Shown one piece after another: positions 1 through 64,000 of a DNA stretch of 64,000 nt; positions within the stretch are counted from its first letter, which is position 1; every line of letters begins with the position of its first letter. Where the stretch lies: contig CAWCKW010000003.1 of NCBI GenBank assembly GCA_963796285.1, positions 192,001-256,000 of the forward strand, read 5' to 3'. The stretch comes from Nitrospirota bacterium. GTDB lineage: Bacteria; Nitrospirota; UBA9217. The notes beneath the pieces are model-generated. The model was not told where the DNA came from. It saw only the letters and a program-made list of their open reading frames with translations, and made no database searches. The position numbers and the translations under genes are program-made.

Positions 1-738
1 CGCATCGAGGTCGATGGTGAGATAGATGTCCGTGCCGGGCTTTGGCTCCTCGATGCCGAGGTCCTTCACCTTCCTGCCCGCTGCGTTGACCTGGATCATG
101 CGCCTGCCCGCAACGCCGCGCAATAACTTGTCGTAGATCTTTTCCAGGCCACTCTGGCCGGTAAGCATCCCGATATCGGCCTGTACTTTCTTGCGCTGGG
201 ACTGAGATACCTTGCCGATGTAGCCGAACTGGTGGGAAGCGAGCTCCCCGTAAGGATAATGCCTGAGGTGCTCAGGTTCGATGATCGCCCCGGGCAGATC
301 ATCCTGATGGGCCTCGACCACGGCCACCTCGTCCCAGGGCGCCTCTTCCCGGATCTTTACCGGATCATAACTTGTTCTGACGTCGTTAGCTTCTTCGAGG
401 GCTTTGCGGATGGCATCCGGAGTGACCTTGACGATTGCCGACAACTTCTCAATCGTGGCGTCAAGGTCAGGGGCGTCTTCGGGGATCAGCGAGACATCGA
501 AGACGAGTTCATTCTCGACAAGCGGCCTGCCGCTGCGGTCGTAGATAACACCCCGGGGCGGCCTGAGCATGACCGGTCTGATCCGGTTGTTCTCCGCCTG
601 CTCCTGATAATACGCTCCCTTTACCACCTGGAGATACCAGAGGCGGATGAAGAGTATCACAATAACAAGGATGATAAAGGCTGCCAGAAGCGGAAGCCTA
701 CTCTGGATATCGTCGGGGCTGTCCTGTTGCTGATACAT
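1..738 (-). CDS. mrdA: Penicillin-binding protein 2, 5' part (runs off the window start)
   Basis: ATG at 738 directly follows the mreD stop. Hand translation MYQQQDSPDDIQSRLPLLAAFIILVIVILFIRLWYLQVVKGAYYQEQAENNRIRPVMLRPPRGVIYDR has the PBP2 RLxxLQ and PRGxIYDR motifs. Canonical position after mreBCD. Confidence 0.93.
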   Translation of the reverse strand, partial: MYQQQDSPDDIQSRLPLLAAFIILVIVILFIRLWYLQVVKGAYYQEQAENNRIRPVMLRPPRGVIYDRSGRPLVENELVFDVSLIPEDAPDLDATIEKLSAIVKVTPDAIRKALEEANDVRTSYDPVKIREEAPWDEVAVVEAHQDDLPGAIIEPEHLRHYPYGELASHQFGYIGKVSQSQRKKVQADIGMLTGQSGLEKIYDKLLRGVAGRRMIQVNAAGRKVKDLGIEEPKPGTDIYLTIDLDA

Positions 739-1251
739 TTACAACTCCCTTTGAACGGTTCGTCGCATCACTGCCGACATGACTCTCTTGTTGCCGAGCA
801 GCCTCAGCAACATCGCGCCCAACACGCCGGTGTATAGTGCTTGGGGAAGGATGCGGCCCGCCATCAGGCTGAAAAAGGGGACCGACCCGTAGAACAGCTG
901 CAGAAAAAACGTTACGACGATCCCTTCCAGCAGGCTGAAAGCCGCCAGGAAGACGCTGTTCGAAGGGCTGGTATAGTCGAGCACTCTCCTGCCGAGCAGT
1001 CCCGCGGAGAGACCGACCAGCCCCCTGGTCAGGCCCGAAAACCCGATAAAGCTCGCAGAACCGATATCCTGGACCAGCCCGATGGCCATGCCCGCGAGAG
1101 CGGCCTCCCAGGGTCCGGTCAGCAGCCCTATGATATAGAGCAGGGCCAGGGCAAGGTCCGGCTTGATTCCACCAAGCGACAGGGGTTCGAGCAGGACTGC
1201 CTGAACAGGAATGATCAAGAGCAGAATAGTAAAATACACGAGGGATTTCAT
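739..1251 (-). CDS. mreD: Rod shape-determining protein MreD
   Basis: 170-aa hydrophobic ORF with PDLxL and GLxQD motifs, between mreC and mrdA. Confidence 0.9.
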   Translation of the reverse strand: MKSLVYFTILLLIIPVQAVLLEPLSLGGIKPDLALALLYIIGLLTGPWEAALAGMAIGLVQDIGSASFIGFSGLTRGLVGLSAGLLGRRVLDYTSPSNSVFLAAFSLLEGIVVTFFLQLFYGSVPFFSLMAGRILPQALYTGVLGAMLLRLLGNKRVMSAVMRRTVQREL

Positions 1252-2054
1252 TTCAAGAGCACGAGCGCCTCTTCCAGGCGAGAGAGTCCGACTGCAGGCT
1301 CAGCCACCACGGTCTGGAACGGGATGGCCTCATGTTTTGATACTTTGACGACACTCGCCACGGCGAGACCTTTGGGATAGATGCCATCGAGGCCCGACGT
1401 GACGAGCACATCGCCTTCCTGGATGTCAGCATAGTACGAAATATATTTAAGGGAGCAATTGACGAGCTTGCCCTCGAGCAGCCCTTCTTCGCGGTTCCGC
1501 AAGACACGGACGGCGATCGTGCTGCCGGGATCGGTCAGGAGAAGGACCTTCACTGTGCCGGGAAGCACGGCCTGGACCTTCCCGACCACCCCTTGCGCGG
1601 TGATCACGGCCATGTCCTTCCGGATTCCATTGTCCGAACCCTTGTTGAGGGTGACCGTGCTGGAAACCGGCGAAGACTGCTTGCCGATCACCTCCGCCAT
1701 GACTGACGGCGGCGGATAGGTCCGTTTAAAGTCCAGCGAATCCCGCAGCCGTTCATTCTCGTGCAGCAGCTCGTTCATGACGCCGTTCTCGAGCTGCAGT
1801 CGTTCATTCTCGCTCCGAAGCCGCTGGTTATCCTGCTGGGTGTTGACGAGAAGAATATACCCCTTTCCGATGGACGCCGCAGTGTCAAAGGGCCAGCTTA
1901 TGATACGCTCAAAAAAGCCCGAGACGGCCAGGACCGGCTCTTCCATGAACGTGAACCGCCCGTTCTTTACCTGGAGAGTGATCAGCCAGAAGAGGAGGAT
2001 AAAGAGGAAAAGGATCGACAACGATTTTCTGTGTTTTGCAATAAACCCGGGCAT
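1248..2054 (-). CDS. mreC: Rod shape-determining protein MreC
   Basis: N-terminal TM, coiled coil (ENERLR), NKGSDNGI, GVVGKV, LVTSGLDGIYPKG. Start placed at ATG 2054 (MPGFIAK); the upstream extension in the ORF track runs through a repeat element. Confidence 0.92.
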   Translation of the reverse strand: MPGFIAKHRKSLSILFLFILLFWLITLQVKNGRFTFMEEPVLAVSGFFERIISWPFDTAASIGKGYILLVNTQQDNQRLRSENERLQLENGVMNELLHENERLRDSLDFKRTYPPPSVMAEVIGKQSSPVSSTVTLNKGSDNGIRKDMAVITAQGVVGKVQAVLPGTVKVLLLTDPGSTIAVRVLRNREEGLLEGKLVNCSLKYISYYADIQEGDVLVTSGLDGIYPKGLAVASVVKVSKHEAIPFQTVVAEPAVGLSRLEEALVLLK

Positions 2055-2072
2055 CCGCTTCAGCCGCTTTCC

Positions 2073-2186
2073 GTTTACCCCGTTAGAGCCCGTCCCGAGC
2101 GCTCTCGTGGGCGCCATGGCAATGATTGCCGTAAATTGCATCCGTGAGGATCAATATCTTCGACAAGCTCTGACGGGGTTTACCCC
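2073..2186. repeat. Small palindromic MITE/REP-like element
   Basis: Inverted repeat ACCCCGTTAGAGC (2077-2089) / GCTCTGACGGGGT (2167-2179), one mismatch. GTTTACCCC occurs at both ends (2073-2081 and 2178-2186). Confidence 0.6.
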
Positions 2187-2280
2187 ATCTTTCCTTGATC
2201 GGCGTGCCGCTCCTGGTTACAGAGCTGTTCGTCAAAACGTTCGTGCTCGTTGGGCAACATTTTTCTATCTCTCACGGGAG

Positions 2281-3306
2281 TTACATGATGACTTTTTTCA
2301 GAATTTCCTCATCATCGAGGACCATACCTGCCCCGAGCGCTACGCAGGTAAGCGGGTTTTCAGCGATGATAATGGGAAGGGAGGTCTCCTCGCGCAGGAA
2401 CACATCGAGCCCTTTCAGGAGCGCGCCTCCGCCTGCCAACACAATGCCTTTGTCCACGATGTCCGCCGACAGCTCCGGAGGTGTGTTCTCGAGCGCCAGC
2501 TTGATGCCGTTCAGTATCTGGCTGACCGTTTCCGCGAGCGACTCGCGCACTTCGTCGTCGTCGAGGACGAGCGTCTTGGGGATGCCGGAAACCAGGTCGC
2601 GGCCCTTGATCTCCATCGTATGCCGTTCGCCGTCCGTCTTGTACGCCGAACCGAGTTCGAGCTTGATCGATTCGGCCATCATTTCGCCGATCAGGAGGTT
2701 GTACTTGCGCTTGATGTAGTTGATGATCGCCTCGTCCATCTTGTCGCCGCCCACCCGGATGGCCTTGCTGTAGACCACGCCGTCCATGGAGATGACGGCG
2801 ATGTCCGTGGTGCCGCCGCCGATGTCCACGATCATATTGCCCGAGGGCTCGGAGATGGGCAGCCCCGTCCCGATGGCCGCTGCCACGGGCTCCTCGATGA
2901 GGTAGACATCCCGTCCGCCCGAGGTGATGGCGGCGTCCTTGACCGCCCGCTGTTCCACCTGCGTGATCCCCGAGGGGACGCCGATGACGATGCGGGGCCG
3001 CATGAACGACTTGCGGTTATGTACCTTGCGGATGAAGTACTTCAGCATCTCGCCGGTGATGTCGAAGTCGGAGATGACGCCGTCCTTGATCGGACGGATC
3101 GTCTTGATATCGCCGGGCGTGCGGCCGAGCATCCGTTTCGCCTCCACGCCCACGGCAAGCACCTTGCCGGATTTGACAGAAATGGCGACGACAGACGGCT
3201 CGTTGCAGATGATCCCCTTCCCTTTCACGTAGACCAGGGTGTTGGCCGTGCCCAGATCGATCGCCATGTCGTTCGAAAACCAGCCCATGATAGTATTGAT
3301 AAACAT
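2281..3306 (-). CDS. mreB: Rod shape-determining protein MreB
   Basis: [27 protein letters not shown] and LAGGGALL actin-fold motifs. Confidence 0.97.
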
Positions 3307-3479
3307 TGTTACAGGAACTCCTTTCGATGAGAAAAAAATACATATACTCAGGACCAGAAAAAAATCATGCAGGTAGAAACCTTTGCGTTCTGGTTTTGCG
3401 CGAGATGCTTTTCCCCGTCTTGTTAGACCTGAGCAGTAAGAAGTTAATTCACGTTCACACTGCTGTCATAGATACATAA

Positions 3480-3965
3480 TTATTGCGGCATATCGAGCGG
3501 CCTGTTCGTACCCGTCGGCGAGGCCTCGTGCTGCTGAACCAGCGCGGCCTTTTTCTCTCCCGGGACCGGCGCCTCCAGAACAACCTGCGTCCTCGCCAGC
3601 ATGTCGCCGATCCGCATCCCTGTCTTGTCGCCAATTGCTGTAAGGCATTCCGCGCCGAGGGCAAGCGTTCCGAATACCCAGCCCACATAGGGTATCAAAA
3701 AGAGAAAATAGGCCAGAACAAGCGGGACATTCCTGATGATCGAGTCCCGGTAGGTCGACGCAGGCCCGGAGTCCTCCAATGATACGACCCTCAGCCCGAT
3801 GAGTTTTTTCCCGATGCTTCGGCGATCGAACAGCCCATCACGGATGAGAATGTACCCTGACGCGGACAAAAAACCGATGACATCCGGCAGTCTTGCCAGG
3901 CCGATGATAAGCAGGAGATCGACAAGTCCCGCAACTGCTCTGGTTGTAAGGTCCGCCCTCTGCAA
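3480..3965 (-). CDS. RDD family membrane protein
   Basis: R..A.LVD, SIGKKLIGLRVV and RIGDMLARTQVV motifs; TTG start with GGAGG RBS. Confidence 0.85.
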   Translation of the reverse strand: MQRADLTTRAVAGLVDLLLIIGLARLPDVIGFLSASGYILIRDGLFDRRSIGKKLIGLRVVSLEDSGPASTYRDSIIRNVPLVLAYFLFLIPYVGWVFGTLALGAECLTAIGDKTGMRIGDMLARTQVVLEAPVPGEKKAALVQQHEASPTGTNRPLDMPQ

Positions 3966-4138
3966 TGAGCCTCCTGAACTAGTTCATACTAGCAGAATAA
4001 AAAAGGTATTTCAAGACTAAAAAAGGCTTCGGGTACTGTGGAGAGAACTCAAAAAGGGTCACTGTGCGCCTAACATGCAATGGACGAAGTGGTCCTGACC
4101 GGGTATACTTAAAGCATCGTTTCCCGAAAGGACCTCCT

Positions 4139-5983
4139 ATGCCAATTGACGCAGAGGGTAAAGGCCGTTCCCTGCTATCCAATACAGATTGGGGGAAAAT
4201 ATTACCTTTCCTGAACTGGAAGCAGTTGATAAACCGCAGAAGCACCCGCGCCGACCTCTTGGCCGGGATCACCGGTGCGATCATCGTGCTGCCGCAGGGA
4301 GTCGCCTTTGCCATGATAGCGGGCCTCCCGCCGGAATACGGGCTCTACTCGGCGATCGTCCCCGCGATGATCGCAGCCCTGTTCGGTTCTTCATTTCACC
4401 TGATCTCCGGGCCCACGACCGCCATCTCCATCGTGGTCTTCACCACCATCAGCCCCCTTGCCGAACCTTCAAGCGCGACATATATAGAAATGGTTCTGAC
4501 CCTCACGTTCATCGCCGGCGCATTCCAGTTCGCCTTAGGGCTTGCGCGGCTCGGCGCGCTCGTCAATTTCGTGTCCCATTCCGTGGTCGTGGGCTTTACG
4601 GCCGGGGCTGCCTTGCTTATCGGGTCCAGCCAACTTAGCAACTTCTTCGGCGTGCCGGGTTCGAAGCATCATGCCTTTGTCCATGTCTGGATGGACCTCT
4701 TCCACAAGCTGCCGGAGGCAAACCTCTATGTCGTGGGCATCGCCCTGACCACGCTGGTTGCCGCCCTTGTGTTCAAAATCTACCTCCCCCGCTGGCCCGG
4801 CATGCTGCTTGCCATGATCATCGGCAGCATCCTATCACTGGCGCTGAACGGCAAGGAACACGGCGTACGGCTCATCGGGTCCTTGCCAGGCCATTTGCCG
4901 CCGTTCTCTCTGCCCGATCTTTCGACAGCTTCGGTGCGCGAGCTTGCGCCTGCCGCTCTCGCCGTTGCCATGCTCGGCCTGACCGAGGCCGTGTCCATTG
5001 CGCGGGCCGTGGCCACCCGCTCTCATCAGCGCATCGACAGCAACCAGGAGTTCATCGGCCAGGGCCTTTCGAACCTCGTGGGCAGCTTTTTTTCGAGCTA
5101 TGCCGCGTCAGGCTCTTTTACCCGCACGGGACTTAATTACGAGGTGGGAGCCAAAAGTCCCATGGCGGCCGTGTATGCGGCAATCACCCTGGCCATGGTG
5201 CTGCTGCTCATCGCCCCGCTCACGGCCTATCTGCCCATCGCATCCATGGCCGGCGTGCTGCTCCTGGTGGCCTACGGCCTTGTGGACCTGCACCATATCA
5301 AAACCATCGTCAGCGTAAGCAAACAGGAGACCTCCGTGCTTGCTGTCACCTTTTTTGCGACGCTGCTTGTAGAACTGGAATTCGCAATTTACGTCGGAGT
5401 TATCCTGTCGCTCCTGCTCTACTTGAACCGCACCTCGCACCCCCATTTTGTCACCCTGGTCCCCGATCCCGACAGCAACCGGCGAAGCTTCGTGAACATA
5501 CTGAAAAAGCCGTCACTTGAATGCCCCCAGATGAAGATCATCCGGATCGACGGATCACTGTTCTTCGGCGCCGTAAATCATATCGCCGATCAACTGGACA
5601 AGATCGCCAAGGAGAGCCCCGAGCAGGCCCATATATTGATCGTCGGCAGTGGCATCAATTTTATCGATGTGGCCGGATGCGAAATGCTGGCCAACGAGGC
5701 CCATCGACTCCACCTCAACGGAAGAAAGCTCTACCTATGCTCTATGAAGAGCGAGATCCTTGACATACTGGGGCGTGGCGGCTACCTTGATCGGATCGGC
5801 GAGGAGAATATCTTCCTGTCCAAGGTCCAGGCAATGAAAAGGATCGTGCTCCAACGTCTGGACCCTGAGCGGTGCCGTATCTGCCACGTCCGCATCTTCA
5901 CGGAATGCAGCCAGATGCCGCAGGAGCCAATGGCCAATGATCCTGAAAAGATCGTTGAACAAAGGATTAACTCGGAGTTATAA
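4139..5983 (+). CDS. SulP/SLC26 family anion transporter with STAS domain
   Basis: DLLAGITGAIIVLPQGVAFAMIAGLPPEYGLY, NQEFIGQGLSN, SGSFTRT and STAS RIDGSLFFG motifs. Start placed at ATG 4139. Confidence 0.93.
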   Translation: MPIDAEGKGRSLLSNTDWGKILPFLNWKQLINRRSTRADLLAGITGAIIVLPQGVAFAMIAGLPPEYGLYSAIVPAMIAALFGSSFHLISGPTTAISIVVFTTISPLAEPSSATYIEMVLTLTFIAGAFQFALGLARLGALVNFVSHSVVVGFTAGAALLIGSSQLSNFFGVPGSKHHAFVHVWMDLFHKLPEANLYVVGIALTTLVAALVFKIYLPRWPGMLLAMIIGSILSLALNGKEHGVRLIGSLPGHLPPFSLPDLSTASVRELAPAALAVAMLGLTEAVSIARAVATRSHQRIDSNQEFIGQGLSNLVGSFFSSYAASGSFTRTGLNYEVGAKSPMAAVYAAITLAMVLLLIAPLTAYLPIASMAGVLLLVAYGLVDLHHIKTIVSVSKQETSVLAVTFFATLLVELEFAIYVGVILSLLLYLNRTSHPHFVTLVPDPDSNRRSFVNILKKPSLECPQMKIIRIDGSLFFGAVNHIADQLDKIAKESPEQAHILIVGSGINFIDVAGCEMLANEAHRLHLNGRKLYLCSMKSEILDILGRGGYLDRIGEENIFLSKVQAMKRIVLQRLDPERCRICHVRIFTECSQMPQEPMANDPEKIVEQRINSEL

Positions 5984-6277
5984 CGCTTCCGGAACGTGTG
6001 TGACGGGCGACCTGTCCGGGGAGCTTTGATTTACCCTCTTGCTTCCTTTTACGTCGTTTTTCTGCGAAAATCTGCATAAACCTCATACGTAAAGACGACA
6101 GGTTGCGTCCCTGTCCTTAAAAAAGAGTTAGAGCTTTTCGTTTCAAAAAGGTGTATACTGATGTTTCCTGGAAAGGACCTCTGGTCCAGACGAGAACCTT
6201 CCGGAGCAATCCCCTCGACAGAGAAACTGCAAGTTCGTTGCAGATACCTCAGCCTAGTCAATGAAAAGGAGAGCACT

Positions 6278-6682
6278 ATGCCAGAAAAAATCCAAGCCGG
6301 CGAGAACATTGCCTCATACTGCACCAAGTGCAAACTGAGCCTCGACCATACGGTCGTGGCAATGACCGGCGAGACCATCGCCAAGGTAAAATGCAAAACC
6401 TGCGCCAGTGTGCACAAGTTCAAGGACCCGGCGGCCGTCAAGAAGCCCCGGACCGTGAAAAAGAAGGAAGATGCCGTGCGAACTGCCGAAACACTGTGGG
6501 AGACCAGCCTGTCCGAGACAAAAGGCAAAGAGCGCGTGTACGACATGTCCGGGAAATACCGCGTCGGCGACATCGTGCTCCACAATACCTTTGGCAAGGG
6601 CATCGTTCGGAAGCTCTATATGAACAAGTGCGACATGCTCTTCAAGGACAAAGAACGCCTCATGGCGTCGGCGAACCAATAG
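6278..6682 (+). CDS. Conserved hypothetical protein with two CxxC pairs (putative Zn ribbon) and a small C-terminal beta domain
   Basis: CTKC...H...CKTC..VH and GDIVLHNTFGKGIV; AAGGAG RBS before ATG 6278. Confidence 0.75.
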   Translation: MPEKIQAGENIASYCTKCKLSLDHTVVAMTGETIAKVKCKTCASVHKFKDPAAVKKPRTVKKKEDAVRTAETLWETSLSETKGKERVYDMSGKYRVGDIVLHNTFGKGIVRKLYMNKCDMLFKDKERLMASANQ

Positions 6683-6758
6683 CCTTCATTCTCTTACCGC
6701 ATTCGCCCCTGTGAGATAAAAAATGCTGACAGGAGAGAATCGCAAAAACGAACTGTAG

Positions 6759-6819
6759 GGGAAGAAGGTGAGAACGCAGGCACGTAAGCCGGCCCCCGTT
6801 TCTCACCTTCTTCCCTTTT
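6759..6819 (+). terminator. Long hairpin with T tail (terminator or octamer-based palindromic repeat)
   Basis: Perfect 16-bp inverted repeat GGGAAGAAGGTGAGAA (6759-6774) / TTCTCACCTTCTTCCC (6800-6815), followed by TTTT. Confidence 0.55.
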
Positions 6820-6857
6820 CAACTTCTCACCACAGCGCCAGGCAGTCTTGTTCCGAA

Positions 6858-8030
6858 ATGAGTACATCAAAAATCCTCATCACCTGCCCCAAAGGCATCC
6901 CTCCCTTTCTCAAGCAGGAGTTGTGCAACCTGCGCTTCCCGGTACTGTCCGAAAACATCGCCGGTGTCGAGACCGAGGGCAGCCTCGACGACGCCATGCG
7001 TTTAAACCTTCTTCTTCGAACCGGACACCGCGTTCTTTTCGTGCTGAAGGAATTTACGGCCGGGAACGCCGACGAACTCTATCGGGCGATACACGGCATC
7101 GCCTGGGAGCGGCACATCCCCGAGGACGGGTATCTCTGCATCACCTCGAGCGTTGATAATCCCACGATCAAAGACTCCCGCTTCGCGAGCCTGAAATGCA
7201 AGGACGCCATTGTCGACCGCATACAGGAACAATGCGGAAGGCGGCCCGACTCCGGTCCCGAACGCGACCGGTCCGTGGTGCATCTCTACTGGAAGGACGA
7301 CCAATGCTCGGTGTATCTCGATACTACCGGAGAGCCGCTCTCGCGCCGCGGTTACCGGAAGATCCCGCTGGGCGCGCCCATGCAGGAGACGCTGGCCGGT
7401 GCGGTCGTGCTCGCGACGGGCTGGAACGGAACGGGGAACTTCATCAATCCCATGTGCGGCAGCGGGACGCTCGCTATAGAGGCGGCGCTCATCGGCTTGG
7501 ACCGCGCGCCGGGGATACTGAGGAGCAACTTCGGGTTCATGCACCTCAAGGGATTCAACGAAGCCCGCTGGAACGAACTGCGCGAGAAGGCGCGGAAGGA
7601 GGCAAAGAAAAGCCTGCCTGGGAAGATCATCGCCACGGACATCAGCCCTCATGCGGTCGAAGCTGCGAAGAAGAACGCGACGACCGCCGGCGTTGAGCAT
7701 TCCATCGAATTCAGCGTCTGCAATTTCTCCGACACTCCCCTGCCCGGGGACGGAGGCGTCATTGTGCTGAACCCCGAGTACGGCGAACGGATGGGTGAGG
7801 TCCAGAGGCTGGAGGCCACCTACAAGGACATCGGCGATTATTTCAAGCAGAAGTGCAGAGGCTTTACCGGCTATGTCTTCACCGGCAATCCCGCGCTCGC
7901 CAAAAAGGTGAGCCTCAAACCGAAGAGGACCTTTCAATTTTTTAACAGCGGGATCGAGTGCCGGTTGCTCGAGTATGAGCTGTATGAAGGGACCAGAAAG
8001 GTCAAAAAGCCAAAACCGCCGAAGGACTAA
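6858..8030 (+). CDS. THUMP-domain class I SAM-dependent RNA methyltransferase (RlmL-like)
   Basis: KDAIVD, LDTTGEPLSRRGYR, APMQETLA, NPMCGSGT and NPEYGER motifs. Confidence 0.9.
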   Translation: MSTSKILITCPKGIPPFLKQELCNLRFPVLSENIAGVETEGSLDDAMRLNLLLRTGHRVLFVLKEFTAGNADELYRAIHGIAWERHIPEDGYLCITSSVDNPTIKDSRFASLKCKDAIVDRIQEQCGRRPDSGPERDRSVVHLYWKDDQCSVYLDTTGEPLSRRGYRKIPLGAPMQETLAGAVVLATGWNGTGNFINPMCGSGTLAIEAALIGLDRAPGILRSNFGFMHLKGFNEARWNELREKARKEAKKSLPGKIIATDISPHAVEAAKKNATTAGVEHSIEFSVCNFSDTPLPGDGGVIVLNPEYGERMGEVQRLEATYKDIGDYFKQKCRGFTGYVFTGNPALAKKVSLKPKRTFQFFNSGIECRLLEYELYEGTRKVKKPKPPKD

Positions 8031-8218
8031 AACCCGCCTCCCATCGTTTTTTGGCAGGAAGAGAATGCGTTTGTATGAACTCGAAAATCGTCATACCCGC
8101 CCTTTCCCCTCGTCAATAACCCCTTACAAAAACAAAAAATCATTTGCCATATCAACCCTGCTGCGTTATTATGCTAAGCTGTTTTAGCAACTCATCTTTT
8201 TACCAGCAAGGAAAACAA

Positions 8219-10085
8219 ATGCTCCAGATCACGAACATAGAAAAATCCTACGGCAAACAGCTGCTCTTTGACAGCGTCAACCTCACGGTCAATCCCGGGG
8301 AACGCGTGGGGCTCGTGGGCAGGAACGGCCACGGCAAGACCACGCTCTTCCGCCTGATCCTCGGCGAAGAGCATGCGGAATCGGGCTTGATCAAGGTGCC
8401 GAATGGATACACCATCGGCCACCTCTCGCAGCATATCAGTTTCACCGAGGACACGGTGATCAAGGAGGCCTGTCTGAGCCTCCCGGAGAACGAGGACCAT
8501 ATCGATGAAACGTACAAGGCCGAGGCGATCCTGTTCGGCCTCGGGTTCACGGCCGAGGACATGGACAAGGACCCGGCCTCGCTCTCGGGCGGGTACCAGG
8601 TCAGGCTGAACCTCACGAAGGTCCTGGTGTCCGAGCCCAACCTCCTGCTGCTCGATGAACCCACGAACTATCTCGACATCATCTCGGTCCGCTGGCTCAC
8701 CCAGTTCCTGCGCGCCTGGAGGAGCGAACTCATCATCATCACCCACGACCGCGACTTCATGGACAGCGTCACCACCCACACCATGTGCATCCACCGGAAC
8801 AAGATCCGCAAGGTCGCCGGGTCCACGGAAAAGCTGTACGCCCAGATCCTGCTGGAAGAGGAAGTCTACGAAAAAACGCGGCAGAACGACGACAAGAAGC
8901 GCAAGGAGGCCGAGGCCTTCATCAACCGCTTCCGCGCTTCTGCCACGAAAGCCAAAGCGGTCCAGTCCCGCATCAAGGCCTTCGAAAAACGCGAAAAATT
9001 CGATAAGCTCGAGGAGATCAAGACCCTCGATTTCTCATTTCGCTCGGCGCCTTTTGCCGCCAAATGGCTTCTGACCGTGGAAGACCTTTCCTTCTCCTTC
9101 ACCCCTGACGGGCCGAAGTTGATCGACGGGATCTCCTTCGGCGTCGGGAAAAAAGACCGCATCGCCGTCATCGGTAAGAACGGCAAGGGAAAGACCACTC
9201 TCCTGAACCTGCTGGCGAACGAGATGACCGCAACGGACGGCGAGGTAAGGCTCCATCCGAACACGAAGCTCGCTTATTTCGGCCAGACGAACATCAACCG
9301 GCTGAATCCCGCCAAAACTGCCCTTGACGAGATCATGACCGCCCATCCGGAGCACAGCCATGGCATGGCCCGCGCCATCTGCGGCGCCATGATGTTCGAG
9401 GGCGACAACGCCCTCAAAAAGGTGAGTGTGCTCTCGGGCGGTGAGAAGAGCCGCGTGCTGCTCGGCAAGCTCCTTGTCTCTCCAGCCAACCTCCTGATGC
9501 TCGATGAGCCGACGAACCACCTGGACATGGAGTCCATCGACTCGCTTGTCGAGGCCATCGAGGTCTTCGACGGCGCGGTGATCATCGTGACGCACAGCGA
9601 AATGATCCTGAACGCCGTGGCCACGAAGCTGATCGTCTATGACAAGGGAACGGTCAGCGTGTTCGACGGCACGTACCGGGAATTCCTCGAGCGCGTGGGA
9701 TGGGACGACGAGGGCGGCGTCAAGGCGCCGAAACAAAAGAAGAAGGACCAGGACCGGGGCGGCAACCGCAAGGACGCGAAGAAACTGCGCGCCGGGCTCG
9801 TGGCGGACAAGTCAAAGGTCCTGAGCACACTGAAGAGCAGGATCGCGGCGCTCGAAGAAGAGATCACGAAACTGGAGTTCGACGTGGAACAGGACACGCA
9901 GAAGCTGCTTGAGGCCTCCGTCAAGGGCGAGGCCCTGTCCATCAAGCGGCTGTCGCAGACCGTCCGGGACAACAAGGCGCGCATCGATGCGCGCTTTGCG
10001 GAGCTCCAGACCGTCACCACCGAGCACGACGAGAAGGCGAAACGAGTTCGACCAGCAGCTGAACGAGCTGGCGCTGATATCGTAA
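8219..10085 (+). CDS. ABC-F family ATPase; probable +1 indel near 10040
   Basis: Two ABC domains (GRNGHGKT, LSGG, LLLDEPTN; GKNGKGKT, LSGGEK, MLDEPTNH), no TM segments, C-terminal coiled coil. Removing one A near 10040 gives the natural end ANEFDQQLNELALIS* at 10085. Confidence 0.9.
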
Positions 10086-10110
10086 AATTTTGCAACAGGA
10101 TACCATCGTC

Positions 10111-10252
10111 TCGCGCAAAGCCGCAAAGACCGCAAAGAACGGCAAAAACAAAGGGGGCTATTGTCTAAATTCAAGACTTATCGGTTTTCCTTTGCGACTT
10201 GGCGGCTTTGCGCGAAAATGATTTGCCTGGTTCCGGCTTGTCCATGTTTAGG
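10111..10252. repeat. CGCAAAG-type intergenic palindrome followed by the TGGTTCCGGCTTGTCC motif
   Basis: Perfect 14-bp inverted repeat TCGCGCAAAGCCGC (10111-10124) / GCGGCTTTGCGCGA (10202-10215). A related copy lies at 32407-32534. The motif at 10228-10243 recurs at 31575-31590. Confidence 0.7.
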
Positions 10253-10267
10253 TATGGTGATACAACG

Positions 10268-12239
10268 ATGAAAGGCTTTAACCGCTTTCTCCTCCAGTTC
10301 CAGCAAGACGTAAAGCAATGGCTGTTCTTCATGCTTTACCTGTCTTTCTTCCGCATCTCCTTTATCCTCTATTTCAGGAGCAAGATCGAACCCGCCACCA
10401 GCCTCTCCGATGTTCTGATGACCGCGCTGAACGGGTTGCGTTACGACTCCATGGTCTCCACCTGGTGGATCCTCCCGGCGTTCCTGGCAGGCATCGCCTA
10501 CGGGGTTCATCAACATCGGGCGATTCACCGACCGCCTGCGCAGCGTTGTCGGCGCTCTCTTCATCGGGTTAACATCCATCGCCTGGGTCTTCACCTTCGT
10601 CTACTTCAAGGAATACAACGAGCAGTTCAACTTTTTTATATTTAACCTGTACTATGACGATACGAAGGCGATCTTGCAGACGATCTGGTCGGATTACCAT
10701 CCCATCCCCGTGCTGATCATCATCGGCGTTCTCTCGACCATCGCCTTCTCCGCGGTACAATTCCTCCTGAAGAGAAGGCCCCGTGCGACGGAGACGATCG
10801 CGGCCCGCCAATTTTCCATTGTCTCACGAATGCTTATTTCCCTGCTCATTCTGGCGCTGCTCATCGTAGCCTCGCGCGGATCGATCGGCCGCAGGCCCGC
10901 GCAGCGCAAGGACGCGGCGATCTCGAAGGACGCCTTCCTGAACAAGTCCGTGGTGAACCCCTACTTCTCGCTTCTCTTCGCAATACAGGACCATGTCCTG
11001 CAGACCGGCCTGGCGGGCCTGGAAACATATTTGCCTGACCGTGACGTACGAAAGGCGGCGCAGGAACTGTTCAACGATCATCGATCATTCGATAACCTCG
11101 ATGCCTATCTGAGAAAGTATGCGAAGGGACCGAAGACCGTGCCGCCGCGCCACATTTTCCTCGTTGTCATGGAGAGCTACGATGCCTGGCCGTTCATCAA
11201 GAAGTACGCCTCCCTCGGCCTGACGGGAAATCTCACCCATCTCGCCGAGAACGGCATTTATTTCGAGAACTTCGTTCCTGCCTCGGACGGCACCATGCAG
11301 TCGCTCACCGCGATCATGACGAGCATCCCCTATACTCATGTTGAGATCAATTATCAGTTCACGGCCCGCAAACCCTATCCTTCGTCGCTGTTCGAGACGT
11401 TCAAGCGACTTGGTTACCGCACGAGGCTGTTCTACGGAGGGTATCTGAGCTGGCAACGATTCGGGGATTTCGCAACAGACCAGGGAGCGGAAGAGGTCTA
11501 CGGCGCGCCGCATATGAGCAAAGGCGTGGCAACCCATGAATGGGGCGTGGACGATGAATACCTGCTCGACTTTATCGCGGGCAAGGTGGATGACAGCCAG
11601 CCGAGCTTCAACCTTATCATGACGACGAGTTACCACCCACCCTATAACGTCGATGTGTGGGGCAAAGGCTTTCCCTTGAAACAGGTACCGCCCGATATCG
11701 CTCCGATGTTCGACAACACCACGAGCCTCAAGATGCTCGGTCACTTATGGTACTCGGACAGATGCCTTGGCGATTTTGTGAGGAAGATCGAAGGCAAACT
11801 ACCCCGAGCGCTCTTTGCGTTCACCGGCGACCACTACGGTCGCAAGTTCATTAATGCCAATCCGGATTATTTTGAGCGGTCCGGGGTCCCCCTGATCCTG
11901 TATGGAAGAGAAGTGCTGCGCGGCATCAAGCTCCCCCGGGGCGCTGCAGGCTCCCATATCGATATCGGACCCACGTTGGTTGAGCTCACAGCTCCGAAAG
12001 GGTTCGAGTACTTTTCGGTCGGACAGGACCTGCTGGCGCCGAGGGAACGGTTTCTGGCCGTCGGTTTCGGGAAGATCATCGGAAAGGACTTCATCTTCGA
12101 TGAGGGAAGAAAGGAGTTCCATCCTCTTCCGGGGAAAACGCTGCCTCAGAACTTGCCTGACATGCAAGAGCTGTTAGCGCTCTACGACCGTACCTATGGC
12201 ATCGGATGGTGGCGGGTGAGACGGGGGAATCAGTTGTAG
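10268..12239 (+). CDS. LTA synthase/sulfatase family membrane protein; one indel near 10503
   Basis: N-terminal TM region (GLRYD) joins ORF 10674..12239 if one G is removed from CGGGGTT. HIFLVVMES, MTTSYHPPY, YSD, TGDH and SHIDIGPT motifs. Confidence 0.85.
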
Positions 12240-12299
12240 AAGAGTGCGACAGAACCCTGCGGTCACTTGAACGGAATATAGGTGCGCGGTCGATAACAC

Positions 12300-12331
12300 A
12301 ACAGCCCCGGCCTGAAGGTCCGGGGCTGTTT
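12300..12331. terminator. Bidirectional intrinsic terminator
   Basis: AACAGCCCCGG / CCGGGGCTGTT hairpin between convergent genes. Confidence 0.7.
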
Positions 12332-12354
12332 GAATGAGTACGCTGCGGATCGAC

Positions 12355-12885
12355 TTACTTCGGAGCCGACAACTTCTTGAGGGCCTCCCTGGCCGAGTCG
12401 GCACCAGGTCCACTCGGCGCCAGTTCAAGATAGCGATTGAACTCCTGTATGGCCTCTGCTTTCCTGTTCAGATCAAAACCCAGCACCACGCCGAGATTGA
12501 GGTGTCCATTCGGAAATTTCGGGTCGATCTTGAGCGCCTTCCGGTACTGCTCCGCTGCCTTGTCGAATTTTCCGATCCCGCGATAGCAGGTCCCCTGGTC
12601 GACCAGTACGGCCACGTTCTTTGGCTCAAGGGCGAGCGCTTTTTCATAGGGATCCACAGCCTCGCCAAAGCGCTGCGCATCCATCAAGGCATTGCCGAGA
12701 TCGATCCAGGCCTTCGCATTCTTTGGCGCCATCTTTGCCGCCTGCTCCATCTGGTCGAGCTGCAATTGCGCCGGCGGTGCCGCTGGCGCATAATTTAGCT
12801 GCTGCTGTTTCTCCTCCTGCTTCTTGCACCCGATGGCCATAAGCATCATGAACGACACGACCGCAACAACAACGATTTTTTTCAT
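12355..12885 (-). CDS. Tetratricopeptide-repeat lipoprotein
   Basis: Lipobox AIGC followed by about 3 TPR units (AWIDLGNAL, YEKALALEP, YRKALKIDP); AAGGAGG RBS. Confidence 0.85.
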   Translation of the reverse strand: MKKIVVVAVVSFMMLMAIGCKKQEEKQQQLNYAPAAPPAQLQLDQMEQAAKMAPKNAKAWIDLGNALMDAQRFGEAVDPYEKALALEPKNVAVLVDQGTCYRGIGKFDKAAEQYRKALKIDPKFPNGHLNLGVVLGFDLNRKAEAIQEFNRYLELAPSGPGADSAREALKKLSAPK

Positions 12886-12962
12886 GCTTCCTCCTTGCCA
12901 CAGTTATATTGCCTCCCATCAAGGGAGAAGAATTACTATGATAGTGCCTGATGTTCCCTGGC

Positions 12963-13280
12963 TTATCTCTTGACGAACGAACAGCAGTAATCGCTCAGCC
13001 TTTTTACTTTCATCGTGAATTTGGAATTGGCGGCCACTGCAAAGGACTCGCCGCCCTTGACCGTCAGCCAATTCTTCTCTCCCGGCAGGAGGACGTCAAG
13101 CTCGCCGGACATGATCTCCATAATCTCCTTGTCAGTCGTGCTGAACTCGTAAACGCCGGGCTGCATCACGCCGAGGGTCTTTTTTGAACCGTCGGGAAAG
13201 ACCACGGTCCTGCTGGTCACCTTGCCGTCGAAATAGACATTTCCTTTTTTGATCACGGTTACGTTCTTAAATTCGGACAT
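12963..13280 (-). CDS. ppnP: Pyrimidine/purine nucleoside phosphorylase (DUF1255)
   Basis: [31 protein letters not shown] and YCCSF motifs. Confidence 0.9.
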
Positions 13281-13540
13281 TGAACCCCCTTTTCAGCCAC
13301 CGATGAATGCTTATAGGATACTATCGATGTTCTCTGGGCAGTTTTGTACCACGTTCTCCTGATTTTGTATAGTATTTTTTACCTGCATCGTCCGTCCCAG
13401 CACCCGGGATTCGATGGATTTCGTGATCCCGTCCTACAGACCCCTGGGGAAGGAAAACGTCGTTGCTGACGTTTACGCAGTTTCTATTGCAGCCAAAACT
13501 AATTATCCTCTCGTGACAAATCTCTCTTGTTTCCCGGAGA

Positions 13541-14458
13541 TTATTTTCGGGGCGACGCTTTTTCAAGGGATGCAGGGCGAATGAACTTTTCGAGCCCTTC
13601 ACGGAACCCTATGGGCTCTATGTTGAAAGCGTCCCGTATGTCGCGCATGGTGCAGACCGTGTCTTCCTGCAGCATGATGAGCTGGTCCGTGGTCACCGGC
13701 GATTTCGGCAGCACGGCTTTGAGTACCGCTGCCATGGACTTCATGAAGAAGAGCGGCAGGTGCAGGGTGGGCCGCTTCACTCCCATGGCATCGGCGATCG
13801 CAACGGTGACTTCCTCGTAGGTCAGCTGGTCCGGCCCGCCGATCTCGTAGATCTCGTTCAAACAGCAATCGCTCGTCACGGCTTTCACGATGCACGTCGC
13901 GACATCGTCGATGAAGATCGGCTGAACCTTTGACTTGCCCGACCCGATGATGGGCAGGACCGGCGATAACCGGATCATCTCCGACAGCCTGATCGTGAAC
14001 TGGTCGCCGGGACCGTAGATGAGCGACGGGCGAAGGATGGTGAAGGAGATCCCGCTCGCGCGCACGAGTTCCTCTGCCGCCCACTTGGACTTGTGATATT
14101 CGCTCTTGGCGTTGGGCCGGGTGCCAAGGGCGCTCTGGTAAAAGAAGTGGCGCACACCGTTCTTTCTCGCCGCATCAAGAAGGTTCCGCGTGCCGTCAAC
14201 ATGCACACTCTGGAATGTCGCGCCCGCGGCCTCCTGGATGATGCCCACGAGATGGACAATGCGCTCAACGCCGATTGTCGCCTTCTCAAGCGAGGCAGGG
14301 TCCGACACATCTCCTTTGACGACATCCACCCCGAGGTCTTTGAGAGCCCGGGCCCTGCCCGGGTCCCTGACGATCGCCCGCACAGGAATGCCCTCCTGAC
14401 GCATGCGCTTGATCAGGTGACTGCCAACGAATCCCGTGCCGCCGGTTACGAGTATCAT
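13541..14458 (-). CDS. NAD(P)-dependent epimerase/atypical SDR (NDUFA9-like)
   Basis: ILVTGGTGFVG, YHKSK, ILRPSLIYG and QPIFIDDVA motifs. Confidence 0.88.
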   Translation of the reverse strand: MILVTGGTGFVGSHLIKRMRQEGIPVRAIVRDPGRARALKDLGVDVVKGDVSDPASLEKATIGVERIVHLVGIIQEAAGATFQSVHVDGTRNLLDAARKNGVRHFFYQSALGTRPNAKSEYHKSKWAAEELVRASGISFTILRPSLIYGPGDQFTIRLSEMIRLSPVLPIIGSGKSKVQPIFIDDVATCIVKAVTSDCCLNEIYEIGGPDQLTYEEVTVAIADAMGVKRPTLHLPLFFMKSMAAVLKAVLPKSPVTTDQLIMLQEDTVCTMRDIRDAFNIEPIGFREGLEKFIRPASLEKASPRK

Positions 14459-14589
14459 AGAGAACCCCCGTGAACGTCATTTTTTCGAGGCAAAGGAAGA
14501 CAGGAAGAGATCGCCGATGTTACCGTTTCAAAACCACACAGGCCTGTTTCATCATACATTAAGCAAAACCGGACCGAACGTCATTCTTT

Positions 14590-14655
14590 GACGGGATTAA
14601 AGCATAACGATGGATAAAAACTTACATCAATTCCTGTTGACCCTGTTATCCCGTC
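14590..14655. repeat. GACxGGATT-type intergenic palindrome
   Basis: GACGGGAT (14590-14597) / ATCCCGTC (14648-14655) arms, with CCTGTT units repeated in the right arm. Confidence 0.45.
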
Positions 14656-14692
14656 TGAAAAGGTTTTGCTTTTTCAGTTCTCATATGAACAA

Positions 14693-17599
14693 TTAAAACA
14701 ACGACGGCATCCAGAGCGACACATAGACTTGCGACTCGCCTTTGTCGTCAAATCCGTGTGCAAATACGATTCGGAACGTGATCGGGAGATAGTATGTCAG
14801 GTTTGTGTCGAGCCGGACCTCGGCGCCGGCAGATCGTTTGAAATCCCTGCTGCGGAAAGCGTTGTCCCAGGCGTTGCCGGCTTCGGCAAATATCGCACCG
14901 TGGACGCGGCGTAAAAAGATGGGAGCGCTGCTCCAGCCCAGCTCGATGTCCTTGATCGGGAACCGGTACTCGAGGCTTGCGAGACCTGCCTTTCTACCCC
15001 GAAATTCATTGATCCGGTAGCCGCGCAAATAGACCGACTCGTCATCAACCTGTATTAACGTGTCACCAGGATTATCGCCGCCGACTTGAAACGCACCCTG
15101 GGGCATCACATCCCCGGCCGAGTTCCCGGCAAAGGCCCGGACCTGGAGTACGTGGTGTTTCCAGGGAAAGTTGATGTACTCATGCCAGTCTGCCGTATAC
15201 TTGGTGATGTCGAAATCGCTGCCGATTGATTTATCGTAACGTGTATACCCTACTTCGATGGTCCTGCCGTCCTCCGGGCTGATGGAAAAACCATACTTTT
15301 TTGCGTTGTTGAAGAGATAAACGGCTCGGCCCGACGCCAGAGTGCCCTCGGAGGGAAGGGGACCGCTGTAACCCGGCCAGGGCGGGAGCTTGGTAAGCGC
15401 TGAAATTTCTTTCCTCCGGTACCCGATGAGCAGCTCGTGCTGTTTCTGCAACTTGAGCAGGGGAAACACGAGCGATGCATCAAGGGTCTTCTCACGCTGC
15501 ACATAATCCTTTGACCCGGTCGCATCGATCAGCAGATCGCTGAACGTACCATCCACATCCGATGCCGCGACCTGGATGGTCGGGTACAGCCCGTCATAGG
15601 CATAATTGAACTCATACCACGTGCGGTATGTTTTGGGGCTGTAGAGGCCGGCCAATGAATAGGAGTGGCGTTCGACCGCGTCCTGGCCGAACGTCAGAAA
15701 CCCGAAAAGCCAGCGGCTTTCTTCACTATACCCGTACCAGGGAATCCAGAAGCGCGGGACAAGCGTAGGGAAGGGATTATACGTGCTCGTTTTCATTTCA
15801 ACCGGTTTCTCTGCATAGGTGACGACAGGATGCCGGTCCTGGTAGGGTTCCGCCGATTTCCACGAAGCGGAGTCCGCAGGTCTCAGGTGAATGTCATATC
15901 CTGCGGAGCTGTATGACGAGAAAATGAGCGTTTTTCCGTCCGGCGAGGGGGCGGGCGTGAATGCGCCGCCAAGTACATTCGTTATCTGGTAGATCTTCTT
16001 TGTTGCAAGTTCAAGGCGTAGAGGTTGAAAATGCCGGTACGGTCCGAGGAGAAATAGATGATCTTGCCATCGGGACTCCACGTAGCGTTGCCGTCGATCG
16101 CGCGGTCGTGCATCAGTTCTTCGATCTTGTTTCCCCGATTGTCGAGGACCCAGATATCCTTGTAGCCGCCCGGCTGCCATACGCCCATAACGATCATGGG
16201 CCCCATCCGGACTGTACCGCGGCGTTTCATATTGGTCCGCGCTCTCTTCAGTAAGCCAGGTGATGTCCTTTTCGCGCGCCGGCCCGTGGAGCTTTCCGTG
16301 GTAATATCGAGCGAGCGCGAGCCGGTTCCTGCCGAGCTGGTTCATTACAAAGATGAGCTTCTTGCCGTCCGGCGAAGGATAGGGGTCGCGGGCGCGGAGC
16401 CCATCAGTAATGCGTAGTTCCTTGTTCTTCTTCAGATCGAAATAATAAATATCGTTATAGATGTTCGTGTTCCTGACGGTAATCGAATTTTGGTATAGTA
16501 AATACCGCTGCCATCGGGGCTCCACGCGATGCTTTCACCCGAGGAGGTCGAGGAGGTCGTGTTCTCGACCAGCTTGCGGTCTCCGGTTCCGTCCGCGTTC
16601 ATGATATAGATGGCGGGGAATTCGTCATCATTTGAGACAGCATAGGCGATGCTCTTCCCATCAGGTGAGAAAGCAGGCGAGACGTTCACGTACCCGCGCC
16701 GGGTAAGGGCAAGCGAAGCCGTCAGGCCTTTTGCGTTCAATTCCTCCTGCATTTTTGTCGTAGCGTACCTTCAGCTCGTTTTGCCATTCGTCCCAGAGGT
16801 CGCTGTACCACTCGCCCAGCGTCCAGCGACCATTCGTATCCACAAGCCAGGGAATGCCGTAACCTGCTGTAGCGCCTGGAAATGTCGGCGAGCTTTTCCC
16901 TTCCGTACTTATCCGCGATAAAGCGGGTAAAGCCTTCGCCGAAGAGGTAGGGGACCTCGCCCGAGGGCCAGAAATCGGGGAAGACCGTGGCCTGGGAGAG
17001 GCGCGGGAACCGGTCCTCGAGCACTGCCATGCGAATGATCATCTCCGATCCGGGCGAACGGCCGCGGCCACCGGGGGTTTGCTCGGTCTCCTCGTACACG
17101 GCAAGCCCTTCGATCATCCAGATGGGCTCGAAGAGGTTCGGAAAGTAGAGTCGGCCAAAGATATACTGGAGAAAATCGGTACAGCCGTGGACCATGTCGA
17201 GATGAAGAATGTGCGTGTACTCGTGCGTGATGAGCGTCCGCATCCACTCGTCGTAAGCCGTAGTTCCGAAACCCGGAGCGCCGATGGGCGGCGTGAGGAT
17301 ACAGCGTAATATGGTTATAGGGAAACGGCGTGGTCAGATCCGTTCGTATCATCCATGGCGTCGACAAGGACCGATGGCGTCCTGCCGGTCGGGTCCCACT
17401 TGATGCGCGGGACGAGCCGATCATGCACGTCCTCGGCGATCACCGCAGTTCGCTTCGCGATCTCCTCTTCACCCTGGTGATAGTGGATGGAAAAGTGCGG
17501 GGTCTCGAGCGTGGTCCAGGTGAACGAGGGGTCGAACTTGGCGAAAGCAGGCGAGATGCTGAACAGGAGAACCAAGAAGAGGAATACAATCTTTTTCAA
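14693..17599 (-). CDS. Outer-membrane protein: HExxH peptidase-like domain, PD40/TolB-like propeller and BamA/TamA-like barrel; several frameshifts
   Basis: Assembled from ORF fragments: signal peptide and WTTLETPHFSIHY (17315..17599), ITHEYTH...WMIEGLA (16737..17243), SPDG repeats (16432..16752, 15982..16230), YLRGY...SLEYRFP barrel with terminal F (14693). Confidence 0.8.
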
Positions 17600-17659
17600 G
17601 GGGGCCCTCCGAAACAGGATTTGAACAACACCAAAATCATATCAGACCCCGATTCGAAG

Positions 17660-18394
17660 TCAAGGGAATAGTTTCGGTGTTCCTGTTGTACTGACAGCCT
17701 GTTTTGCCACATCCCGCCTGATCTGGTACCGTCCGACAAGGATGACCGCCGCGGCGCAAGCGATCTCGACAGAATAGAGGATCAGCGGTGTCGGCGTGAT
17801 GAACCGGCTGATGATCGGATCGGTCATGATCATCTGGCCGCCGATCTTGCCGAGGAGGGCGGCGCCGATGTAGATGATGATCGGATAGTTGTCCATGAGC
17901 CTGGAGATCAGAGTGCTGGTGAACACAATGAAGGGGATGCTCAGCCCCAGGCCGAAGAGGAGGAGAAAGAAATTCCCGTTCGAGGCCGCGCCCACGGCCA
18001 GCATATTGTCGAGGGCCATGGTGATGTCGGCGATCACGATCAGCCGGATGGCGTGCCACAACGTGACAGCCTCCTTATGGATGTCCACTGCTTCTTCGTC
18101 TTCGACAAAGAGCTTGATGGCGATCCAAACGATGACGATGCCGCCGATGAGCTTGACGTAGCTGACGGTGAGCATTTGCGCAACGAAAAAGGTCAGCACG
18201 ACCCGAAGCAGCACGGCCGCGATCGAGCCGTAGATGATGCCTTTCCCGCGTTGTTCCTTTGGGAGCGTTCGCACGGCCATGGCGATGACCACGGCGTTGT
18301 CGCCGGCCAGGAGGAGATCGATGAGGACGATGCTGAAAAGAGAAGAGAGAAAGGCCCAGTCCCACTGGATCGTGCCGAGTACTTCGAAATTCAA
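17660..18394 (-). CDS. TerC family (YjbE-like) membrane protein
   Basis: IDLLLAGDNAVVIAMA, IADITMALDNMLAV and FGLGLSIP motifs. Start placed at TTG 18394 after GGGAG. Confidence 0.9.
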   Translation of the reverse strand: MNFEVLGTIQWDWAFLSSLFSIVLIDLLLAGDNAVVIAMAVRTLPKEQRGKGIIYGSIAAVLLRVVLTFFVAQMLTVSYVKLIGGIVIVWIAIKLFVEDEEAVDIHKEAVTLWHAIRLIVIADITMALDNMLAVGAASNGNFFLLLFGLGLSIPFIVFTSTLISRLMDNYPIIIYIGAALLGKIGGQMIMTDPIISRFITPTPLILYSVEIACAAAVILVGRYQIRRDVAKQAVSTTGTPKLFP

Positions 18395-18410
18395 GTGCTG
18401 CTCCCTGGAG

Positions 18411-18442
18411 AAAAAATGATGGGAAGGCACGTGCCTTCCCAT
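18411..18442 (-). promoter_or_regulatory. Perfect 24-bp palindrome with T run upstream of terC (terminator, attenuator or operator)
   Basis: ATGGGAAGGCACGTGCCTTCCCAT at 18419-18442, followed by CATTTTTT on the minus strand. Confidence 0.5.
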
Positions 18443-18512
18443 GTTGTGTCATGAGTATACCACCGACAATGGCTTTTTGACTACGGCTATCTGGTGTTCA
18501 TCAAACAATGCA

Positions 18513-19208
18513 TTATCGGGATCGATGATCGAGTGAAGCGGAGTCCGTCGTCTTCTGCAGGTCCACGATCTTTTTTCTGACATCCTGTGCCCGGATGTCA
18601 GCCCCAATCCCCATGAAGAAGAGCATCACGCCGATCAGTCCGAAGACCACCCATGCCCTCGTGAACTCGATCCCGTGTACCGTTCTGCTGATCAGGACGT
18701 AGAGGTACGTGAGCAGGGCAACGGACACCACGAGGCCCGCGTAGGGGATGGCCAGGAGCAGCGTCGTGATCGGCATGAACGCCGCGAGATAGGCCACGCA
18801 GCAGTAGGCGGTCTCGTAGGATTCACGGGACCCCATTATTTTCCAGACGGCAAACACGAGACCGGCGCCGGCAAAACCGAGTACGGCATAGGCCAGAGGA
18901 TAGAGCATGATTGAGGCGATCGCCATCCCGGTGCTCAGGATCGGGGTGTGCGAAAGCTCGGCGAATGGATAGAGAACAATGGATACCATCATCATGCCGG
19001 TGCTGAAGATGGGGTTCGATGCCACGTCGAACAGGCCGAGCGCGGCGGTGACCAGTCCGTTGATCACGCCCATCATCACCATGAACGCAAGCGGCAGGGA
19101 AAAACCTCCGCTCTTCGGCATCTCCCGAAAGAACGCTGCCGGAGATGTTATGACCTTGACCGCAGTTTGCATGAGCGCCGTAACCGTAACAGACGTTTTC
19201 TTCTCCAT
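18513..19208 (-). CDS. Yip1 family membrane protein
   Basis: VITSPAAFFREMP, multiple TM helices, SYETAY..VAY, VHGI...RAW; GGAGG RBS. Confidence 0.82.
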   Translation of the reverse strand: MEKKTSVTVTALMQTAVKVITSPAAFFREMPKSGGFSLPLAFMVMMGVINGLVTAALGLFDVASNPIFSTGMMMVSIVLYPFAELSHTPILSTGMAIASIMLYPLAYAVLGFAGAGLVFAVWKIMGSRESYETAYCCVAYLAAFMPITTLLLAIPYAGLVVSVALLTYLYVLISRTVHGIEFTRAWVVFGLIGVMLFFMGIGADIRAQDVRKKIVDLQKTTDSASLDHRSR

Positions 19209-19666
19209 AACGATTCCTCCCCTGAGTATTATTGCGCACTGATACAGATCGCGCTGAGATGGATACGTGAAAAAAATAGCCGTACGATGAACCTGGAGCC
19301 GCTGCCGGTAAGAACAGGTTGCTTGTCAGGATCGTGGTGCCTGGTTCCGACCGTATGAATCTGTCGAGAGAAAAAAATACAGACCGCCAGTCCGTGGCGT
19401 AATGCCAGCCAGAATTCACTACTGTCTTCCGTTTATTACGTGCGTATACGTTCCTTCTATCCTCAATTGATATCGAACCGGTTCCTTGCGTGCTGAAAAC
19501 AGTGTAGTTCCATGGCAAATCCGCCGCATCATATCATCTCACGTGAACAGGAACAATCCTTGCCGACGTCACATTATACTCTAAATGCGTATTGATTAAA
19601 AAAAATTTTCAACAATAACATGTCGTTATGTCTATTTATAACTTTACAAGTTATGAAGTTAGGTCT

Positions 19667-22366
19667 TTAGATGGGTCGACGTGTTCTTCGTCTCTTGATC
19701 ATTTTCTCGATCTCGACAGCGATGAACACGACCGATGACAGGAGCAGAACGAACGCGAGTTCCACGGGCGTAAGCGGCTGGGTCTTGAAGATGGGATTTA
19801 AGAAAGGAACATAGATGGTGGCCAGTTGAAGGACCAGCGTTATCAAGACGCTCAGAAAGAGCGTTTTGTTCGTAAATATCCCCTGCGAAAAAAGTGATTC
19901 TTTCTCGGAGCGGATAGCCATTACGTGGCCCATCTGCGTGAGGCAGAGCACGGTGAAGACCATGGTCTGCCAGTGGGCGTCGCCGGAATGGATTGCCCAT
20001 GCCTGGAGCGACAGTGTGACCCCTCCCATGAGCAGTCCCACCCAGATCGCGTGGATGCCGAGTCCATGGGCAAAGAGGCTTTCCTGCGGCTTGCGCGGCG
20101 GCCGCTTCATCACGTCCCCTTCCTCCGGCTCCACGGACAGGGCCAGCGCCGGAAGGCCGTCGGTCACGAGGTTGATCCAGAGGATATGGATCGGCAGGAG
20201 CGGGATCGGGAGGCCTAGAAAGGGCGCCAGGAAGAGGGTCCAGATCTCGCCTGAGTTCGTGGTGAGCAGGTACTTGATGAACTTGCGGATGTTGTCGTAG
20301 ATGCGCCTCCCCTCTTTCACGGCCATCACGATGGTGGAGAAGTTGTCGTCCAGCAGGATCATGGCCGACGCCTGCTTGGCCACATCCGTACCCGTGATGC
20401 CCATGGCCACACCGATGTCGGCGCGCTTGAGCGCCGGCGCGTCGTTCACCCCGTCGCCGGTCATGGCCACGAAATGCCCCTTGTCCTGGAGCGCCTGGAC
20501 GATCTTCAACTTCTGTTCCGGCGCTACCCGCGCGTACACACGGATGGACTCGACGCGCTGTTCGAACGCCTCAAGCGAGAGGGCCTCGAGCTCAACACCG
20601 GTGATGACCGCCGCAGGGTCATCGTTCTCGAGGATGCCCACCCGTTTCGCGATGGTCCTCGCGGTCAGGGGGTGGTCTCCGGTGATCATGACCGGGATGA
20701 TGCCGGCGCTTTTGCAAAGCGAGACGGACTCCTTTGCCTCTTCCCGCGGAGGGTCCATCATGCCCATGAGGCCGAGGAGGACCAGACCTGTCTCGGCGTT
20801 CTCAGAAGACAGGTCCGACGGGACAGCTTCCCAGCCCCGCATCCCGATGGCCAGGACCCGGAGCCCGTCCGCCGCCATCTGGTCGCTGATCGATTGCATC
20901 TTCCTGGCATCAAGGTCCTGCATCCCTCGTGATGTCAGGACGCCTGCTGATCGTTCGAGCACAACCTCCACCGCACCCTTGGTGAAGGAGATATACGCAC
21001 CGCTTATCACTGATGCCTGGCCCCTGACCCCTGATTCCGGCATCGCATGGAACGTGGTCATGAGTTTTCGCTCGGAATCAAAGGGGAGCTCCGCAGTGCG
21101 GGGATAGACGGCCTCCAGTTCCTGCTTTCTGAATCCATGGTCGCGCGCAGCAATAAAGAGCGCGGCTTCGGTGGGGTCTCCGGTCACTTCTCCCGACGTG
21201 TCCTGGCGTGCATCAGTGGAGAGGGCCAGGGCGGTCATAAAGAACGATTTCGGATTGCGGATTGCTGCTTGCGGATTAACAGCTTCTTTGCCCGTTTCAT
21301 TCCGCAATCCGAAATTCGAATTCCGCACTGCATTCCCATCCACCCACATCTCCTCCACCGTCATTCTGTTCAGGGTGAGCGTTCCGGTCTTGTCCGTGCA
21401 GATGTAGGTGACCGATCCGAGCGTTTCGACAGCCGGAAGTTTGCGCACCAGGGCATTCCGTTTCACCATCTTGCGTGCGCCGAGGGCAAGGGCGATGGTG
21501 ACCACTGCGGGCAGGGCTTCGGGAATGGCGGCAACGGCGAGGCTTACGGCCACGAGGAACATCCTGACGGGCTCCTCTTCCCTCATCAGGCCCGCGGCAA
21601 AAACGATGGCGCAGATGGCGAGCACGGCATAGGCGAGTTTTTTGCCGAACGCAGCGAGCCGCTTCTGGAGCGGCGTCTTTCCCTCTTCCTCGCCCTGAAT
21701 CATGGCCGCGATCCGGCCCAGCTCGGTGTCCATACCCGTTGCCGTCACCATGCCGATGCCCCGGCCGTAGGTCACGATCGTGCCCTTGTAGAGCATGTTC
21801 TTCCGGTCGCCAAGGGCAAGTGGCTCCTGCTTGATCGTCTCGGGGTGCTTTTCCACGGGGAGCGATTCTCCCGTCAACGCGGCCTCTTCGATCCGGAGCC
21901 GGACCGACTCGATGACCCGCATGTCTGCGGGCACGATCCTGCCGGCCTCAAGGACCACGATATCGCCGGGCACCAGCTCAGATGCCGCGATGGTCTGATG
22001 CTCGTTGTCGCGGAGCACGACGGCAAGCGAGGCCGTCATCTTTTTGAGCGCCTCCATTGCCTTTTCCGCGCGGTACTCCTGCGTGAACCCGAGCACGGCG
22101 TTCAGGAGAACGATCACGATGATGGCCGCCGTATCAACCGGCTCGCCGATGACCCCGGAGATCACCGCCGCCGCGATCAGGACCAGGATCATGAAGTCCT
22201 TGAACTGGTCAAGGAACAGCAACAGGGGTGTCTTCTTCTTTTTTTCGACAAGCTCATTGGGGCCGTGCAATTCGAGGCGGACCTGTGCCTCTTCCGAGGT
22301 CAGACCCTGGAGGGAGGATCTCAGTTCAACAATGGTTTCTGCAACACTGCGTTGGTAGGGATACAC
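19667..22366 (-). CDS. Cation-transporting P-type ATPase (type IIA, Ca2+/Mn2+-like)
   Basis: LTGES, IPEALP, DKTGT, FDSERK, MITGD, TGDGVNDAP and LWINLVTDG motifs. Confidence 0.95.
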   Translation of the reverse strand: MYPYQRSVAETIVELRSSLQGLTSEEAQVRLELHGPNELVEKKKKTPLLLFLDQFKDFMILVLIAAAVISGVIGEPVDTAAIIVIVLLNAVLGFTQEYRAEKAMEALKKMTASLAVVLRDNEHQTIAASELVPGDIVVLEAGRIVPADMRVIESVRLRIEEAALTGESLPVEKHPETIKQEPLALGDRKNMLYKGTIVTYGRGIGMVTATGMDTELGRIAAMIQGEEEGKTPLQKRLAAFGKKLAYAVLAICAIVFAAGLMREEEPVRMFLVAVSLAVAAIPEALPAVVTIALALGARKMVKRNALVRKLPAVETLGSVTYICTDKTGTLTLNRMTVEEMWVDGNAVRNSNFGLRNETGKEAVNPQAAIRNPKSFFMTALALSTDARQDTSGEVTGDPTEAALFIAARDHGFRKQELEAVYPRTAELPFDSERKLMTTFHAMPESGVRGQASVISGAYISFTKGAVEVVLERSAGVLTSRGMQDLDARKMQSISDQMAADGLRVLAIGMRGWEAVPSDLSSENAETGLVLLGLMGMMDPPREEAKESVSLCKSAGIIPVMITGDHPLTARTIAKRVGILENDDPAAVITGVELEALSLEAFEQRVESIRVYARVAPEQKLKIVQALQDKGHFVAMTGDGVNDAPALKRADIGVAMGITGTDVAKQASAMILLDDNFSTIVMAVKEGRRIYDNIRKFIKYLLTTNSGEIWTLFLAPFLGLPIPLLPIHILWINLVTDGLPALALSVEPEEGDVMKRPPRKPQESLFAHGLGIHAIWVGLLMGGVTLSLQAWAIHSGDAHWQTMVFTVLCLTQMGHVMAIRSEKESLFSQGIFTNKTLFLSVLITLVLQLATIYVPFLNPIFKTQPLTPVELAFVLLLSSVVFIAVEIEKMIKRRRTRRPI
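21247..21315. repeat. Heptad-based palindromic element in frame within the P-type ATPase
   Basis: Perfect 15-bp inverted repeat ATTTCGGATTGCGGA (21247-21261) / TCCGCAATCCGAAAT (21301-21315); encodes NFGLRN...AIRNPKS. Confidence 0.7.
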
Positions 22367-22587
22367 GCGTTTTTCTCCTCGCGCCTCTCGCGCAATAGAG
22401 CAGGATGAACAGGTACGACAGAAGCCGACATACGGCGAAGCCCGCGGGCACGGGAACTGCGCCCGTTTTCTTTGAACATATCATTAATTCCCGTGTATGT
22501 AAAGGCAGGCGAGGAGGTCCGGCCCAGGAATACAAGTACACCATCGGGCAAACGGAGGAGAAACATTAAACCAGGAAGGAGGAAAAC

Positions 22588-22629
22588 AAAGAGGCAGCAG
22601 GATCACTACTTTCCCTGCTGCCTCTTTTT
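22588..22629. terminator. Intrinsic terminator downstream of the Met-rich lipoprotein gene
   Basis: 14-bp stem AAAGAGGCAGCAGG / CCTGCTGCCTCTTT with A/T tails. Confidence 0.65.
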
Positions 22630-22796
22630 ATCTCTTTCATTTATTATTGGAACGGCACAACCGGCGGCTGATCTTCTCCACATAGATGCATTCCCTGCAT
22701 CAAATGCATTCCGCCGATCAATATCATCACAACCATCACGACTACCACGATACCGATGACGACTTAGGCTCTCTGATTGTCCATATAACTTCTCTC

Positions 22797-24531
22797 TTAA
22801 ATGGTTCCGTTGGAGGAGGTCAACTGGTTCATAAGCGACTGCATGTCTGTCACGGTCAGCCCTGATTTGTTCGCTGTTGACCCCATGAACGTTGTAATCG
22901 CAGTGGCCAGCCCGCTTGTTCCTGCCGTGGACTGCATCATGGTACCGCCGCCCATCATGCCTCCACCCATGCCGCCCATGGTGATAGACGTGCTGCCCAT
23001 CATGCCGTTCATGATACCATCCGATGCGTCATTCATCATGGCCGTTATCAGCGCTGCGGGATCGGTCATGCTGATGGTCTGGGCATACTGAGACATGGCG
23101 GCAATGCAAATGCCGTAGTTCTTCATGGCCGTCGTCGTACCTCCGGATACTAATTCAGCCGCGTTCATCGGCATCGTCTGGAGGATGTCAGTGACCATGA
23201 AGTAATTGCCCACGGACGTGTTTGCCGCAGTGATGTTCGCGCCGGTCATGCCGCCTGCCATGTTGTTGGCCATGGCCTGGGCCATGGATGTAAGGGGCGT
23301 CATCTGAATGCCGGTGACCGTGCTGCCGCTCGAAATGTTCGGAATGACTGCTGTCATCATATCGCCGGACAACATGGGCATGGTCGTACCGGTTGCCAGG
23401 TTCGTATACGAGCCTCCGCTCATCTTGAGCATGACGGGACCGGAATAGGCGCCGAGGGACAGGCTGAAGCTGCCCATGCTGTTCGTGGTCCCGCTGGCCA
23501 GCTGCGCGCCCATGGCGCCGCCAGTCATTGAATATGCCATGACCGTGGCGTCGCTCATCGATCCGTTGAAGACCGATCCGCTGACCATCCCGTTCATCAT
23601 CGTTCCTCCTCCGCTCTGAATAGTGCCGGTCGCCGAGGAAGTCAAGTGGTTCATGAGTGTCTGCATGTCCGTCGCGGTTACGCCTGACTTATTCATGCGT
23701 GGATGCAATGAACGTCGCCATTGCCGAGGCGAGCCCGCTTGTTCCCGCCGTTGTGGTCATCATTGAGCTGCCGGACATCATACCGCCCATCATGATCGGC
23801 GTACTTCCCATCAAGCCGTTCATGACCCCGTCCGACGCGTCGCTCATCATGGACGTGACCATGCTTGACGAGGAGGTCATTCCCATGTCCTTTGCGGACT
23901 GCGACATGGCAGCGATGGCCATCCCGTAGTTTTTCATGTCCTGGGTCGCCGTGCCGCTCGAACCTGACACCAGCGGGTTCATCGGCTGCGTATGCAGGAT
24001 ATCAGTGACCATGAAGTAATTGCCCATGGACGTGTTTGCCGCAGTGATGTTCGAGCCGGTCATGCCGCCTGCCATGTTGTTAGCCATGGTCTGGGCCATG
24101 GAAGTAAGCGGGGTCATTTGAATTCCGGTCACTGACGCATCGCTCGATACCGACGGGATGACAGCGGTCATCACGTCACCGGGAGACATGGTCATGGTGG
24201 CTCCCATTGCTTCATCGATATAGGTTCCGCCGCTCATCTGGAGCATGACAGGACCGGTGTAAGCGCCCATCGTCATGCTGAAATTGCCCTGCGAGTCCGT
24301 TGTTCCATTGGCCACCGGAGTTCCCATGACTCCATTTGTGATGCCGTATGCTGTTACCGTCGCGCCGCTTACCGGCCCCTTGACCACCATGCCGCTGATA
24401 GTTCCGTTACTTGTACCAGAAGTTGTCCCGTTGTCGCTGCCGCCTCCCCCTCCGCAACCATAGAGAAGCGACATGGAGCCGATCAAGAGCGTGAGAGCCA
24501 AAATTACATGTAGATTTCTGTTTCTTTTCAC
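22797..24531 (-). CDS. Methionine-rich two-domain lipoprotein; one indel near 23698
   Basis: GGAGG RBS, GTG start, lipobox LYGC and Gly linker. ORFs 23689..24531 and 22797..23708 join by removing one base (FIAST-MNKSGV, matching FMGST-ANKSGL in the second repeat). About 79 Met in about 578 aa by hand count. Confidence 0.8.
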
Positions 24532-24587
24532 TTTGTAAGCCTCCTATTGAGATTGTATTGAGTACTTTTTTTCACAATTAACAACCA

Positions 24588-24616
24588 TTAGACGAGCGGA
24601 AAACAAAAAGGTTACA
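24588..24616 (-). promoter_or_regulatory. ECF-type promoter for the Met-rich lipoprotein
   Basis: Minus strand reads TGTAAC-N16-CGTCTAA, with boxes and spacing matching the site upstream of the sigma gene. Confidence 0.75.
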
Positions 24617-24674
24617 AAGAAAAAAATTGGCTCTTTAGTAGCCGGCCGATATATAAGGGCTATCCCTATGATGA

Positions 24675-24683
24675 TGGTATAAT
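24675..24683 (+). promoter_or_regulatory. Extended -10 sigma70 promoter for the CBM48 lipoprotein
   Basis: TGGTATAAT about 50 nt upstream of ATG 24736. Confidence 0.5.
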
Positions 24684-24735
24684 AACACAAAGCAAGGAAC
24701 GCAATGCAATGACGTGTCTCGATAACAAGGAACAA

Positions 24736-25083
24736 ATGTGCAACCGCTCTTTTATAAATATTATCGTCATCCTCCTGCTCACCGGTTGCGCACCCAAGTC
24801 GCCTGCACCTGAGGTGTTGAGCAACGGGGTCCGCTTTTCGTTTTTCGCTCCCTCTGCAAAGAGCGTCGCCATCGCCGGCAGCTTTAACCAGTGGGATCCA
24901 GAGCAGACCCACCTCACCGGTCCTGACAAGAAAGGACTCTGGACCATTATTCTCCCGCTCTCCACGGGACGCCATGAGTACCACTTTGTCATTAACAACA
25001 GTGAATGGGTCCTCGACCCGGCTGCTCCGTCAGTGGATGACGGGCTCGAAGGGAAGAACTCCTTTGTCATGGTTCCGCCATAA
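24736..25083 (+). CDS. Lipoprotein with a single CBM48/AMPK-beta-like glycogen-binding (early set) domain
   Basis: Lipobox LTGC; AKSVAIAGSFNQW, GLW...L..GRHEYHFVIN..WVLDP, G.NS motifs. Confidence 0.85.
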   Translation: MCNRSFINIIVILLLTGCAPKSPAPEVLSNGVRFSFFAPSAKSVAIAGSFNQWDPEQTHLTGPDKKGLWTIILPLSTGRHEYHFVINNSEWVLDPAAPSVDDGLEGKNSFVMVPP

Positions 25084-25174
25084 GAATCCGCAGAGCAGAG
25101 CGCCCCGGAACAGAGGGAAGTATCCGAAAAAAAGTACCTATGCTACAGTGAATTGGCGAAGTCCGATAAAAAGA

Positions 25175-25203
25175 TGTAACTTTTTTTCTTTTTACTCGTC
25201 TTA
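25175..25203 (+). promoter_or_regulatory. ECF-type autoregulatory promoter
   Basis: TGTAAC-N16-CGTCTTA ending 11 nt before the sigma ATG; classical AAC/CGT ECF layout. Confidence 0.75.
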
Positions 25204-25214
25204 CGAGTATCAAT

Positions 25215-25778
25215 ATGAACATTGATCAGCAGTCCGGGGAAGCGGACATCATCAGGCAATGTCTCGATGGCGAGTCGGATTCCTATTCCGTCCTGGTGGA
25301 CCGCTATAAAAAGATGGTTTACAATGTGGCCTACCGGATGCTGGGAGACGGTGATCTTGCGAACGATATTGCCCAGGAAAGCTTTATCGCCGCCTATGGG
25401 GGCCTGAAGAAGTTCAAACAGGACGCGAAATTTTCATCATGGCTCTACAGCATTGCCTTGAACAAGTGCCGGGACCATCTGCGGGTGACAAAAGAAAACA
25501 TCCCGATCGACGATATTTCAGATATCAAACCCGGCAGCGGTCTTTCTCCGGAACAGGCCGCGTCGGACCACCAGAGCAACGACCTGCTGCAACAGGCCTT
25601 GAATGCGCTCCCTGCGGAATACCGCGAGGTGCTCGTTCTGAAACACATTGAGGAGCTGGATTACCAGGAGATCTCGGCGATCACGGGGGCCAGCGTGTCG
25701 GCGCTCAAGGTCAGGGCGCATCGGGGGCGTGAGATGCTGAGAAAGATACTGGAAAGATCAGGAGTGACCCATGGATAG
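25215..25778 (+). CDS. ECF RNA polymerase sigma factor
   Basis: Region 2 (DIAQESFIAAY, FSSWLYSIALNKCRD) and region 4 (LPAEYREVLVL, YQEIS, LKVRAHRGR). Confidence 0.95.
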   Translation: MNIDQQSGEADIIRQCLDGESDSYSVLVDRYKKMVYNVAYRMLGDGDLANDIAQESFIAAYGGLKKFKQDAKFSSWLYSIALNKCRDHLRVTKENIPIDDISDIKPGSGLSPEQAASDHQSNDLLQQALNALPAEYREVLVLKHIEELDYQEISAITGASVSALKVRAHRGREMLRKILERSGVTHG

Positions 25779-26424
25779 AGAACGGGAGATCATACATAAG
25801 ATCCTTGATGGCGATGCGGAGGAGGAAGAACAAAAGGTCCTTTCGCGGGGCATGGAGACCGATACCAGGCTGAAGGAGGACTTCACCGGCCTCATGAGCG
25901 CGGTCCGATTGCTCAAGGAGAGCGAACGGCGCGAGGCGCCGTTTTCCTTTACCGCCGAGGTAATGAAGAAATTGCCGCGGAGATCGCCGTCCGTGCTCAG
26001 CCGTTTCAGGGAATTCCTGTTTGGCAGCCGGGTGCTGCGCTGGAACATGGCGTCGGCGCTGGCAACGGCGCTGGTCGTACTGGTCATGGTCGTGACTGTT
26101 ACCCGGACGCATCGCGAGCAAACCGGGACGATCGTCAGCAGTTCGTCGGGCCAGGAGGAGACCGCGGTCTCGGTCCGGCTGACCTTTCACGCTCCCCAGG
26201 CGCAGCGTGTGGCGGTAGCCGGCGATTTCAATAAGTGGAAGACCGATGTTCATGAGATGAAAAAGAGCGATGGCGTCTGGAGCATCGATCTGAAACTAAA
26301 GCCCGGAATCTATTCCTACAGCTTCGTCGTTGACGGTAAATCATGGGTCCCCGATCCCGGAGCGGAATCGTATGCAGATGACGGTTACGGGTCCCGGAAC
26401 TCCATCTTGAGAATAAACATATGA
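25771..26424 (+). CDS. Putative anti-sigma factor: cytoplasmic N-terminus, one TM helix, periplasmic CBM48-like domain
   Basis: Overlaps the sigma stop. FTAEVMKKL anti-sigma-like helix; TM ALATALVVLVMVVTV; VAVAGDFNKW, GVWSIDLKLKPGIYSYSFVVDG..WVPDP and G.RNS motifs. Confidence 0.85.
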   Translation: MDREREIIHKILDGDAEEEEQKVLSRGMETDTRLKEDFTGLMSAVRLLKESERREAPFSFTAEVMKKLPRRSPSVLSRFREFLFGSRVLRWNMASALATALVVLVMVVTVTRTHREQTGTIVSSSSGQEETAVSVRLTFHAPQAQRVAVAGDFNKWKTDVHEMKKSDGVWSIDLKLKPGIYSYSFVVDGKSWVPDPGAESYADDGYGSRNSILRINI

Positions 26425-27305
26425 AAAGGACAAATAACATGCTTAGGTTTGCCGGCACGGTACTGCTCCTGATACTTCTGCTCCCGTTGTCAAGGACGTT
26501 TGCTGCGGAGAACCGGCATCTTGACAACATTCGCAATGTCCTGGAAGCATCGACACTCTCGCGACCAGAGCAGGCTGAAGTGAATGCCAGGGCGGCCGCC
26601 GCAATGAACGCCGGGGTGCCGGGTGAGGACGTGGAGATCATTGTTTCGCGGTCAGTGGGCCGAGGAGCAGACGCCGGAGCGATCAACCGGTTCCTCGACA
26701 CCGGTCTGTCGGCAAAAAAAGAGGGCCTGTCTGCTCGTCCCGTACTGGACAGGATAGAGCAGGGACTTTCGAAGGGTGTTCCGACCGAGCGGATCGTCGC
26801 GGCTTCCCGACGGCTTGCGGAGAAAATTGCAACAGCGCAGCCTCTTGTCGATGCGCTCATTCGCGACGGCATGACACCCCGTCGGAACAATGAACGCGAA
26901 GCAGCGATCGAATCAGCTGCCCGCGCGCTCGAGAAATCCATGGATGCCCACGATATCAGGGCCATGGGCGCGGCGGTCCGTAGCCAGCGGGGATCGCTGC
27001 TGCTCTTTAGCAGTGCCATGGACACGGCAGCCTATTTTGCCGCAAGCGGCATGTCTCCGAAGACTGCCTCGCGCCTTGTCCGGGATGCCGTGCAAAAGGG
27101 TTCTACCGAACACGGCCTGGGCGTCATGGTACGTAGGATGGATGATGAGATGAAACACGGGACCAGCGCAGAGGACGTTGCAAGGAAAATGGAACGCGGA
27201 AATATGCAAGAAGAGCGGGGCATGGAACGTCAGGAAATGCGCCAGGAGATGAATACCGACCACGGAAAGGGATCAGGTTCCGGTATGGGTGGGCACGGGA
27301 TGTGA
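26421..27305 (+). CDS. Exported alpha-helical hypothetical protein with Met-rich C-terminal tail
   Basis: Signal peptide ending in TFA-A; GLSARPVLDRIEQGLSKGVPTERI core; tail MERGNMQEERGMERQEMRQEMNTDH...MGGHGM. ATGA coupling to the anti-sigma. Confidence 0.75.
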   Translation: MKRTNNMLRFAGTVLLLILLLPLSRTFAAENRHLDNIRNVLEASTLSRPEQAEVNARAAAAMNAGVPGEDVEIIVSRSVGRGADAGAINRFLDTGLSAKKEGLSARPVLDRIEQGLSKGVPTERIVAASRRLAEKIATAQPLVDALIRDGMTPRRNNEREAAIESAARALEKSMDAHDIRAMGAAVRSQRGSLLLFSSAMDTAAYFAASGMSPKTASRLVRDAVQKGSTEHGLGVMVRRMDDEMKHGTSAEDVARKMERGNMQEERGMERQEMRQEMNTDHGKGSGSGMGGHGM

Positions 27306-27401
27306 TGCGCGGGAACATTCCTGGAACCAGGCTGTAATGGTATGGTTGAAAACCCATACGCAAGACGCGCGGGCAAACTACAACGATAGGAGGTACATAT
27401 T

Positions 27402-27962
27402 ATGAAACGGTCCTTATATATTCTCATCAGTGTGTTCGTGCTGTTGCTCACCATGCTGGGTGCAGTATGGGCGGCAGAGTCAAAGGAAGAGAAGACTCTC
27501 CAGAAGGAAGCCACTGCGATCAACGCCACGGCAGGCAATGCGCAGGGAGAGAAGGTCGTAACCCAGAGGCTGGAAAAGGAGTTCAAGGTAACAGAGATGC
27601 AGATCCAGCGCCTGCGGGACAAGAAACTCGGCTACGGAGAAATCGCTATTGCCCTGTCCCTTTGCCAGAAGATGCCCGGCGGTGCAACGGACGCTAATAT
27701 TCAGCAGGTCATGACCATGCGCCAGGGACCGCCGACCATGGGCTGGGGCGAAATCGCCAACAAGCTCGGGACCAAGCTGGGTCCTGCGGTCTCCCAGGTC
27801 AGGAACGTCAACAAGGAAACCAACAGAGAGATGAAGCACGAGGCCAAAGGCGATAAGGAGCACATGGAGAAACATCAGGAGCAGCATGAAGATATGCACA
27901 GGGACTCCATGGATCATGAGAGCATGGGTGGCCAGGGTGCGTCTCATGGCAAAGACAAATAA
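27402..27962 (+). CDS. Exported protein with His/Met-rich C-terminal tail
   Basis: AGGAGG RBS; signal peptide ending in VWA-A; repeated LGYGEIA/MGWGEIA motif; tail EHMEKHQEQHEDMHRDSMDHESM. Confidence 0.8.
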   Translation: MKRSLYILISVFVLLLTMLGAVWAAESKEEKTLQKEATAINATAGNAQGEKVVTQRLEKEFKVTEMQIQRLRDKKLGYGEIAIALSLCQKMPGGATDANIQQVMTMRQGPPTMGWGEIANKLGTKLGPAVSQVRNVNKETNREMKHEAKGDKEHMEKHQEQHEDMHRDSMDHESMGGQGASHGKDK

Positions 27963-28100
27963 GTTAAAATCGGGGGCTGTTCCATTTAAAACGAAGGCCT
28001 GTCTTCATTCTGTTCGGACAATGCTTTGTTCAGGAAAGAGGAAGAGTGTCCTTCGTTTGTATCTATGCGGTGACATCAATGTGAAGAAGGAGCTGCCATT

Positions 28101-29024
28101 GTGAAGAGAGAACAGGACCGCCTGGAATCGCGTAAGAGATATTTTTTACCTGAACTATTGCTCATTGGATTGATCCTCAGCTTTTTTGTGTTTCCGGGAA
28201 GCGTCTTTGCCGGCCTGCTTCTCGACGCGGAGCTGCGGCTCCAGTATGAGGACAACGTGGTCGGCCTTCTCTCGGACCAGCAGAAGGGCAGTGTCAGTAC
28301 CGGGGCAGGAATGTCCGGTGGCACAGCCATGCAGGCCAGCAGTATGGGGGGCATGGGAGGCGGAAAGAACAATTACACGGGATCAAGTTCGGGCTCCTCC
28401 CAGTCGCCGGGCGATTTTTCCGCGACCCTTTATGCCGAGGCGGGAGGATACCAGGATGTGGGCAGGGATGCTGAGGTGTTCGCGAAAGGCTTTGCCTCAC
28501 ATACTTCCTACGACACCTACACGGACCTGAATTCGAACATCGGAGGTGTCAATACAGGCATTTCTGTCATTCTGAGTGACCTCCTCTCCACCCGCGTTTC
28601 GGTCCTCGGAAAGATCAAGCGTTTTGACGACAGCCAGCGCAACAGCACCGCCTACGCAGGGAACCTCAGCTTGAAGGAAAAGCTGACACCCTCGTTCTGG
28701 CTTCGGGAGTACGGCCAGTATGAAAAGAACAGCGCGGATACTTCTGTTTTCAGTTATACCGGCACAATGATCGGCATGGAGGCGGGTTATGCCGTCATGA
28801 AGAAGACCCGCGCAACACTCGGCTACAGCTATCTCGTCCAGAAGTATGACGAACCTTCGGGCGCCGAGATGAAAACACAGACCGCTTACGTGAGCGCTGA
28901 ATATACCGTGAGGAAGAACTGGGCTGTTTCCGGGGAGTACGATTTACAGCTGAGCAAGGAGAACGTGACGGGGACGAGCGCGACGGACAATATCTTCTCG
29001 CTGGCGCTGCGGTACAATTATTAG
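28101..29024 (+). CDS. Predicted outer-membrane beta-barrel with a Met/Gly/Ser-rich loop
   Basis: AAGGAG RBS; signal peptide ending in VFA-G; alternating beta strands; C-terminal LALRYNY beta-signal; loop GAGMSGGTAMQASSMGGMGGG. Confidence 0.75.
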   Translation: MKREQDRLESRKRYFLPELLLIGLILSFFVFPGSVFAGLLLDAELRLQYEDNVVGLLSDQQKGSVSTGAGMSGGTAMQASSMGGMGGGKNNYTGSSSGSSQSPGDFSATLYAEAGGYQDVGRDAEVFAKGFASHTSYDTYTDLNSNIGGVNTGISVILSDLLSTRVSVLGKIKRFDDSQRNSTAYAGNLSLKEKLTPSFWLREYGQYEKNSADTSVFSYTGTMIGMEAGYAVMKKTRATLGYSYLVQKYDEPSGAEMKTQTAYVSAEYTVRKNWAVSGEYDLQLSKENVTGTSATDNIFSLALRYNY

Positions 29025-29145
29025 AATAGTAAAGGGGGCACAACGCACTGTAAGAAGGGTTACGCGCTGAAGAATCGCGGATCCTGATCAATGCAGGATT
29101 TTCGATCAGATGCAGAGTATTTGACGCTATTTGCACATCGACGTG

Positions 29146-29185
29146 AAAACCAGGGGCGTCGCGACTGTAACGCCACGCCCCTGGT
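29146..29185 (-). terminator. Intrinsic terminator between convergent genes
   Basis: ACCAGGGGCGT / ACGCCCCTGGT stem followed by TTT on the minus strand. Confidence 0.6.
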
Positions 29186-29217
29186 GAGCGATTTGTTGTC
29201 TGCTATTGCTTTTAATT

Positions 29218-29871
29218 TTATTTCTTGAATTTATCCGGGAACTGTTTCACGATACCGTCCGTCAACGTATCCGCAAACATCAGCATGTGTTCGTGACCTT
29301 TGTCATAATAAGTTATATCGGCCGCCCAATCTTTGTTCAGTCTTGACACAACTTCGCCTGTTGTAAGCGCCAGATGCTTATAGAGCATATTGACAAGGTC
29401 TTGCTTGGGCCAATTCGGATTTGCGCCGCTCAGGAATGTTGCGATATCATCGGCATTCGCTTCCCATTTCTTATTGGCTTTTGCAAGCTCTTCCTTGTTG
29501 CCCATCTTAGCTGCTTTGACGACCTCTGTTGCAACCATAATATGATCTCTCAGTAAAGAAGCTAATTTTTTCCCCGCCGCGTCTCCGTAGACCGGCTTTA
29601 TCGCATCACCAATATCGTCTTGATTTCTGAGAAGTCTCTCGGCGATTTTACCCGTGTCTTCAAGACCGGCCAGTGCGCTTATAATGTAGTTCCGCGTATA
29701 TATTATATGGTCTTCCCATAGCTTCCTCATAGCGATTCTTAAATCAACGACTGATTTGTTGCACACCATTTCACCGGTCATGCTGCCCTTCATGGATTCC
29801 GCAGCTGAAACACTCACCATCGCCGTTATAAAACATACAACCAAAATACAACTTACAATAACTTTTTTCAT
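29218..29871 (-). CDS. Exported helical-bundle protein with regularly spaced His (MRKLWEDH family, function unknown)
   Basis: Signal peptide; MRKLWEDHI.YTR, RLLRNQDDIGDAIKP.YG, LLRDHI, NADDIA.FL..ANP.W, MLYKHL, HMLMFADTL..GIVKQFP. GGAGG RBS. Confidence 0.8.
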   Translation of the reverse strand: MKKVIVSCILVVCFITAMVSVSAAESMKGSMTGEMVCNKSVVDLRIAMRKLWEDHIIYTRNYIISALAGLEDTGKIAERLLRNQDDIGDAIKPVYGDAAGKKLASLLRDHIMVATEVVKAAKMGNKEELAKANKKWEANADDIATFLSGANPNWPKQDLVNMLYKHLALTTGEVVSRLNKDWAADITYYDKGHEHMLMFADTLTDGIVKQFPDKFKK

Positions 29872-29958
29872 TGTAGCCTCCCGATTAGATTTAGTTTGTG
29901 AACAAATGAAGCAGGTATCCTTTACCTCTGAACCAAAACGCCTCCTTTCATGTAGAAA

Positions 29959-29986
29959 AAGACGAGACTTGTTATTAATTGTAGCA
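29959..29986 (-). promoter_or_regulatory. Third ECF-type promoter (variant -35)
   Basis: Minus strand reads TGCTAC-N16-CGTCTT about 90 nt upstream of ATG 29871. Confidence 0.55.
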
Positions 29987-30530
29987 TACTTTATTATTTC
30001 AGCAGTGAGCTTACGATAACAACATCGTTGATTTTCAATTTATCACATGCAATCAATAAATCAGTGAATTGCAATAGGAGCACTAATAGTGCACTTTGCA
30101 GGTTAGCCCATTGATCTCAGTACTTTTTTGTCAGTGAGAAAATTCCTTTATGGCGTTTCTGAGCACGTCCATTGGGATATTCTCATAGAGAACATTTTTC
30201 TGTATCTCGCCGCGGCAACTTGTTTTGTCGCATGGCCCATTCTTTATAACAGTCCCTGCACGATAATTGCACTTACTAATACTTATGACGTAATGTTTTT
30301 CGCCGTTACAGACGAAATAGTTGATGCCTCCCCCTCTTCAGCCCTTTCCGAATCCCGGCGTTGTTATAATATGAAATACTGACAAGTTCATAGAGATCAT
30401 ACTCCCTTCCCCGAACACCCCTGCCCGGTAATCCTGGCTGTTTCGCCATGCTATGAATTCACGGAATAACTTCACGAAGAGATTATCATTCGGCGCCTCT
30501 ATCGTGCAATCAGGATCGCAGAACTATGCT

Positions 30531-31418
30531 TCAAGGCAGGGCCGATGTATGCCGGTAATACCAGCTCACGACCTGTTCAATGTTGCCGATGATGCTCTCT
30601 TTTGCATTCACCAGGAAGATCCGGTCCTGGATGTGAAACAGCTCGCGCTCCAGGCGCGCGATCAACGGAGGATAGGCAAACCGTCGCGCGAGCTCTGCCT
30701 CGAACATGGGCACGAGCTTGTCCTTCATGCGCAGCTCCGTGTCCATGAGGAAAACAGCGATGGCGGGCGCCAGGTCCGCGACGCGGTCGAAGAACGCCGT
30801 GATCTCGCTGTCGTAGATCTGTTTGGGCGGCGAGGATTTGACTTCCACATAAGCAAGCGCGCCATCGATCTTTGCGATCACATCGTAATCGCCGCCGACC
30901 CGCGGCCGCTTGAACTTCACTCCCCAGACCGCAGCGGAGCCGAACTCTCGCTTGAACACTTCGGCGACATACCACTCGAGCGTTTCTCCAAAGCTTCTGA
31001 TCGGCCCTTTGGCAAGGACGTAACCGTTCTCCGTTTTCTTCACTAACTTGAGGGATACGAGATAATCGAGATATCCTTTCGTGATCGACGGTGTGGCATA
31101 CCGCGTCACCTGCTCGAGCGTGAACAGCTTCTGGTGCTTGATCACGTCGCGCAGAAAGAGACGGAACGAATACTTATGGAGCATCTCGTAGAATTTTTGC
31201 TGAGATTTTTTTTGCGGGATAAACAGGTCATCGGCAGGTTCCCTTTTATAGATGATAAAGCCCCGGTGCCGAAGGAGCATGTCAAGGCCAAGCGTCTGCC
31301 GGTTGAGAGCCTTGCGCAGCCGCTTCACCTCTTCCCGCAGGAAGGCAAGCTCAGTAATGGTTTTGGCTTTTTCTGTGGGCACGGCCGTTCTCGCTGTCAA
31401 GTGAATAACGGTGCGCAT
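30531..31418 (-). CDS. Hypothetical protein with a C-terminal PD-(D/E)XK nuclease-like domain and probable winged helix
   Basis: FGETLEWYV...GGDYDVIA...YVEVKS signature. Confidence 0.65.
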   Translation of the reverse strand: MRTVIHLTARTAVPTEKAKTITELAFLREEVKRLRKALNRQTLGLDMLLRHRGFIIYKREPADDLFIPQKKSQQKFYEMLHKYSFRLFLRDVIKHQKLFTLEQVTRYATPSITKGYLDYLVSLKLVKKTENGYVLAKGPIRSFGETLEWYVAEVFKREFGSAAVWGVKFKRPRVGGDYDVIAKIDGALAYVEVKSSPPKQIYDSEITAFFDRVADLAPAIAVFLMDTELRMKDKLVPMFEAELARRFAYPPLIARLERELFHIQDRIFLVNAKESIIGNIEQVVSWYYRHTSALP

Positions 31419-31439
31419 AAGTTAAAAATAAAATGCCAC

Positions 31440-31598
31440 TCAAAACGGCAAGACATTTTGCCACAGAGAGGCACAGACGAAGCACGAGAGAAAGGCTGAA
31501 ATAATTTCATAGCTAAAAGATTTTCAGTTCATCTCCCCTCTGTGACCTCTGCGTACTCTGTGGCAAAAAGGTTTTGGTTCCGGCTTGTCCGGGTTAGG
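31440..31598. repeat. CACAGAG-type palindrome with conserved flanking motifs
   Basis: Perfect 13-bp inverted repeat TTTTGCCACAGAG (31456-31468) / CTCTGTGGCAAAA (31556-31568). Left flank TCAAAACGGCAAGA, right flank TGGTTCCGGCTTGTCCGGGTTAGG. Confidence 0.7.
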
Positions 31599-31659
31599 GA
31601 AGGCGATCTGATAAAAGTATAGCACAGGGTGGTGTTCACGAACGAAGAGCGGAAGGAAG

Positions 31660-32361
31660 TTATTGCAGGATGACCCTCATATCGAGTGCCGCAGCGCTGC
31701 GGGCATAGATGCGGACCGGGTTGAGGTCGATCTCTTTGATCCCGGGATGGTCGGTCATGAGCTTTGACAGGGCAGTGATGATCGAGAGCGCCGCCTCCTG
31801 GTCAAGCGCAGGGCTTCCCCGGAATCCCTTCAAGAACAGGCCTGCCCGGGTCTGGTCGATCATGTCGAGCATCTCCTCGCGCGTCATGGGCAGGATGCCG
31901 AAGACCGCGTCCTTCAGCGCCTCGACCCAGACCCCGCCGAGTCCGAAGGCAATGGAAGGGCCGAACTGCTCGTCACGCAGACCGCCGATCAGCAGCTCCA
32001 GGCCCTGCGGCATCATCTTCTCGATCAGGAACCAGCGGATCGTCGCTCCGGGAACACGCGCCGCGATCATGTTTTTCATCGTTGTAATGGATGCTGACAG
32101 ACCGGCGCTGTTCGTTATGTTCAGCATCACGGCACCGGCGTCGGTCTTGTGCAGGATGTCGGGAGAAACGGCCTTGAGCACCACGGGAAAGCCGAGCTTC
32201 TCGCCCGCAGCCACGATGGCCTTCTGGTCAGCGGGATCGGCCAGCACAAACCTCGGGACGATAATGCCCACTGAGCGAGCAAGTTCCTTGGCCTCGTGTT
32301 CGAAGAGCGCTTTTCGGCCTTCTTTTTGTGCTGCCTGTATGATCTCAGCAGGAGTATTCAT
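31660..32361 (-). CDS. ADP-forming acyl/acetate-CoA ligase, beta (ATP-grasp) subunit
   Basis: LFEHEAK, GFPVVLKAVSPDILHKTDAG, FGPSIAFGLGG and EIDLNP motifs. Confidence 0.9.
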   Translation of the reverse strand: MNTPAEIIQAAQKEGRKALFEHEAKELARSVGIIVPRFVLADPADQKAIVAAGEKLGFPVVLKAVSPDILHKTDAGAVMLNITNSAGLSASITTMKNMIAARVPGATIRWFLIEKMMPQGLELLIGGLRDEQFGPSIAFGLGGVWVEALKDAVFGILPMTREEMLDMIDQTRAGLFLKGFRGSPALDQEAALSIITALSKLMTDHPGIKEIDLNPVRIYARSAAALDMRVILQ

Positions 32362-32387
32362 AAGTTCACTAAGGAATTAAATTCGTT

Positions 32388-32534
32388 TCAAAACGGCAAG
32401 AAATTTTCTCGCAAAGACGCCAAGCTCGCAAAGAAAGGCTATATCATTTGGTTTTAAAACCAGGCTTAAAGATTTCCTTTGCGTCCTTTGTTTATGGCCG
32501 CGCTTTCGCAAGAGCAGGCTACGGCTTTGCGAGA
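32388..32534. repeat. CGCAAAG-type palindrome with TCAAAACGGCAAGA left flank
   Basis: TCTCGCAAAG (32407-32416) / CTTTGCGAGA (32525-32534). The 20-bp left flank matches 31440-31459 at 19/20. Confidence 0.65.
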
Positions 32535-32571
32535 GAAGCCTTTCTCCGTGTCTCCCCGTCTCCGTGTCAGC

Positions 32572-33939
32572 TTACCCTTTGCACGTCGCCTTCATGAGCG
32601 CCGCGAGCGCCCGTACGGCACGCTCAGGCGACGGATACACGGGGATGCCGAGTCGCAGGAGCGCGTGCGTTGCCTCCTGCGTGTAGCCCAATCCCTGCAG
32701 GATACAACAGGTGACGGGTTTCTTCGCCTCATGGCAGGCGCGGGCGATCAGGCTGGTCGCGTCTTCGCTCACCGTGGTGGCACCCATCAGCACGATCACG
32801 ACGGCCGCGTCGTAGTGCGGCAAAGCTTCTTTGAGCGCGGTGTAGTAATCCTCATTTTTCCCGCTGCCGGTGAGGTCAATCGGGTTCCGCGTTACAAAAA
32901 AAGAAGGAAAGGTCTGGCCGAGCCGCTCCTGCACCTGCTCCGGCATAACGGGCATGGTGAACCCTTCCTGCTGAGCCTGATCAGAAGCCGCGACCGCCAT
33001 GCCGCCGCCGTTCGTCACGATCAGGAGGCGGTTCCCTGTGCAGGGATAATCCATGAGCGCAACGGCCTTTGACGCATCGATCATGTGGTCGAAGCCATAG
33101 GCCTCGACGGCGCCGGCCTGCCGGAAAGCGGCCTGGTACAGCCCGTACGTACCGGCGAGGGTAGCGGTATGCGATGCCACTGCGACCGCGCCGAGCTCGT
33201 GCTTCCCCGCTTTCCAGATGACCAGCGGTTTTTTAGCGGCGCAAGCCTTTGCCGCCAACAGGAATTTTCTGCCGTCGCCCACGGATTCCATGTACATGGC
33301 GACCGCGGTTGTCTGAGGATCGTCGGCGAAATACTCGAGCGCGTCCGCGTCGTCCACGTCCAGCCGGTTTCCGTAGTTCACGGCCTTGGCGATCCCCATG
33401 CCGTCCCGGGCAAGGGCTTCCATCAGGATGACGGTGATGGCGCCGCTCTGAGAGATGATCGAAAGATGTCCCGTCGCGGGCCGTGACACCCGCTCCCGGG
33501 ACACAAAGAAACTGTCGAGTCCATTGTCCGTGTTATACACGCCGAGGCAGTTCGGCCCGATGACCCGGATGCCATGCCTTTTCGTTTTTTCAGCGATACG
33601 CTTCTGCATGGCAATTCCCTCATCGCCTGCCTCTGCGAACCCGGAACTGATGATGATGATCCGGCGGATGCTTTTTTCATGAAGTGCATCGAGTTCCTGC
33701 TCAACGAGCCGGGCGGGCAGGGCGATAATGGCCAGGTCTATAGCGTCCGGTATTGCCGAGACGGAGGGGTAACAGTGGTGGCCGAGCAGCATCTCGTGCT
33801 TCGGGTTGACGGGATAGACCGCTCCTTTAAAATGAGCGAGGTTCTCGAGGATGGCCGTGCCGGGCTTGGTGGGCTTGTCCGTGGCGCCGATGAGCGCGAC
33901 GGTCCTGGGGTAAAAAAAATCGTGAAGATCGTGAGGCAT
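32572..33939 (-). CDS. ADP-forming acyl/acetate-CoA ligase, alpha (CoA-binding) subunit
   Basis: VALIGAT, YPVNP, SSGFAE, IGPNCLG, SQSGA, phospho-His motif ASHT, TNGGG and NPIDLTG. Confidence 0.92.
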   Translation of the reverse strand: MPHDLHDFFYPRTVALIGATDKPTKPGTAILENLAHFKGAVYPVNPKHEMLLGHHCYPSVSAIPDAIDLAIIALPARLVEQELDALHEKSIRRIIIISSGFAEAGDEGIAMQKRIAEKTKRHGIRVIGPNCLGVYNTDNGLDSFFVSRERVSRPATGHLSIISQSGAITVILMEALARDGMGIAKAVNYGNRLDVDDADALEYFADDPQTTAVAMYMESVGDGRKFLLAAKACAAKKPLVIWKAGKHELGAVAVASHTATLAGTYGLYQAAFRQAGAVEAYGFDHMIDASKAVALMDYPCTGNRLLIVTNGGGMAVAASDQAQQEGFTMPVMPEQVQERLGQTFPSFFVTRNPIDLTGSGKNEDYYTALKEALPHYDAAVVIVLMGATTVSEDATSLIARACHEAKKPVTCCILQGLGYTQEATHALLRLGIPVYPSPERAVRALAALMKATCKG

Positions 33940-34009
33940 GATTAATAAATAGCATACTATCAGGGCGTTTGTAAAGGTTATTTGAGTCTGTATTTAAATG
34001 TCCTTTTTT

Positions 34010-34079
34010 GTCATGCCGGACTTGATCCGGCATCCAGAAAATTTTGAAAAGACTGGATTCCAGCCTTCGCTGGAATGAC
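34010..34079. repeat. GTCAT...ATGAC cloverleaf palindromic element (REP/RPE-like)
   Basis: GTCATGCCGGACTTGATCCGGCATCCAG...CTGGATTCCAGCCTTCGCTGGAATGAC with nested hairpins. Confidence 0.75.
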
Positions 34080-34172
34080 GGACGCTTGTGAATTTTCAAA
34101 TTAAAATATAGAGAGGGAAAGGCATCCGGGCGGTCAATGGAACCGAATGACCCCGGTGCAGAGAAAGACTGG

Positions 34173-34433
34173 TCATATCTTCATCGTGCGCAAAAGTTCC
34201 TCATACTGTTGCCTTCTTGTTTCCCATTCCTGTAATGATTTGTAACTGTCCGCCCAGGCATTGAATTCCTTGCTCTTCCCCAGCGCGCCTGAATTGTACT
34301 GTTCGATGAATAACTCCGTCTCAAGACCATATTTCGTGTTCATGGATGCAAGAAATCGCGTTGCCTTCCGAATAGTTGATTCGCAAACCTTCAGCTCCCG
34401 GGCAAGGGAGATCTCATATTCGTCGGTGTGCAT
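34173..34433 (-). CDS. Small hypothetical protein (86 aa)
   Basis: GAGAGG RBS; protein-like composition (KYGLETE.FIE.Y..G...W); co-oriented with its neighbours. Confidence 0.65.
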   Translation of the reverse strand: MHTDEYEISLARELKVCESTIRKATRFLASMNTKYGLETELFIEQYNSGALGKSKEFNAWADSYKSLQEWETRRQQYEELLRTMKI

Positions 34434-34531
34434 TGTCCGGCCTCTCCATGCGTTCGATAGGGTTCACGCAGCTTTGCAGAAAAGGCCCCGCACGGAGTTC
34501 CGTGCGGGGCTCCCGGTGTCAGCCAGAGAGC

Positions 34532-34693
34532 TTAGTGGCCGGCCGGGAAGAAGGTATAGCTTACCCAGACAAGAATTCCGAGCAGGGCCACACCGAGACC
34601 GATGCTCCACCCGATAAGTTTCTTTTCCACGGGAAGCAGCGGCTCCCATTCCATCTTTTTCAATTCTTCTGACAACTTTGGTTGCTCTGCCAT
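34532..34693 (-). CDS. 53-aa single-TM protein downstream of the YeiH-family transporter (not in the ORF track)
   Basis: Hand translation MAEQPKLSEELKKMEWEPLLPVEKKLIGWSIGLGVALLGILVWVSYTFFPAGH*; AAGGGGG RBS; starts 19 nt after the transporter stop. Confidence 0.8.
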   Translation of the reverse strand: MAEQPKLSEELKKMEWEPLLPVEKKLIGWSIGLGVALLGILVWVSYTFFPAGH

Positions 34694-34712
34694 AGTTATC
34701 CCCTTTCCCTAT

Positions 34713-36347
34713 CTAACCTGCCAACGGCGGTTTTACGCCGTGGAAGAAGATCCATGAGATGATCAAGCCGACCCAGATGATGAACCCGAAAAGCGAGATC
34801 ACGTAGACCGCCGCGAGCTTGCCGATGCCCTCTTCCCAGAGCTTCTTGAAGTTGGACACCAGGCCGATCGTGAAGAAGGTCATGGTGAAGAAGATCCCCC
34901 TGAAGATATTGGCCCCCCCGGTAGAAGCTTTCGCGGCTGCCATGGTCCCTTTCGGGCCTTTCAGCTGATCGGTGAGGCCAGCAAGCTGTGACTTGTCCTT
35001 GGCGATCTGGTCGGTCAGAGAGGCAATGGCCGCCTTGTCTTGTTTCTTTGCAGCCGCAAGGGCGGCCATTTGCGTTTCTTCAACCGCAACCTGTTTCGTG
35101 AGAGGACCAATCTGGTCTCCCAGGGCGGTCACGCTCTTAGATGCCGGGATGCAGATCCAGAGGATTATAGCGAAGGTCACCACATACCCAATGACGAACT
35201 TCGGGAACCGGTCCCAGATCTGGCCCGGCCTGATCTTCTCACCGGGCTTGCATTCAATGACCGAGCACCAGATGATGGCCAGGATGAAAGCCCACACGCC
35301 GATAAAGACATCGATAAATACCTTCACCGTCGCGGCGGCGCCCATGATCCAGCCTTCTTTATAATTCACCCCATCGACCGCCAGCGCCTTCGCGCGGATG
35401 AGCGAGTCGGCCACGGCCCCGGCGGCCACGGCAGCGCCGTCGGTCTTGACAGCCAGGCCCATCCATGCGCCGGCCACCATGGGTTCTTTATAGAGGAAGG
35501 TCTCGGCGACAAACGGCAGGACGACGAGTTCGACCACGGCGAAGATCACGACGAGAGAGGACACCATAATGGGGATCATCGGCCGGGCCTTTATCGCGCC
35601 GCCCGTCGCAATGGCCGCGGAAACGCCGCAGATGGAGATGCCGGAGGCAAGTGGCGCGGCCCATTCCCTGCTGAACTTGAAGTATTTCCGCGCGATGAAG
35701 TAAACGACAGCCCAGTAGATGAGGTAGGCCTCGACAATGGCGCAGAGGCCGCGGAACATGACCGCCGAGGCGAGGCCGAGCTTTTCAGCCGCCGTTACGC
35801 CGAGGAACCCGCCGAGGATCACGATGGCGGTCTTGATGTACCACTCCGGCCGCACCGCTTCGTTGATCGCCGCGGCAAAGGAAGGAAAGAAATTGCCGAA
35901 GATCAATCCAACGGCCAGGGCTATGATAAATCCGGCTTCGGGGGTCAATTTCAATGACCACGTGATCCCGAACTTCTGCAGGTCCGGCGCCGTGGTCACC
36001 GCGATGTGCGCCCAGCTCCCTATGATCCAGCAGATATAACTGATCCAGAATACGACGGTAAAACTGACGATGAACTTCTTGATGTCCGCCTTGAGCGCCA
36101 AGGCGCCGACGGTCATGATGGCCAGGAGAACAACGTAGGTGGCGAGAAGTGAGCCGACTCCCCCGAGGCCGGCATAGGCCGCGGACATGGGTTTCAATGC
36201 CTTTGACAGGTCCGTCCATACGCCGGTGGTCACTCCCCATCCGAGGACGTCCATGCCTGCGAAGGTCCCCAGAGAGAGGATAAAGATGAACAAGCCGATC
36301 CATACAGCCAGCCAGTCTTCACTAATACCTATTTTTTTTTCTTCCAT
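34713..36347 (-). CDS. Putative sulfate exporter (YeiH/UPF0324) family transporter
   Basis: SEDWLAVWIG, EWYIKTAIVILG, LASGISICGVSAAIA, AGAWMGLAVKTDGAA and WDRFPKFVIGY motifs; hydrophilic coiled-coil insert near the C-terminus. Confidence 0.88.
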   Translation of the reverse strand: MEEKKIGISEDWLAVWIGLFIFILSLGTFAGMDVLGWGVTTGVWTDLSKALKPMSAAYAGLGGVGSLLATYVVLLAIMTVGALALKADIKKFIVSFTVVFWISYICWIIGSWAHIAVTTAPDLQKFGITWSLKLTPEAGFIIALAVGLIFGNFFPSFAAAINEAVRPEWYIKTAIVILGGFLGVTAAEKLGLASAVMFRGLCAIVEAYLIYWAVVYFIARKYFKFSREWAAPLASGISICGVSAAIATGGAIKARPMIPIMVSSLVVIFAVVELVVLPFVAETFLYKEPMVAGAWMGLAVKTDGAAVAAGAVADSLIRAKALAVDGVNYKEGWIMGAAATVKVFIDVFIGVWAFILAIIWCSVIECKPGEKIRPGQIWDRFPKFVIGYVVTFAIILWICIPASKSVTALGDQIGPLTKQVAVEETQMAALAAAKKQDKAAIASLTDQIAKDKSQLAGLTDQLKGPKGTMAAAKASTGGANIFRGIFFTMTFFTIGLVSNFKKLWEEGIGKLAAVYVISLFGFIIWVGLIISWIFFHGVKPPLAG

Positions 36348-36587
36348 ACAGCCGAGTCCCCCTTTCCCAAATTGGTTTCAAACATGTTTCCTTACATGCC
36401 GAAAAACACTTCAGGGTCATGGCGGATTCGCCCCATCGCATCACCTCCCCGGAATGAGAATGCATGGAACCGTACGGACAGCCTGCATATTATACTATAG
36501 GTTTTCCGGAATGGGGAAAGATTTAAAACGGGAATGGTTATGATTATCGTCATATCATTTTTGCGGATTACCGGGTAGTATTGACCA

Positions 36588-37598
36588 ATGAACGCTGAGA
36601 GAACATACCTGCGCATCCTGCGGTATTCGGTACAGGCGGCTTTTTTTCTGCTTACGCTGTTTGTCGGCTACCGGTTTTATCAGTTCGTCCAGCATTTCGA
36701 AGCAGCCGGCCGGCCCTTTGTCCAGAGACCGCCGTCCGTTGACGCTTTCCTGCCCATCGGCGGGCTCATGGCCTTCAAGTACTTCATCCTGACCGGCATT
36801 GTCGAACCGGTGCACCCCTCCGGCTTCATCATGTTCGTGGCGATCCTCGGCGTCTCCCTGGTCGTGAAAAAGGGCTTCTGCGGCTGGATCTGCCCTGTCG
36901 GCACGCTGTCGCAGTATATCTGGATGGCAGGCGAGAAGGTATTCGGCAGGAACTTCCGCGTCGGCCCCTTTACGGACATCTCGCTCCGCTCGATCAAGTA
37001 CCTGCTCCTCGGGCTCTTCGTGTTCCTGATCGGGATCGCCATGCCTCCGAACATGATGGCCCTGTTCTTTATCGCCGACTATTACAAGATCGTGGACGTG
37101 CGGATGATGAAGTTCTTCACCGAGATGACCACGCTTACGATGTGGGTCCTCATCGCACTCGGCGTACTTTCCCTGTTGTACAAGAACTTCTGGTGCCGCT
37201 ATCTCTGCCCCTACGGCGCGCTCCTCGGATTGCTCAGCCGCTTCAGCCCCTTCAAAGTCCGGCGGAACGAAGAGAAGTGCATCCACTGCCACGCCTGTAC
37301 GCGGCACTGCCCCACGCTGATCGATGTTGAGAAAAAAGAGGTAGTGAAGTCCGAGGAGTGTTTCGGATGCCTGACCTGCGTGAGCCGCTGTCCCGCGGAG
37401 GGCGCGCTCGAACTCACCGCAAGCGCCGGGAAAAAGGTCGGCGTAGTAAAGCCCTGGCTGTTCCCCATTCTCCTGATCGCGCTTTTTTATCTCGTGATCG
37501 GCATCGGTGTTGCCACTGACAAGTGGCATTCGAAGATCCCCAACGAGGATTACCAGCAGCTTATTCCGGAAGTGCAGAAGGACTATATGAAGCGGTGA
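36588..37598 (+). CDS. Membrane-bound 4Fe-4S protein (NapH/MauN/YccM type)
   Basis: FCGWICPVG, WCRYLCPYG, CIHCHACTRHCP and CFGCLTCVSRCP motifs plus TM helices. Confidence 0.9.
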   Translation: MNAERTYLRILRYSVQAAFFLLTLFVGYRFYQFVQHFEAAGRPFVQRPPSVDAFLPIGGLMAFKYFILTGIVEPVHPSGFIMFVAILGVSLVVKKGFCGWICPVGTLSQYIWMAGEKVFGRNFRVGPFTDISLRSIKYLLLGLFVFLIGIAMPPNMMALFFIADYYKIVDVRMMKFFTEMTTLTMWVLIALGVLSLLYKNFWCRYLCPYGALLGLLSRFSPFKVRRNEEKCIHCHACTRHCPTLIDVEKKEVVKSEECFGCLTCVSRCPAEGALELTASAGKKVGVVKPWLFPILLIALFYLVIGIGVATDKWHSKIPNEDYQQLIPEVQKDYMKR

Positions 37599-37606
37599 TT
37601 CATTTC

Positions 37607-37761
37607 ACCACGGAGACACGGAGTCACGGAGAGTTCAAATTTCAGAGGAATAATAAAACCAAACGCTGCATGATCAAAGACGAATAAACGCTCGTCTTGT
37701 CTTCTTTCGCTCGTCGCTATCTTCCGGAACGATTTTCTCAGTGTCTCCGTGTCTCCGTGGT
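37607..37761. repeat. CACGGAG-octamer palindromic element between convergent genes
   Basis: Perfect 17-bp inverted repeat ACCACGGAGACACGGAG (37607-37623) / CTCCGTGTCTCCGTGGT (37745-37761). Confidence 0.75.
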
Positions 37762-37780
37762 AAATTACTTTTATTATTTT

Positions 37781-38563
37781 CTACCCCAGGTCTCCCGCCG
37801 CGAAGGTGATCTCATCGCGGAACGCCTTGATCAGATAGACCACCTTCATGAGCTCACCATCGTTCATATCCACCATGGCCGCGCTCAACCCCGCTCCCGC
37901 AAGGTAGGAGAGGTAAGCAGAGGCCACGGTGGATCTCACGTTCTTCGGCAGGCCCGTTGTCACGTTCGAGATCCAGACCACCGTATTGAGAGGCGGGTCG
38001 ACCATTTCGTTCAGGACCACGATACTCTCGTGCGTGTTGAGCAGATGCTCTTGACCATTGCCCCTGGCGATGTGCACCACCGACGGATCGGCGAAGATCC
38101 GCTCGTTCGGGATGTCGGCCGCATTTGCCTTCTCGATCAGGTCCTCGATGATCATGAGCTTCGCCTCGAGCGTGGCCGGCACGGTGCCCTTGAGCGCCCT
38201 GATGACAAGGTTCGATCTGGTCTCTCGGACCAGGGCAAGGAGTTCAGCGGCGTCTGTTTCGTCCGCTGAAAGATAATTGATGATCGGTGGTTCCGTGCAG
38301 AGCGATACGGTCTTCTTGAGCGCCTTCACATTCCGGGAGTCGAGGCAGAGGGGCAGGCCTGAACCCTTTTGAACGGCCTCGGACGCCATCGCAAGGAGGG
38401 CCTCGTCGTCGGCGCCGTCGCGTGACACCTGCACGTTGATCATATCCGCGCCTTTGGCCGCCAGGTCCTTTGCCATGGCAGCGATCGCCTTCGCGTCCTT
38501 CTTCTTGAGCGCATCCCCATACGCTTTGTTCCTTACATTGAGATTGTCCGCGATTACGAGCAT
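37781..38563 (-). CDS. Pterin-binding TIM-barrel protein (AcsE-like methyltetrahydrofolate:corrinoid methyltransferase homolog)
   Basis: MLVIADNLN, GADMINV, LPLCLDS, PIIN, IFADP, ISNVTTGLP and AGLSAAMVD motifs; AAGGAGG RBS. Confidence 0.75.
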   Translation of the reverse strand: MLVIADNLNVRNKAYGDALKKKDAKAIAAMAKDLAAKGADMINVQVSRDGADDEALLAMASEAVQKGSGLPLCLDSRNVKALKKTVSLCTEPPIINYLSADETDAAELLALVRETRSNLVIRALKGTVPATLEAKLMIIEDLIEKANAADIPNERIFADPSVVHIARGNGQEHLLNTHESIVVLNEMVDPPLNTVVWISNVTTGLPKNVRSTVASAYLSYLAGAGLSAAMVDMNDGELMKVVYLIKAFRDEITFAAGDLG

Positions 38564-38652
38564 GTGTTCCTCCTTGGCATTATGGTGTCAGTCGTAAATT
38601 CTCAGTGGTTTGATTAATGGTGATGATTTCAATAAACCGATTGTACCGCAGC

Positions 38653-38745
38653 ATCACGGAGGGCACGGAGGCGAAAAAAATTAGGCGTATTATACGTTCT
38701 TAAGAGAGTCCCGCCAGAGACTCTGTGTCACCGTGCCTCCATGGC
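38653..38745. repeat. Degenerate CACGGAG-type palindrome
   Basis: CACGGAGGGCACGGAG ... CTCTGTGTCACCGTGCCTCCATGG. Confidence 0.5.
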
Positions 38746-38933
38746 TGAAATTGACTGTTTCGAATGCTTCTTTTTTAGTATAGCATAAATTCCTACAACT
38801 CACGCCAACGAAGAAGGATGCATATTATTTGCTCGGAGTTCAAATGTTCGTTGCCGCGGCCAGGACCTTTTTATACATGGATAAAAGAGTGCACCGGAAA
38901 TCCCGAAAAGCAAATGAGCGGCTCACTCAAAAC

Positions 38934-38961
38934 TTGACAAAATCCTGATGTCGATTATAGT
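38934..38961 (+). promoter_or_regulatory. sigma70 promoter, probably giving a leaderless transcript
   Basis: TTGACA-N16-TATAGT ending 6 nt before ATG 38968; no SD sequence. Confidence 0.6.
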
Positions 38962-38967
38962 TATCGT

Positions 38968-39822
38968 ATGCAAAGAGAGAAATTAAGCCTTCACCATAAA
39001 GACCTCCTCTATCCAAGGCTCCGTACGATCGCGGTCCCCCTCTCCGAATACACCTTTGCCAACCTGTATCTGTTCCGCGGAATACATGATTATGAGGTGA
39101 TCATCGACAAGGAGATCTTTGTCAAGGGAACGACCTATGACGGCCATTCCTATCTTATGCCGACCACGGATGTTCGTTCGCTCGAGAGCGGCTATCTCAA
39201 GGACATGATGCGCGGTGTCGATTTTCTCTTCCCCGTGCCCGAGGAGTGGCTGTCCCGTTTTAGTACTGACGAGTTCGAGATCACCTTTGCTGAAGGTGAC
39301 GCGGACTATATGTATACCGTGGAAAAAATGAGCACCCTGACAGGAAGGCACCTGCACAAAAAGAGAAATCTGCTGAAACAGTTCCTGGAGAGGTACAGGC
39401 ACGAGGCCCTGCCCCTGACCAACGACCGGCTGGACCAGGCGCGGACCATCCTGGCGGACTGGCTTGCAACCACGGAGATGCAGGCCGATGACACCGACTT
39501 CGGTCCCTGCCTGGAGGCCCTCGACCGGTACGAGGAGCTCGTCCTCTGCGGCGGGATCTATTACGCCGACGACGAGCCCGCGGGATTCGTGCTCGGTGAA
39601 GAACTGAACGAAGCGACCTTTGTGCTGCACTTTGCCAAGGCCAGGACGAAATTCAAAGGTGTCTACCAGTACATGTTCAACAACTTCGCGAAGATCCTGC
39701 CGCCAAAGTACAAATACCTGAACCTCGAGCAGGACCTTGACAAGGAAAATTTGCGGGTCTTTAAATCATCCTATATCCCCGATGTGATGCTCAAAAAGGC
39801 CCGGGTGAGGTTGAGGGCCTGA
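38968..39822 (+). CDS. DUF2156 / GNAT-like aminoacyl-transferase-domain protein
   Basis: SEYTFANLYLF, DYMY....M.TL.GR.LHKKRN, HFAKA...KGVYQ and YLNLEQDL...LR.FK.SY.P motifs. Confidence 0.85.
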   Translation: MQREKLSLHHKDLLYPRLRTIAVPLSEYTFANLYLFRGIHDYEVIIDKEIFVKGTTYDGHSYLMPTTDVRSLESGYLKDMMRGVDFLFPVPEEWLSRFSTDEFEITFAEGDADYMYTVEKMSTLTGRHLHKKRNLLKQFLERYRHEALPLTNDRLDQARTILADWLATTEMQADDTDFGPCLEALDRYEELVLCGGIYYADDEPAGFVLGEELNEATFVLHFAKARTKFKGVYQYMFNNFAKILPPKYKYLNLEQDLDKENLRVFKSSYIPDVMLKKARVRLRA

Positions 39823-40108
39823 AGAAGTAAACAACGCAACGTGACAGAGGGCTCGCGTCTGCGACTTAAGAGCTACGGATCCATTGCATGAATGAGCCTG
39901 AAACTAAGAACTAAGAAAAAACTAATAACTAAAAACTGCTTTTCTATGTCTCCCTGTGCATGAGCCTGGGGAAAATCACCACCTACTATTGCAATTTCAC
40001 CAGATAGAAATCATTGGCTACTCGTTGTTGGAAAGAAGAAGCGATGGTTGCAAGATTTAATCGGTGAGAAATTAGCAAGTTAGGTTTTATGCAGCGATGA
40101 TATGATAG

Positions 40109-40124
40109 TGGTATAGTTATTGCA
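40109..40124 (+). promoter_or_regulatory. sigma54 (-24/-12) promoter
   Basis: TGGTAT-AGTTA-TTGCA; candidate enhancer TGGGGAAAATCACCA at 39967-39981. Confidence 0.65.
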
Positions 40125-40192
40125 ACATATTGTTAAAGTTGCTCTGTACTCAGTACTCATCCATAACGCGGAAACGCCGGGAGCCCTGGTTA

Positions 40193-40975
40193 ATGAAAAG
40201 AATCTTGATCGTTGATGATGAAAATTTGATCCGGTACTCCCTTTCCGCTTCGCTCAAGCAGGACGATACCTATGTCAAGGCTGTTGCATGCGGTAAAGAC
40301 GCGATCGACGAGATAGACCATATCTTTTACAATCTGTGTTTTCTCGACGTTAACCTCCCTGACATAAATGGCCTGGAGATCATGAAGTACATCAAAAAAT
40401 CTTCGCCGGCCACAAAGATCATTATTATGACGGGGGGCGTGGTTGATGAGCCGGAAATGCTGCAATCCATTCAGGCGAATGCGAACCTGCTCCTTCCCAA
40501 ACCCTTTGATCTGGACCGCATCAAGCTGTTCGTGGATCGAATCCTCGGTCGGGGAATGTCCATACGCCGGTCGGAAGAGCAGTCCTACAGCGGACGCGAA
40601 CACGAACCATTCGAAAACTGGCTAAGGGAAGACAAGAGACAGTACGAGAGAAAGGCAGTCGAACAATGTACCACCTGTTCCGTGATCGTCGCAGAGAGAG
40701 AACAGGAAAATAAGAAGATAACCGCCAGCGTGCTCGATGTCAGCGACGCCGGGATGCGCATCCGTACTGATTTCGGGCTCAAGCCCGGACACCTCCTCAA
40801 GCTCAACAATAGCCCTGCCTTGTCTACAGCGGTTGTGCGTTGGAGCAAGAGCGCGAAAGACGAAAACGCCTACCACGCAGGGATCCAGTTCGTCATGCCG
40901 GAGAATCCATCCAACAGCTCCTTTTTACAGGTGCACGACAGCTCCCCTTTACAGAAGCAGGCTGAGGGAGACTAG
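40193..40975 (+). CDS. Response regulator with C-terminal PilZ domain
   Basis: ILIVDDE, FLDVNLPD and PKPF receiver motifs; RQYER and DVSDAG PilZ motifs, VVRW and AGIQF. Confidence 0.85.
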   Translation: MKRILIVDDENLIRYSLSASLKQDDTYVKAVACGKDAIDEIDHIFYNLCFLDVNLPDINGLEIMKYIKKSSPATKIIIMTGGVVDEPEMLQSIQANANLLLPKPFDLDRIKLFVDRILGRGMSIRRSEEQSYSGREHEPFENWLREDKRQYERKAVEQCTTCSVIVAEREQENKKITASVLDVSDAGMRIRTDFGLKPGHLLKLNNSPALSTAVVRWSKSAKDENAYHAGIQFVMPENPSNSSFLQVHDSSPLQKQAEGD

Positions 40976-41074
40976 TTGTAACCGTTCATAATCAACAAAA
41001 CGGGTAAAAACGCATTGCGCAATTACAACCCTGCTGTTATGTTTTTTCTTCCCATCCTGAGTAACCACGATATG

Positions 41075-42463
41075 CTACTCTAATCCGTATTTCTTCACCT
41101 GATATCGCAGGGTATCATAGCTGACCTGCAGGAGCTTGGCCGCCTGTGCCTTATTATTTTTCGTCCGCTCAAGCGCCTGCATGATCAGCCCCTTTTCCAC
41201 TTCATCGAGCGATATGCCGGTTTCGGGGAGCGCGAACTTCGCGACCAATGGTTGGCTGACGATGCCTGATTGACCGGTCAACCAGTTCGGCAGATGCTTC
41301 GGGAGGATCTCCTCCGCGCTTTCCAGCACCACAAGCCTTTCCACAAGGTTCCGCAGCTCCCGGACATTTCCCGGCCATGCGTAGGATTCCATGAGTTTTT
41401 CCGATTCCGGCGAGAAGCGTTTTATCGATTTCTTATTATACCGCTGGGCGATGTGCGAGAGAAAATAGCCGGCCACGAGCGGAATGTCCTCTTTCCGTTC
41501 CCTGAGCGGGGGCACATGCAGATAGAAGATGCTCAAGCGGTAGAACAGGTCCATTCTGAATTCGCCTTTTTCCACCGCTTCCGCGAGATTTCTGTTCGTC
41601 GTTGCTATGACCGTCACATCGACGGGGATCTCCTCACTCCCGCCGATCGGTCGTACGGTCCGCTCCTCCAGCACCCGCAGGAGCTTGCCCTGAAGGTTCT
41701 GCTTCATATCGCCGATCTCATCGAGAAGGATCGACCCGCCCTGCGCCATTTCAAACAAGCCCTTCTTGGCCGACCGGGCATCGGTAAACGAGCCCTTTTC
41801 GTATCCGAAGAGCTCGCTCTCAAGGAGGGTCTCGGGCAGGGCCACGCAGTTCAACTTGATGAACGGGGAAAACCCCGACCGACCCTCATCACGGATCAAC
41901 CGGTGGGCATACCGCGCGAACAGTTCCTTCCCGGTCCCGCTCTCCCCGGTGATGAGGAGCGTGGAGACCGAGGCCTCGGCCATCATCTCTATTTTTGACT
42001 TTAATTCCCGCACTGCCGCCGACCCGCCGATGATCTCCTTCTCAAAGACCTCTGACTGCACCTTTCTGAGATAATCGACCTCCTGTTTCAATTGTCCTTT
42101 TTCAATGATGTTGTGGAGAACGATCTTGACCTCATCGACATTGAACGGCTTCGTGAGATAATCCGCGGCGCCAAGCTTCATCGCCTTCACCGCGGTCTCC
42201 GCCGTGTCGTCAGCCGTCAGCATGACGACCTGGAGCGGGAGCTCCTCCTTGACGATCTCTTTCAGGACATCGATGCCGTTCCGGTCGGCGATCCGGATAT
42301 CGAGGAGAACGACGGCGGGGGACCACGCTTTGATCTTGCTCACGATATCGTCCGCATCGGTCGCTGTTCGGACGTCGTATCCACCGTTCTTCAGCACCCG
42401 CGAGAGCATGGAAATAATGAGCTCATCGTCATCAACGAGAAAGATCTTCTCTTTGTTTTTCAT
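41075..42463 (-). CDS. sigma54-dependent NtrC/AtoC-family response regulator
   Basis: Receiver domain; GESGTGKE, ESELFGYEKGSFTDA, LLDEIG, FRMDLFYRL, WPGNVREL; Fis-type HTH. Confidence 0.95.
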   Translation of the reverse strand: MKNKEKIFLVDDDELIISMLSRVLKNGGYDVRTATDADDIVSKIKAWSPAVVLLDIRIADRNGIDVLKEIVKEELPLQVVMLTADDTAETAVKAMKLGAADYLTKPFNVDEVKIVLHNIIEKGQLKQEVDYLRKVQSEVFEKEIIGGSAAVRELKSKIEMMAEASVSTLLITGESGTGKELFARYAHRLIRDEGRSGFSPFIKLNCVALPETLLESELFGYEKGSFTDARSAKKGLFEMAQGGSILLDEIGDMKQNLQGKLLRVLEERTVRPIGGSEEIPVDVTVIATTNRNLAEAVEKGEFRMDLFYRLSIFYLHVPPLRERKEDIPLVAGYFLSHIAQRYNKKSIKRFSPESEKLMESYAWPGNVRELRNLVERLVVLESAEEILPKHLPNWLTGQSGIVSQPLVAKFALPETGISLDEVEKGLIMQALERTKNNKAQAAKLLQVSYDTLRYQVKKYGLE

Positions 42464-44298
42464 ACCGTGTGTACCCTTTCCGGATGTGTCGCCGTGAGGC
42501 TGATTTTAAAGGTGGCGCCTCCGCTTGCGTTCTTTTCGATGCTGATCCTCCCCCCATGGTCCTCGATCAGCCGTTTCGAGATCGCCAGCCCCAATCCGGT
42601 CCCTTTTGATTTCGTCGTGAAAAATGGATGGAAGATCTTGTCCATCATTGCAGCGCTTATTCCCTTGCCCGTATCGGATATTTCCACGCGAATGACCTCG
42701 GCTGTTGCATCGAACAGGGTTTTCATGGTCAGGGTGCCGCCGTCCTGCATGGCGTCAACGGCATTCAGGATCAGGTTCATGAATACCTGCTTCAGCTGCA
42801 TGGGGTCGGCCGTGATCATCGGAAGCCGGCTGTCGAAATCCTTCACAACAGAGATCGTCCGCGAAGACCCCGGCGTGCGGGACTGGTTTTGCAACACCAG
42901 GCCTGATACGCCGGAAAGGACCTCGTTCACATCCGTTTCAACGAATCGGGGCCGGGGCGGGCGGGCAAAACTGAGGAGGCCCTGTATGAGCGATTCTATC
43001 CGCCTGATCTCGTCGATCACTTTTACGAGTACGCCCCGGTCCTCTTCCGGCATGTACGGCTCATTGGAGAGGACCTCGATCGAAACCTTGATGCCGGCAA
43101 GGGGGTTCTTGATCTCGTGCGCGAGACCGGCTGCCAGCTCTCCCACCATCTTGAGCTGTTCGGCCCGCTGCATTTTTTCCTCCGCCTCTTTCCGCGCGGT
43201 GAGGTCGCGATCGATCGCGAGAATATATTTATGGCCCCCGAGTTGGAGCAGGGTGGCGCTGATCTCGATCGGGAACAGCGTGCCGTCTTTTTTTCGATGT
43301 TCGGTCTCTACCTCGAGCACTTCCCCGTTGAGTATGTGCTTGATCCTCTCCGGCGCGCCCGCGGCGAACTCAGGCGTGTCGAGGCTTGCTATGTGCATCC
43401 CCAGGAGTTCCCCGACCGTATAATCGTGCATCGCCGCCGCGGCCGGATTTGCCGCAACGATCCTGCCTGCCTGCGCTCCTTCGGCATCCAGGATAAAGAT
43501 GGAATCCGTCGCGGTTTCAAACAGCAGCCGATAACGCGTTTCGCTTTCCTCGATTTTCTGCAGCTGCTCCCTGAGCGAGCCCGCCATCGCATTAAAGCCG
43601 ACCGCAAGTTCTCCGAATTCGTCCCGGAGCTCTTCGATCCGGAAGCCCAGGTCGCCTGCCTTCAATTTTCTCGTTGCATCGAGGAGGACATGGATCGGCC
43701 CCGTAACGCCCCTGATCACCGTAATGGCCAGTACCGCGATCAGCACGGGACCGGCGGCAACGAGCAGGATCAGGAAGATCCTCGTCTGATGCACTTCCCG
43801 CAGGGCGTTTTCAGTCCGATTGTTGAGCCTCCGGGTGGTCATGACGATCATGGTGTTGATTCTGCTGATAAGTGCATCACTGATGAGGCCGGCGTCTTCC
43901 TGTTCCGCCCGAAACCGGAGGGACTTCGCCTTCAGGGTCAATACGTTGCTTACTGCATGGCCATAGTGGTCGATCTGCTTTTGCAGATCACGAAGTTCCT
44001 CCATCACGTTCTCGCTATGGTGACAATTAAAACAGGTGTTGATGGAATCCCCCATATCGCGTACGTGCCTGGCGACCGCGTCGACACTCTCCGCGTTCTG
44101 TACGCCTTGCGAATACAGGTCCGCCTGTACCTCACGAATATTCAGCAAGAGGCGCTCTCTCAGTAGCTCAACCTGATGGGACGTGATTATTTTTTCGAAC
44201 CGCGATGCGTTGGCATCGATCACGCTGATGAGGTAGACCCCTCCGAGGAGAAAGAGCAGGGACACGACACCGAGGACTATGATGATCTTTTTTTTCAT
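42460..44298 (-). CDS. Sensor histidine kinase with periplasmic CxxCH, HAMP, PAS, HisKA and HATPase domains
   Basis: Two TM helices flank CFNCH; HAMP (DEFGELA..FN.M), PAS (FPIEIS), AHEIKNPL, N/G1/F/G2 boxes. Overlaps the regulator by ATGA. Confidence 0.93.
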   Translation of the reverse strand: MKKKIIIVLGVVSLLFLLGGVYLISVIDANASRFEKIITSHQVELLRERLLLNIREVQADLYSQGVQNAESVDAVARHVRDMGDSINTCFNCHHSENVMEELRDLQKQIDHYGHAVSNVLTLKAKSLRFRAEQEDAGLISDALISRINTMIVMTTRRLNNRTENALREVHQTRIFLILLVAAGPVLIAVLAITVIRGVTGPIHVLLDATRKLKAGDLGFRIEELRDEFGELAVGFNAMAGSLREQLQKIEESETRYRLLFETATDSIFILDAEGAQAGRIVAANPAAAAMHDYTVGELLGMHIASLDTPEFAAGAPERIKHILNGEVLEVETEHRKKDGTLFPIEISATLLQLGGHKYILAIDRDLTARKEAEEKMQRAEQLKMVGELAAGLAHEIKNPLAGIKVSIEVLSNEPYMPEEDRGVLVKVIDEIRRIESLIQGLLSFARPPRPRFVETDVNEVLSGVSGLVLQNQSRTPGSSRTISVVKDFDSRLPMITADPMQLKQVFMNLILNAVDAMQDGGTLTMKTLFDATAEVIRVEISDTGKGISAAMMDKIFHPFFTTKSKGTGLGLAISKRLIEDHGGRISIEKNASGGATFKISLTATHPERVHTV

Positions 44299-45016
44299 GA
44301 TTCAAGGGGAACGGTACGGCGCCTTGCTGCGAGGAGAATACACAACCAGAACAGTACTGCTATTCTGTAGTTTTGGGCCATCCGGTTTCGTGCGGTTTGC
44401 CCACCCACTGAACAAAGGCGTTCAGATCGAAGGGCTGGTCAAATAACTCCTTTGAAGGGTTTCATCCGGGATATTCTTGATGAAATATGAAGAAAACCAC
44501 TGACATTGTAACCCAGATGGCCAGGGCTGTCAACCCAAAGTATGCCGCTGACGCCTTGAATTCCCTTGAATTCCCGTGCTTGCATGCGCTTTCCGTTTTT
44601 GTTATAATCCGCACACCTCAGCGGCAATGCATTCGCATGACCGGCGCCCGGACTGGCAGTTCTCCAGGAGACGTCGGAACGCCCTTGCCGCACCACAAGA
44701 ATGGAGCCATGACCCTGCCGAATACCGATCCCTCTGCAGGGTGCACGACGGAAAACAGGTTTGACGACTTTTTCCTGGATGAAGTATGCCGATCACTCAA
44801 CACGAGCCTGTTCAATTACCGGGTGAGAAAGCTGAGGTGGTCCCGGTCGATGATGCAAGCGGAGAAGATGCCTCCGGCGTGAGCCATTGCCCGCTCCACA
44901 CATGACCGCCTTGCCAGGTTATCATAGCTTTCAAGATCAGTATATTGTAAAACACTATCGTGCACCCCAATACGTCAAACAAGGATCCGCGTGTGAACAT
45001 GCCCGTCAACAAGGCA

Positions 45017-45706
45017 ATGAAGCTCAGCATCGTCATCCCCTGTTATAATGAAAAAAACACGATCGCGGACATCATCCGCGCGGTCCGTTCATCTCCCGTT
45101 GAACATAAGGAGATCATCGTCGTTGATGACTGCTCGACGGACGGCACGAGAGACCTCCTCGCAACCACCATTGGGCCCCTCGCTGATAAAGTGATCTATC
45201 ATGAATACAATCGGGGAAAAGGCGCCGCACTGCGCACCGGCATTGCGGCGGCAATCGGTGACATCATCATCATTCAGGATGCCGATCTCGAATATGACCC
45301 GCAGGAGTACCCCCTGCTGCTGGAGCCGATCCTCACGGGGAAGGCCGATGTGGTCTTCGGCTCGCGGTTCATGGGAAGCAGGCCGCACCGCGTCCTGTAT
45401 TACTGGCACTCCCTGGGGAACTGGGCACTCACAACACTGTCGAACATGTTGACGAACATCAACCTGACGGACATGGAGACCTGCTACAAGGCATTCAGGC
45501 GGGAGATCATTCAAAATATATCGATCGAGGAGGACCGTTTCGGGTTCGAGCCGGAGATAACGGCAAAGGTCGCGAAGATGGGCTGCCGGATCTATGAAGT
45601 GGGCATCTCCTATTATGGAAGAAACTACGCGGAAGGCAAAAAGATCGGATGGAAAGACGGGTTTCGAGCCATTTACTGCATTTTGAAATATAACCTCTTC
45701 CGGTAA
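45017..45706 (+). CDS. GT2 glycosyltransferase (polyprenol-phosphate sugar synthase, DPM1-like)
   Basis: [48 protein letters not shown] and GKKIGWKDG motifs. Confidence 0.92.
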
Positions 45707-45720
45707 CCTTTCAGAAATTC

Positions 45721-46107
45721 ATGACAAAAAGGACATCAGTACAACTGATCAAATATGTGGGTGTCGGCGGAACCGCTGCGCTTGTTGAATGGACAAGTTT
45801 TGCCTTGCTGATCAGGGCCGCGCGGTTACACTACCTGGCCGCTGTGACCGTAAGTTTCATACTAGCGACTGCGGTCAATTACCTCCTCAGCTCCCTTTTT
45901 GTGTTCGTACGCGGCAGACACCCTGCTCATAAGGAACTGATCTTGCTTTACGTGGTCAGCGCGATCGGCCTGTTCCTGAATCTGCTTCTGATGTCACTAT
46001 TCGTAGGACTTTTTGCAATGCAGACAATGCCATCGAAGATAGCAGCGACCGGTATTGTTTTTTTCTGGAATTTCGGTTCGCGAAAAATGTGGGTATTTGA
46101 AAAATAG
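45721..46107 (+). CDS. GtrA family flippase-like protein
   Basis: 128 aa with 4 TM; KYVGVGG.AALV, VNY.L...FVF and WNF...K.WVF motifs. Confidence 0.88.
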   Translation: MTKRTSVQLIKYVGVGGTAALVEWTSFALLIRAARLHYLAAVTVSFILATAVNYLLSSLFVFVRGRHPAHKELILLYVVSAIGLFLNLLLMSLFVGLFAMQTMPSKIAATGIVFFWNFGSRKMWVFEK

Positions 46108-46168
46108 TATGCTGTCGTGTGTACATACCACCCCTCATTTCGCACACAAGGAATCCTGTCCGATTACT

Positions 46169-46453
46169 CTAAGCTGAACATACAAGCCCCATATGCTCCT
46201 TTCCACGCTTGCTACGGAATTCGGATATCAGCTTCACGTCTTCCATTACCGCACCGATGTCGCCGCTTATCTTGCGCAGGTTTTCGGGCGTGCCTTTCAA
46301 GTCCACCAGCGCTGCGTTCACGTTGCTCTCCGTGTTCTTCAGGAACGCGCTAACCGAATCGTTCGTCTTCTTCATGCTCATGAGGTAAACGATATTAAAC
46401 GCAACGTACGCGACGAACGCTGCGACTCCGATTCCCGGAATGACCTTGTTCAT
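46169..46453 (-). CDS. DUF948/YoxC-like small membrane-anchored coiled-coil protein, possibly truncated
   Basis: AAGGAG RBS, N-terminal TM, then heptad helix (L..T.ENLRKISGDI..V.EDVK). The C-terminus looks degenerate. Confidence 0.55.
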   Translation of the reverse strand: MNKVIPGIGVAAFVAYVAFNIVYLMSMKKTNDSVSAFLKNTESNVNAALVDLKGTPENLRKISGDIGAVMEDVKLISEFRSKRGKEHMGLVCSA

Positions 46454-46990
46454 ACAGTCTCCTTTTTGTACAAGCATGGTACACTTGGACTGCCGCAGGT
46501 TCCAGCATGTCGGGGACAGGGAAAACCAAGCAGGGCTAAATATCATCGCTAAATTAATTGGTTTAAACTGTTATTTGTTTTCAAAATGACGTGTGACTCG
46601 TCAGAACAACTTTGGTGAAATATACTGTCCCCAGGCAGGAGCTATCGGTGAAAATACCCTGTTAGAAAACATCGAGCGACCCTTGACCCCCCAAGCGGTG
46701 AATGACCTTCCTGATTAAGAAGCACCCTTTTGTGATTTGAATCACTTTATTGCTTGACCTGTCCTTTTAAAATAAGCGCCCGAATAAAATAATTTTCGCC
46801 AAATGTGCGGACAAGATATATGCGCGTAGGAATAAGATGGCTTCTAAGAGGTTCGTGAGCGTTCAGTTAGTAAATCCCGCAAGCGGTTCAATCGATTGTT
46901 AGCGACAAGATTAAGGCTCCTTTTGCTCGCTACCGGTATGAATAATGTGAATTAATATTTCTTAATTATGGATTATGGGAGATATATCGC

Positions 46991-48795
46991 ATGAGATTTT
47001 ATCAAAAAATGTTTGAAATGGTTGTGTTGTTTTTCTCAGTATCCATTTTACTCTCCTCGTGTGGAGGAGGGGGGGGGAGGCAATGACGCCGGCACATCAG
47101 CCAGGCAGGCTGTCACAGCCGTTGCAGGCACGGTAACGCTTGCCTGGGATGCTCCCACAACAAACACCGATGGAACGCCTCTTACTGACCTTGCGGGTTA
47201 CAAAATATACTATGGACCAACGTCCGGCAGCTATACGAACACTCTTGATGTCGGCAATGTGACGACGTCCGTAGTAAACAATCTCACCGATGGACTTACC
47301 TATTATTTTACGGTTTCCGCTTATAATTCCGCAGGTGTTGAAAGCAGTTTTTCAAATGAAGTCAGTAAAACGCTGCCCTCTACTCAATCAACCCTGACGA
47401 CCTTTACAATAACAGCAACGGCAGATATCGGCGGCACGATTACGCCTGCCGGCACAACAGGGGTAAACTATGGCGCGAACCAGACGTTCACCATAGCACC
47501 AGGCGCAGGCTATTATGTCGCAACGGTGCTCGTCGACGGCGTGTCAAAGGGAGCAGTCACCACGTACACCTTTACCAGCGTAACAGCGAACCACACCATA
47601 GCAGCGAGCTTCGCAATCAATAATACCTATACCATCACCGCCAGCGCGGGTACGGGCGGCGCGATCTCACCGTCTGGGGCTGTTTCGGCAAACTACGGTG
47701 GAAACGCAATCTTCTCGATAACGCCGAATGCCGGCTATAGCATAACAGATGTCAAGGTAGACGGGGTTTCCATAGGGGCCGTGACCACATACACCTTTAC
47801 GAATGTAACGGCCGCACACACCATAGCGGCGACATTCGCACAGAACCCCCCATCCACCGATCACGGCGTCGGCCGCAAATTCAGACAACAGCCTTCCAGT
47901 CCACGGCAGCATCTCTTCAGCAGGCAAGACGACAGTAAGAAAAGGGGACAGCCTGACCATCACCATAGCACCTGACCCGCAGTACGAGGTGTACAGCGTG
48001 CTTGTTGACGGCACCCAGAGAGGGGCAATAACCAGCTATACCTTTAACAACATCACACAGAGCCACACCATAACAGCATACTTCAGGCTGATAACCTATT
48101 CCGTCACGGCGACATCGGATATTCACGGGACCATCAGTCCCGCGGGTACCACCGTGTTAAGCATTGGCGCCAGCGGGACCTATGCCATCTCTCCCCTGCC
48201 GGGATATCATACTGCGAATGTTCTTGTTGATGGCGTAGCAGTCGGTGCGGTGGCCACCTACACGTTCACCGCTATAGCGGCCAACCACACCATCGCGGCA
48301 ACCTTTGCAGAGAATCCATCGTACACGATCACTGCTCCCGATGATCTTCAAGTCCTCGGGCTGCATGGCAGTATATCGCCGTCAGGCATCAGCACCGTGC
48401 TGGGCGGTACTGACAAACTGTTCACCATTGTCGCGGCTGCAGGATACCGGGTCCTCGATGTGCTTGTTGATGGTTCATCAGTCGGTGCAGTGGCCTCTTA
48501 TACCTTCAAGAATATCCAGGCAAACCACACCATCAGCTCAACCTATGTGCCGGATCTTTATACCATCACGTCCACGGCCGCCAATGCGGACAATAGTGTT
48601 CCTGCCCATGGGACCATCACCCCGCTCGGCAAAATATCGGTGAACAAGGGCGCAAGCCTTACGTTCTTAATCACACCCGACCCGGGATACCAGGTGTCGA
48701 GCGTGATCGTCAACGGTACTCAAAGGGGTGCAATAACCACCTATACGTTTGATAACATCACGGCTAATTCCACCATCGACGTGTATTTCAAATAA
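46991..48795 (+). CDS. Surface lipoprotein: fibronectin type III domain plus six InlB-B-like beta repeats; frameshifted
   Basis: ATG 46991 reads MRFYQKMFEMVVLFFSVSILLSSCGGG (lipobox), then a G9 run at 47069-47077 shifts the frame. VTLAWDAP..LAGYKIYYG..YYFTVSAYN..ES.FSNEV (FN3). Repeats xTITAxAxxGGxIxPxG...VLVDG..GAVxxYTFxxVxAxHTIxAxF. Further indels at about 47850-47980. Confidence 0.8.
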
Positions 48796-48820
48796 ACCCC
48801 TCTCGATTGCAGTTGTGGAG

Positions 48821-48851
48821 AAGGCCAGACAGATATGTCTGGCCTTTTTTT
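48821..48851 (+). terminator. Intrinsic terminator
   Basis: AAGGCCAGACA / TGTCTGGCCTT hairpin running into a T7 tract. Confidence 0.8.
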
Positions 48852-49166
48852 ATAGCATCGCCGTCGTCTGTGGAGGACGTGTCTCAATCTTCATATCGAA
48901 AAAAAATGTAGCCAAGCTGCCGCAGGCGGATGCAGGTTAAACGTCTCTCCCGCATGGAAAGCGGCAGTCATTTATGAAAGCACTGTCGGTCTTGCCGTCC
49001 TCCCGACGAAATGTTAGTATATGAACTTGTCAAAGCTGCAGTCAGAAAAGATCTCCTTCTCCCATTCGCCATAATTTAGGGGTGGACGGTCGAATGCCCT
49101 GTAGTATATTATGTGGACGAAAAGGGAGAATATATCCAACCCTTGCAAAGGCCCCGGAGGTCGTGA

Positions 49167-49991
49167 GTGTCTTTAAAAAATACAGCATGGGGATTTGCCC
49201 CCGGTAATGATGCGGGCAGGCAGATCAAATCCGCGCCACTGGTGATGAGAACACTCATGGTCGCGATCCTGCTGGCGTCCCTGGTTGTAACCTTCTGGAG
49301 AAACGCGACATATCGGACCGAAGTTTCCCTTTGGGAAGATGTTGTGGCTAAGAGCCCGGGAAAAGCCAGGCCCCACAGCAACCTGGGAGGCCCTCTCGTC
49401 GCAGCCGGCCGCTATGACGAGGCGTTACGGGAATTTTACGCCGCGCTGAATATCGACCCCGGCTACGCCGAGGCCCATTACAATCTCGGGAACACCCTTG
49501 GCAATATGGGAAGATATGAGGAGGCGGAGCGTGAACTCCGGACCGCAACGAATCTCGCACCCCGTTACTTTAAGGCATACCTCTGCCTCGGATCGATCTA
49601 TGCAAAAACGGACCGTGATGAAGAAGCGATGCGTGAATTCGATCGGGCCGGAGCGCTGAACCCGAAAGACCCCGGCACGTATTATAATCGCGGGGAACTG
49701 TACGCTCGACGGGGACGGTACGAGGACGCGATTCGCGAATATCAAGAGGCGATCCAGAGATCACCTGAGTTCGTGCAGGCCAGGAATAATCTCGGCGCAC
49801 TCTATGGAAAACTGGGGCGCTATGAATCAGCGCTTGAGGAGTTCAAGGCCGCGGTCCGCCTTAATCCCGACGATATCGGCGCGCATTACAACCTTGGGCT
49901 GATCTATGGAAAACTGGGCCGTCCCGAGGAGGGCGCCCGGGAATTCGAGGAGTTCAGGCGATTGAATGCCCTTCGGGAGCGGGTTCCGTGA
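49167..49991 (+). CDS. Membrane-anchored TPR protein (resembles the C-terminal half of TMTC-like proteins); start uncertain
   Basis: One TM, TFWRNATYRTEVSLWEDVVAKSPGKARP, then about 6 TPR units. Confidence 0.82.
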   Translation: MSLKNTAWGFAPGNDAGRQIKSAPLVMRTLMVAILLASLVVTFWRNATYRTEVSLWEDVVAKSPGKARPHSNLGGPLVAAGRYDEALREFYAALNIDPGYAEAHYNLGNTLGNMGRYEEAERELRTATNLAPRYFKAYLCLGSIYAKTDRDEEAMREFDRAGALNPKDPGTYYNRGELYARRGRYEDAIREYQEAIQRSPEFVQARNNLGALYGKLGRYESALEEFKAAVRLNPDDIGAHYNLGLIYGKLGRPEEGAREFEEFRRLNALRERVP

Positions 49992-50941
49992 AGACTGGTA
50001 CTGCGATCGAGCCGAAAAAAGCAGGCAAGGGTGAACTGGCCATCCTGTTCGTTCTGGGATGCGTCGTCCTTTTGCTCGCCGCCGCGTCATTCATGCGAAA
50101 CATGACCTGGCGCAGCGATCTCACTCTGTGGGAGGATGTGATCAGCAAAAGTCCGGACAGGACCCGGGCGCATTACGCGGTCGGACTCTTCTACCAGAAT
50201 CAGGAGAATTTCGCCGAGGCAATCAGGGAATACCAGACGGTCCTCGGTCTGGATCCCTCTTATGACAAAGCGCGCGATAATCTCGGCGTGGTCTATGGGA
50301 AGCTGGGCCGTTTTGAGGAAGCCAAAGAGGAGTTCCTGAATGTCCTTCGGCAAAATCCACGCGATGCAGCTGCGCACGGCAATCTGGGCGCTGTCTACGT
50401 AAAGCAGGGCCGTCTGGACGACGCGCTGGCGGAATATCGAAGCGTTCTTGAGTCCGACCCCGTCGATCCTGCGGCGCATTACGGGCTGGGCAACGTCTAC
50501 CAGGAAATGGGACGCATGGACGAGGCTGTCCGGGAATATCAGACAACACTGGCGCTCAAGCCCGACAATGCCGAAGCGAGAAACAACCTGGGCATGCTCT
50601 ACGGAAGCCGGGGCAACTGGACGGCAGCCATACAGGAGTTTCAGGCGGCAATACGTTATCAGCCCGATGGCACCGAGGCATACAACAATCTGGGGATTGT
50701 CTATGCAAAGCAGGGCCGGTTCGATGACGCCGTCGGTATGTTTCGGCAAGCACTCCTGCATGGGCGGGAAAGCGCTGAAATTCACAACAATATAGGCATG
50801 GTTTACCGTCTTGCGGGGCGGTATGAAGACGCCCTCACGGAGTTCCGGACTGCCCTGCGGATCGACCCCGGCCATGCGGCGGCACGCTCTTCCCTGGAAC
50901 AGTTGTCGCAGGTGTTGCGGGAGAAGAACCTCTCGCGTTAA
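49988..50941 (+). CDS. Membrane-anchored TPR protein (paralog of the previous gene)
   Basis: One TM, SFMRNMTWRSDLTLWEDVISKSPDRTRA, then about 7 TPR units; GTGA overlap with the previous gene. Confidence 0.85.
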   Translation: MKTGTAIEPKKAGKGELAILFVLGCVVLLLAAASFMRNMTWRSDLTLWEDVISKSPDRTRAHYAVGLFYQNQENFAEAIREYQTVLGLDPSYDKARDNLGVVYGKLGRFEEAKEEFLNVLRQNPRDAAAHGNLGAVYVKQGRLDDALAEYRSVLESDPVDPAAHYGLGNVYQEMGRMDEAVREYQTTLALKPDNAEARNNLGMLYGSRGNWTAAIQEFQAAIRYQPDGTEAYNNLGIVYAKQGRFDDAVGMFRQALLHGRESAEIHNNIGMVYRLAGRYEDALTEFRTALRIDPGHAAARSSLEQLSQVLREKNLSR

Positions 50942-51019
50942 TCTCGAATCGGGACTGCTTTTCTCAGAGAGAGTCTCCGCAGGCCGGCAACCTCCGGGGA
51001 GAAGAAAGGACAGGATTTC

Positions 51020-53120
51020 ATGCCCGTCATACAGCGGAGCATCCACGACCCGGAGGATCATTCCCGAACGGGATTTTTCGACAGTTATCTTTTCCCTGTT
51101 CTGCTGCTGATTATTGCGGCACTGGCCGTGTATTCCAACACGCTTCAGGTTCCGTTTCAGTTCGATGATCCCACCAATATTACGGACAACCCCCTGGTCC
51201 GGAACGTCCGTAATTTCGAAAATTGGGATGTCCTGATGCAGCCGAGGTCGCTCACCAATCTCACCCTTGCGCTGAACTTCCGGTTCAACGGTACGGCGGT
51301 TGCCGGCTATCACGTCGTCAACATCCTGATCCACCTTATCAACGCTCTGCTCGTTTACGCGCTCGTTGCGCTGCTCTTCCGGACCCCCGCATTGCTCCAG
51401 TCTTCATTGAAGAAGCACGCAGGCGTCATCGCCCTTTTTGCGGCCCTCCTCTTCGTCACTCACCCGGTCCAGACGGGCGCGGTCACCTATATCGTCCAGC
51501 GCCTGGCCTCTCTCGCGACGCTGTTCTTCCTCGCCAGCGTCTCGGCCTATCTGAACTCGCGGCTTGCCGCTGAGGACCGCCGGTCGAACAGGGTCCGGTA
51601 CTTGTGGTACGTGGTTGCTCTCGTCTCGGCGGTCCTTGCGATGAAAAGCAAGGAGACGGCGTTCACGCTTCCGATCATGCTATGTTTGTGCGAGTTCCTC
51701 TTCTTCACCGGTGGTTTGCGAAAAAGGATCGCTTTTCTGCTGCCCTTTCTCCTGACCATGCTGATCATCCCGTTCTCCCTGCTCGGGACGGGAAAGCCGC
51801 TTGGCGATATGGTGGGCGATGTGAGCAGAGTCACGCGGCTCGAAACAAACCTGCCGAGAACAGAGTATCTTTTTACCGAATTCCGGGTCATCGTCACGTA
51901 CCTGCGGTTGCTGCTGTTCCCCGTGAATCAGAATCTTGACTATGACTACCCTGTCTATCAGTCCTTTTTCGACGTCCCTGTGCTTTTATCCTTTCTTCTC
52001 CTGGCATCCATTTTCGGGTGGGCGCTCTTCCTTCTCCACCGTGACCGGCGTTCTCCTTCCGAAGGCAGGCTTGTCGCCTTCGGCATCCTCTGGTTTTTCA
52101 TCACCCTCTCCGTGGAGTCGAGCGTCATCCCCATCGCCGACGTGATCTTCGAGCACCGGCTCTATTTGCCGTCCGTGGGGTTCTTTGTCGCAGCAACTGC
52201 GCTCCTGTTCCGCGGCGTCGGGAAGCTTCGGCTCCGGCATGCGGTGACGGCGCTCATAGCCGCGCTGTCGCTGGCTGTTGTCGCCTTCGCCGGCCTCGCC
52301 TATGCCAGAAACACCGTCTGGCAGAGCGAGGTGAGTTTGTGGCAGGATGTGATCCGGAAAAGTCCGATAAAGGCGCGGCCCTATAATGGATTGGGTCTGG
52401 CCTTCTTGAATTTGCACGAGTATGACAGGGCGATCGAGTGTTTTGCCAGAGCGATCTCGCTCAATCCTTCCTATGGAACGGCGTTCAATAACATCGGGAG
52501 TGCCTTTTATCTCAGCGGGAGGTACGACCGGGCGGTTGAAGCGCACACCCGGGCCATCGCGTTGCAGCCCGAAAATGCAATCTTTCGAGACAACCGCGGT
52601 CTTGTCTTCGCAGCAATGGGCGACCATGAACGTGCAATGAATGATTACGACAAGGCAATCGCCCTGAACCCGTCTTATGCCATGCCCTATCACAACATCG
52701 GTGTCGTCCTTCACCGCCGCGGCCTGTATGGGGAAGCCATTGAGCGCTACACAAAGGCCATCACGCTGGACCCGGCCAACAGCACCTTCCGGGGCAACCG
52801 CGGCCTGGCCTATGCCGAGATCGGCGATTATGGAAAAGCCATAGCCGATTTTACGCAGGTTATTTTTTTAGATCCCGATAATGTTCAGGCCTACAGCGGA
52901 CGGGGAGAGGTGTATCTCCGGCAGCAGCGATATAGCCGAGGCGGATACGGACCTTACCGAAGCGCTGTCTCTCGATCCGGCCAGTGCCGGTCTCCTGGTG
53001 CTTCGCGGCACAGCACGCGAACGGGCTGGACAACCATCCCAGGCACGCACCGACTTCCAGGCGGCCTGCGACAGGGGTAGTGTTGAAGGATGTAACGCAT
53101 TAAAACGATTAACGCATTAA
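51020..53120 (+). CDS. TMTC-like GT-C membrane glycosyltransferase with TPR tail; indel near 52935
   Basis: FQFDD first loop, YHVVNILIHLIN, LFVTHPVQT.AV.YI.QR, MKSKE, FEHRLYLPS and RN.VWQSE.SLWQD motifs, then TPRs. The last repeat continues in ORF 52881..53120. Confidence 0.85.
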
Positions 53121-53197
53121 CATTTTTTCCCCGGTTCCCCTTCTATTTTATGTCTCCCCCCTAAGACCGCTATATCCCCAGAGTAACACCAGACGCT

Positions 53198-53211
53198 TGG
53201 TGAATTCACCA
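53198..53211. promoter_or_regulatory. Candidate enhancer (UAS) for the sigma54 activator
   Basis: Perfect 14-bp palindrome TGGTGAATTCACCA, 75 bp upstream of a -24 box, separated from it by an AT-rich spacer. Confidence 0.55.
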
Positions 53212-53286
53212 GGTAAAATAGCTGCCCGAATTCCCCAATTATTATTAAGTTGCTGTAATTAATTAATTTTTTATTTTTTTTCAAGC

Positions 53287-53302
53287 TGGCATGGCCATTG
53301 CT
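53287..53302 (+). promoter_or_regulatory. sigma54 (-24/-12) promoter of the cytochrome operon
   Basis: TGGCAT-GGCCA-TTGCT, close to the TGGCAC-N5-TTGCW consensus. Confidence 0.85.
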
Positions 53303-53391
53303 ATATAGATAAGACAGAAACAAGGAACAAAGTTGATTTACAGGTTACCTCTTTAGAATTTGTTTTCTGGAATCATCGGTTCGGGGTTGCT

Positions 53392-54355
53392 ATGAAAAAG
53401 CGCGGATACAATAATTATTCCACCTCGATCATCATTGCCGCATGCTACCTGGTTGCTTTGGGCAACTATGAACAGGCGCATGCGGTGAATGTAACCTTCA
53501 TGTACACCTTGTCCGATTTTACCGGTCCCATTATATATGACGGAGCAACGGTGTATGTCGATGGGGCCCGGAATGAAGTCTATGTCGTTTCCAAAGGCAT
53601 TGTGAAGGTTTTCAACGACAACGGTATGGAGATCTACCGATTCAACGACGGCGATGAGTTGGGCGCGATCTCTTCTCTTGATTTCGACCAGCAAGGCGAC
53701 ATCTATGCGCTTTCCTATAAGTACGGCTATCTGCAGGCATCCTACAATATCCTTCGCTGCAATTATCGCGGAGAAATACAAAGCACTATTGAAATAAAAG
53801 GGGTCCCCTCAAGCTTCAAGGACTTCATGCCGAGATACATGGCGTACCGTGACCGTAAGTTCTATCTTGCGGACCCATCAAGCCTGAGGATCGTGGTTAC
53901 GGACATGAGCGGTCAGGTCCAGAAAAGCTTCGATTTAATATCCATTCTTGAGCTCAAGGAATCGGACAGGCAAGACACCGAGATGGGTGGATTCAGCGTG
54001 GATAAGGACGGAAACATGCTGTTTACCACGCCAACACTGTTCAGCGCGTCCGTACTATCTCCGGACGGGAAAGATCGCTTCCTTCGGTCAGGCAGGAAGC
54101 ATACCGGGAAAATTCGCGAATATCTCCAGTATCATACGCGACAATCGAGGCAATATCCTGGTGGCGGACAAACTAAAAGACGTGGTGACCGTTTTTGACA
54201 AGAATTTTAATTTCCTGATGGAATTCGGTGGACGAGGAAACGCGCCGGAGAATATTGTAATCCCCATGAACATGGCCCTGGACAGCGACAACAGGCTTTT
54301 TATTACACAGTCCAGCAGCAGAGGGGTAAGCGTTTTCAGGCTGCTGTACAACTGA
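53392..54355 (+). CDS. Exported NHL-repeat beta-propeller protein; indel near 54071
   Basis: Signal peptide ending in AHA-V; blades EVYVV, DIYAL, FYLAD, SVDKDGN. After the frameshift: FGQAGSIPGKF, ILVADK, FLMEFGGRG, LFITQ...RGVSVF. Confidence 0.82.
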
Positions 54356-54486
54356 AAGCCATTAGTAGAAGAAGGAGGTGATAACCCAAAGAGAGAAGAA
54401 CGTAACCAGCAATTGCAGCAGGCAGTACGCAACAGCAAGTAGTGCAGCATCTCAAACAGGCATGCCGGTATGACCGGCACAGCCAT

Positions 54487-54569
54487 CCTCCGTAAATAGT
54501 AAACCCATCGCAAGGTGGGGACACAAAGTCGACAGATCCCGGAAACAGGACGGCCGGGTCTGCCGGAGC
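54487..54569 (+). ncRNA. GEMM-I (c-di-GMP-I class) riboswitch, A20 variant predicted to bind 3',3'-cGAMP
   Basis: P1 CTCCG/CGGAG; AATAGTAAA-CCCATC-GCAA-GGTGGG-GACACAAAG; P3 ending GGACGGCCGGGTCTGCCG. GT/AC compensatory pairs at the P2 base. About 20 nt upstream of the cytochrome ATG. Confidence 0.85.
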
Positions 54570-54590
54570 AAATTAACATGGAGGATGTAA

Positions 54591-55857
54591 ATGAAAATCG
54601 TCAAATTTAGCTTTATCCTCGTTGCTGTGCCGCCGTAGTATTCGGCCTCAGCGGCATAGCTTCGCGTTCCATACCGGCGGCGTCGCCGAATGTACTGGTT
54701 GCCACAAAATTCACGATGGTCAACAGGCGCCAACCGTTGCAGGTTGCCGGTGACGAGTTCCACCTGCCTGTCCTGCCACGCGAAATGCGGCCAAAGGCAG
54801 CTACCACATTGCCACGACATCCGCAGACCAGGCCGGCGGCCCCGGCACCTGGCCCGTTAACATACCCCGGGCGGCGACTTCGCATGGCTGAAGAAAGACT
54901 ATCTTCTTGCCGTACGCAGCGACCACAACCACGAACGATGGCTATACCCATGGCCATAACATCGTTGCGGCGACTATGGTTTTGCGCGGATCCGGTCAAC
55001 ACCACCGCTCCCGGCGGCACGTTCCCAGCCGGCAATCTCGCCTGCAACAGCTGCCATGACAACCATGGTCGTAACCGTATTAGCTCGAACATGACCGTAG
55101 CCACGGGCGGCGCGCCGATCATCGGCTCCGGTTCGTACAGCACCAGCGTCATGCCGGCAGCCGGCCAGGCAGTCGGTGTGTATCGTCTGCTCCGCGGACT
55201 CGGCGATGTCCATGCATCGGGCGATGACCTTCGCAGCGATGATCCGCCGTCGTTGCCGTTGCACCGGGCACCTACAACGCGGTCGGAAGGCACTCACTGC
55301 ATACGCGTGTTGCCTACGGCTCCGGTATGTCTGATTGGTGCGCAACCTGCCATCCTGACATGCTTACCGCTACCGCCGCCAAGCACTCGCACCCGGCAGG
55401 CGCTGACGCGTAAGTTCCGGCACGATCAGATGAACAATTACAACGCCTATAAGATGTCGGGCAACATGACCGGCGCGTCGGCGACAGCATACAACTCACT
55501 GAGTCCCGTTCGAAGAGGCGGCACGGGCGGACGGCTGAGCAATTTCATGTCACCCTTAAAGTCCATGGCCAAAGAACGATCGGCGCACCCGATGGGGCGC
55601 GGTATGACGAATTCTCAGGTCATGTGCCTCACCTGCCACGGGCGCATGCCTACAGGCATTCACCCACATGACCAGATGGTTTAACGACAGCGAGTTCATC
55701 GGTCACCAACAGCCTCTATCCGGGTACGGACAACTCGCGGAAAGAGCTACTCCCTGGCTATAATGAGCAGACTATGCCCTTTACTACGGCAGGACCGGTA
55801 ACTCAGTTTGCCACCTATCAGCGGTCTCTCTGCAACAAGTGCCACGCGAAAGACTAA
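54591..55857 (+). CDS. omcS: OmcS-family hexaheme cytochrome c, heavily frameshifted (assembly damage or pseudogene)
   Basis: GGAGG RBS and ATG 54591. Reading across frames: FHTGGVAECTGCHKIH, CLSCH, PGGDFAWLKK, GHNIVAADY, APGGTFPAGNLACNSCHD.HG, AVGVYRLL, RVAYGSGMSDWCATCH, CLTCH, YQRSLCNKCHAKD*. Six CxxCH motifs; both termini match G. sulfurreducens OmcS as I recall its sequence. Confidence 0.85.
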
Positions 55858-55877
55858 TGTTTGCTAGGTTATCAACT

Positions 55878-55914
55878 AAAGGGAGGGCCGAGAATTGCCG
55901 GCCCTCCTTTTTTT
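55878..55914 (+). terminator. Intrinsic terminator between the two cytochrome genes
   Basis: GGAGGGCCG / CGGCCCTCC stem followed by T7. Confidence 0.8.
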
Positions 55915-55998
55915 AACAACATATTGAAATTTGGCGTTGATCGTGGTAAAATATCTGCACTTTTCTCGATACATGGAACAAGCGGGTAATTCACCCTC

Positions 55999-57287
55999 AT
56001 GAAAATCATCTAAACTAATCCTGCTTTCGTTGCGCTCATGATGATTATCGGCACAAAGGACCGGATTGCGTTTGCGTTTCACGGGGGTGGCGTCGGCGCC
56101 TGCGATGCCTGCCACAGTATGCATAACGCTTCACCATCCGCCGGAGGAGCACTCTTCAAGGCCTCGGATCCCAGCTCGGTCTGCCTTAATTGCCACGAGC
56201 GGGTAGGCGACATGGGTCCCACGAACTTTCACGTAAGCACGTCGGTTGCCGATATGCCCCCTGGCTATCCGCCAAAGCAGCTCACGCCGGGCGGTGACTT
56301 TGGCTGGCTGAAAAAGAACTATTCTGGCTCCCGGGCGCCTCGCAGCTTCCGATGTACAGCTATGGCGACCGGCATGGCCACAACATTGTGGCGAACGATT
56401 ATTCCTATTTTCCCGATGCGACAAAGGTGAGCGCCCCGGAAGGGAACTATCCCGCCGCGGACCTGACGTGCATCAGCTGTCACGACCCGCACGGAACTAT
56501 CGCAGGGATTCGACAGGCGCCATCAACGCCTCAGGAGCCCAGATCATGGGATCGGGTTCCTTTGCATCCAGTCCCGATCCCCAGCCGGGGATTGCCGTAG
56601 GCGTGTACCGGCTTCTTGGGGGAAGGAATTATCAGCCGAAATCCGTGAGCGGAAACTTCGCTTTCTTGAACGACCCGCCCGCGGCCGTGGCGCCGGACAA
56701 GGCACAACAGATCGGAATCCACGGCCCAGACGCGCGTGGCCTATGGCGCGGGAATGTCCGAATGGTGCCAGAACTGCCATACGACCATGCATACGATCGC
56801 GAGCACGGCAACGCCTACGACGCCGCCGACCCATCCCGTAGGGGGCCTTGCAAAGCTGGGCTCCACGATTTCGAACAGCTACAATGCCTACATCAAGAAC
56901 GGCGATCTCACCGGCAGCATGAACACGTCGTTCCTCTCCCTCGTTCCGTTCGAGGAAGGGACCACGAATTACGCGGCGCTCAAGTCCCATGCCAAAACGG
57001 ATGACTCCTATCTTTTCGGACCCGATGCCATCTCTTCGCAGGTGATGTGTCTTACCTGCCACCGGGCCCATGCCTCGGGCTGGGACGAGGCAACTCGATG
57101 GAATGCCAATACGGACTATATTGTGTACAACGGGTTCTTTTCCCAGGACAGCCAACCATATCAGCCCTACGGCCAGGGCCGGACGGAAGCTGAGGCGCAG
57201 CAGGCCTATTACGCCATGCAGGCAACGAAATTCGCGGTAAACCAGGATACGCTCTGCCACAAATGTCATTCAGGGACGCTCCCATGA
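55999..57287 (+). CDS. Second OmcS/OmcT-family hexaheme cytochrome c; several indels
   Basis: AFA-FHGGGVGACDACHSMH, CLNCH, TPGGDFGWLKK, GHNIVANDY, CISCHDPHG, YQPKSVSG, MSEWCQNCH, LVPFEEGT, CLTCHRAHASG, CHKCH. Assembled from ORFs 56038, 56352, 56468 and 56736. Confidence 0.88.
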
Positions 57288-58702
57288 CCAGGATATTCTC
57301 TTCCATTACTTCAGGTATCATCTTTTTCGTTTTCGTCCTGGCGGGATGCCGGACCGTCCCTGTGCAGACCATGCCTCCGCTTGAGGATGAAGGCGAGGTG
57401 CTGATCTATCTCCAGCCTTTTCCGGCCGAGGCCGTGGCGCTCCGGTTCACCCTCTCGTCGATCTCCGTGCTCCGCGATGACGGCACGGAATTCCCCCTCG
57501 AGCTTTCAATAACCGATTACTCGGGCAAGAGCATGGCCCGACAGAGACTGATCGCATCGGGGCGACTGCCGGCGGGGCGGTACACCGGTGTTCTCGTCGG
57601 CGCCGGGAGCGCCGTCCTGAAAAACGAAGACCGGACCGAGACGAACCTGATCGTGCCGGAGGCGCCCCGGAAGCAGCAGTTCCTGTTCATTGTGGAGAAA
57701 AAAAAGGCGCTCCTCATCGCGCTCTCGTTCCAGGTTGCGGGATCATTGCAGGAAGGGTCCAATTTCTCTCCTTCGTTCGAGGCCACGGTCCCCACAAGGC
57801 CGCTTGACGATCTGACGGGATACCTGTCGGACAGCGGCGATAACGCGGTCGTGGTTTTCGACAAACTCAGGATGCAGGCGACCGGCGTCATCGCGACCGG
57901 AAGCGGTCCCGGAGCCGTCGTCATCGATACGCGGTCCAGGAAGGCCTATGTTTCCCTGTCCAACGGCGACGCCGTTGACGTCATCGACATGACCACCGGA
58001 TCCATCCTCAACAGGATCACCCTCTTCGGGGGAGACGAGCCTCAGGAGCTTCTGCTCACGCCGGACGGTCAGACCCTGCTCGTGGTGAATGCCGGCTCGG
58101 ACTCGGTGAGCTTTATCGACACGAACTCCCTCGTGGAGCGTGCCAGGGTCGCCGTCGGCCGGCGCCCCCGGTCCCTGTTGATGGACCCGACGGGCAAGAG
58201 AGTGTTTGTCTTCAACAGACTGTCGAACACCATATCGGTCATCGATCTTGCTTACCGCTCTTTGAGCAGCACCATAACCACGGGGCTGGAACCTCTCCGG
58301 GGGCAGTTCAACCGGACGGGCGACAGACTGTACGTGATCCATGCCCAGTACCCCTATTTGTACGTCATTGATCCGTCGTCATTCTCCGTTCTCCAGCAGC
58401 AATTCATGGGGACAGGCATCGTTTCGCTCAAAATCGACACGCGGACCGATCTGCTCTACCTTTGCAAAAAGAACGAATCGGTGATCACGGTCTACAATCT
58501 TTTTACCTTTACTCCGGTTGCATTTATCCCGACCCCGGGCACGGTGGAGTACATGACCATTGATAATGTCACGAATAACCTGTACGCAATTGTGCCGGAA
58601 CAAAAGGTCCTGATGATCATCAATCTTTTAAACGGGAAGACCGAAGGCGAGATTGACGTGAATCGGCAGCCGTCGTGGGTGACCATGACGGGGGAGCGAT
58701 AA
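57284..58702 (+). CDS. Lipoprotein with N-terminal beta domain and YncE/YVTN beta-propeller
   Basis: Lipobox LAGC; repeats KAYVS...DAVDVID, TPDGQTLLVVNAGSDSVSFID, VFVFNRLSNTISVID. ATGA coupling to the cytochrome. Confidence 0.85.
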   Translation: MTRIFSSITSGIIFFVFVLAGCRTVPVQTMPPLEDEGEVLIYLQPFPAEAVALRFTLSSISVLRDDGTEFPLELSITDYSGKSMARQRLIASGRLPAGRYTGVLVGAGSAVLKNEDRTETNLIVPEAPRKQQFLFIVEKKKALLIALSFQVAGSLQEGSNFSPSFEATVPTRPLDDLTGYLSDSGDNAVVVFDKLRMQATGVIATGSGPGAVVIDTRSRKAYVSLSNGDAVDVIDMTTGSILNRITLFGGDEPQELLLTPDGQTLLVVNAGSDSVSFIDTNSLVERARVAVGRRPRSLLMDPTGKRVFVFNRLSNTISVIDLAYRSLSSTITTGLEPLRGQFNRTGDRLYVIHAQYPYLYVIDPSSFSVLQQQFMGTGIVSLKIDTRTDLLYLCKKNESVITVYNLFTFTPVAFIPTPGTVEYMTIDNVTNNLYAIVPEQKVLMIINLLNGKTEGEIDVNRQPSWVTMTGER

Positions 58703-58703
58703 G

Positions 58704-60979
58704 ATGGGTTGCGCAAGGAGATCAGCGACCGCAACGGGCCGGGCGGCAGCGTGGACCGGGGGATTCATTGTCAGCTTGTTTTTTTTTTGGTCGCCCCGGC
58801 CGGCCGTGGCCGATTCGATAACCGGCCACGCCGATCTGATCTATACAAGGACTAACTCAGTGTCGGAAGACCCCACGGGAAACCAGCAAAACACGGAAAG
58901 CCGGGGGCTTAATCAGATCTACACCCTGGCCGCGGACAAGATCCTGCTGCCGAATCTGAAGCTCTATGCGAGCGGCATTTTTCAGCAGAATGCGTCCGAC
59001 TCCATAACGAATGGGGAGAAAACATCGTCAACGACGGTCCTGACAAGACCGTATCTCGATCTGACCCTGCGGTCGTCGCCCTTTTCCGGGGGAGTGAACT
59101 ACAGCAAAGTGACGATCGAAACAAGGACTGCCGGCTCCCCCCGGATACCGCTTATTAGCGAGGCCTACAACGGCTTCCTGGGCTGGAAGCCCTCGGAGCT
59201 GCCATCGCTCGACATTAGGATGAATCAAACAAAAAATTACGACCAGGACCGCGTCCAGATCAATACGGAGACCAGAACTGCAAGCGTAAGCTCGGACTAC
59301 TCCCCCGTGAAGACCGTTCATTTGCGGTACTATGGGAACTATACTGATCAAAAAGACCTGCTCGGGGGCAACGAGACGACATCCATTGGACACGATGGAA
59401 GGATCGATTACGGCGACCAGTTCTTCCGCAACCGGCTCTCCCTGACCGCGAGCGGGGAAGAAGCCTACTCGACGACCAGGACCTCGACGGCAACCGGCCA
59501 GGGTACCGTCAGCCAGCAGGTGTTTGCGATCCAGGGTCTGTCCCTGAACACCTTCGACGTCCAGGGACTTTCCCGCATTCAACTTGCCGATGCCTCGTTC
59601 CTGATCGACAATGTGCAGAACGGGCCACGGAACGACAGCAACAATATCGGTGCGAGCCTCTACCCGCAGGACACGACGCCACGGAATATCGGTCTGCAGT
59701 TCGCCGTGCCGAGCGAGGTGAACACGGTCGATGTCTGGGTGTATTCCGTCCATGATACGAAAAATCCCGACACGACGCAGGATTATCTGACAGCCGCCGT
59801 GTCCGGCGCCTATACCTGGGCGGTGTACACGAGTTCGGATAACATCACCTGGAGCCTCTATCAGTCGGGCGTGCCCGCAACCTATACCCCCTTGGCAGGC
59901 CAGCTCGGTGTGGGAAAATTCGAAGTTACCTTCCCGAGCGTGACCTCGCAGTATCTCAAGGTGGTCGTCACTCCCATCGTGCCGTCAGCGGCGGGAACCG
60001 AGGGGCAGAGTTTTCCCGGCGTGTATCTGGCCGAGCTCCAGGCCCTGATCTCCACCTCGGCCGCAAACGCACAGGGTCAGCACTCTGCGAAAACGCAGAC
60101 CCTGAACGTAGCGGCCAAATACACCATCCTGGAAAAGCCCTTCTTGTCCTACGACTTTTCGTATTTTGAAGTTCAGTCGGAGTCGTTCCTTTCCATCACG
60201 AGAAACTCAACCATGTCAAACGGCCTTTCATACAGCCAGAAATATAACACGGTCTTTTCCGGAGGCGCGGGAGTACAACGGATCGACGAGAACGGCAGTG
60301 ATCCGAACAGCCGCAGGGTCATCTATCAGTTGAGCACATCGCTCATGGCGGTCCCCCTGCCCACGCTCCACCACAGTCTTTCCTACAGCTATCAGGACCA
60401 GATATCAGCGGAGGGGGACAGTTCGAGTAATTCGGTGTATATGACGAACGCAGCAGACCTTTATAAGGGCGTCGCCATATACGTGAACGGCGGGGAGACA
60501 TGGGCTGTCGATATAAACCATGAGAGTTCGACATCGGTCCAGTACTCATACGGCTTTACTCTGGCTCCTCTTAAAACACTGTCGATCACCGGTTCCTCCA
60601 CCTATTCCAGGTCCATTTCAAGTACGTCTGTCTATTACTCGCGGAGCGACACCCTCGGCGTGGCCTACTCCCCTTTTACCACAATGTTTATAAGTGCGTC
60701 CTGGACCACGCAGGACGAAACCGCCCATCACGACAGGCTTCAGAACTATTCCTTTAGCTGGTCTCCTTTCCCCGGCGGTGACCTTGTATTCAATCTCGCC
60801 TATCTGGAGACCGTGCAAATGCAGAACAATGCCATCCAAAAGACTCTCCAGGAGTCATTGCGCTGGAATATCAATCGAAAATGTTCGTCCAGACCGGCTA
60901 TGCTGACATTACTGAGAATTCCGATCTCCAGCGCACGCTGGAAAGAACATTTTCAGCGGAGTTAAATATAGTGCTCTAA
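58704..60979 (+). CDS. Large predicted outer-membrane beta-barrel with an inserted soluble domain; indel near 60880
   Basis: Signal peptide ending in AVA-D; many amphipathic Ser/Thr/Tyr strands. Adding one A restores ...KMFVQTGYADITENSDLQRTLERTFSAELNIVL* (stop at 60977-60979). Confidence 0.75.
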
Positions 60980-61305
60980 GGGGTAGTTCAAAAGTTCTAT
61001 GAAAACCAGTGAGGCAAATATGAAACCACACCCTGCACTCGCGGTTCCACTCGTAAACGCTGCGCGCAGGCAGTGTGCACTGAGGAATGCTCGGGGGGAA
61101 CCTGAACGCATTGAGCTTTCTTTCAACATGATACACAGTGCTCTCATGGTTGAAGAGTCAAGAGGATGATAAAAGGCGCAAATAAGAGGAGGATCACAGA
61201 GGGGGAGGCGATGCCAAGGACGTTTATATCCCTTAGATTCAAGCAGTTCTCAGAGAACTCTGTGGTTCGATTTTGACATTACGCTCTAGGGGAGAAGGAG
61301 GGTTC

Positions 61306-61872
61306 ATGTTTTTCCGGAAAATCGTATTGATCATGATGATCGCCGGCGTTGTCGGCTGCGGCCGGACGACATCAGATGTCTTTCGGGATCAGGCCATGGA
61401 TTTCGGCTTGATCCAGACCGTTGCGGTTATGCCCTTCGCGAACCAGACGCGGGAACAGACCGCGTCGGACCGCGTTCGGGACGTTTTTATCAACAGACTG
61501 CTGTCCACCGGGGGGGTGTATGCGCTCCCGATCGGCGAGGTGAAGCGGGGAACGTCTCGTGCGGGAATCGCTGAACCCACAGCCCCCTCTCCGGAGGACG
61601 TCGTAAAGTTTGCCGGTATCGTCAAGGCTGACGCCGTGATCACCGGTGACGTGAAAGAATACGGCGAAGTGCGGTCCGGCACTGCCAACGCGACCATGAT
61701 CTCCATAAGCATGCAGATGATGGAAGCACAGACAGGCCGGGTCGTCTGGTCCGCATCCTCAACACGGGGCGGTGTCAGCATGAGCGACCGTCTTTTCGGT
61801 GGAGGCGGAGAACCCATGAACATTGTGACCGAGAGAGCAGTAGATGATATCATCCATAAATTGTTCAAATAG
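61306..61872 (+). CDS. DUF799/GNA1162-like (CsgG-fold) lipoprotein
   Basis: AAGGAGG RBS; lipobox VVGC; VAVMPFAN, ADAVITGDVKEYG and EAQTGRVVWSAS motifs. Confidence 0.82.
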   Translation: MFFRKIVLIMMIAGVVGCGRTTSDVFRDQAMDFGLIQTVAVMPFANQTREQTASDRVRDVFINRLLSTGGVYALPIGEVKRGTSRAGIAEPTAPSPEDVVKFAGIVKADAVITGDVKEYGEVRSGTANATMISISMQMMEAQTGRVVWSASSTRGGVSMSDRLFGGGGEPMNIVTERAVDDIIHKLFK

Positions 61873-64000
61873 ACGCTGTAGGCTCCTCATCGCCGCATGT
61901 TTGGTCCTGTCGGGGTGCGCCGGCGTCAATCATGCGGTGCCGACGAATCCTTCCGGGCAACGGCATCTCAGCATCGCCGTGTTCCCGGTAGAGAACAAGA
62001 GTGCTGTCAAAGCGCCTCTTCGAGAGATCCAGCAAGCGATCGTGAAGCGACTGGAGTCTACAGGGGCTCGCTATCGTTGATGAAGAGGCGCTCAAGCGGA
62101 CCCTGGACAAGCACCGCGTGCGTTATCTCGGTGGACTGGACTCCTCGGTGTCCAAGGCCCTGCAAGAGGAAGCAGGAGCAGATGCGGTACTGATCACCTC
62201 GCTGGAACTGTACAACGAACTGGCCCCTCCCCGGATCGCCCTTCTGTCCCGACTGGTCTCTACAGGGCCCAGACCGGAGATCCTCTGGTCCGACAGCGTG
62301 GGACTGGCCGGAGATGAAGCTCCGGGCCTGCTCGGCCTGGGTCTGATTAACGATCCTAAGGTCCTGAGAGAAAAGGCCGTCGGAACGCTGACAGGCTCCC
62401 TTGCCGCCTTTTTATCGGGCGAGAAAATCGAGTTGGAGGGCGGAAGAAAGAGCTATGCGCCGAAGATAAAGTTCCGCTCCTCTTCTGTCGGCTCTGATCT
62501 TCTGGAGAATGACGTCAATTTTGTGGACAGGACGTCGAGCGGCGACGATCGAAAAGGCCGTGCGCGCATTGCCGTGACGCTCACCTCCCCCGGTAAAGCC
62601 CCGGTTACGGTTGAGTATGCCGACGGGAACGGAACTGCTTCAACGGGGAAGGACTATGAGCTCAGGGGAAACACGCTGACCTTCGCCCCCGGCGAGACGA
62701 GAAAAGAGATCGAGATCGAAGTGAAGTACAACGCGGTTTACAAGGACAACAAGACAGTTAACCTCATTCTGAAGAGTGCGAAGGGTGCAGCTCTCGGCAG
62801 CACGACCGTGCATACGTATACCATCGTGAACACGGTCCCCCCGCCGACGGCGTCGTTTGCGTCAGCGAGCCAGCAGGTGAAGGAGACCGAAGGTCCTGCG
62901 ACAATGCTGGTGGAGCTGTCTGCAATATCGGGGAAGGACGTGACGGTCCCCTTTACCGTGAGCGGGACGGCAAAGACGCCGGGTAATTACACGATCACGT
63001 CGAGCCCGGTAGTGATCAAGGCGGGCGCGAAGAGCGCAGGGATCGTGGTAAGCCCGGTGGACGACAAGATCAGCGAAGAGGACAAAACGGTAGTGGTGGT
63101 CATGGGCGTGCCAATGAACGCGACGCAGGGGAAGACGACGGAAGGCGTTGTGACCATCGCGGACGCCGATCCGAAGCCTGCGGTGGGGTTCACGGCCGCG
63201 AGTTCGAGCGGGGAAGAGAAGATAAGTCCGGCGCGTCTCGAGGTATCGCTGGGGGCAGTGAGCGGCAGGCAGGTAACGGTGGAGTACGCGGTCACGGGCG
63301 GCACGGCGGTTCGGGGGAAGGATTATTCGGTGAAAGAAGGCAGCCTGACCTTCGCCCCCGGCGAGACAAAGAAGGAGATCGAGCTCGGCATCGGAAACAA
63401 CGGGATCTACGACGACAACAAGACGGTGGCAGTGGGACTGAAGAGCGCGCAGAACGCCGTACTGGGCGGGACTGCAACACACACCTACACCATCGTGAAC
63501 ACCACACCCATGCCCGACGGTGGCGTTCATGCACGCGAGTTCGAGCGGGGATGAGAAGACGAGTCCTGCCCGGCTGGAGGTGTCGCTCGGGGCAATGAGC
63601 GGGAAACCGGTAACGGTGGAGTACGCGGTCACGGGCGGCACGGCCGTTCGGGGGATAAACTACACATTGAAGGACGGGGCACAGACCGTGACCTTCGCCC
63701 CCGGGGAGACGGTAAAGACCGTCGAGATCGGGGTCAAGGATGACGGGCTGAATACGGATAACAAGACCATCGAAGTCGGCCTGAAAAATCCGAAGGGTGC
63801 TGTTCTCGGAAACACGACCATGCATACCTATACCATCCTTGACGCAGACCCGATGCCGACGGCGTCGTTTGCGTCAGCGAGCCTGCAGGTGAAGGAGACC
63901 GGGGGTCCTGCGACAATGCTGGTGGAGCTGTCTGCGATATCGGGGAAGGACGTGACGGTGCCCTTTACCGTGAGCGGGACGGCAAAGACGCCGGGTAATT
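61844..64000 (+). CDS. Lipoprotein with a DUF799/CsgG-like domain followed by at least five Calx-beta domains; frameshifted, runs off the window end
   Basis: Lipobox LSGC, IAVFPVENKS, then GADAVLITSLELY...EILWS after an indel near 62065. Repeats VTVEY...GTA..GKDY...LTFAPGET.KEI...NKTV.. . Second indel near 63515. Confidence 0.8.
62843..64000 (+). repeat. Intragenic direct repeats encoding Calx-beta units
   Basis: 62843-62988 versus 63855-64000 differ at 5 of 146 positions by hand comparison; about 63175-63510 and 63515-63850 form a second similar pair. Confidence 0.85.

Follow-up and report, generated by a model that had tools for sequence, protein, structure and literature searches.

A Nitrospirota locus with two OmcS-family cytochrome genes, frameshifted as assembled, and companion genes in the order of the osc cluster

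Does a Nitrospirota genome that carries OmcS-like cytochrome genes beside putative export genes encode a working counterpart of the Geobacter system, and would its cytochromes form filaments? The locus lies at the end of the window, by which we mean the whole 64,000-nucleotide stretch of DNA analysed. The first-pass annotation had listed an NHL propeller, two hexaheme cytochromes, a propeller lipoprotein, a large beta-barrel and two further lipoproteins on one strand, and the open reading frame list has them all on the + strand, in the order NHL propeller, cytochrome 1, cytochrome 2, propeller lipoprotein, barrel and the two lipoproteins. Past the window end the cluster goes on, first with the gene of a SurA-like PPIase and then with those of a giant multiheme cytochrome and of another NHL protein. 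By its RpoB the genome belongs to Nitrospirota and not to Geobacter. We propose, as the best explanation of the whole and a somewhat probable one, that the locus is a Nitrospirota copy of the described omcS-companion (osc) system, that it works in the organism and that its frameshifts are consensus errors.

Both cytochromes belong, as judged by sequence homology, to the OmcS family. Cytochrome 1 (54591..55857, + strand), a hexaheme gene with a Sec signal peptide, has the six CxxCH motifs CTGCH, CLSCH, CNSCH, CATCH, CLTCH and CNKCH, and cytochrome 2 (55999..57287, + strand) has CDACH, CLNCH, CISCH, CQNCH, CLTCH and CHKCH; these come from three-frame translation, and the motifs of each gene are scattered over three reading frames. 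The earlier description of two hexaheme cytochromes is right as to the hemes, but as assembled neither gene can be read in one open frame: cytochrome 1 has about 18-26 single-base frameshifts and cytochrome 2 five, all before 56706. The mature N-terminus is FHTGGVAECTGCHKIH in cytochrome 1 and FHGGGVGACDACHSMH in cytochrome 2; aligned with OmcS residues 1-16, both keep the pattern FHxGGVxxCxxCHxxH that had been ascribed to them, including the equivalent of His16. In the OmcS filament, His16 serves as a ligand to a heme in the next subunit.

Read with the frameshifts allowed for, as the first-pass annotation had suggested, the two genes keep their heme motifs and align to OmcS over its full length by way of intact orthologs. 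Cytochrome 2 itself matches OmcS (6ef8, phmmer) with E = 6.4e-47 in the C-terminal half and 4.1e-23 in the N-terminal part, at OmcS residues 229-405 and 1-94. A frameshift-aware alignment joins it to the full-length protein P0001 at 86% identity (369/429) with five frameshifts and no stops, and P0001 spans OmcS residues 1-405 (E = 1.4e-125). For cytochrome 1 the full-length alignment is indirect, a frameshift-aware read-through to orthologs that cover OmcS 1-407; the intact ortholog L006:8581-9849 spans these residues of 6ef8 with E = 1.1e-93. In a FastTree phylogeny, cytochrome 2 groups with propeller-adjacent copies in a clade of 28 rows (SH-like support 100), L026_9929 among them, and cytochrome 1 with upstream copies in a clade of 8 rows (support 98); both lie outside the clade of Geobacteraceae upstream copies. 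Cytochrome 2, directly upstream of the propeller gene, is by position and tree the ortholog of the OscC (GSU2501)-type copy and not of OmcS. What is shared with OmcS (PDB 6EF8, 6NEF) is the six CxxCH motifs, the N-terminal pattern with its His16 equivalent and the end-to-end alignment of intact close relatives; the differences are that cytochrome 2 is of OscC type and that polymerisation of the window cytochromes is only predicted.

The NHL-type beta-propeller gene (53392..54355, + strand) lies where relatives have an NHL gene ahead of their OmcS-like genes; it has one frameshift near 54067 and is identical to the intact 331-aa ortholog L006:7352-8347 at 173 of 334 positions across that frameshift in a frameshift-aware alignment. 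Its naming as an NHL propeller depends on orthology to intact genes of 319-331 aa in relatives and on weak Pfam matches (DUF5128 6-bladed propeller, E = 0.0016; DUF5128/SBBP). The YncE-like beta-propeller lipoprotein at the OscD position (57263..58702, + strand) is intact, and Pfam PF21783 (YNCE, 4.6e-11) and the lipobox LAGC confirm the earlier identification; its start overlaps the end of cytochrome 2, and 257 of 479 positions are identical in the L008 ortholog with 0 frameshifts. At the OscE position stands the gene of a large outer-membrane beta-barrel (58704..60979, + strand), with one frameshift at about 60876, where relatives' contigs add a G behind 60879. No Pfam family matched it. The AlphaFold2 model of its 753-aa open reading frame (mean pLDDT 87.1) has 27 long beta-strands, in agreement with the first-pass reading, and an inserted beta-sandwich domain at residues 268-436; Foldseek returned outer-membrane barrels only, the best by TM score being MtrB (6r2q_B, 0.38). 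The barrel gene is separated from that of the first lipoprotein by a 310-bp repeat element (60972..61281, no strand assigned) that is not in relatives. It has 20 matches within the window's own genome, and in the contigs of three of four runs 60971 is joined to 61282 without it.

The first lipoprotein, PelC/GNA1162-like and at the OscF position (61306..61872, + strand), is intact, matches PF05643 (1.1e-9) and PF13036 (1.5e-8), and shares 132 of 188 positions with its L008 ortholog with 0 frameshifts. Its AlphaFold2 model (pLDDT 88.1) has PelC (5t0z_A) as best Foldseek match (E = 5e-10, TMt 0.72) and is nearest to PelC, GNA1162 and LpoB, with CsgG at rank 40. The second, at the OscG position (61844..64000, + strand, running off the window to about C3:257313), has a PelC-like N-domain followed by Calx-beta repeats (Pfam, 7.3e-40), with frameshifts relative to L008 at about 62057 and near 63520-63554; the N-domain resembles the first lipoprotein weakly (hhalign probability 60%, E = 8.6e-5). 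The description of both as CsgG-fold-like lipoproteins holds only loosely. In the PelBC exopolysaccharide exporter (PDB 5T0Z, 9H80), a ring of PelC lies under the PelB barrel. The likeness to PelBC consists in the PelC-like model of the first lipoprotein and in the position of its gene next to that of a large outer-membrane barrel; the proposed cargo here would be a heme protein instead of a polysaccharide, and the barrel, with about 28 strands by count, is far larger and carries the inserted domain.

The closest described counterpart is the osc cluster of G. sulfurreducens, GSU2504-GSU2493 (Shen et al. 2025, Cell Chem Biol 32:239, as presented in PMC13194489 and PMC12977616). Common to both are OmcS-family hexahemes followed by the propeller lipoprotein (OscD), the barrel and two lipoproteins (OscE-G), a PPIase chaperone (OscH), the giant cytochrome and NHL proteins. 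An eight-gene block, GSU2500-2493, behind a GSU2501-like gene is reported for G. bremensis in section 6 of PMC12977616. The conserved order tested 3' of the OmcS-like gene (propeller, barrel, two lipoproteins, PPIase, giant cytochrome, NHL) is matched here. Of 522 genome loci the 80 best were compared, a set without G. sulfurreducens PCA; the propeller was present in 54 of them, and the propeller, barrel and first lipoprotein together in 45, colinear in all 45; the whole set through PPIase and giant cytochrome occurred in 21, including Citrifermentans bremense R1 and three Geomonas species, with whose loci the window order is colinear. Measured against Geobacteraceae other than strain PCA, identity over the best segments was 40-41% for the propeller, 27-29% for the barrel, 54-59% for the first lipoprotein, 33-37% for the PPIase-like protein and 54-55% for the giant cytochrome. 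Full-length homology and colinear synteny with Geobacteraceae bear out the earlier proposal of an OmcS-family locus with a companion cluster. The locus differs from osc in its Nitrospirota host, in having two cytochromes as against omcS, omcT and oscC, in the NHL gene upstream of both, in the long Calx-beta repeat tail of the second lipoprotein, in an upstream cytochrome that belongs to a clade apart from the Geobacteraceae upstream copies, and in genes that are frameshifted as assembled.

The first-pass annotation had held that such a locus would be notable outside the relatives of Geobacter. The host is indeed a member of Nitrospirota, yet OmcS genes in Nitrospirota MAGs have already been published (PMC8478452, PMC11312239), and an OmcS-family member is present in 38 of the 401 Nitrospirota genomes that we sampled; the taxonomic novelty is gone. 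The title of Shen et al. 2025, as cited in later work, calls the machinery 'widespread and ancient'. Within the lineage the genes are patchy: in the genus 4 of 8 genomes have them, in the family 25 of 63.

The control region of cytochrome 1 was recognised correctly in outline from the start, with a riboswitch, a strong ribosome-binding site and a terminator around the gene. The riboswitch is a GEMM-I (c-di-GMP-I class) aptamer at 54488..54568 (+ strand; the Rfam model RF01051 matches 54488-54567 with 41.1 bits, above its gathering score of 35); a local search favours the related model RF03167, at 39.4 bits, under its gathering score of 59. It has one extra base near 54560 compared with all relatives, whose contigs omit one base at 54560, and it scores 41 bits compared with 56-62 in relatives. 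Model alignment and the aptamers of ten relatives put an A at the equivalent of Vc2 G20 and an A at A47; the A stands before G-U/A-C closing pairs in both alignments, with model position 10 equated to G20 by our own count. As position 47 is A, this is not the GGC variant. The G20A change is the c-GAMP signature, and A20 permits c-GAMP binding without proving selectivity, according to PMC6140456, and omcST of Geobacter sits behind a riboswitch that binds both cGAMP and c-di-GMP, according to PMC6456294. As in that GEMM-Ib (c-GAMP/bispecific) case, the aptamer here lies directly upstream of an OmcS-family gene. Aptamers also stand upstream of the cytochrome 1 orthologs of L006, L008, L010, L012 and L013. 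The close relatives L006, L008 and L012 have a second one, of G20 type, upstream of the NHL gene, and in this respect the window differs, a search of 53050-53450 at E up to 1 having found no second riboswitch there.

The Shine-Dalgarno region AUGGAGGAUG (54578..54587, + strand) places GGAGGA 4 nt ahead of the ATG at 54591. In the ligand-free minimum-energy fold (-40.2 kcal/mol, z -3.1) it forms a 10-bp helix with 54484-54493, which is the 5' strand of aptamer stem P1. The riboswitch is a candidate translational ON switch, its ON logic and ligand being read from sequence alone; its predicted platform, in which the ribosome-binding site is sequestered, would differ from that of Geobacter omcST, where a terminator is used. 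Downstream of cytochrome 1 an intrinsic terminator (55882..55914, + strand), read from the sequence and also found in a scan, forms a GC-rich hairpin, GGAGGGCCG...CGGCCCTCC, followed by T7; relatives' contigs join on opposite strands at 55858/55911. A promoter-like site ahead of cytochrome 2 (55924..55952, + strand) reads TTGAAA-17-TAAAAT with a TG extension and 10 of 12 consensus matches; it is a pattern match only, from a scan that found 6 sites where 5.0 are expected in shuffled sequence. On these predicted elements cytochrome 1 forms a unit of its own, as had been supposed, with a riboswitch as its gate and a terminator at its end.

Whether the system works depends on what the frameshifts are. 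We think it likely that the indels at 54.5-56.7 kb are consensus errors and not decay, in which case the organism probably has an intact system. The zone is spatial: it follows position and not genes, takes in non-coding DNA in the riboswitch and spacers (54560, 54568, 55871, 55956) and stops midway through cytochrome 2 at 56705, with five indels in the first 710 nt of that gene and none in the last 580. Relatives' contigs place the cytochrome 2 indels at 56005, 56028, 56324 and 56704. That the island is truly decaying, its frameshifts real, its cytochromes pseudogenes and its filament no longer made, we judge unlikely, although at least 8 island genes have one or more frameshifts, the aptamer has its extra base, and the 310-bp repeat has been inserted between two operon genes where relatives have none. 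The propeller, the first lipoprotein, rpoB (1337 aa) and rpoC (1381 aa) are open, with 0 frameshifts; clean housekeeping genes imply that the assembly is not generally poor, which would also fit decay, as would the restriction of OmcS genes to just half of the genomes of the genus and the gain and frequent loss of OmcS described for Geobacter in PMC12977616. Decay would, however, imply a long neutral time for some 20 indels to gather in the 1.27 kb of cytochrome 1, and this gene keeps all six CxxCH and most family-invariant motifs, with one or two doubtful in-frame stops. Cytochrome 2 has no in-frame stop, and its substitution divergence from relatives' contigs (about 5-7%) is not above that of intact neighbours (6-8.5%). 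Several stops in OmcS matches were seen in only one genome of the 401 sampled, G000.

Other observations tell against the consensus-error reading. Single frameshifts occur in each of the NHL, barrel, PPIase-like and giant-cytochrome genes, the second lipoprotein is frameshifted too, and a repeat lies within the operon; a decaying island would show such frameshifts and such an element. Moreover, the relatives' contigs show intact relatives, not an intact window strain: the matching runs have small word shares (0.05-0.08), and their contigs are 88-95% alike, so that they come from relatives or other strains. None of the 7 runs found matching was an RNA run. These contigs leave a cover gap over 54955-55616 in cytochrome 1, which may stem from the window's own indels.

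Several other ideas were set aside. A hypervariable cytochrome 1 that spoils the consensus was unsupported, L006 and L008 being 75% identical there and 70-88% in neighbouring genes. Homopolymer errors leave a pattern that was absent, since only 56005 of the four contig-placed cytochrome 2 indels lies in a run (A4). An ORF-coverage profile was uninformative as a frameshift detector because of spurious long ORFs at 54% G+C, and the same-genus genomes L089 and L090 were no help as a closer reference for cytochrome 1, at only 67-74% DNA identity over the cytochrome genes. The indel zone could also be real or reflect population heterogeneity, in which case the riboswitch-gated filament-subunit locus would turn over fast, being present in only part of the population or recently inactivated, and the A20 aptamer would point to c-GAMP control of extracellular electron transfer outside Geobacterales; we regard this as very improbable.

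Taking the frameshifts as consensus errors, we propose by analogy with osc that two secreted six-heme cytochromes would be made in the periplasm, with the SurA-like PPIase, encoded just past the window, aiding their folding. An outer-membrane module of the approximately 28-strand barrel, two PelC-like lipoproteins and the propeller lipoprotein would export them. Outside the cell the subunits may stack head to tail, the N-terminal histidine (OmcS His16) ligating the heme of the next subunit, and would thereby link their hemes into an unbroken chain for extracellular electron transfer. Binding of a cyclic dinucleotide to the A20 GEMM-I riboswitch, whose signature is of c-GAMP or bispecific type, probably releases the ribosome-binding site. 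Cytochrome 1 would be the abundant filament subunit; cytochrome 2, which would be co-transcribed and start/stop-coupled with the assembly genes, could be a minor, priming or anchoring subunit.

That the organism builds conductive filaments, as the first-pass annotation had it, we can only infer by this analogy, and both subunit genes are broken in the assembly. Filament formation has been shown only for OmcS of G. sulfurreducens. Within Geobacter, OmcS alone is known to polymerise and no function is known for OmcT, GSU2501 or OmcJ, according to section 6 of PMC12977616. It is conceivable, though doubtful, that the genes are intact and the cytochromes do not polymerise, serving instead as monomeric or surface-bound carriers that the companions export or anchor, more a porin-cytochrome conduit than a nanowire. 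Such a role would suit the placement of both cytochromes apart from the Geobacteraceae upstream copies, the giant multiheme cytochrome next in the operon and the weak resemblance (TM 0.35-0.38) of the barrel to MtrB of the Mtr porin-cytochrome complex. Against it, both copies retain the N-terminal histidine by which OmcS ligates its neighbour's heme, intact close relatives of both types align with OmcS from end to end, and the companion set has been linked to maturation and secretion of OmcS filaments (as cited in PMC13194489 and PMC12977616).

Alone, the osc-like locus adds one Nitrospirota example to a system described as widespread, and it changes little. The local indel zone will hide both cytochromes from gene callers, and a survey of electron-transfer potential built on called proteins would count OmcS as absent from this genome. 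The c-GAMP-type A aptamer at the upstream OmcS-type gene, alongside the G20-type aptamer at the NHL gene of close relatives, is a hint that cyclic-dinucleotide control of cytochrome filaments may reach beyond Geobacter.

The window holds a real locus of the osc type, the omcS-companion cluster of Geobacter sulfurreducens, with all genes of the cluster on the forward strand from 53392 to the window end. A gene for an NHL-type propeller (53392-54355) is followed by a GEMM-I riboswitch (54488-54567), the OmcS-family cytochrome 1 (54591-55857), a GC-rich hairpin and then seven T, as read from the sequence (55882-55914), a promoter-like site found by pattern scan (55924-55952), the OmcS-family cytochrome 2 (55999-57287), a YncE-like propeller lipoprotein (57263-58702; Pfam PF21783, 4.6e-11), a 753-aa protein without a Pfam family (58704-60979; hereafter the barrel), a GNA1162/LpoB-like lipoprotein by Pfam (61306-61872; the first lipoprotein) and a second lipoprotein with Calx-beta repeats (ORF and Pfam) which continues past the window end. 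The first-pass annotation had listed the NHL propeller, two cytochromes, propeller lipoprotein, barrel and two lipoproteins on one strand, and this list stands. Beyond the window, the same strand encodes the remainder of the second lipoprotein, a SurA-like PPIase, a giant multiheme cytochrome (3191-6483 of the adjoining stretch L004; Paired_CXXCH, 1e-150 and 1.1e-94 in two pieces), a second NHL protein, likewise placed after the giant cytochrome in Geobacteraceae clusters, a family-2 glycosyltransferase and four TPR proteins. The giant cytochrome has 13 and 8 Paired_CXXCH stretches in two frames, with at least one frameshift. TPR proteins with N-terminal membrane domains flank the cluster on both sides (window 49988-53120; L004:7582-16743), the TPR gene at 51020-53120 having a frameshift near its end, and the glycosyltransferase lies on the downstream flank. 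These flanking genes resemble the neighbours of OmcE clusters, which adjoin glycosylation and TPR genes (PMC13712944).

Both cytochromes belong to the OmcS family and are broken as assembled, neither being an open frame. Three-frame translation gave six CxxCH motifs per cytochrome, scattered across frames, and the N-termini FHTGGVAECTGCHKIH and FHGGGVGACDACHSMH, each with a signal peptide ahead of it. The in-frame pieces of cytochrome 2 matched OmcS (6ef8) with E-values of 6.4e-47 (residues 229-405) and 4.1e-23 (residues 1-94). With a purpose-written frameshift-aware aligner, cytochrome 2 matched 369 of 429 residues of its full-length relative P0001 with five single-base frameshifts and no stops, and P0001 covers OmcS residues 1-405 (E 1.4e-125). 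Cytochrome 1 needed about 18 frameshifts against distant references and 23-26, plus one or two doubtful stops, against intact orthologs from the close relatives L006 and L008; at least one extra compensating pair near the CHRAHA motif was seen by eye. The L006 ortholog covers OmcS residues 1-407 (E 1.1e-93). The corrected cytochromes keep their heme sites and align to OmcS over its full length, in line with the first-pass reading, with cytochrome 1 leaning heavily on the correction. In a FastTree phylogeny built on 117 OmcS-family ORFs of the loci described below, with branch support limited to local SH-like values and the window genes read through with an X per break, cytochrome 2 fell in a 28-row clade (support 100) of propeller-adjacent copies from Nitrospirota and Geobacterales; as this clade includes the C. 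bremense copy, we assign cytochrome 2 to the OscC/GSU2501 type. Cytochrome 1 sits with upstream copies of Nitrospirota and of a single Deferrimicrobia genome in a clade of 8 rows (support 98), separate from the upstream copies of Geobacteraceae. On the same contig (280614-281729, reverse strand), a third paralog, intact and 394 aa long, groups with a basal clade; relative to the family model it is missing about 30 residues, at positions 169-201, and this short type recurs in other genomes of the window's family.

The assembly is not poor in general, and rpoB and rpoC are open across 1337 and 1381 codons. Frameshifts are absent from the genes of the propeller and the first lipoprotein, and the tested parts of the genes for the NHL protein, the barrel and the second lipoprotein contain one apiece. 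Four public metagenome runs gave short-read contigs that are 88-95% like the window. They have indels exactly at four of the five frameshifts inferred in cytochrome 2 (56005, 56028, 56324, 56704), within cytochrome 1 at 54657, within the barrel gene at 60879, and at the non-coding positions 54560 and 54568 (aptamer) and 55871 and 55956 (spacer); these contigs derive from relatives, and therefore show intactness for the relatives rather than for the window's strain. Real decay of the island would accord with frameshifts spread throughout it, with the patchiness of the OmcS family in the genus (four of eight genomes) and with a repeat element inside the operon. This 310-bp element (60972-61281), between the barrel and first lipoprotein genes, is bordered by GCTCTA(A/G)GGG-like direct repeats, has 20 matches within its own genome, and is missing from the relatives' contigs, which join 60971 to 61282 in three of four runs; in the metagenomes, its core (61029-61071) is covered very deeply and has numerous loose ends. 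We nevertheless consider consensus error the likely source of the cytochrome frameshifts: the indel zone is spatial, spanning spacers from about 54.5 to 56.7 kb and stopping mid-cytochrome 2; some 20 indels have left the heme sites and the majority of invariant motifs in place; by substitutions, cytochrome 2 differs from the contigs by about 5-7%, no more than its neighbours do (6-8.5%); and several stops occur only in this genome's matches among 401 sampled Nitrospirota genomes. The cytochrome genes cannot be read in this assembly, and the cause is probably technical.

Looking for OmcS relatives in one genome per species gave 522 stretches, and the best 80 were retained; Nitrospirota MAGs make up the top 16, and after them come Geobacter, Geomonas, Citrifermentans, Desulfuromonadaceae, Anaeromyxobacter, Rokubacteria, Deferrimicrobia, Acidobacteriota and others. 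Among these best 80 loci, many of which end at contig ends, the window's propeller was found in 54, its barrel in 53 and its first lipoprotein in 50; all three occur in 45, colinear in every one. The complete set through the PPIase and giant cytochrome was found in 21 of the 80, including Citrifermentans bremense R1, Geomonas limicola, G. diazotrophica and G. silvestris. PMC12977616 describes in G. bremensis a GSU2501-like gene and, behind it, the eight genes GSU2500-GSU2493 as a block associated with maturation and secretion of OmcS; PMC13194489 gives the osc operon its name and assigns folding to OscH, secretion to OscE-G and morphology to OscD. The predicted structures of the companion proteins fit a channel-like module. 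The model of the first lipoprotein (pLDDT 88) is nearest to PelC, which is the ring lipoprotein in the PelBC exporter (E 5e-10, TMt 0.72), followed by GNA1162 and LpoB. Of the two CsgG-fold-like lipoproteins proposed at first pass, this one has CsgG only at rank 40, and the second has an N-domain with a weak relationship to this first protein (hhalign probability 60%). The 753-aa model (pLDDT 87) has 27 long strands, about 28 with the frameshifted tail by our own count, and a beta-sandwich inserted at residues 268-436; its Foldseek matches are generic outer-membrane barrels only (best TM 0.38, MtrB).

The riboswitch is the sole Rfam match in the 64 kb (RF01051; 41.1 bits, gathering score 35). 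When it is aligned to the Rfam model, A stands at the base preceding the G-U/A-C closing pairs, by our own count the Vc2 G20 position, and also at the A47 position. The best family for 54489-54568 switches between c-di-GMP-I and c-di-GMP-I-GGC with search mode, and several relatives' aptamers exceed the gathering score of the GGC model despite A at position 47. Among ten relatives' aptamers, A at position 20 recurs upstream of cytochrome 1 in L006 and L008 and in one copy of the close relative L012, and G occupies it in L010, L079 and L046 and in a second GEMM-I aptamer upstream of the NHL gene (L006:7255-7334, L008:7239-7318, L012:4658-4737); no second aptamer was detectable upstream of the window's NHL gene within 53050-53450, and no aptamer of either kind reached threshold in L024, L026, L039, L040 and L050. 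G20A is the c-GAMP signature, yet such an aptamer can stay bispecific (PMC6140456), and the Geobacter omcST riboswitch, likewise ahead of an OmcS-family gene, binds both c-GAMP and c-di-GMP (PMC6456294). In the ligand-free minimum-energy fold, 54484-54493 pairs with the Shine-Dalgarno region (54578-54587), from which we infer a putative translational ON switch.

The named RpoB matches are all Nitrospirota, at 90% and 87% identity to uncultured members and 68-69% to Manganitrophus, Nitrospira and Thermodesulfovibrionales. The novelty hoped for at first pass is absent: the host is a member of Nitrospirota and no Geobacter relative, but OmcS genes in Nitrospirota MAGs had already been reported (PMC8478452, PMC11312239). 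OmcS-family members occur in 38 of 401 sampled Nitrospirota genomes and in 25 of 63 within the window's own family. The locus adds a Nitrospirota case to an already known kind of OmcS/osc locus.
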